DNA of 21,160 nucleotides from Calditrichaceae bacterium (GCA_050178385.1 JBFXGD010000053.1:1-21160); one strand, 5' to 3'. Positions 1 to 21,160 are shown, counted from the first letter of the stretch. Notes: a model not told the origin generated them from the sequence alone. Translations and numbers: made by a program.

Positions 1-120
1 TAACTCTTAACTCTTAACGCTATTAAATTCCTACTTCCTACTTCCCACTTCTTACTTTTCTTCTCTTTTATCTTTTTTCTTAAACTTCCTACTTCTTACT
101 TCTTACTTCTCTTCCTCCCC
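1..120. repeat. Heptamer tandem tract, right end of an intergenic repeat array that runs off the left edge of the window
   Basis: Units AACTCTT, CCTACTT, CTTACTT, CCCACTT plus the TTTTATCTTTTTTCTTAAA block; closely parallels about 8907-9015; abuts the cysD stop codon. Confidence 0.9.
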
Positions 121-1002
121 CTACATATACCCGTCTTTCCTAAGCGTTTCCAGCCCACCGCCGTCGTCCTTGTCCTGAGCGCGGCCGGAGCGTTCAGCGA
201 TATTGGCGAATTTCCCTGTTTTAAGTTCTTCGATTATTTCATCCACATTTCGCGCGTCCGACTCCACCGGTGTAGTGCAGGGATGGCAACCCAGGGAGCG
301 GTAGCGTATACCATCTCCCTGATTGTAGTAAAGAGAAACGGTCGGAATCTTTTCCCGTTTTATATATTCCCAGATATTGAGCTCGGTCCAGTCGAGCAAC
401 GGATGAATTCTAAGATGCGTACCCGGCGCGAAATCGGTTTTATACTGGTTCCAGAATTCAGGCGGCTGATCACCCACATCCCAGAGATTTTCACGATCCC
501 GTGGAGAAAAATAACGTTCCTTTGAACGGCTACCTTCTTCATCCGCGCGCACACCGACGATGATGCCGGTAAAGGCTTCGGTGTTTTTATCCACATCGTA
601 TTTTCCCGTGGCGTGATTCATCCGGAAACGTTTCCAGCTTCCTTCCAGCGTATGCTTTAGGGCATCTGTCTTTAACGCCCTGCAGCATGCGATACGATCC
701 AGATTACCATCCGGAAAAGTCTGTTTACTCGCCAGCGCTTCTTCATTCTGACCGTAGATCATATCCAGATTCCATTCGATCGCCAGACGATCACGATATT
801 CGATCATTTCAGGAATTTTAAAGGCCGTGTCGATATGCACCAGGGGAAAAGGCACATGACCAAAGAAGGCTTTTCGCGCCAGCCAAAGGAGCACGGTGCT
901 GTCTTTTCCAATGGACCACAACATCCCGAGATTCTTAAAATTATTGTATGCTTCACGTAATATATGGATACTTTTATTTTCCAACTGATCCAGATGATCC
1001 AT
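121..1002 (-). CDS. cysD: Sulfate adenylyltransferase subunit 2
   Basis: SIGKDS PP-loop, [45 protein letters not shown] and C-terminal GYM; AGGAG RBS at 1010-1014. Confidence 0.95.
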
Positions 1003-1047
1003 TGCTTCACTCCTGACGAATTCATTGATAACTTTTTTATAAATAAT

Positions 1048-1140
1048 ATGATCTGAACTCTCTGATTTCCAAATTCTTAATCATGGTCTTCATTTAATCA
1101 TTTTCACCCGCCAGAGGCGGACAGGTCACAGTTCAGACAA
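1048..1140. repeat. Module A (MITE-like element, left end missing) with nested hairpin F at 1107-1125
   Basis: Aligns with 8447-8538; ends in TCACAGTTCAGACAA, which is also present at 4265-4279. Confidence 0.75.
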
Positions 1141-1165
1141 CTTCTTACTTCCTACTCCCTACTTT

Positions 1166-1243
1166 CCTAACCCACCCCGGCCACGATAAATCGTGCCCTT
1201 CCCCTCCCTTATGCATAAGGGAGGGGATCGAGGGGAGGGTCAG
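1166..1243. repeat. Module C copy 1: 78-bp element with a 28-bp perfect palindrome
   Basis: TCCCCTCCCTTATGCATAAGGGAGGGGA at 1200-1227; outer arms ACCCACCCC/GGGGAGGGT; copies at 3974, 6526 and 8620. Confidence 0.95.
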
Positions 1244-1318
1244 GCCCAGACGCCCCAACTCTTAACACTATTCTCTTAACGCTCTTTTTTCTTTTATCTT
1301 TTTTCTTAAACTTCTTAC

Positions 1319-1395
1319 TTCTTACTTCCTACTTCAGACGCTCTTCTGCGTCTCTACTCTTCTCTTTTTTCTTTTTTCTTTTATCTTTTTTCTTA
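1319..1395. repeat. 77-bp direct repeat containing module H (GTAG-REP-like hairpin), copy 1
   Basis: Identical to 1848-1924 (offset 529); the minus strand reads GTAG-AGACGC-AGAAGA-GCGTCT. Confidence 0.9.
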
Positions 1396-1426
1396 CAATT
1401 CCTACTTCTTACTTATCTTCCCCTTC

Positions 1427-1605
1427 CCGGCCTTCCGAAAAAATCGGTTGAAATTCAGGCGAGCGGAACGACCGAAATTCTTTCTGTCTGAGACCGCTGC
1501 CAGGCGGGCGAGTTAAAGAATTTCAGTGCAGCGAGCCGTTTAATTTCACGATTTTTTGGGACAGCCTTGATCTTTTGGTTCTTTTCCATCAAGGGAAAAG
1601 AACAA
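1427..1605. repeat. Module B: long nested stem-loop followed by a terminal hairpin
   Basis: Arms 1438-1446/1549-1557, 1449-1455/1542-1548 and 1474-1483/1515-1524; hairpin 1578-1587/1594-1603; left half repeated at 8365-8430. Confidence 0.8.
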
Positions 1606-1618
1606 TATATTCCCCGAA

Positions 1619-1807
1619 CAGAAAATTCGCCCCAAAGAATCCCAAACGGTTGCCTTCAGATTAACAACAAGGTTATCCTGACCAGCAGAATAGGGATTCC
1701 CGCTGTAATTGTTCGACCCCTACGGGGCCGCGGGATGTTGTGGGGTCCGATTTTCTACAAAAATGCCATCCCTTCGGGATTGGAGATCCAATTTTCTTTA
1801 CCCGCCC
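1619..1807. repeat. Module D copy 1 (189 bp, two short REP-like hairpins)
   Basis: Gap-free alignment with 6618-6806 and 8712-8900; hairpins CGACCCC-TAC-GGGGCCG (1714-1730) and ATCCC-TTC-GGGAT (1768-1780). Confidence 0.95.
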
Positions 1808-1847
1808 AACTCTTAACTCTTAACTCTTTTCTCTTAACGCTCTTAAA

Positions 1848-1924
1848 TTCTTACTTCCTACTTCAGACGCTCTTCTGCGTCTCTACTCTTCTCTTTTTTC
1901 TTTTTTCTTTTATCTTTTTTCTTA
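1848..1924. repeat. 77-bp direct repeat containing module H, copy 2
   Basis: Identical to 1319-1395. Confidence 0.9.
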
Positions 1925-1973
1925 AAATCCCTACTTCCTACTTCTCACTTCTTACTTCCTACTTCTTACTTTT

Positions 1974-2702
1974 CTACTCCAAATATTTTTTATTCAGAAA
2001 CGCCATGATCTGATTTTTTGCATCATCCAGGCTGTTTTTTTCCATATCGATAATCAGATCTGGATTACCGGATGACTCATAAGCAATGTCAACACCCGGA
2101 ACATTGGATATTTCACCTTTTTCCGCCTTTTCGAACAATCCGTTATGATCAAACTTCCGGGCAAAATCTGTGGATGTTTTCAAATAGACTTCAATATAAT
2201 TATTACATATACTTTTGACAAATTCACGGCTGGTCCTGTAAGGTGACACAAAGGAAGCGATGCTGATGATACCCTGTTTCTCCAGCATAGATGCCAGATG
2301 GCCGACACGTTTGATATGATTATCCACTTCTTCCCGGGTAAATCCGGTCTCAGGGAAAAAAGCGCGAACATCATGACTGTCAAGACGCTGGGTTTTACGA
2401 CCATTTTTCTTTTTTATTTCTTCCAGTATCATATCGGCTATCGTTGTTTTACCCGAAAGAGGGATCCCGGTAATCCATACAACAAAGGCGGGTAATTCAT
2501 GTTTACCATACTTTATTTTATCCCAGCCCCGCTCATGAACGTAAAAAATAACCAGTTTAGCAATCATTTCAAGCAAACCGACTTCTATAGCTGTTTTAAT
2601 CTGTCCGGTAAGCAGAAATACAATTAGTGTTGTAGTTAAAGTCGCTGTAACACGCCATGTCACGGTTTTTAAAATTGTTCTTAATTTACTGTCCTTGTAC
2701 AT
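1974..2702 (-). CDS. cysC: Fusion of an N-terminal DUF2061-like membrane domain and an adenylyl-sulfate (APS) kinase domain
   Basis: N-terminal RTILKTVTWRVTATLTT...YVHERGWDKI is DUF2061-like; the C-terminal part has the P-loop WITGIPLSGKTT, GFTREE, IKRVG and SFVSPY. Confidence 0.8.
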   Translation of the reverse strand: MYKDSKLRTILKTVTWRVTATLTTTLIVFLLTGQIKTAIEVGLLEMIAKLVIFYVHERGWDKIKYGKHELPAFVVWITGIPLSGKTTIADMILEEIKKKNGRKTQRLDSHDVRAFFPETGFTREEVDNHIKRVGHLASMLEKQGIISIASFVSPYRTSREFVKSICNNYIEVYLKTSTDFARKFDHNGLFEKAEKGEISNVPGVDIAYESSGNPDLIIDMEKNSLDDAKNQIMAFLNKKYLE

Positions 2703-2734
2703 GCAGAGGCTTTTCCTGTATTAACGGTAGAAAT

Positions 2735-3016
2735 TTAGTTCTCACTAAAAAAAGAATCATCTTTTTCTTCGGATGTACTTTTGTCATCTTTAATAAAATA
2801 TTTTCCAAGCAAGGAATAAAATGGTTTGATGAGAGCGGTGACCCAAAGACTCCCCGTCAAAAAATACATGGTCAGGAGAAAAAGCCAGGGCGTCGCCGAC
2901 CAGTTTTTATATAAACCGATATTCGCCAAGATCAGAAATATGGCTGAAATCATATATCCGAATCTTTTTATCGGCAAATTTTCTTTAGATGTCTTTCCCT
3001 GAAGAAATCCGCTCAT
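2735..3016 (-). CDS. Small membrane protein, SxtJ-like (93 aa; start re-assigned to the ATG at 3016)
   Basis: ATG lies 1 nt after the upstream TAA; two hydrophobic segments, with KRFG...AIFL and LIKPFYSL resembling the SxtJ N-terminal half; the longer ORF-track start overlaps the antiterminator gene. Confidence 0.6.
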   Translation of the reverse strand: MSGFLQGKTSKENLPIKRFGYMISAIFLILANIGLYKNWSATPWLFLLTMYFLTGSLWVTALIKPFYSLLGKYFIKDDKSTSEEKDDSFFSEN

Positions 3017-3017
3017 T

Positions 3018-3524
3018 TTATACCGCCTTGTTTTCTTCAATTTTTTTAACCATATCCGAATCAATTTCGACTGACACCGACTGCATAAGGCCTTCAATGG
3101 CAACGACAATGCGGGTTTCGCCTTTTAAATTACGAACCATGCCTTTCATCCCCTTAAACGGTCCGGCAATCACATCGACAATCTCTCCCGGTTTGATATA
3201 TTTTTCCAGCCGGAGCGTCTCCGGATGCTCCAAAATCATTTTTAAAGAATCGATCTGCCAGGCGGGAACTACCGCGGGTTCATTTCTAAAATTGACAATT
3301 TTGACGATGCCGTTTGTTTCAAGCACAGAGAATCTTTGTTTATAGTCAATTCGAACAAAAAGGTAGCTTTTGAACAGCGGAACTTCCACCTTTTTCTTAC
3401 GGTCTTTCCAGAGATGCACTTCTGTGACAAGCGGTAAAAAGACCTCCTGATTTTTCTCCTCCAGCAGATCTCTTACCTTTTTTTCATGTCTTGGTCTTGT
3501 ATATATGGCGTACCAGTTTATCAT
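3018..3524 (-). CDS. upxY: UpxY/RfaH-type NusG-paralog transcription antiterminator
   Basis: NGN domain WYAIYTRPRHEKKV...PLFKSYLFV and KOW motif GEIVDVIAGPFKGMKG; located in a polysaccharide locus. Confidence 0.9.
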   Translation of the reverse strand: MINWYAIYTRPRHEKKVRDLLEEKNQEVFLPLVTEVHLWKDRKKKVEVPLFKSYLFVRIDYKQRFSVLETNGIVKIVNFRNEPAVVPAWQIDSLKMILEHPETLRLEKYIKPGEIVDVIAGPFKGMKGMVRNLKGETRIVVAIEGLMQSVSVEIDSDMVKKIEENKAV

Positions 3525-3622
3525 TATTTTCTCTTAATTATTCTATTCAGTATGCAATTGTATCAGTGCCGTGATAAATTAGATTTATGATGGAATTCGA
3601 CCTGTTTTTTTGAATGAGTAGA

Positions 3623-3650
3623 AATTTAACATAATTTTTAGATTTTGCAA
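3623..3650 (-). promoter_or_regulatory. Candidate sigma70 promoter for upxY
   Basis: Minus strand TTGCAA-16 nt-TAAATT with an extended -10 TGn, in an AT-rich region about 100 nt upstream of the ATG. Confidence 0.35.
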
Positions 3651-3973
3651 CATTGACGCATTTTGAATCCGTATAAACCTATTTTTTACTTCATTGTTCC
3701 TGTACATTTATATCTCTCATTACTTTTTCTCAATAGAAATTTCGTAGTAATATTTTTTCTTCCTTTCCTAACCCACCCCGGGGAGGATCAGCTGTACTGC
3801 TTCAGGCGAATTAACCGGTTTCGCCGCGCTTGTCTATCACAGCTGGCACCCGGATCGGGACGCCCCTACTCTTAACTCTTTTCTCTTAACGCTTTTTATT
3901 CCTACTTCTGTACTCTTTTTTCTTTTATCTTTTTTCTTTTATCTTTTATCTTAAAATTCCTACTTCTTACTTT

Positions 3974-4051
3974 CCTAACCCACCCCGGCCCCGATAAATC
4001 GTGCCCTTCCCCTCCCTTATGCATAAGGGAGGGGATTGAGGGGAGGGTCAG
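3974..4051. repeat. Module C copy 2
   Basis: 28-bp palindrome at 4008-4035. Confidence 0.95.
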
Positions 4052-4172
4052 TCTCACTCGAACAGAAAATTCGCCCCAAAGAATCCTCTTTTCTAAATCC
4101 TTTCAAGATAGACAATGGCTTACAGCATGACAGAAACGGAGGGTCACTGTTCAACGGCGACTATCCTCAGTA

Positions 4173-4279
4173 TGTCATTCCGTAGGAATCCTATGCTTTG
4201 TCCGAACAATTTTCCCAAGAAAGCAGAAGATCCCTCTTCTTAAAACCCGCCTCTGGCGGGCAGGTCACAGTTCAGACAA
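4173..4279. repeat. Module E-left plus hairpin F, fused to the right end of module A
   Basis: 4173-4264 aligns without gaps to 6331-6422; 4265-4279 equals 1126-1140. Confidence 0.85.
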
Positions 4280-4355
4280 CTTCTTATCTTTTTTCTTAAA
4301 ATTCTTACTTCTTACTTCCTACTTCTTACTTTCCCTCTCTTCCCAAGTAAGCAGA

Positions 4356-4374
4356 AGATCCCTGCGGGATGACA
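4356..4374. repeat. Module E right arm (AGATCCCTGCGGGATGACA)
   Basis: Inverted counterpart of TGTCATTCCGTAGGAATC(T/C) at 4173 and 6331; variants at 5981-5999 and 6284-6302. Confidence 0.75.
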
Positions 4375-4543
4375 AGCACGGCGGCCGGTGTGATGAACAT
4401 CTACTCTTTTTTCTTTTATCTTTTTTCTTAAACTTCTTACTTCCTACTTCCCACTTCCCACTTCTTACTTTTCTTCTCTTTTTTCTTTTTTCTTTTATCT
4501 TTTTTCTTAAACTTCCTACTTCCTACTTCCTACTTCCTACTTC

Positions 4544-5875
4544 TTACTTATTCTTCTCCCCCATCCAATCCAAAATTAGAGTTGAAATATCCGTGATGGA
4601 GAGACGTTTCTCCGGCAATTCTCGCTCCCGCGCCAGAATAAAAGCATCATCAAAGGTATGCATACCATTAAAAACCGTTTTCTCAAACAGATTTTCTCGC
4701 CACAACGCGCCCTTTAAATCATATCCATCGTATGGGGCAGCGATCAGATCAGGCGTTATTGAATTTGTTTCATTCTGCCCCCGGCCGGGATCAAATTGAT
4801 CATGTCCTCCATAAATTTCCTCCCCGTTTAAGACGTGTTTTATCACCGGTTGTGCTGTCCTGGGATCCTGAATCTGTAATAGCGATTCTTTTAAACTCCG
4901 CCTTATTTGTTCATACTCGAGACCGGGATTAACGGATCCTGTTTTCTCCCTGCCCTTCAGATTTATATAGATCCTTCCGGGATAGAGGCTGTATGCAATG
5001 CTGGAGGGATGTATATCTTTTAAGTTATTCGGGACAGGTTTTGTGAATCGCAATAAACCTTTTTCCCATAACCAGCGGTTGAGATATACTTCTTTTTTCA
5101 AAGTGGTGAATCCGTGATCCGATAAAAGAATCAGGTCCATATCCTTTGGTATTTTTACAATGATGTCTCCGATCAACCGGTCAATTCTCTGATAAAATTT
5201 CATAAAAACAGATTCGTATTTCGGATGCCGGGTCTCCATCAATTCCCAGGTGAAATGATGCAAACGATCCGTTTCCATGATATGAGTCATGAAAAATTCC
5301 CATTTTTCACGCTCAAAATATTCCCACATGGTTTCAATTCTTTTTTCCAAAACCTCATTCAGATCATTTATGAAGGCATCAAGATCTTTTTTTGCCAACT
5401 CAACATCCGAATCGATTCTATAACCTTTTGCCTTTAGAAGAGTGCCGATTTCAGATGGGTATGTTCCTTTTGTAATGTCCGAACCCAGAAATCCGCAGAT
5501 CATGATACCATTGACTTTTTGCGGTGGATAGGTCATGGGTACATTCATGACAAACACCCGTTTATTTTGTTCAGAAAGAATCGTCCATAAGGTTTTTTCA
5601 CGTAAACGGTCCGCAAGGGGTACATACCATTCCATGGTTGACGGATCCCGGTCAATGAATCCCATAATCCCGTGCTGATGAGGCTGACACCCGGTCATAA
5701 AAGATGCCCAGGCAACCGAGGAGACAGGCGGCAGAACAGAATCCATTTGCGCGAAGGATGATTTTTTAACCAAAGTGGCCAGATTCGGCATTTTCCCGGA
5801 ATTGATCATCCTGTTGAGAAAGGAATACGGGGTACCGTCAAGCGCCAGCACAAATATACGTTTTCCTGCGCTCAA
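4544..5875 (-). CDS. Alkaline phosphatase superfamily protein (type I phosphodiesterase/nucleotide pyrophosphatase-like), paralog 1
   Basis: LALDG, PPVSSVAWASFMTG, ETDRLHH, LSDHGF and GMH motifs; TTG start. Confidence 0.9.
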   Translation of the reverse strand: MSAGKRIFVLALDGTPYSFLNRMINSGKMPNLATLVKKSSFAQMDSVLPPVSSVAWASFMTGCQPHQHGIMGFIDRDPSTMEWYVPLADRLREKTLWTILSEQNKRVFVMNVPMTYPPQKVNGIMICGFLGSDITKGTYPSEIGTLLKAKGYRIDSDVELAKKDLDAFINDLNEVLEKRIETMWEYFEREKWEFFMTHIMETDRLHHFTWELMETRHPKYESVFMKFYQRIDRLIGDIIVKIPKDMDLILLSDHGFTTLKKEVYLNRWLWEKGLLRFTKPVPNNLKDIHPSSIAYSLYPGRIYINLKGREKTGSVNPGLEYEQIRRSLKESLLQIQDPRTAQPVIKHVLNGEEIYGGHDQFDPGRGQNETNSITPDLIAAPYDGYDLKGALWRENLFEKTVFNGMHTFDDAFILARERELPEKRLSITDISTLILDWMGEKNK

Positions 5876-6118
5876 AACGCATGCCCCGTTCTGTTATTTT
5901 TTATATTCATTATTATCAATAGATTATTCTTACTTCCTACTTCTTACTTCTTACTTTTCGTCTCTTCCCAAGCAAACAAAAGATCCTTCCTGGATGACAA
6001 GTTTGAGAATGTAATCTAACGCCCCTACTTCTTACTTTTCTTCTCTTTTTTCTTTTTTCTTTTATCTTTTTTCTTAAAATTCCAACTTCTTACTTCTCAC
6101 TTCTTACTTATTCTTCTC

Positions 6119-6225
6119 CCCCTACTTTTTGAATGGCCAAAAAGTAGCAAAAAGCCCTGGCGAATTTTAACTCGTGATAATTATTTCTATTTTTCTAATT
6201 CATCCACTCGGACAGAAAATTCGCC
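6119..6225 (-). repeat. Inverted, diverged relative of module B
   Basis: Minus strand GGCGAATTTT-CTGTCCGAG...CGAGTT-AAAATTCGCC...CTTTTTGC-TACTTTTTG-GCCATT-CAAAAAGTA has the same architecture as 1474-1603. Confidence 0.65.
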
Positions 6226-6330
6226 CCGAAGAATCGTAAACAGCTGTTTTGGGATTAACAACAAGATTATTCCGACCAGCAGAAGATCCTTACTGGATGA
6301 CATCCTTGTGAATCGACAGTGTCCAAATCA

Positions 6331-6428
6331 TGTCATTCCGTAGGAATCTTCTGGTTTGTCCGAACAATTTTCCCAGGTAAGCAGAAGATCCGTCTTCTTA
6401 AAACCCGCCTCTGGCGGGCAGGATGACA
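6331..6428. repeat. Module E with hairpin F (6404-6422) nested in its right arm
   Basis: Ends TGTCATTCC...GGATGACA form an imperfect inverted repeat. Confidence 0.8.
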
Positions 6429-6525
6429 CAGTTATGCCTATTTTCAGGCGCGGGACGCTCCCTACTCTTAACTCTTTTCTCTTAACGCTCTTTTTTCTTT
6501 TATCTTTTATCTTTTATCTTACTTT

Positions 6526-6806
6526 CCTAACCCACCCCGGGCCTGATAAATCATGCCCTTCCCCTCCCTTATGCATAAGGGAGGGGATCGAGGGGAGGGT
6601 CAGTCCTTCAGCTCAATCAGAAAATTCGCCACGAAGAATCGTAAACAGCTGTTTTGGGATTAACAACCCAATTATCCTGACCAGCAGAATAGAGATTCCC
6701 GCTGTAATTGTTCGACCCCTACGGGGCCGCGGGATGTTATGGGGTCCGTTTTTCTACAAAAATGCCATCCCTTCTGGATTGGAGATCCAATTTTCTTTAC
6801 CCGCCC
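6526..6806. repeat. Composite module C + D (281 bp)
   Basis: Gap-free, near-identical to 8620-8900 (offset 2094); palindrome at 6560-6587. Confidence 0.95.
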
Positions 6807-6942
6807 TACACTTAACTCTTAACTCTTTTCTCTTAACGCTCTTTACTTCTTACTTCTTACTTCCTACTTCTTACTTCCTACTTCTTACTTTTCTTCTCTT
6901 TTTTCTTTTTTCTTTTATCTTTTATCTTAAACATCTTACTTC

Positions 6943-8328
6943 TTACTTATTCTTATTCTTCCTCCCCTCCATATCCTCCGGAACAGGCAATCCCATTCTG
7001 GTCAGGATCGTTGGAGCAATGTCGTAAATGCTAATTTCTTTTGTGTATTCTGGACTAATATCTCTGCCATTCATGATAAAGATTCCATAATAATCATGAT
7101 TAGCGCCATCCGGCCCGGTATCATTTTTATGGGTATAAATCCCCCCCAGGCCGACATTCCCAATAGAGCGCCATGCCAGATCATCAAAATAAATGAACAA
7201 ATCAGGCGCGATACCATTTACAACAGGATATTTTTCCGCCGCCGTAAAGGCGCGATTATTCATTGGATTTCCCGAATCATCCTTCAAATGCTGTATTTTT
7301 GATCTTATTTCCGCTAATAAATCCCGATATTGTGATTCCAAAACAATCCCCAGTGGTTCACGCCCCTTTAAATTTACAAAGAGCCTCCCGTAATACCCGC
7401 CTTCCCCCCAGGCCATCGTGCGGCTCCAGTCAACGAGTTCCGGAGTCAGTTTTACCGGTTTCTCAGGGATTTTTTTTAGGGTTAGATACCATTCCCTGAT
7501 CAGCCATTCGTTTATGCAAAAACCGCCTTTCATTGTTTTCGCACCGTGATCCGAAACAACGATAATATCTGTATCATTATCAAGACGCTTTAACAGCGAA
7601 CCGATTTCCATGTCAATATATTGATAGTATTTGTAAATGACCCGTTCATATTTATTCCCCGCGACATAATCGGGGCTGTCGGCGGCGAAATGATGCCAGA
7701 AGGCGTGATGAATCCTGTCCACACCCATTTCTACAAACATGAAGAAATCCCACCGCTGGTGATCCAACATATGACGAACAAGTTTGAATCGCGCTGCTGT
7801 CATTCCGTAAATATCTTTGAGTAACCGCATTTTCTCATCGGTTCTGAAATCCGACACATCCGGCAGATAATCTGGGGTGATACGATACAATTCATTTTTG
7901 AATTTCTTTGGCCATGTAAAATCCGCATCTTTTGACGGTGTCATCATCCCGGAAACAAGATATCCTTTAACGGGACGCGGCGGATAGGTCTGCGGCACAC
8001 CAATCACAATGGATGTCCGGCCATTTTTGGTCATGATATCCCATAGCCGATCGGCATGAACATACGATCCGTTTGCGATAAAAAGATCATCATACGAATG
8101 ATTTTTTCGGTTTCTGAATCCGTAAATCCCCAGTGTTCCGGGGCTTTTACTGCTCATCATGCTGGTCCATGCCGGGATAGTGATCGGCGGATCGGTGCTG
8201 CGCATTCGGGCGGAGTACCCATTATCGATCAAAGCTGCCAAATTAGGAAGATCATTTTTCCAGCGATTAAAGATTAAATCCGGATCAGCGCAATCCAGAC
8301 CAATAATGAAGGTTTTTCTGGTTTTCAT
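6943..8328 (-). CDS. Alkaline phosphatase superfamily protein (NPP-like), paralog 2
   Basis: IGLDCA, STDPPITIPAWTSMMS, GVDRIHH, VSDHG, DGANH and DIAPTIL...PEDMEG motifs. Confidence 0.9.
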   Translation of the reverse strand: MKTRKTFIIGLDCADPDLIFNRWKNDLPNLAALIDNGYSARMRSTDPPITIPAWTSMMSSKSPGTLGIYGFRNRKNHSYDDLFIANGSYVHADRLWDIMTKNGRTSIVIGVPQTYPPRPVKGYLVSGMMTPSKDADFTWPKKFKNELYRITPDYLPDVSDFRTDEKMRLLKDIYGMTAARFKLVRHMLDHQRWDFFMFVEMGVDRIHHAFWHHFAADSPDYVAGNKYERVIYKYYQYIDMEIGSLLKRLDNDTDIIVVSDHGAKTMKGGFCINEWLIREWYLTLKKIPEKPVKLTPELVDWSRTMAWGEGGYYGRLFVNLKGREPLGIVLESQYRDLLAEIRSKIQHLKDDSGNPMNNRAFTAAEKYPVVNGIAPDLFIYFDDLAWRSIGNVGLGGIYTHKNDTGPDGANHDYYGIFIMNGRDISPEYTKEISIYDIAPTILTRMGLPVPEDMEGRKNKNK

Positions 8329-8422
8329 ATTGATGCTTGTTTTCTATCTTATTGTCATTCCACGCCGGCCTTCCGAAAAAACCGTCGGAAATTCAGGTGA
8401 GCGGAACGGTCGAAATTCTTCA

Positions 8423-8538
8423 TTGTCTGAACTATGATTTATCTGATGATCTGAACACTCTGATTTCCAATTTCTTAATCATGCTTATCAGTTAATCATT
8501 CTAATTCACCCAAGGCGGACAGGTCACAGTTCAGACCA
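8423..8538. mobile_element. Module A complete copy, MITE-like non-autonomous element
   Basis: Terminal inverted repeats TTGTCTGAACTATGA (8423-8437) and TCACAGTTCAGACCA (8524-8538), 13/15 match; no target-site duplication or transposase seen. Confidence 0.45.
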
Positions 8539-8619
8539 GTTCTTCTCTTTTTTCTTTTTTCTTTTATCTTTTTTCTTAAAATTCTTACTTCCTACTTCCT
8601 ACTTCTTACTTCCTACTTT

Positions 8620-8900
8620 TCTAACCCACCCCGGGCCTGATAAATCATGCCCTTCCCCTCCCTTATGCATAAGGGAGGGGATCGAGGGGAGGGTCAGTCC
8701 TTCAGCTCAATCAGAAAATTCGCCACGAAGAATCGTAAACAGCTGTTTTGGGATTAACAACAAGGTTATCCTGACTAGCAGAATAGGGATTCCCGCTGTA
8801 ATTGTTCGACCCCTACGGGGCCGCGGGATGTTGTGGGGTCCGTTTTTCTACAAAAATGCCATCCCTTCGGGATTGGAGATCCAATTTTCTTTACCCGCCC
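8620..8900. repeat. Composite module C + D (281 bp)
   Basis: Near-identical to 6526-6806; palindrome at 8654-8681. Confidence 0.95.
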
Positions 8901-9015
8901 TACTCTTAACTCTTAACTCTTTTCTCTTAACGCTTTTAAATTCTTACTTCCTACTTCCCACTTCTTACTTTTCTTCTCTTTTTTCTTTTATCTTTTATCT
9001 TTTTTCTTAAACTTC

Positions 9016-9885
9016 TTACTTCCTACTTCTTACTTCTCTCACTTCCTCCCTCAGCCTCTCCACAATCTCCGGTGGAATGACAAGACCGCCTCTTCCGATT
9101 CCCGGTTCAACATCGGGTTTGGCCGAGCCATGAAAATCAGAACCGCCGGAAACAACCAAATTATTCTTCCCGGCGAATTTGACCAGCCATTCTGTCAAAT
9201 ATTTATCATGCCCCGGATAGTAGGCCTCTATTCCATCGAGTCCGACGGCTTTCATTTCGAGTATTTTTTCGCCCAGCTCACGGTAGGTTTCGTATTTCAG
9301 GCTTACCGGATGCGCGATGATCGCCAGCCCGCCGGCCCGGTGAATAAGCTCAATCGCCGGTTCCAATTTTAATTTTGTCTTTGGCACATATCCCGGCCGC
9401 CCTTTGCTCAGATATTTGTCAAATGCCTCATAAATATCGCTTACGACACCTTTCTTTATCAGTATCGCGGCGATATGAGGGCGCCCGGCGCTTCCCTGAC
9501 CGACAGCATCTATCAGATCATCGGCATCAATCGGTATCCCGGCTTCCCGCAATTTTTGAACGATCCTAAACGCGCGCTCTTCACGCGCTTTTTTAAGTTT
9601 GTTCAATTCTTCTATTAAAGTGACATTTTCCGGATCAAACAGCAGGCCGAGCATATGAAGATGAGCCCCACCGGTTAACTCCATATCAATACTGAGTTCA
9701 ACTCCCGGGATCACATCAACCCGCTTTTTTTCCCCGTACTCCCTTGCGGGAAGCACCCCGCCGATTTCGTCATGGTCTGTAACGGCAATGATTCCTACAT
9801 CACGCGCGCTGACATAATCGATGAGCTCTTCCGGGGAGAAGGAACCGTCTGAATAATTTGTATGCATATGAAGATCGATTAACAT
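9016..9885 (-). CDS. PHP-domain metal-dependent hydrolase (YciV/TrpH-like; possible 3',5'-nucleoside bisphosphate phosphatase)
   Basis: DLHMHTNYSDG, TDHD, GVELS, GRPHIA, IAHP and GGSDFHG motifs; start overlaps the upstream stop (TAATG). Confidence 0.9.
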   Translation of the reverse strand: MLIDLHMHTNYSDGSFSPEELIDYVSARDVGIIAVTDHDEIGGVLPAREYGEKKRVDVIPGVELSIDMELTGGAHLHMLGLLFDPENVTLIEELNKLKKAREERAFRIVQKLREAGIPIDADDLIDAVGQGSAGRPHIAAILIKKGVVSDIYEAFDKYLSKGRPGYVPKTKLKLEPAIELIHRAGGLAIIAHPVSLKYETYRELGEKILEMKAVGLDGIEAYYPGHDKYLTEWLVKFAGKNNLVVSGGSDFHGSAKPDVEPGIGRGGLVIPPEIVERLREEVREVRSRK

Positions 9886-10085
9886 TACAGATACCCCAGA
9901 TCTTCAAGACGTTTTTTTATTTCATCTGATTCATTATCTGAATATCCGTTTTCATTTTTAATTCCGCTCTGATCAATAAAATCCTGTAGCACAAATAATA
10001 CCAGATCATCAATCGATGTGAAGCTGGTTTCACCCAAATATTTTTCAAGTTCCCGCCATAGTTTATCGGGCAATTGTATATTCAT
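9885..10085 (-). CDS. Small protein with a CopG/ribbon-helix-helix-like N-terminus and an acidic tail ending EIKKRLEDLGYL
   Basis: 66-aa ORF, translationally coupled to the PHP gene; NIQLPDKLWREL...FTSIDDLVLFVLQ pattern. Confidence 0.75.
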   Translation of the reverse strand: MNIQLPDKLWRELEKYLGETSFTSIDDLVLFVLQDFIDQSGIKNENGYSDNESDEIKKRLEDLGYL

Positions 10086-10138
10086 CTCTTATTTTCCTCA
10101 TTTTTTCCTTTTGTAAAGATAGCAAACATAATACAAAT

Positions 10139-10164
10139 AAAAAAGGCGGAACAAGTCCGCCTTT
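10139..10164 (-). terminator. Intrinsic terminator after the nucleotide-sugar dehydrogenase genes
   Basis: AAAGGCGGA-5 nt loop-TCCGCCTTT (10142-10164) followed by a T-run on the minus strand. Confidence 0.75.
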
Positions 10165-10182
10165 ATCAGAATGGTGACCTGT

Positions 10183-11493
10183 TTAAGCTTTGATAATATT
10201 TTCCCGGTTTTCAGTCACATCTTTCGTGGCATTGCGGGTATCGACAACCAATTTTGAATTTCTCACTATAAATTCCCAGTCATAGACCGAGTGATCCGTT
10301 GAAATGAGAACACAGTCATATCCCGCCAGATTTTCAACCGTTAAATCAATGCTCTTTTTCTTGATGTCATACATGCGCATATCCGGGAGCGCCGGAATGA
10401 ACGGATCATTATAATCCACCATGGCGCCTTTTTCAAGCAAAAGTTCCATAAGCTTAAAGGATGGAGATTCACGCGGATCGTCAATATCTTTTTTATAAGC
10501 CGCGCCCAGAACAAGAATTTTTGCCCCCTTCATACTCTTACCGTGATCATTCAACGCGTCCATCACTTTTGAGATCACCCAGAAGGGCATGGATGTATTG
10601 ACTTCACCGGCAAGTTCTATAAATCGCGTATTCATTTCAAATTCACGGGCTTTCCAGGTTAGATAAAACGGATCGATTGGAATACAGTGACCTCCCAAAC
10701 CGGGCCCGGGGTAAAACGGCATATACCCGAAAGGTTTGGTCGATGCTGCGTTTATGACTTCCCACACATCGATCCCCATACGGTCAAGGATCATCTTCAT
10801 TTCATTGACAAGCGCGATATTGACACTCCGGAAAATATTCTCCAGAAGTTTTGTGGCTTCCGCCGCCTGACTGCTGGAAACCGGAATCGTTTTCACGATC
10901 ACTTTTTCATACAGCGCCATGGCCAGTTGCCGGGCATATTCGGTATTCGCGCCAACGACCTTCGGGATAGTGCGGGTGTTGTACTTTGGATTATTCGGAT
11001 CTTCTCTCTCAGGTGAAAAAGCCACCCAGAAATCACTGTCACCCTTTAGCCCCGATTCTTCCAGTATCGGTTTCAGGACTTCCTCCGTGGTTCCGGGATA
11101 GGTGGAGCTTTCAAGGACGATAAACTGTCCCTTCCGGATGTGCTTTGCCAATGTTTGAGCAGTACCCGTAATGAAGGACATATCCGGTTCGCGATGACGT
11201 GTCAGAGGTGTTGGTACGCAGATCAGAATACAATCTACATCCTTAATCCTGCTAAAATCATTTGTGGCTTCAAAGATTTTTGTATCCCTGACCGCCTTTA
11301 CCCTTTTTTCATCAATATGTTTGATATAAGATTTACCGTCGTTGAGCATTTCCACCTTGCGCCCGTCAATATCAAAACCGACCGTATTAAATCCCTGTTC
11401 AACAAACTCCATCAGCAGGGGAAGACCAACATACCCCAGGCCGACCACACCGATAACTGCTTCCTTCGAATTAATTTTATCAAGAAGATTCAT
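10183..11493 (-). CDS. wbpA: Nucleotide-sugar dehydrogenase, UDP-N-acetylglucosamine 6-dehydrogenase (WbpA/WecC-like)
   Basis: GLGYVG, ICVPTP, ESSTYPGTTEE, SPEREDP, KLLENIFR and GGHCIPIDP motifs; AGGAG at 11499-11503 favours the ATG at 11493 over the GTG at 11499. Confidence 0.85.
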   Translation of the reverse strand: MNLLDKINSKEAVIGVVGLGYVGLPLLMEFVEQGFNTVGFDIDGRKVEMLNDGKSYIKHIDEKRVKAVRDTKIFEATNDFSRIKDVDCILICVPTPLTRHREPDMSFITGTAQTLAKHIRKGQFIVLESSTYPGTTEEVLKPILEESGLKGDSDFWVAFSPEREDPNNPKYNTRTIPKVVGANTEYARQLAMALYEKVIVKTIPVSSSQAAEATKLLENIFRSVNIALVNEMKMILDRMGIDVWEVINAASTKPFGYMPFYPGPGLGGHCIPIDPFYLTWKAREFEMNTRFIELAGEVNTSMPFWVISKVMDALNDHGKSMKGAKILVLGAAYKKDIDDPRESPSFKLMELLLEKGAMVDYNDPFIPALPDMRMYDIKKKSIDLTVENLAGYDCVLISTDHSVYDWEFIVRNSKLVVDTRNATKDVTENRENIIKA

Positions 11494-11521
11494 AGACACT
11501 CCTGTTCGTTATAAGCTCGGA

Positions 11522-12859
11522 TCAAACTTTCGTATTAAATTTGAGATCCGGACGGCCAATTGAAAAATAGTTAATTCCAAAATTTTTCATACGCTCCGGA
11601 TTATACAGATTTCTTCCGTCAAATATAGCCGGATTATTTAACAGGTCTTTGATGAGATAAAAATCGGGCTCTCTGAACTCATTCCACTCAGTCATAATGA
11701 CAAGAGCGTCTGCGCCTTCGAGCGCTTCATACCGTTTATGGAAAAGGGTGATATCCTTTCCAACCCTGTCTTTAAAAATTCTTTCTGCCTCTTTTAGCGC
11801 TTCAGGATCATGCGCCTGAATTTTAGCCCCTTCAGCGGTGAACGCATCGATTATTGAAATGGCCGGAGCTTCACGCATATCATCAGTTTTAGGCTTGAAA
11901 GCCAGTCCCCAAATCGCGAAGGTTTTTCCTTTCAGGTCACCATTAAAATATGTTTTTATTTTATTTATTAATATCGTTTTCTGTCGGTCATTTACGTCTT
12001 CCACCGCCTGGAGAACATTCAGTTTCATCCCATATTCCTGAGCAGTTTTGATGATCGCTTTCACATCTTTAGGGAAACAGGATCCGCCATACCCGGTTCC
12101 CGGGAATATAAAATAAGGACCGATGCGTCGATCCGATCCGATCCCCTTACGAACCATTTCAATATTCGCGTCCATAAGGTCACATAAGTTCGCCATTTCA
12201 TTCATAAAGGATATCTTTGTCGCTAAAAGAGAATTCGCCGCGTACTTGGTAAGTTCCGCGCTTTTTTCATCCATGACAATAATGGGCTTACCTGTACGCA
12301 CAAAAGGAGCATAGAGATTCTTCATAATCTCCTGCGCTTCCGTATCGCTGGTCCCTACAATTACACGGTCGGGCTGCATAAAATCGTTGATCGCCGCGCC
12401 TTCTTTGAGAAATTCCGGATTAGAAACCACAGCAAACTCATGATCCGTATGCTTCCTGATTTCCGCTCTTACTTTCTCAGCGGTTCCAACCGGAACCGTA
12501 CTCTTATCGACGACTACCTTGTAGCTGTTCATGTATTTTCCAATATCTGACGCTACCGCAAGAACATATTTTAGATCGGCGGAACCATCTTCATCAGGGG
12601 GCGTGCCTACGGCAATAAAAATTATTTTTGATTCCTGAACGGCGCTTTTTATATCGGTGACAAACTTCAGACGCTCTTCACGCACATTCCGTTTGATCAT
12701 TTCTTCAAGACCCGGTTCATAAATCGGAATTTCACCCCGGTTTAACATATCTATTTTCTTTTCATTCACATCAACACAAATGACTTCGTTACCGGTATCG
12801 GCGAAACAGGTACCGGCCACGAGTCCGACATAACCGGTGCCAACAACTGCAACTTTCAC
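11522..12859 (-). CDS. ugd: UDP-glucose 6-dehydrogenase
   Basis: GTGYVGL, AVGTP, KSTVPVGT, SNPEFLKEG, GYGGSCFPKD and GLAFKPKTDDMRE motifs; GTG start with AAGGAG RBS. Confidence 0.93.
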   Translation of the reverse strand: MKVAVVGTGYVGLVAGTCFADTGNEVICVDVNEKKIDMLNRGEIPIYEPGLEEMIKRNVREERLKFVTDIKSAVQESKIIFIAVGTPPDEDGSADLKYVLAVASDIGKYMNSYKVVVDKSTVPVGTAEKVRAEIRKHTDHEFAVVSNPEFLKEGAAINDFMQPDRVIVGTSDTEAQEIMKNLYAPFVRTGKPIIVMDEKSAELTKYAANSLLATKISFMNEMANLCDLMDANIEMVRKGIGSDRRIGPYFIFPGTGYGGSCFPKDVKAIIKTAQEYGMKLNVLQAVEDVNDRQKTILINKIKTYFNGDLKGKTFAIWGLAFKPKTDDMREAPAISIIDAFTAEGAKIQAHDPEALKEAERIFKDRVGKDITLFHKRYEALEGADALVIMTEWNEFREPDFYLIKDLLNNPAIFDGRNLYNPERMKNFGINYFSIGRPDLKFNTKV

Positions 12860-12957
12860 ATCAAACTCCTTAGCTTCAATATTTGTATTCGTTTTAGCCT
12901 GAAAGCAAAGCTAAAAATAATTTCAATTAATCAATTTTTATTTATCCGGGATCACAA

Positions 12958-15237
12958 TTATCTTGAAAAAACACCGGGTTTTTTCGTTTTCATCTTTTTT
13001 CCGGGCTTTGAATAGTAGTTATGGTAATAATAATAGTAATAGCTTCCGTATGTTCCTTCCACATCCACGTTGTTCAGCAGGAATCCAAGTATACGAGCGC
13101 CGACATTATCGAGAAGCGACTGTGAACGCAAAAGCGCGTCACGGTTTGTCTGACCCGAGGAGACGATGATAATTACCCCGTCAACTTTTGTGCTCAGGAT
13201 TGCCGCGTCGGTAACCGCGATCACCGGCGGACTGTCAAATAAAATAATATCAAAATCTTCTTTGAGCCGTTCGAGCAATCCTTCCATTTTATGGGAAGAG
13301 ATGAGTTCGGATGGGTTCGGCGGGAGAATCCCGCTTGTTATAATAAACAGATTATTTATAGGTGTCGTTTTTGCCAGTTCTTCGTAGGGAATGGCATCCA
13401 TCAGATAGTTAGTGACTCCTGAATCCTTTTCCTGCCCGAAGATGGAATGCACAACGGGCCGGCGCAGATCGGCATCCACAAGCACGACCCTATTTCCCGA
13501 CTGAGCCATGGCAATGGCCAGATTGGCCGCCGTTGTTGATTTACCCTCTTTGGGTCCGGAACTCGTGACCAGGATCGTTTTGAGTTTCTCATCTATCTTA
13601 CTGAACTGCAGATTGGTTCTTAGAGTGCGATAAGCCTCCGAAACCGGCGACTTCGGATCAAAATGCGCTATCAGACGGGCTTCAATCTTTTTACCTTCGA
13701 TCGGGCCGAGTCTTGACAGTTTGCTTTCCATTTTTTTCTCTACTTTATCCGTCGCGATAGTCGGTATTGTACCCAGAATATTCAGCCCCATTCTCTCGAT
13801 ATCTTCATGAGTCTTGATGGTGTTGTCAAAATATTCCACGAGGAATATGAGACCGATTCCCAGTCCAAGACCTATCAGCGCACCAAGCATCAGATTCATT
13901 TTTTTCTTTGGTTTAACCGGCGCGTATGGTTCAATTGCTTCATCTATAATTCTGACTTCATTCCGCTGACCCGCTTCCTGGATTTTGGTTTCTTCCATTT
14001 TCTGAGTCATCATGATATAGGTTTGCTCATCCACCATCCTGCGTCGCTCCAGGCGAGCCAGCTCAAGAACTTTTTCCGGTAAAATTTCCATTTTTCTGTT
14101 GTATTCGTTCACCACATCCTGAAGCGCGCTAATTTTTGCGGTCAGTGTTTTTATCTCGGCATCACTTGTCAATAGTTGTGTCACCAGATCTTGCGAAATC
14201 TGAAAGGGATCTTTTACCATGCTCGAAGTCGATATCTTCCGCGCCTCTTCTTCCAATTTCTGCTTCATCGCTTTAATTTTATCGTCATATTGCTTTATAT
14301 TTGCTTCGAAATGCCTTTTGTTCACATCCTGGACTTCAATTTCGATGGCGGTTGTGTATTTGGTTCGTTCCGCTACAATGGATGCCAGTTCCTGCTGCAG
14401 AGAGCTGAGGTACGGTGTGGATATCTCACTCAGATCGGTCGATAAGGTCTGCTTCCTTTCATCCAGTTGTTTCGCGAGAGAGCTTTTCATTTCCAGCTTT
14501 GCCTGTAATTCCACCTGTGCCTGCTCAAGCATGGATTCCACTCCGGAAAGACGGCCGACCAATCCGGATGTTTCATCATCCAAACTGGCTACTTTTTCAC
14601 GTTCCTGGTAGTCCCTCAATCGTTCTTCCGACAACCGAAGCTCTTCACCTTTTTTTGATAACTGAGTTTCCAGAAATTTACGCAGATCGCTTATTTCGCC
14701 GCGGCTGGCCTCGGCATTCGCGTACTGAAATTCATCGGCTATGGTGTTGGCTATATAAGCGGACTCAAAAGGAGTGCTCGCCTGATAGGTAATCTGAATA
14801 ATATCCGTTTCTTTTTTATGGGAAACATCCATGCTTGATTTGATTACTCCGATCATTCCGCGCATTGTCAGATATTCGCCCTGGCTGTTTGGCTGGAAGA
14901 GCGCTAAGGAATCACGAACATCGGAGAGATCCAGTCTTTTTACAACCCGTTCTGAAAGCGAGCGGCTTCTAATAATTTCAAGCTGATTGGCGATGGTAGT
15001 GTTCTGCCCGCCAAAACCGCCCATATCATAAAATGTCCGCTCCATTGCCCCATTGCGGTCGATAATTACCGAAGTTGTCGATTCATATACGGGTGTCGCG
15101 GTCATGGTGTAATACAGCGTAAACAAAAATACCACCAGGAATGATATGAGAATTATCCATCTTCCACGGTATAGTATCCGCAGATAATCATTCAGACTTA
15201 ACTGTTGTTCGTTAAATTCCAGTTCATTTTGATCCAA
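12958..15237 (-). CDS. wzc: Polysaccharide co-polymerase / BY-kinase (Wzc/GumC family)
   Basis: Two TM segments flanking a coiled-coil periplasmic domain; SEAYRTLRTN, Walker A GPKEGKST, DADLRRP, DSPP; C-terminal Tyr cluster; TTG start with AAGGAG. Confidence 0.93.
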   Translation of the reverse strand: MDQNELEFNEQQLSLNDYLRILYRGRWIILISFLVVFLFTLYYTMTATPVYESTTSVIIDRNGAMERTFYDMGGFGGQNTTIANQLEIIRSRSLSERVVKRLDLSDVRDSLALFQPNSQGEYLTMRGMIGVIKSSMDVSHKKETDIIQITYQASTPFESAYIANTIADEFQYANAEASRGEISDLRKFLETQLSKKGEELRLSEERLRDYQEREKVASLDDETSGLVGRLSGVESMLEQAQVELQAKLEMKSSLAKQLDERKQTLSTDLSEISTPYLSSLQQELASIVAERTKYTTAIEIEVQDVNKRHFEANIKQYDDKIKAMKQKLEEEARKISTSSMVKDPFQISQDLVTQLLTSDAEIKTLTAKISALQDVVNEYNRKMEILPEKVLELARLERRRMVDEQTYIMMTQKMEETKIQEAGQRNEVRIIDEAIEPYAPVKPKKKMNLMLGALIGLGLGIGLIFLVEYFDNTIKTHEDIERMGLNILGTIPTIATDKVEKKMESKLSRLGPIEGKKIEARLIAHFDPKSPVSEAYRTLRTNLQFSKIDEKLKTILVTSSGPKEGKSTTAANLAIAMAQSGNRVVLVDADLRRPVVHSIFGQEKDSGVTNYLMDAIPYEELAKTTPINNLFIITSGILPPNPSELISSHKMEGLLERLKEDFDIILFDSPPVIAVTDAAILSTKVDGVIIIVSSGQTNRDALLRSQSLLDNVGARILGFLLNNVDVEGTYGSYYYYYYHNYYSKPGKKMKTKKPGVFSR

Positions 15238-15281
15238 CGATCTTCTCCTTTTTAATGATCAGCCGGCTTTGGAGCTTATCC

Positions 15282-16103
15282 TTAAAATATCTTTTTGATA
15301 CCGTTCACTTTTGCAAAAATCCTGTCTATCCAGGATTCATTTATCATCAGTCCGTCAAGCGATGGAACATCTATAGATCCGCCTTTTACCGCCAGCGCCG
15401 GATTAAGCTTGAAAAGTCGATCCGCGTCTTCCGGTGTCATAAGGTCAAGTGTGATTTTATACGCTTCCGCCAGTATTTTATAGCTGCGGTATTCCAGATC
15501 ATGGGCGTCAGATGCTATAAACTGGCACAACCCCGCTTTTAGAAGCCGCTGTGAAAATCCGGCTGCTTTGCCGCCAAACTGCCCGGTAAGGCTGCCCGCG
15601 TCCACCTGAATAAGACATCCCTGCCGGTACCATTCATAAATGGTCTCGGGTGTATCATGCAGACGGATGTATCGCTCGGGATGAGCTATAACCGGTGTAA
15701 TATTTCTCAACCGACAGCGGAAAATAAAGTCACTTACTCCGTCGGGTACAGCCATAAGCGGCAGTTCAAAGAGCAGATATCTTTTTTTACCGTTGAACGT
15801 AGCCCAGGGATAGTCCAGCCAGTGGTAAATCCGGTCAGAAAAAAACAATTCGGAGCCCAAAGAAATTTCAACCGGAATCTTCTCTGCCAGAACCCTGTCC
15901 TTTAATATTTTGAAATTATCCTGAATCTGGCGACTCACGCCGTCTTCTGTAATCTCTGTGGCGTGAGGTGTTGCCAGAAGATTCCTTATATCTAATGATG
16001 CCGCCTGTTCCAGCATCTTTAAAGATTGATCAATATTTCGGGCGCCGTCATCAACTCCGAATAAAAAGTGAGAATGGATATCGGTGTAGCCCATTTTTGT
16101 CAT
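15282..16103 (-). CDS. CpsB/CapC-family (PHP-type) tyrosine-protein phosphatase
   Basis: DIHSHFLFGVDDGA, ATPH, IAHPERY and ASDAH motifs; adjacent to wzc. Confidence 0.9.
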   Translation of the reverse strand: MTKMGYTDIHSHFLFGVDDGARNIDQSLKMLEQAASLDIRNLLATPHATEITEDGVSRQIQDNFKILKDRVLAEKIPVEISLGSELFFSDRIYHWLDYPWATFNGKKRYLLFELPLMAVPDGVSDFIFRCRLRNITPVIAHPERYIRLHDTPETIYEWYRQGCLIQVDAGSLTGQFGGKAAGFSQRLLKAGLCQFIASDAHDLEYRSYKILAEAYKITLDLMTPEDADRLFKLNPALAVKGGSIDVPSLDGLMINESWIDRIFAKVNGIKKIF

Positions 16104-16123
16104 TATGTGTGAGTCTCCCGGCT

Positions 16124-16765
16124 CTACCGCATGTCGACGACCTGCATCTTATCAGTCTCCTGAAAGCGGAACATCTGATCGGTCAACTTGCTTTTTGCGT
16201 CTATATCGCTGATTTCAAAGGTACTTACATTCCCGTTTAAATCAGTGGTTTCTATTTTAATAATATGCCAACTATTTTTCTGAATCCATAATTTCATGTA
16301 CTTCACATAGCCGTGTATATTTTCTTTCGGATCCATTCTTATATTGTACACCTTCTCGCCGTCGACCTTCTGTTCACCGAGTAATGTGGAAATATAATTT
16401 TTCGGATACTCAAATAAAAGATCACGTGGTAACAGCGCGCCGGAATTCTTACGGACATTGTCGATCAGCAGCTGCTTTGTCATATTATTAAATGTCCAGA
16501 TCGTCTTTCCGTCGGTTACTATTATTTGATCGTCAGATTCGAACCGATACTTTACTTTATCTTTTATAAAAATTCTTCCGGATGCTTCCGAAACCGAACC
16601 GGTGATCAGGAACGTATCAACCTGCCGGAATGAAGCGGTCAGGTTTTCCATCTTATCATACGTCTTCTGAACATTTTTGATAATATCGTTTACATCATCC
16701 GCCGCTTCCGCCCGGAATACCGAAAACAAAAGTATGGTAAATACCAGCATCATTTTCTTATACAT
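16124..16765 (-). CDS. lolA: Outer-membrane lipoprotein carrier protein LolA family
   Basis: Signal peptide, ASFRQ, QIIVTDGKTIWTF; directly downstream of ftsK, the conserved gene order. Confidence 0.85.
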   Translation of the reverse strand: MYKKMMLVFTILLFSVFRAEAADDVNDIIKNVQKTYDKMENLTASFRQVDTFLITGSVSEASGRIFIKDKVKYRFESDDQIIVTDGKTIWTFNNMTKQLLIDNVRKNSGALLPRDLLFEYPKNYISTLLGEQKVDGEKVYNIRMDPKENIHGYVKYMKLWIQKNSWHIIKIETTDLNGNVSTFEISDIDAKSKLTDQMFRFQETDKMQVVDMR

Positions 16766-16779
16766 AATCGTTTCCTTTG

Positions 16780-19224
16780 TTAAATCTGACCTAATTCTTC
16801 AAGAGTCATCAACACTTCTCTCGGTTTACTGCCGTCTGGCGCTCCGACGATACCGTCTTCCTCAAGTTCATCCATAAGTCTCGCCGCGCGGGCGTATCCT
16901 ATCTTCAACCGGCGCTGCAGAAGTGAAATGGATCCCTGCTGATGCTGAACCACAATCGCCCTGGCATCGGCATACAGCGGATCACGGTCGCTTCCCATAC
17001 TGAACTCGTTCCCGGATTGCCTTGATTCCGCAGGCTGAGGCAGACTGTAGTGAGGCAATTTGGGCTGCCTGGAGACATGAGTAATGACATCTTCAACTTC
17101 CCTGGTGGATACAAAGGGATTTTGCAGACGCACCGGCTTTGGCAATCCTGCCGGTAAAAACAGCATATCCCCGTTGCCAAGTAGCTGCTCGGCGCCATTC
17201 ATGTCGAGAATCGTTCTGGAATCAACTTTGGTTGCTACCTGATACGCTATTCTCGCCGGGAAGTTCGCTTTGATCATACCGGTAATGACATCAACACTCG
17301 GGCGTTGAGTGGCAACAATAAGATGGATTCCTACAGCACGGGCCATCTGGGCCAGTCGGGCGATAGGTGTTTCCACTTCTTTGGCGGCGACCATCATTAA
17401 ATCGGCAAGTTCATCAATGAGTACCACTATGTAAGGAAGCTGCTGCAATTTGGCGTCTTTGACCTTACTGCCGCCTTCCTGTATTCGCTTATCATAATCG
17501 ACAATATTTCGAACTCCGAGATGGGCCAGTTTATCATATCGGCGCTCCATCTCAAGAACTATACTGTTTAACATGCTGACCGCGTTATTCGGTTTTGTGA
17601 TCACTTCTTCGTCAAGATCCGTTCTCCATAACAGGTAATGATCACGAAGCTCCTTATACAGCGATAATTCAAGCTTTTTGGGATCGATCATCATGAATTT
17701 GACTTTACCCGGATTAACCGAATACATCAGGGACAGGATGATGGTGTTTATCCCCACACTTTTACCCGCCCCGGTCGAGCCGGCGATTAACAAATGGGGC
17801 ATTTTTGTCAAATCGGTAATATATGATTCCCCGTTGATCGTTTTTCCGAGCGCCATAGGCAGCTCAAAATTTGATGTGTTAAATTTTTCCGACCGAATTA
17901 AAGTTTTAAGATAAACCATCTGCGGATTTCTGTTCGGAATTTCGATACCGACAGCCGCTTTACCCGGAATCGGTGCAATCATACGGATCCCGCGCGCTTC
18001 CATTGCCAGGGCAAGATCATTGGCAAGATTGACAATCGAGCTGACCTTGACACCGGGAGCGGGCTGCAGTTCATACAGCGTGATAACCGGCCCGGCGGTC
18101 ACACGAATAACTTTGGCATTTACACCAAAATCAAGCAATTTCAGTTCGAGAAGCTCGGCGTTTGATTTTAATTCTTCCTTCGTGATGGTTGTTTCTTGTG
18201 TTACCGGATCTTCAAGAAGATCGATGGACGGAAATTTATATCGGGCAATACTCTCTTTTACAAGATCATCATAATCCAGTTCTACATCTTTTGTCTCTTC
18301 TCTGAATTCAAAATCAACTTCTTCTACCCCCTCCGTCTGATTTTCAGCCGGCTCGGGTTTGCTCTGCTGTCTGTTGCGCTGCGCTTTGTCAATCTGAGCA
18401 ATTATTTCATCAAGCGATGTTTCAATTAGACCGGAATCTTCAAAATCACTGCCTTCTTCTGGTTCTTCCTTTACAGAGATTTTTTCGGGGTCATCATCGA
18501 TAGTAATTTCCGGAGGATTTTCCTCCAATTGAATTTTTGCCTTTTGCTCTTCCAGTTTTTTCTGCTCTTCCCGCTCCTGCTTTTTGATCAGCCTGATTTC
18601 TTTAGCCCGCTGACGATGCTCCATAAACTTATCCCATTCTGAACGGACAATCTCTCTAAGCGATCTGATCTGGTCGGATAACACCGCGATGATTCCTGTA
18701 ACTTCAATTCTCATTGTAAGAACCACCAGCGCAAGCGTTAAGAAAAGCAGCAGTGAAAGTCCGCCGAATTTTCCGAGGTAAATAATGAATTTTGAAGCAA
18801 TCCAGCCGCCTATCAGACCGCTGGGGTAATATTCGGTAATCTGGCCGGAGGTTTCAAACGCTTCGGGCATGGCCAGAAAAACAGAAATAAGTAATGCCCA
18901 AACCGAGAAGGAAATGGCAGGCCTGATAAGATCTTCCAGGTTTTTGCCCTGCACGGTATAAAGGCCGATTAACGCCAGGAGTCCGGGTAAAACAAGAATC
19001 GGGTAACCCAGAGTCCATTGCATCAGGATGTAGGATATCATCGCGCCCAACGGTCCCAGCCAGTTATTGATCGTAATGCGGTTTCCCTCGACGCTCAAAT
19101 TTACGGGATCATTTACATTGAAAGAAATAATTGAGAGAAACAGGAGAAGCGCGATCCCGAGGAGCAGGACGCCTATCGCCTGACGCTTATTTTCTTTGAC
19201 TTCTTTTGACTTTCTTTTTGCCAT
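16780..19224 (-). CDS. ftsK: DNA translocase FtsK
   Basis: N-terminal TM domain, MPHLLIAGSTGAGKS, IDELADLM, ATQRPSVDV, and gamma domain SLLQRRLKIGYARAAR. Confidence 0.97.
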   Translation of the reverse strand: MAKRKSKEVKENKRQAIGVLLLGIALLLFLSIISFNVNDPVNLSVEGNRITINNWLGPLGAMISYILMQWTLGYPILVLPGLLALIGLYTVQGKNLEDLIRPAISFSVWALLISVFLAMPEAFETSGQITEYYPSGLIGGWIASKFIIYLGKFGGLSLLLFLTLALVVLTMRIEVTGIIAVLSDQIRSLREIVRSEWDKFMEHRQRAKEIRLIKKQEREEQKKLEEQKAKIQLEENPPEITIDDDPEKISVKEEPEEGSDFEDSGLIETSLDEIIAQIDKAQRNRQQSKPEPAENQTEGVEEVDFEFREETKDVELDYDDLVKESIARYKFPSIDLLEDPVTQETTITKEELKSNAELLELKLLDFGVNAKVIRVTAGPVITLYELQPAPGVKVSSIVNLANDLALAMEARGIRMIAPIPGKAAVGIEIPNRNPQMVYLKTLIRSEKFNTSNFELPMALGKTINGESYITDLTKMPHLLIAGSTGAGKSVGINTIILSLMYSVNPGKVKFMMIDPKKLELSLYKELRDHYLLWRTDLDEEVITKPNNAVSMLNSIVLEMERRYDKLAHLGVRNIVDYDKRIQEGGSKVKDAKLQQLPYIVVLIDELADLMMVAAKEVETPIARLAQMARAVGIHLIVATQRPSVDVITGMIKANFPARIAYQVATKVDSRTILDMNGAEQLLGNGDMLFLPAGLPKPVRLQNPFVSTREVEDVITHVSRQPKLPHYSLPQPAESRQSGNEFSMGSDRDPLYADARAIVVQHQQGSISLLQRRLKIGYARAARLMDELEEDGIVGAPDGSKPREVLMTLEELGQI

Positions 19225-19258
19225 TTATGACTCATTCTGCTTCTGTGAAAACTTGAAA

Positions 19259-19287
19259 AATATACTTAATTAGTCATATTAAAACAA
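19259..19287 (-). promoter_or_regulatory. Candidate sigma70 promoter for ftsK
   Basis: Minus strand TTGTTT-17 nt-TATATT, 35 nt upstream of the ATG. Confidence 0.4.
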
Positions 19288-19291
19288 GAAA

Positions 19292-20026
19292 TTACACTGA
19301 CATGATGAGTTCGTCGCCTGACAGTGTCGGTATGAGTTTAAAGCGATTTATATCGGCGCAAAATTGTAAATCTTTTGCAAATCCGATCTTTTTTAAATGC
19401 ACTCCATGTATGGTATTTCCCAGCAGGACGGTTAATTGCTCAGCCGTGGGGGCCGGATTCTGACCGAATAAACCGAGAAACGCGTAATATGACCATCGCG
19501 CCCCGTCACTCATCGACAGATTACAGACACGGCGGTTCAATTCATAGGACATCATTCCCGCGCAAAGCGCGTCTTCCCACGAAAAACCACCGGCTCGGCC
19601 GGCGGGAAGCATCACGATATCCTGTCCAGCGGACAAGGATTTATCCAAAACAGCGTTCAGGTTTACAAAAGATCCGACAAAAACAATGTTGGCTTTTTTC
19701 GCGATAGTCAATGCCCGGGTTCCGTTGGTGGTCGTTAATATAAGATCTTTTCCAGACACTTTTTCAGATGTGTACTCAAAGGGTGAATTTCCCAGATGAA
19801 AAAAATCCGGCCGGAGCCCGTCTCTCTCCCCGCATAACAGAGCGTCAGGCGATTTTATATGCATAGATTTCGCTTCTTCAAGCGATTCAACCGGGTAAAT
19901 GGATCTGCATCCGTTCGCGAACGCGGCAACTATGGATGTCGATGCCCTGAGTACATCAATGACAATGACCGTTTTTTGGGAAAGACTATTCAGATCATCA
20001 AATGAGTAAGCAACTTCTATATTCAT
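19292..20026 (-). CDS. comB: 2-phosphosulfolactate phosphatase family protein
   Basis: VIDVLRASTSI, LCGERDG, GNSP, TTTNGT and EDALCAG motifs. Confidence 0.9.
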   Translation of the reverse strand: MNIEVAYSFDDLNSLSQKTVIVIDVLRASTSIVAAFANGCRSIYPVESLEEAKSMHIKSPDALLCGERDGLRPDFFHLGNSPFEYTSEKVSGKDLILTTTNGTRALTIAKKANIVFVGSFVNLNAVLDKSLSAGQDIVMLPAGRAGGFSWEDALCAGMMSYELNRRVCNLSMSDGARWSYYAFLGLFGQNPAPTAEQLTVLLGNTIHGVHLKKIGFAKDLQFCADINRFKLIPTLSGDELIMSV

Positions 20027-20117
20027 CTTTCAGTACTTTGAACCTTTTATTTAAAAATGCGCTTCCAAAAATCTTCGCCGACAAAATAAACCCCTGGATC
20101 CGAATTTGATTATTTAA

Positions 20118-20153
20118 TAAAAAATGGCAATCCCTGACCCGAGGAACTGCCAT
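20118..20153 (-). terminator. Intrinsic terminator downstream of gcvT
   Basis: Minus strand ATGGCAGTTCCT-CGGGTC-AGGGATTGCCAT (12-bp stem with two G-U pairs) followed by a T-run. Confidence 0.7.
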
Positions 20154-20187
20154 ACTCAAACTCAACTTAAAGGATAATCTTTACCGA

Positions 20188-21160
20188 TCAAATGAACGGC
20201 GGTTTTATGATGGTGGCAGGCAGGAGTTTATTCCTTACCTCTATTTCTATTGGTGTTCCGATTTTTGACCATTCGACCGGAACATAAGCCAGACCGATAC
20301 CCTTATCCAGCATGGGAGAAACCGTGCCGCTTGTGACCACGCCAATTTTGGCTCCGTTTTTGACCACATTATAACCGTGCCGCGGAAATCCGGCGTCATC
20401 CATCGTAAATGCGACCAGGCGTCGTGATAATCCGGCTTCCTTCACTTTCAGGATGGCTTCCCGTCCTATAAATTCGCCTTTATCCGGTTTAGTGATCCAC
20501 CCCAATCCGGCTTCGAGCGGGTTGGTTTCCGCATCGATATCATTTCCGTACAGACACATTTTCTTTTCAAGCCGGAGAGAATCTCTCGCGCCGAGACCAA
20601 TCGGTTCTATATCATACTCCTTACCCGCTTCGAAAACTTTATTCCAGACATCGACCGCGTATTTATTTTCAAAATAAAGCTCAAATCCGGGCTCACCGGT
20701 GTATCCCGTTCTTGAAATAAGCATCGGAACGCCCGCCATTTTTCCGTCTGTAAACCAATAAAACTGGATTGCCGACAAGTTAACATCAGTTAATTTTTGA
20801 AGTGTGGCTTCCGCTTTTTTCCCCTGAACCGCGATCTGAGTGATGCTATCGCTTATATCTTTAATCTCACATCCGTCGATCTTGTTTTTAAGCATCCATT
20901 CAAAATCTTTATCTTTATTTGAAGCGTTTACCACAAGCAGAAATTTATCGCTGTACCGATAAACCAGCAGATCATCGACGATTCCGCCGTTTTCATAACA
21001 CATGGCTGAATACTGCACCTGGCCAATGTCCAGCATCGACGCGTCATTTATTGTTATAAGCTGCGTCATTTCGAGCGCGCGGGGGCCGGTAATTTCAATT
21101 TCCCCCATATGTGAAACATCAAATACACCGACAGATTTCCTTACTCTTCTGTGTTCATCC
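20188..21160 (-). CDS. gcvT: Glycine cleavage system aminomethyltransferase T (5' end outside the window)
   Basis: Frame stays open to the edge (DEHRRVRKSVGVFDVSHMGE); GIVDDL, SRTGYTGEPGFEL and GLGARDSLRLE motifs. Confidence 0.97.
   Translation of the reverse strand, partial: DEHRRVRKSVGVFDVSHMGEIEITGPRALEMTQLITINDASMLDIGQVQYSAMCYENGGIVDDLLVYRYSDKFLLVVNASNKDKDFEWMLKNKIDGCEIKDISDSITQIAVQGKKAEATLQKLTDVNLSAIQFYWFTDGKMAGVPMLISRTGYTGEPGFELYFENKYAVDVWNKVFEAGKEYDIEPIGLGARDSLRLEKKMCLYGNDIDAETNPLEAGLGWITKPDKGEFIGREAILKVKEAGLSRRLVAFTMDDAGFPRHGYNVVKNGAKIGVVTSGTVSPMLDKGIGLAYVPVEWSKIGTPIEIEVRNKLLPATIIKPPFI

Follow-up and report, generated by a model that had tools for sequence, protein, structure and literature searches.

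Gene content and array structure of the window

The window, i.e., the whole stretch of 21,160 nucleotides that was analyzed, lies on contig C53 of a Calditrichaceae genome (G000). The host genes in its left part are on the minus strand and encode a cysD-like sulfate adenylyltransferase subunit (121..1002), a cysC-like adenylyl-sulfate kinase (1974..2702), an UpxY-family antiterminator (3018..3524), two AlkP-superfamily proteins (gene 2, 4544..5875; gene 1, 6943..8328), and a PHP-domain protein (9016..9885). Non-coding DNA within positions 1-9045 amounts to 3,896 bp, and four intergenic arrays together with a heptamer tract at 1..120 make up ~3.6 kb. These arrays are real, and a marker scan reproduced the module orders that the original prediction had given for the first 9 kb.

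The arrays are described on the plus strand. Array 1 (1030..1973), between the cysC stop and the cysD start, reads A(F)-C-H-B-K end-D-H with tracts. Array 2 (3757..4560) contains a C-stub, C, K end, linker, E-left, F, A-end, E-right, and a tract; the junction of its E-to-A chimera falls within F (4246-4277). Array 3 (5924..6965) contains E-right, "inverted B", D-head, E-right, E(F), C, and D, and separates the two AlkP genes by a gap of 1,067 bp. Array 4 (8350..9050) contains B-left, A(F), C, K end, D, and a tract. Direct inspection of the sequence reduced the "E-head" previously read in array 4 to a 9-base TGTC-tagged stub. As had been claimed, the arrays follow the stop codons of PHP, both AlkP genes, cysC, and cysD, and are absent right of ~9045: the marker scan of the window detected no module marker beyond 9045, and the last period-7 tandem repeat in a scan of 5000-21160 was at 9009. 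The tract at 1..120 (plus strand) directly follows the cysD stop and is an array tail. This array probably continues on contig C187 with a D-tail, cysN, cysC, and a filled four-helix-bundle cassette, which probably adjoins the left end of the window. The end of C187 and the start of the window are compatible with a junction of D-tail and tract that lacks about a dozen bases, and on this basis the two contigs are probably joined.

Module A occurs left-truncated at 1048..1140, with mini-palindrome F at 1107-1128, and full-length at 8425..8537, with terminal inverted repeats and an F insert (both plus strand). It is a GxxExxY-type arm pair without the gene. Module C (1162..1246, plus strand) is a DUF559-type double palindrome, also gene-less, with a small hairpin nested at ~1178-1198. 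H (1335..1352, plus strand; second copy at 1864-1881) is a mini-palindrome inside a tract, and B (1424..1606, plus strand) is a structured element of ~180 bp that has a terminal hairpin and carries an F-type insert at 1494-1507. D (1700..1806, plus strand) consists of two short hairpins of the type found around TnpA-Y1 subclass 1.2 genes, and E (4173..4233, plus strand; also 4357-4374, 5982-5999, 6285-6302, and 6331-6348) of TGTC-tagged short hairpins. Element K, the "inverted B" (6118..6236, plus strand), has a terminal hairpin and a long stem and represents the B family on the opposite strand. The "D-head" (1612..1700, plus strand), previously counted as a separate part, is the right end of K plus a linker and forms the commonest hub in the arrays. 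The description of all modules as palindromic held in part: C, K, F, H, and the B end hairpin folded better than shuffles (z -3.2 to -4.8), whereas A (z -0.85), D (z +0.45), and E (z -1.47/-0.58) showed no excess over their own shuffles. Rfam covariance models returned two sub-threshold chance matches on window positions 1-10200 and nothing else.

Order, junctions, and polarity of arrays across the genome

Genome-wide, 105 tract-bearing arrays were found. Directional markers were concentrated around tracts, with 238/311 lying within 300 bp of one, a zone that covers 2.1% of the genome. The short E motif had 36 copies in the genome compared to 0 in 3 shuffles, and GTAG-tagged ends abutting tracts numbered 26 compared to 1 in each of 2 shuffles; D lacks a canonical foot. 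Mini-palindromes were also seen inside other repeats, namely A, B, C, E, K, and those derived from tRNAs.

The 49 arrays compared showed 43 different module orders, and 21/30 family pairs were seen in both orders. Some junctions were strongly preferred, as C was followed by the K end in 16/20 cases and the K end by D in 13, which is what decayed pieces of one IS/MITE with a fixed internal order might leave behind. Such an origin is hardly conceivable given the diversity of orders, and the modules also occur singly in other genomes and match different gene families. The earlier view of several unrelated hairpin families without fixed order is therefore upheld. Recombinants at shared words were also found, namely E-to-A inside F (2 cases) and K-linker-to-E at a 7-base word (2 cases).

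Short-read assembly chimeras could also scramble module order. Contig ends did fall at arrays more often than expected (30/640 compared to ~8), and array 1 of the window resembles a composite of two C187 arrays. However, only two exact repeats longer than 120 bases (191 and 141) are shared with other places, and the independent assembly of the sister genome (G001) contains the same modules and junction types, with one orthologous array in identical order. We consider chimerism very improbable.

The original prediction stated that modules keep one orientation relative to transcription. Orientation was indeed shared, with 211/238 markers having the polarity of their tract, but it is locked to the tract and not to transcription. 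In a test of independence from transcription direction, modules matched tract polarity in 82/82 and 19/22 cases, the latter being modules that still followed the tract in 9 arrays facing the other way. Both polarities were present on 8/23 multi-array contigs. Replication strand was rejected as the source of polarity, with opposite polarities only a few kb apart.

Tracts started at a stop codon in 44/60 cases compared to 7/108 (p 1e-19), and the last codons of a gene were often supplied by the tract. The PHP gene takes its stop and final codons from the array 4 tract (protein end VRSRK), and the stop of AlkP gene 2 comes from the array 2 tract. AlkP gene 1 ends in GRKNKNK, unlike 7 orthologue ends. 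Since a 7-base period containing TAA/TAG places stops in all three frames, tract insertions at such sites would be tolerated.

Array sites in the sister genome and a possible host role

Of 11 array sites, 10 were common to G000 and G001, and at 8 of these 10 the contents differed. G001 arrays also contained tandem triplications. Filled and empty sites in orthologous loci were found as well: the orthologous AlkP pair overlaps by 1-8 bp in 7/10 relatives' loci, in contrast to the gap filled by array 3 here. Identity of module C between the two genomes was 97.5% (median) to 100%, compared to 69% at third codon positions. The mosaics are real and fast-changing.

The conserved positions and the high conservation of the modules are compatible with a host that keeps the arrays as domesticated recombination or regulatory sites, for NIME-like gene exchange or as mRNA 3'-end elements. 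In the same direction point the AlkP gene of this locus, which has no match in G001, the end of G000-G001 synteny at array 4, and the location of 11/105 tract clusters on C53 and C187. Array junctions coincided with gene gain/loss or breaks in 4/15 cases compared to ~27/613, a rough denominator, which lends the earlier idea of a hot spot diversifying neighbor genes weak support. On the other hand, the G001 contig also ends at array 4, so the break there is unproven. Terminator-like sites were not above shuffles (13 compared to 10.7 +/- 3.3), nor were promoters, and many arrays adjoin housekeeping genes (hemB, hemL-type aminotransferase, purD, uvrB, and carB). A host-maintained role is accordingly improbable in our estimation.

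The proposed role specific to a surface-glycan locus was not supported: arrays are genome-wide, and outside the window's contig ~6/69 flanking genes were related to glycans or sulfation compared to ~10/79 in the control, in a hand classification with the control drawn from G001 and glycan genes alone scored. Enrichment at glycan loci was rejected on these counts, and a new surface-glycan diversification system is not shown.

Candidate partner genes of the modules

Most modules appear to match arms that bracket a small gene in other places. Module profiles were scored on the flanks of gene families at 8 bits, with shuffled flanks as the control. Profile A matched 4/29 GxxExxY flanks, C 4/30 DUF559 flanks (1/30 at 11 bits), solo-C also 4/30 DUF559 flanks, D 6/29 TnpA flanks, E 1/30 GIY-YIG flanks, and F 3/30 GIY-YIG flanks, the partner of F being a tRNA-linked GIY-YIG. 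Shuffled flanks gave no match to any module profile at this threshold. Cross-matches occurred for D (one DUF559 and one GIY-YIG flank) and C (one AlkP control). Judged by sequence likeness, which concerns a minority of flanks, modules may be paired with enzymes in this manner. The C-DUF559 pairing is weak, as no DUF559 gene was located less than 1.5 kb from any C locus (0/21). The putative pairing of E with single-domain GIY-YIG comes from one locus (L194 in genome G015), where the arms of a 95-aa gene are near-identical to E. D was the only module found flanking a HUH Y1 transposase gene; besides the TnpA flanks above, a G001 TnpA gene (L364) with a Y---Q--HH signature and low copy number lies inside dozens of D-like repeats. 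TnpA-type D-like repeats also occur at a contig end in G000.

The tracts themselves resemble four-helix-bundle (TIGR02436) genes in arm architecture. The single such gene of G000 has inverted arms composed of the same heptamers as the tracts, and period-7 arrays were present on both sides of 8/20 four-helix-bundle genes compared to 2/138 other genes. This family may resemble the DGR accessory protein Avd.

Flank matches for GxxExxY, DUF559, TnpA, GIY-YIG, and four-helix-bundle genes thus agree with the expectation of partner genes outside the window from these families. The G000 copies of GxxExxY, GIY-YIG, and TnpA genes are flanked by other repeats, and in G000 or G001 the L194-type GIY-YIG was not found, nor was an intact DUF559 gene, which makes the presence of most partner enzymes hypothetical. 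Flank profiles gave no partner for H, a 9-base period was not found in A, and viral contigs contained no C hairpin. A search of mainly open-access literature returned no description of GxxExxY, four-helix-bundle/heptamer, or DUF559/palindrome pairings or of Calditrichota repeats, and no enzyme activity on such arms for GxxExxY, DUF559, or four-helix-bundle proteins.

The B/K element

B and inverted B had been listed as distinct; both are present, but they form one structured family. The terminal hairpin of B is exact as a 31-mer across phyla, and the long stem of K has compensatory variants across genera. Direct pairing gave complementary stems of 8-10 bp in 25/25 K copies, with 11 stem strings, although these copies were chosen by pattern and the count is biased toward a positive result. 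RNAalifold on 18 K copies recovered the end hairpin and missed the long stem through misalignment. Among ORFs located at most 600 bp from the element in 70 loci, no family recurred beyond translations of the element and host-gene pairs; the neighbor test used 38 of 45 initial loci, the other 7 being left out as duplicates of arrays in the sister genome. In viral contigs, matches to a loosely defined core pattern were due to chance, none with the terminal hairpin, and Rfam found nothing above the gathering score on the element in 10 loci.

Comparison with known repeat systems

Calling the arrays an undescribed system was too strong, since the NIME arrays of Neisseria behave alike. According to Bentley et al. 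2007 (PMC1797815), these are long intergenic mosaics of many repeat families, with syntenic positions but variable content and length, proposed as recombination substrates, and reported as unseen outside Neisseria. The present arrays are likewise multi-family intergenic mosaics with syntenic sites (10/11) and differing content (8/10). They differ in mixing far more unrelated families, in module spacers that are strand-polarized heptamer tracts anchored at stop codons, in modules that trace to several enzyme families, and in the absence of surface-gene bias when glycan genes were scored. The 20-bp dRS3 inverted repeats of NIME were absent from the window at up to one mismatch.

As in the accessible accounts of REP/BIME/REPIN elements with RAYT (TnpA-REP) (PMC2817692, PMC3733652), gene-less hairpins also flank a small nuclease or transposase gene, and composite units are tandemly amplified, mostly downstream of genes. 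BIMEs, as described there, alternate one or two REP types, whereas at least six unrelated families with one polarity (211/238) occur here, and the HUH link is limited to D and GTAG-tagged ends. The consulted part of Quentin et al. 2018 (PMC6006769) describes TnpA-Y1 subclass 1.2 genes as generally without typical IS200 terminal structures. The G001 gene shares their signature and low copy number but lies in a dense field of D-like repeats, and D copies are dispersed. E resembles the CGTC-type Ssn/SRM/NTS system in its TGTC tag, short stem, and ...ATC tail, and in bracketing the single-domain GIY-YIG gene in G015, a putative counterpart of the cd10448 genes of that system, as far as the available text of Chenal et al. 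2025 (PMC11893778) allows comparison; its 5-bp stem is too short for the SRM pattern published there. This pattern had 0 matches in the window and 11 in the genome compared to 5-6 in shuffled sequence, but it is blunt, also matching 0/30 GIY-YIG flanks.

Proposed origin and reshuffling of the arrays

The gene-less ends probably come from five or more types of tiny mobile cassette. We favor, with some reserve, a reading in which the arrays are landing pads for gene-less cassette derivatives that were later reshuffled among themselves, mainly selfish, with no dedicated shuffler and no glycan role. Heptamer tracts of the four-helix-bundle type would first arrive at gene ends, oriented so that the mRNA carries the purine strand, and would in many cases take the place of the final codons; the association is observed, and the mechanism is our proposal. 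Copies reduced to their arms, from cassettes of GxxExxY, DUF559, TnpA-Y1 subclass 1.2, and single-domain GIY-YIG, would then pile up at these harmless sites and within each other, together with B/K and mini-palindromes. This association, too, is observed, and each family may once have been spread in trans by its own enzyme, presumably acting on single-stranded hairpins. Finally, arrays would exchange, drop, and multiply segments through ectopic recombination, gene conversion, or template switching. Crossovers would fall in tracts and short shared words, a pattern that is seen while the enzyme is conjectural. Recombination between co-oriented copies would yield many orders while one polarity is kept. 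Of the trans-acting machinery proposed earlier, partner genes elsewhere are retained, but a single dedicated shuffler is not, as each family has its own partner and chimeric junctions lie in short shared words.

Modules could instead have been inserted singly by their own enzymes, with recombination secondary and with polarity set where the purine/pyrimidine tract exposes single-stranded DNA to enzymes that attack one particular strand. For Ssn nucleases, cleavage is reported to be confined to a single strand of the hairpin (PMC11893778), and the nested mini-palindromes and modules far better kept than neutral DNA would also fit. We nevertheless regard this as rather improbable: the preferred junctions (C to K end, 16/20; K end to D, 13) are shared and inherited, many half-elements are fused to another family at short shared words, and the assembly lacks most of the partner genes.

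Besides the limits of the enzyme pairings given above, two observations speak against the landing-pad reading: the near-identity of C between G000 and G001 is not predicted for purely neutral relics, and no partner gene was found for B/K or H.

It is unlikely, though worth keeping in mind, that four-helix-bundle, GxxExxY, DUF559, and small GIY-YIG proteins are RAYT-like mobilizers, that actively made, stop-targeted tracts act as a landing pad that sets polarity, rewrites C-termini, and recruits the other families, and that B/K is a cross-phylum element with another mobilizer. If so, module near-identity would reflect continuing selection for enzyme recognition, and the arrays would be a maintained multi-enzyme recombination platform and not debris.

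Within a single pair of genomes, the findings tie specific DNA substrates to the orphan families GxxExxY, DUF559, four-helix bundle, and TnpA subclass 1.2, and since these hairpins are named, the activity of such families becomes directly testable. They also explain assembly breaks in such genomes, show NIME-like dynamic arrays far from Neisseria, and reveal a stop-codon-targeting repeat that recodes protein tails.

Organization of the module arrays

The genome under study (G000) is assembled into 320 contigs of 3.89 Mb in total and is 94% complete. All genes at window positions 1–9885, encoding PHP, two AlkP-superfamily proteins, UpxY, CysC and CysD, lie on the minus strand, and to their right are Wzc and nucleotide-sugar dehydrogenases. 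Contig C187 probably adjoins the left end of the window (cysD followed by cysN). The genes for CysD, CysN and two adenylyl-sulfate kinases appear to lie near the AlkP genes and wzc (window 121–2702; C187, 729–3999), a gene content pointing to a sulfated surface polysaccharide. A 124-aa ORF (2735–3109, minus strand) overlaps upxY and has no NCBIfam match; translation probably begins further downstream than listed.

The modules and orders of the original prediction were all found in the window, with none to the right of ~9045, and its extensive non-coding share of the first 9 kb was borne out by a count of 3,896 bp in 1–9045. The module kit stood with two amendments: "D-head" is the right end of "inverted B" (here K), and B and K have one core in common on opposite strands.

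The main modules occur in tens of copies each, spread over 10–34 contigs of G000. Among 105 arrays bearing the strand-polarised heptamer tract, 53 contain two or more families. Sequence within 300 bp of a tract makes up 2.1% of the genome and contains 238/311 directional module markers; polarity was that of the pyrimidine strand in 211 of these 238. Module A is partly self-inverted, and the count without it was 178/185. The order is flexible: 49 multi-family arrays gave 43 orders, with 21 of 30 family pairs seen both ways round, and some junctions are favoured (C followed by the K end in 16/20). Modules G (DUF559-type, 13 markers) and R (a GTAG-tagged palindrome, 4 markers) were found outside the window (C119:9718–10728, C162:6416–6461).

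Arrays break the assembly, as 30 of 640 contig ends lie at arrays versus ~8 expected. The view that the module orders are themselves assembly artefacts is countered by the presence of only two exact repeats >120 bases and by the same array grammar in the sister genome G001, where one site has the same order as in G000. The arrays are real and genome-wide, with module orders known from assemblies.

Anchoring at stop codons

Using ORFs from a simple caller, we found that arrays whose tract has its purine strand towards a stop codon begin within 30 bp of that codon in 44/60 cases, with 16 overlapping the gene end, compared with 7/108 in the other three tract/gene configurations. Many host proteins have tract-coded C-terminal residues, e.g., VRSRK or GSKK. 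The AlkP protein encoded at 6943–8328 ends in GRKNKNK, and seven orthologue ends are different. Between co-directional genes, the purine strand corresponded to the mRNA in 38 arrays and was reversed in 9; modules kept the direction of the tract in both classes (82/82 and 19/22, respectively).

Array dynamics

The comparison with G001 covered 1.11 Mb of 4.3 Mb, part of it selected for arrays. Of 11 collinear array sites, 10 were occupied in both genomes, and content and length differed at 8 of these 10. In G001, composite units occur in tandem repeats. G000/G001 identity was 97.5% (median) for C, 91% for K, 92% for B, 85% for D, 82% for A and 78% for E. The modules are conserved above third codon positions (69%) and above intergenic DNA, for which a limited set of 419 columns gave 77%. 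Chimeric junctions fall at shared words: E crosses to A inside F (4215–4282), and the K linker crosses to E at a 7-base word (6266–6305).

The AlkP genes overlap in 7/10 relatives' loci and are separated by a 1,067-bp gap in the window. A C-type element occupies the same gap in a genome of a different family (locus L002), which suggests independent use of this site.

The two contigs C53 (the window) and C187 carry 11 tract clusters, a density that fits local copying. The proposed enrichment of arrays in glycan loci did not hold: glycan/sulfation genes, assigned by hand at E 1e-20, made up ~6/69 genes flanking multi-family arrays outside the window versus ~10/79 random G001 genes. It is possible that arrays are tolerated under UpxY antitermination. 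The coincidence of arrays with gene gain or loss is suggestive only (4/15 versus ~27/613, p 0.005); the denominator is rough, and contig ends truncate a further 10 cases.

Partner genes of the modules

Flanks of 260 bp were scored with profiles made from G000 copies, at up to 30 loci per family for four gene families in 86 genomes of the phylum and at 20 four-helix-bundle loci in four genomes; G000 and G001 loci were excluded. Profile A matched GxxExxY flanks exclusively (4/29). Profile D matched chiefly TnpA-Y1 flanks (6/29), plus one DUF559 and one GIY-YIG flank, and C matched DUF559 flanks (4/30) and one AlkP control. E bracketed a single GIY-YIG gene on both sides (locus L194), and F matched three tRNA-linked GIY-YIG genes. 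Shuffled flanks gave no matches, and neither did B, K or H among the sampled flanks. Module G, from outside the window, matched 13/30 DUF559 flanks. The inverted arms of the sole four-helix-bundle gene of G000 (C187) are the heptamers of the tract. In G001, D-like repeats surround a TnpA with the subclass 1.2 signature; in G000, one contig ends in repeats that match these, and no TnpA gene accompanies them.

Three observations speak against a simple account of module origin. The GxxExxY, GIY-YIG and TnpA genes of G000 are flanked by repeats other than the window modules, searches of G000 and G001 gave no close homologue of L194, and no DUF559 gene lies within 1.5 kb of the 21 C loci elsewhere.

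Some GxxExxY genes have arm families of their own, not A: one such gene of G000 (C16:37459–37803) is set among an extended series of repeats, and three stand in tandem in G001 (C7:70044–71332). The surroundings of a second TnpA-Y1 gene of G000 (C62:11864–12205) are AT-rich tandem repeats that bear no relation to the window modules. Within tRNA clusters (G000 C88:975–1621 and C99:11871–12077; L189, L192, L196), single-domain GIY-YIG genes are bracketed by incomplete tRNA copies that have F-type mini-palindromes in place of the T-arm. By eye, one four-helix-bundle cassette of another genome, G003, lies within a CRISPR-like repeat array and one within 23S rRNA-like sequence (L111, L113).

The B/K element

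K was found in 18/86 genomes, and the terminal 31-mer of B was exact in 45 stretches from Bacteroidota, Calditrichota and others. Pairing in the long stem is preserved despite sequence changes. Neither an Rfam match nor, in 70 loci, a recurring neighbour gene was found. The B/K slot is filled by the same mini-palindromes as in the GIY-YIG/tRNA clusters. Multi-family mosaics are present in other lineages too: B repeats at a ~500-bp period beside apparent GxxExxY-type arms (Lewinella records; L257, L261, L253, L281), and L498 combines B, K, mini-palindromes and a DUF559-type arm.

Relation to known systems

The present arrays behave like Neisseria NIME arrays (PMC1797815) and hybrid BIMEs (PMC2817692, PMC3733652) and are members of neither; module pieces have kin in TnpA subclass 1.2 (PMC6006769) and Ssn/SRM (PMC11893778). 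The literature search returned no paper on GxxExxY, DUF559 or four-helix-bundle pairing with such arms, or on stop-codon anchoring of such arrays. To the known systems, this case adds B/K as an element for which no partner gene was found, crossovers mapped between unrelated families, many families within one polarity-locked array, and stop-codon anchoring with recoded C-termini.
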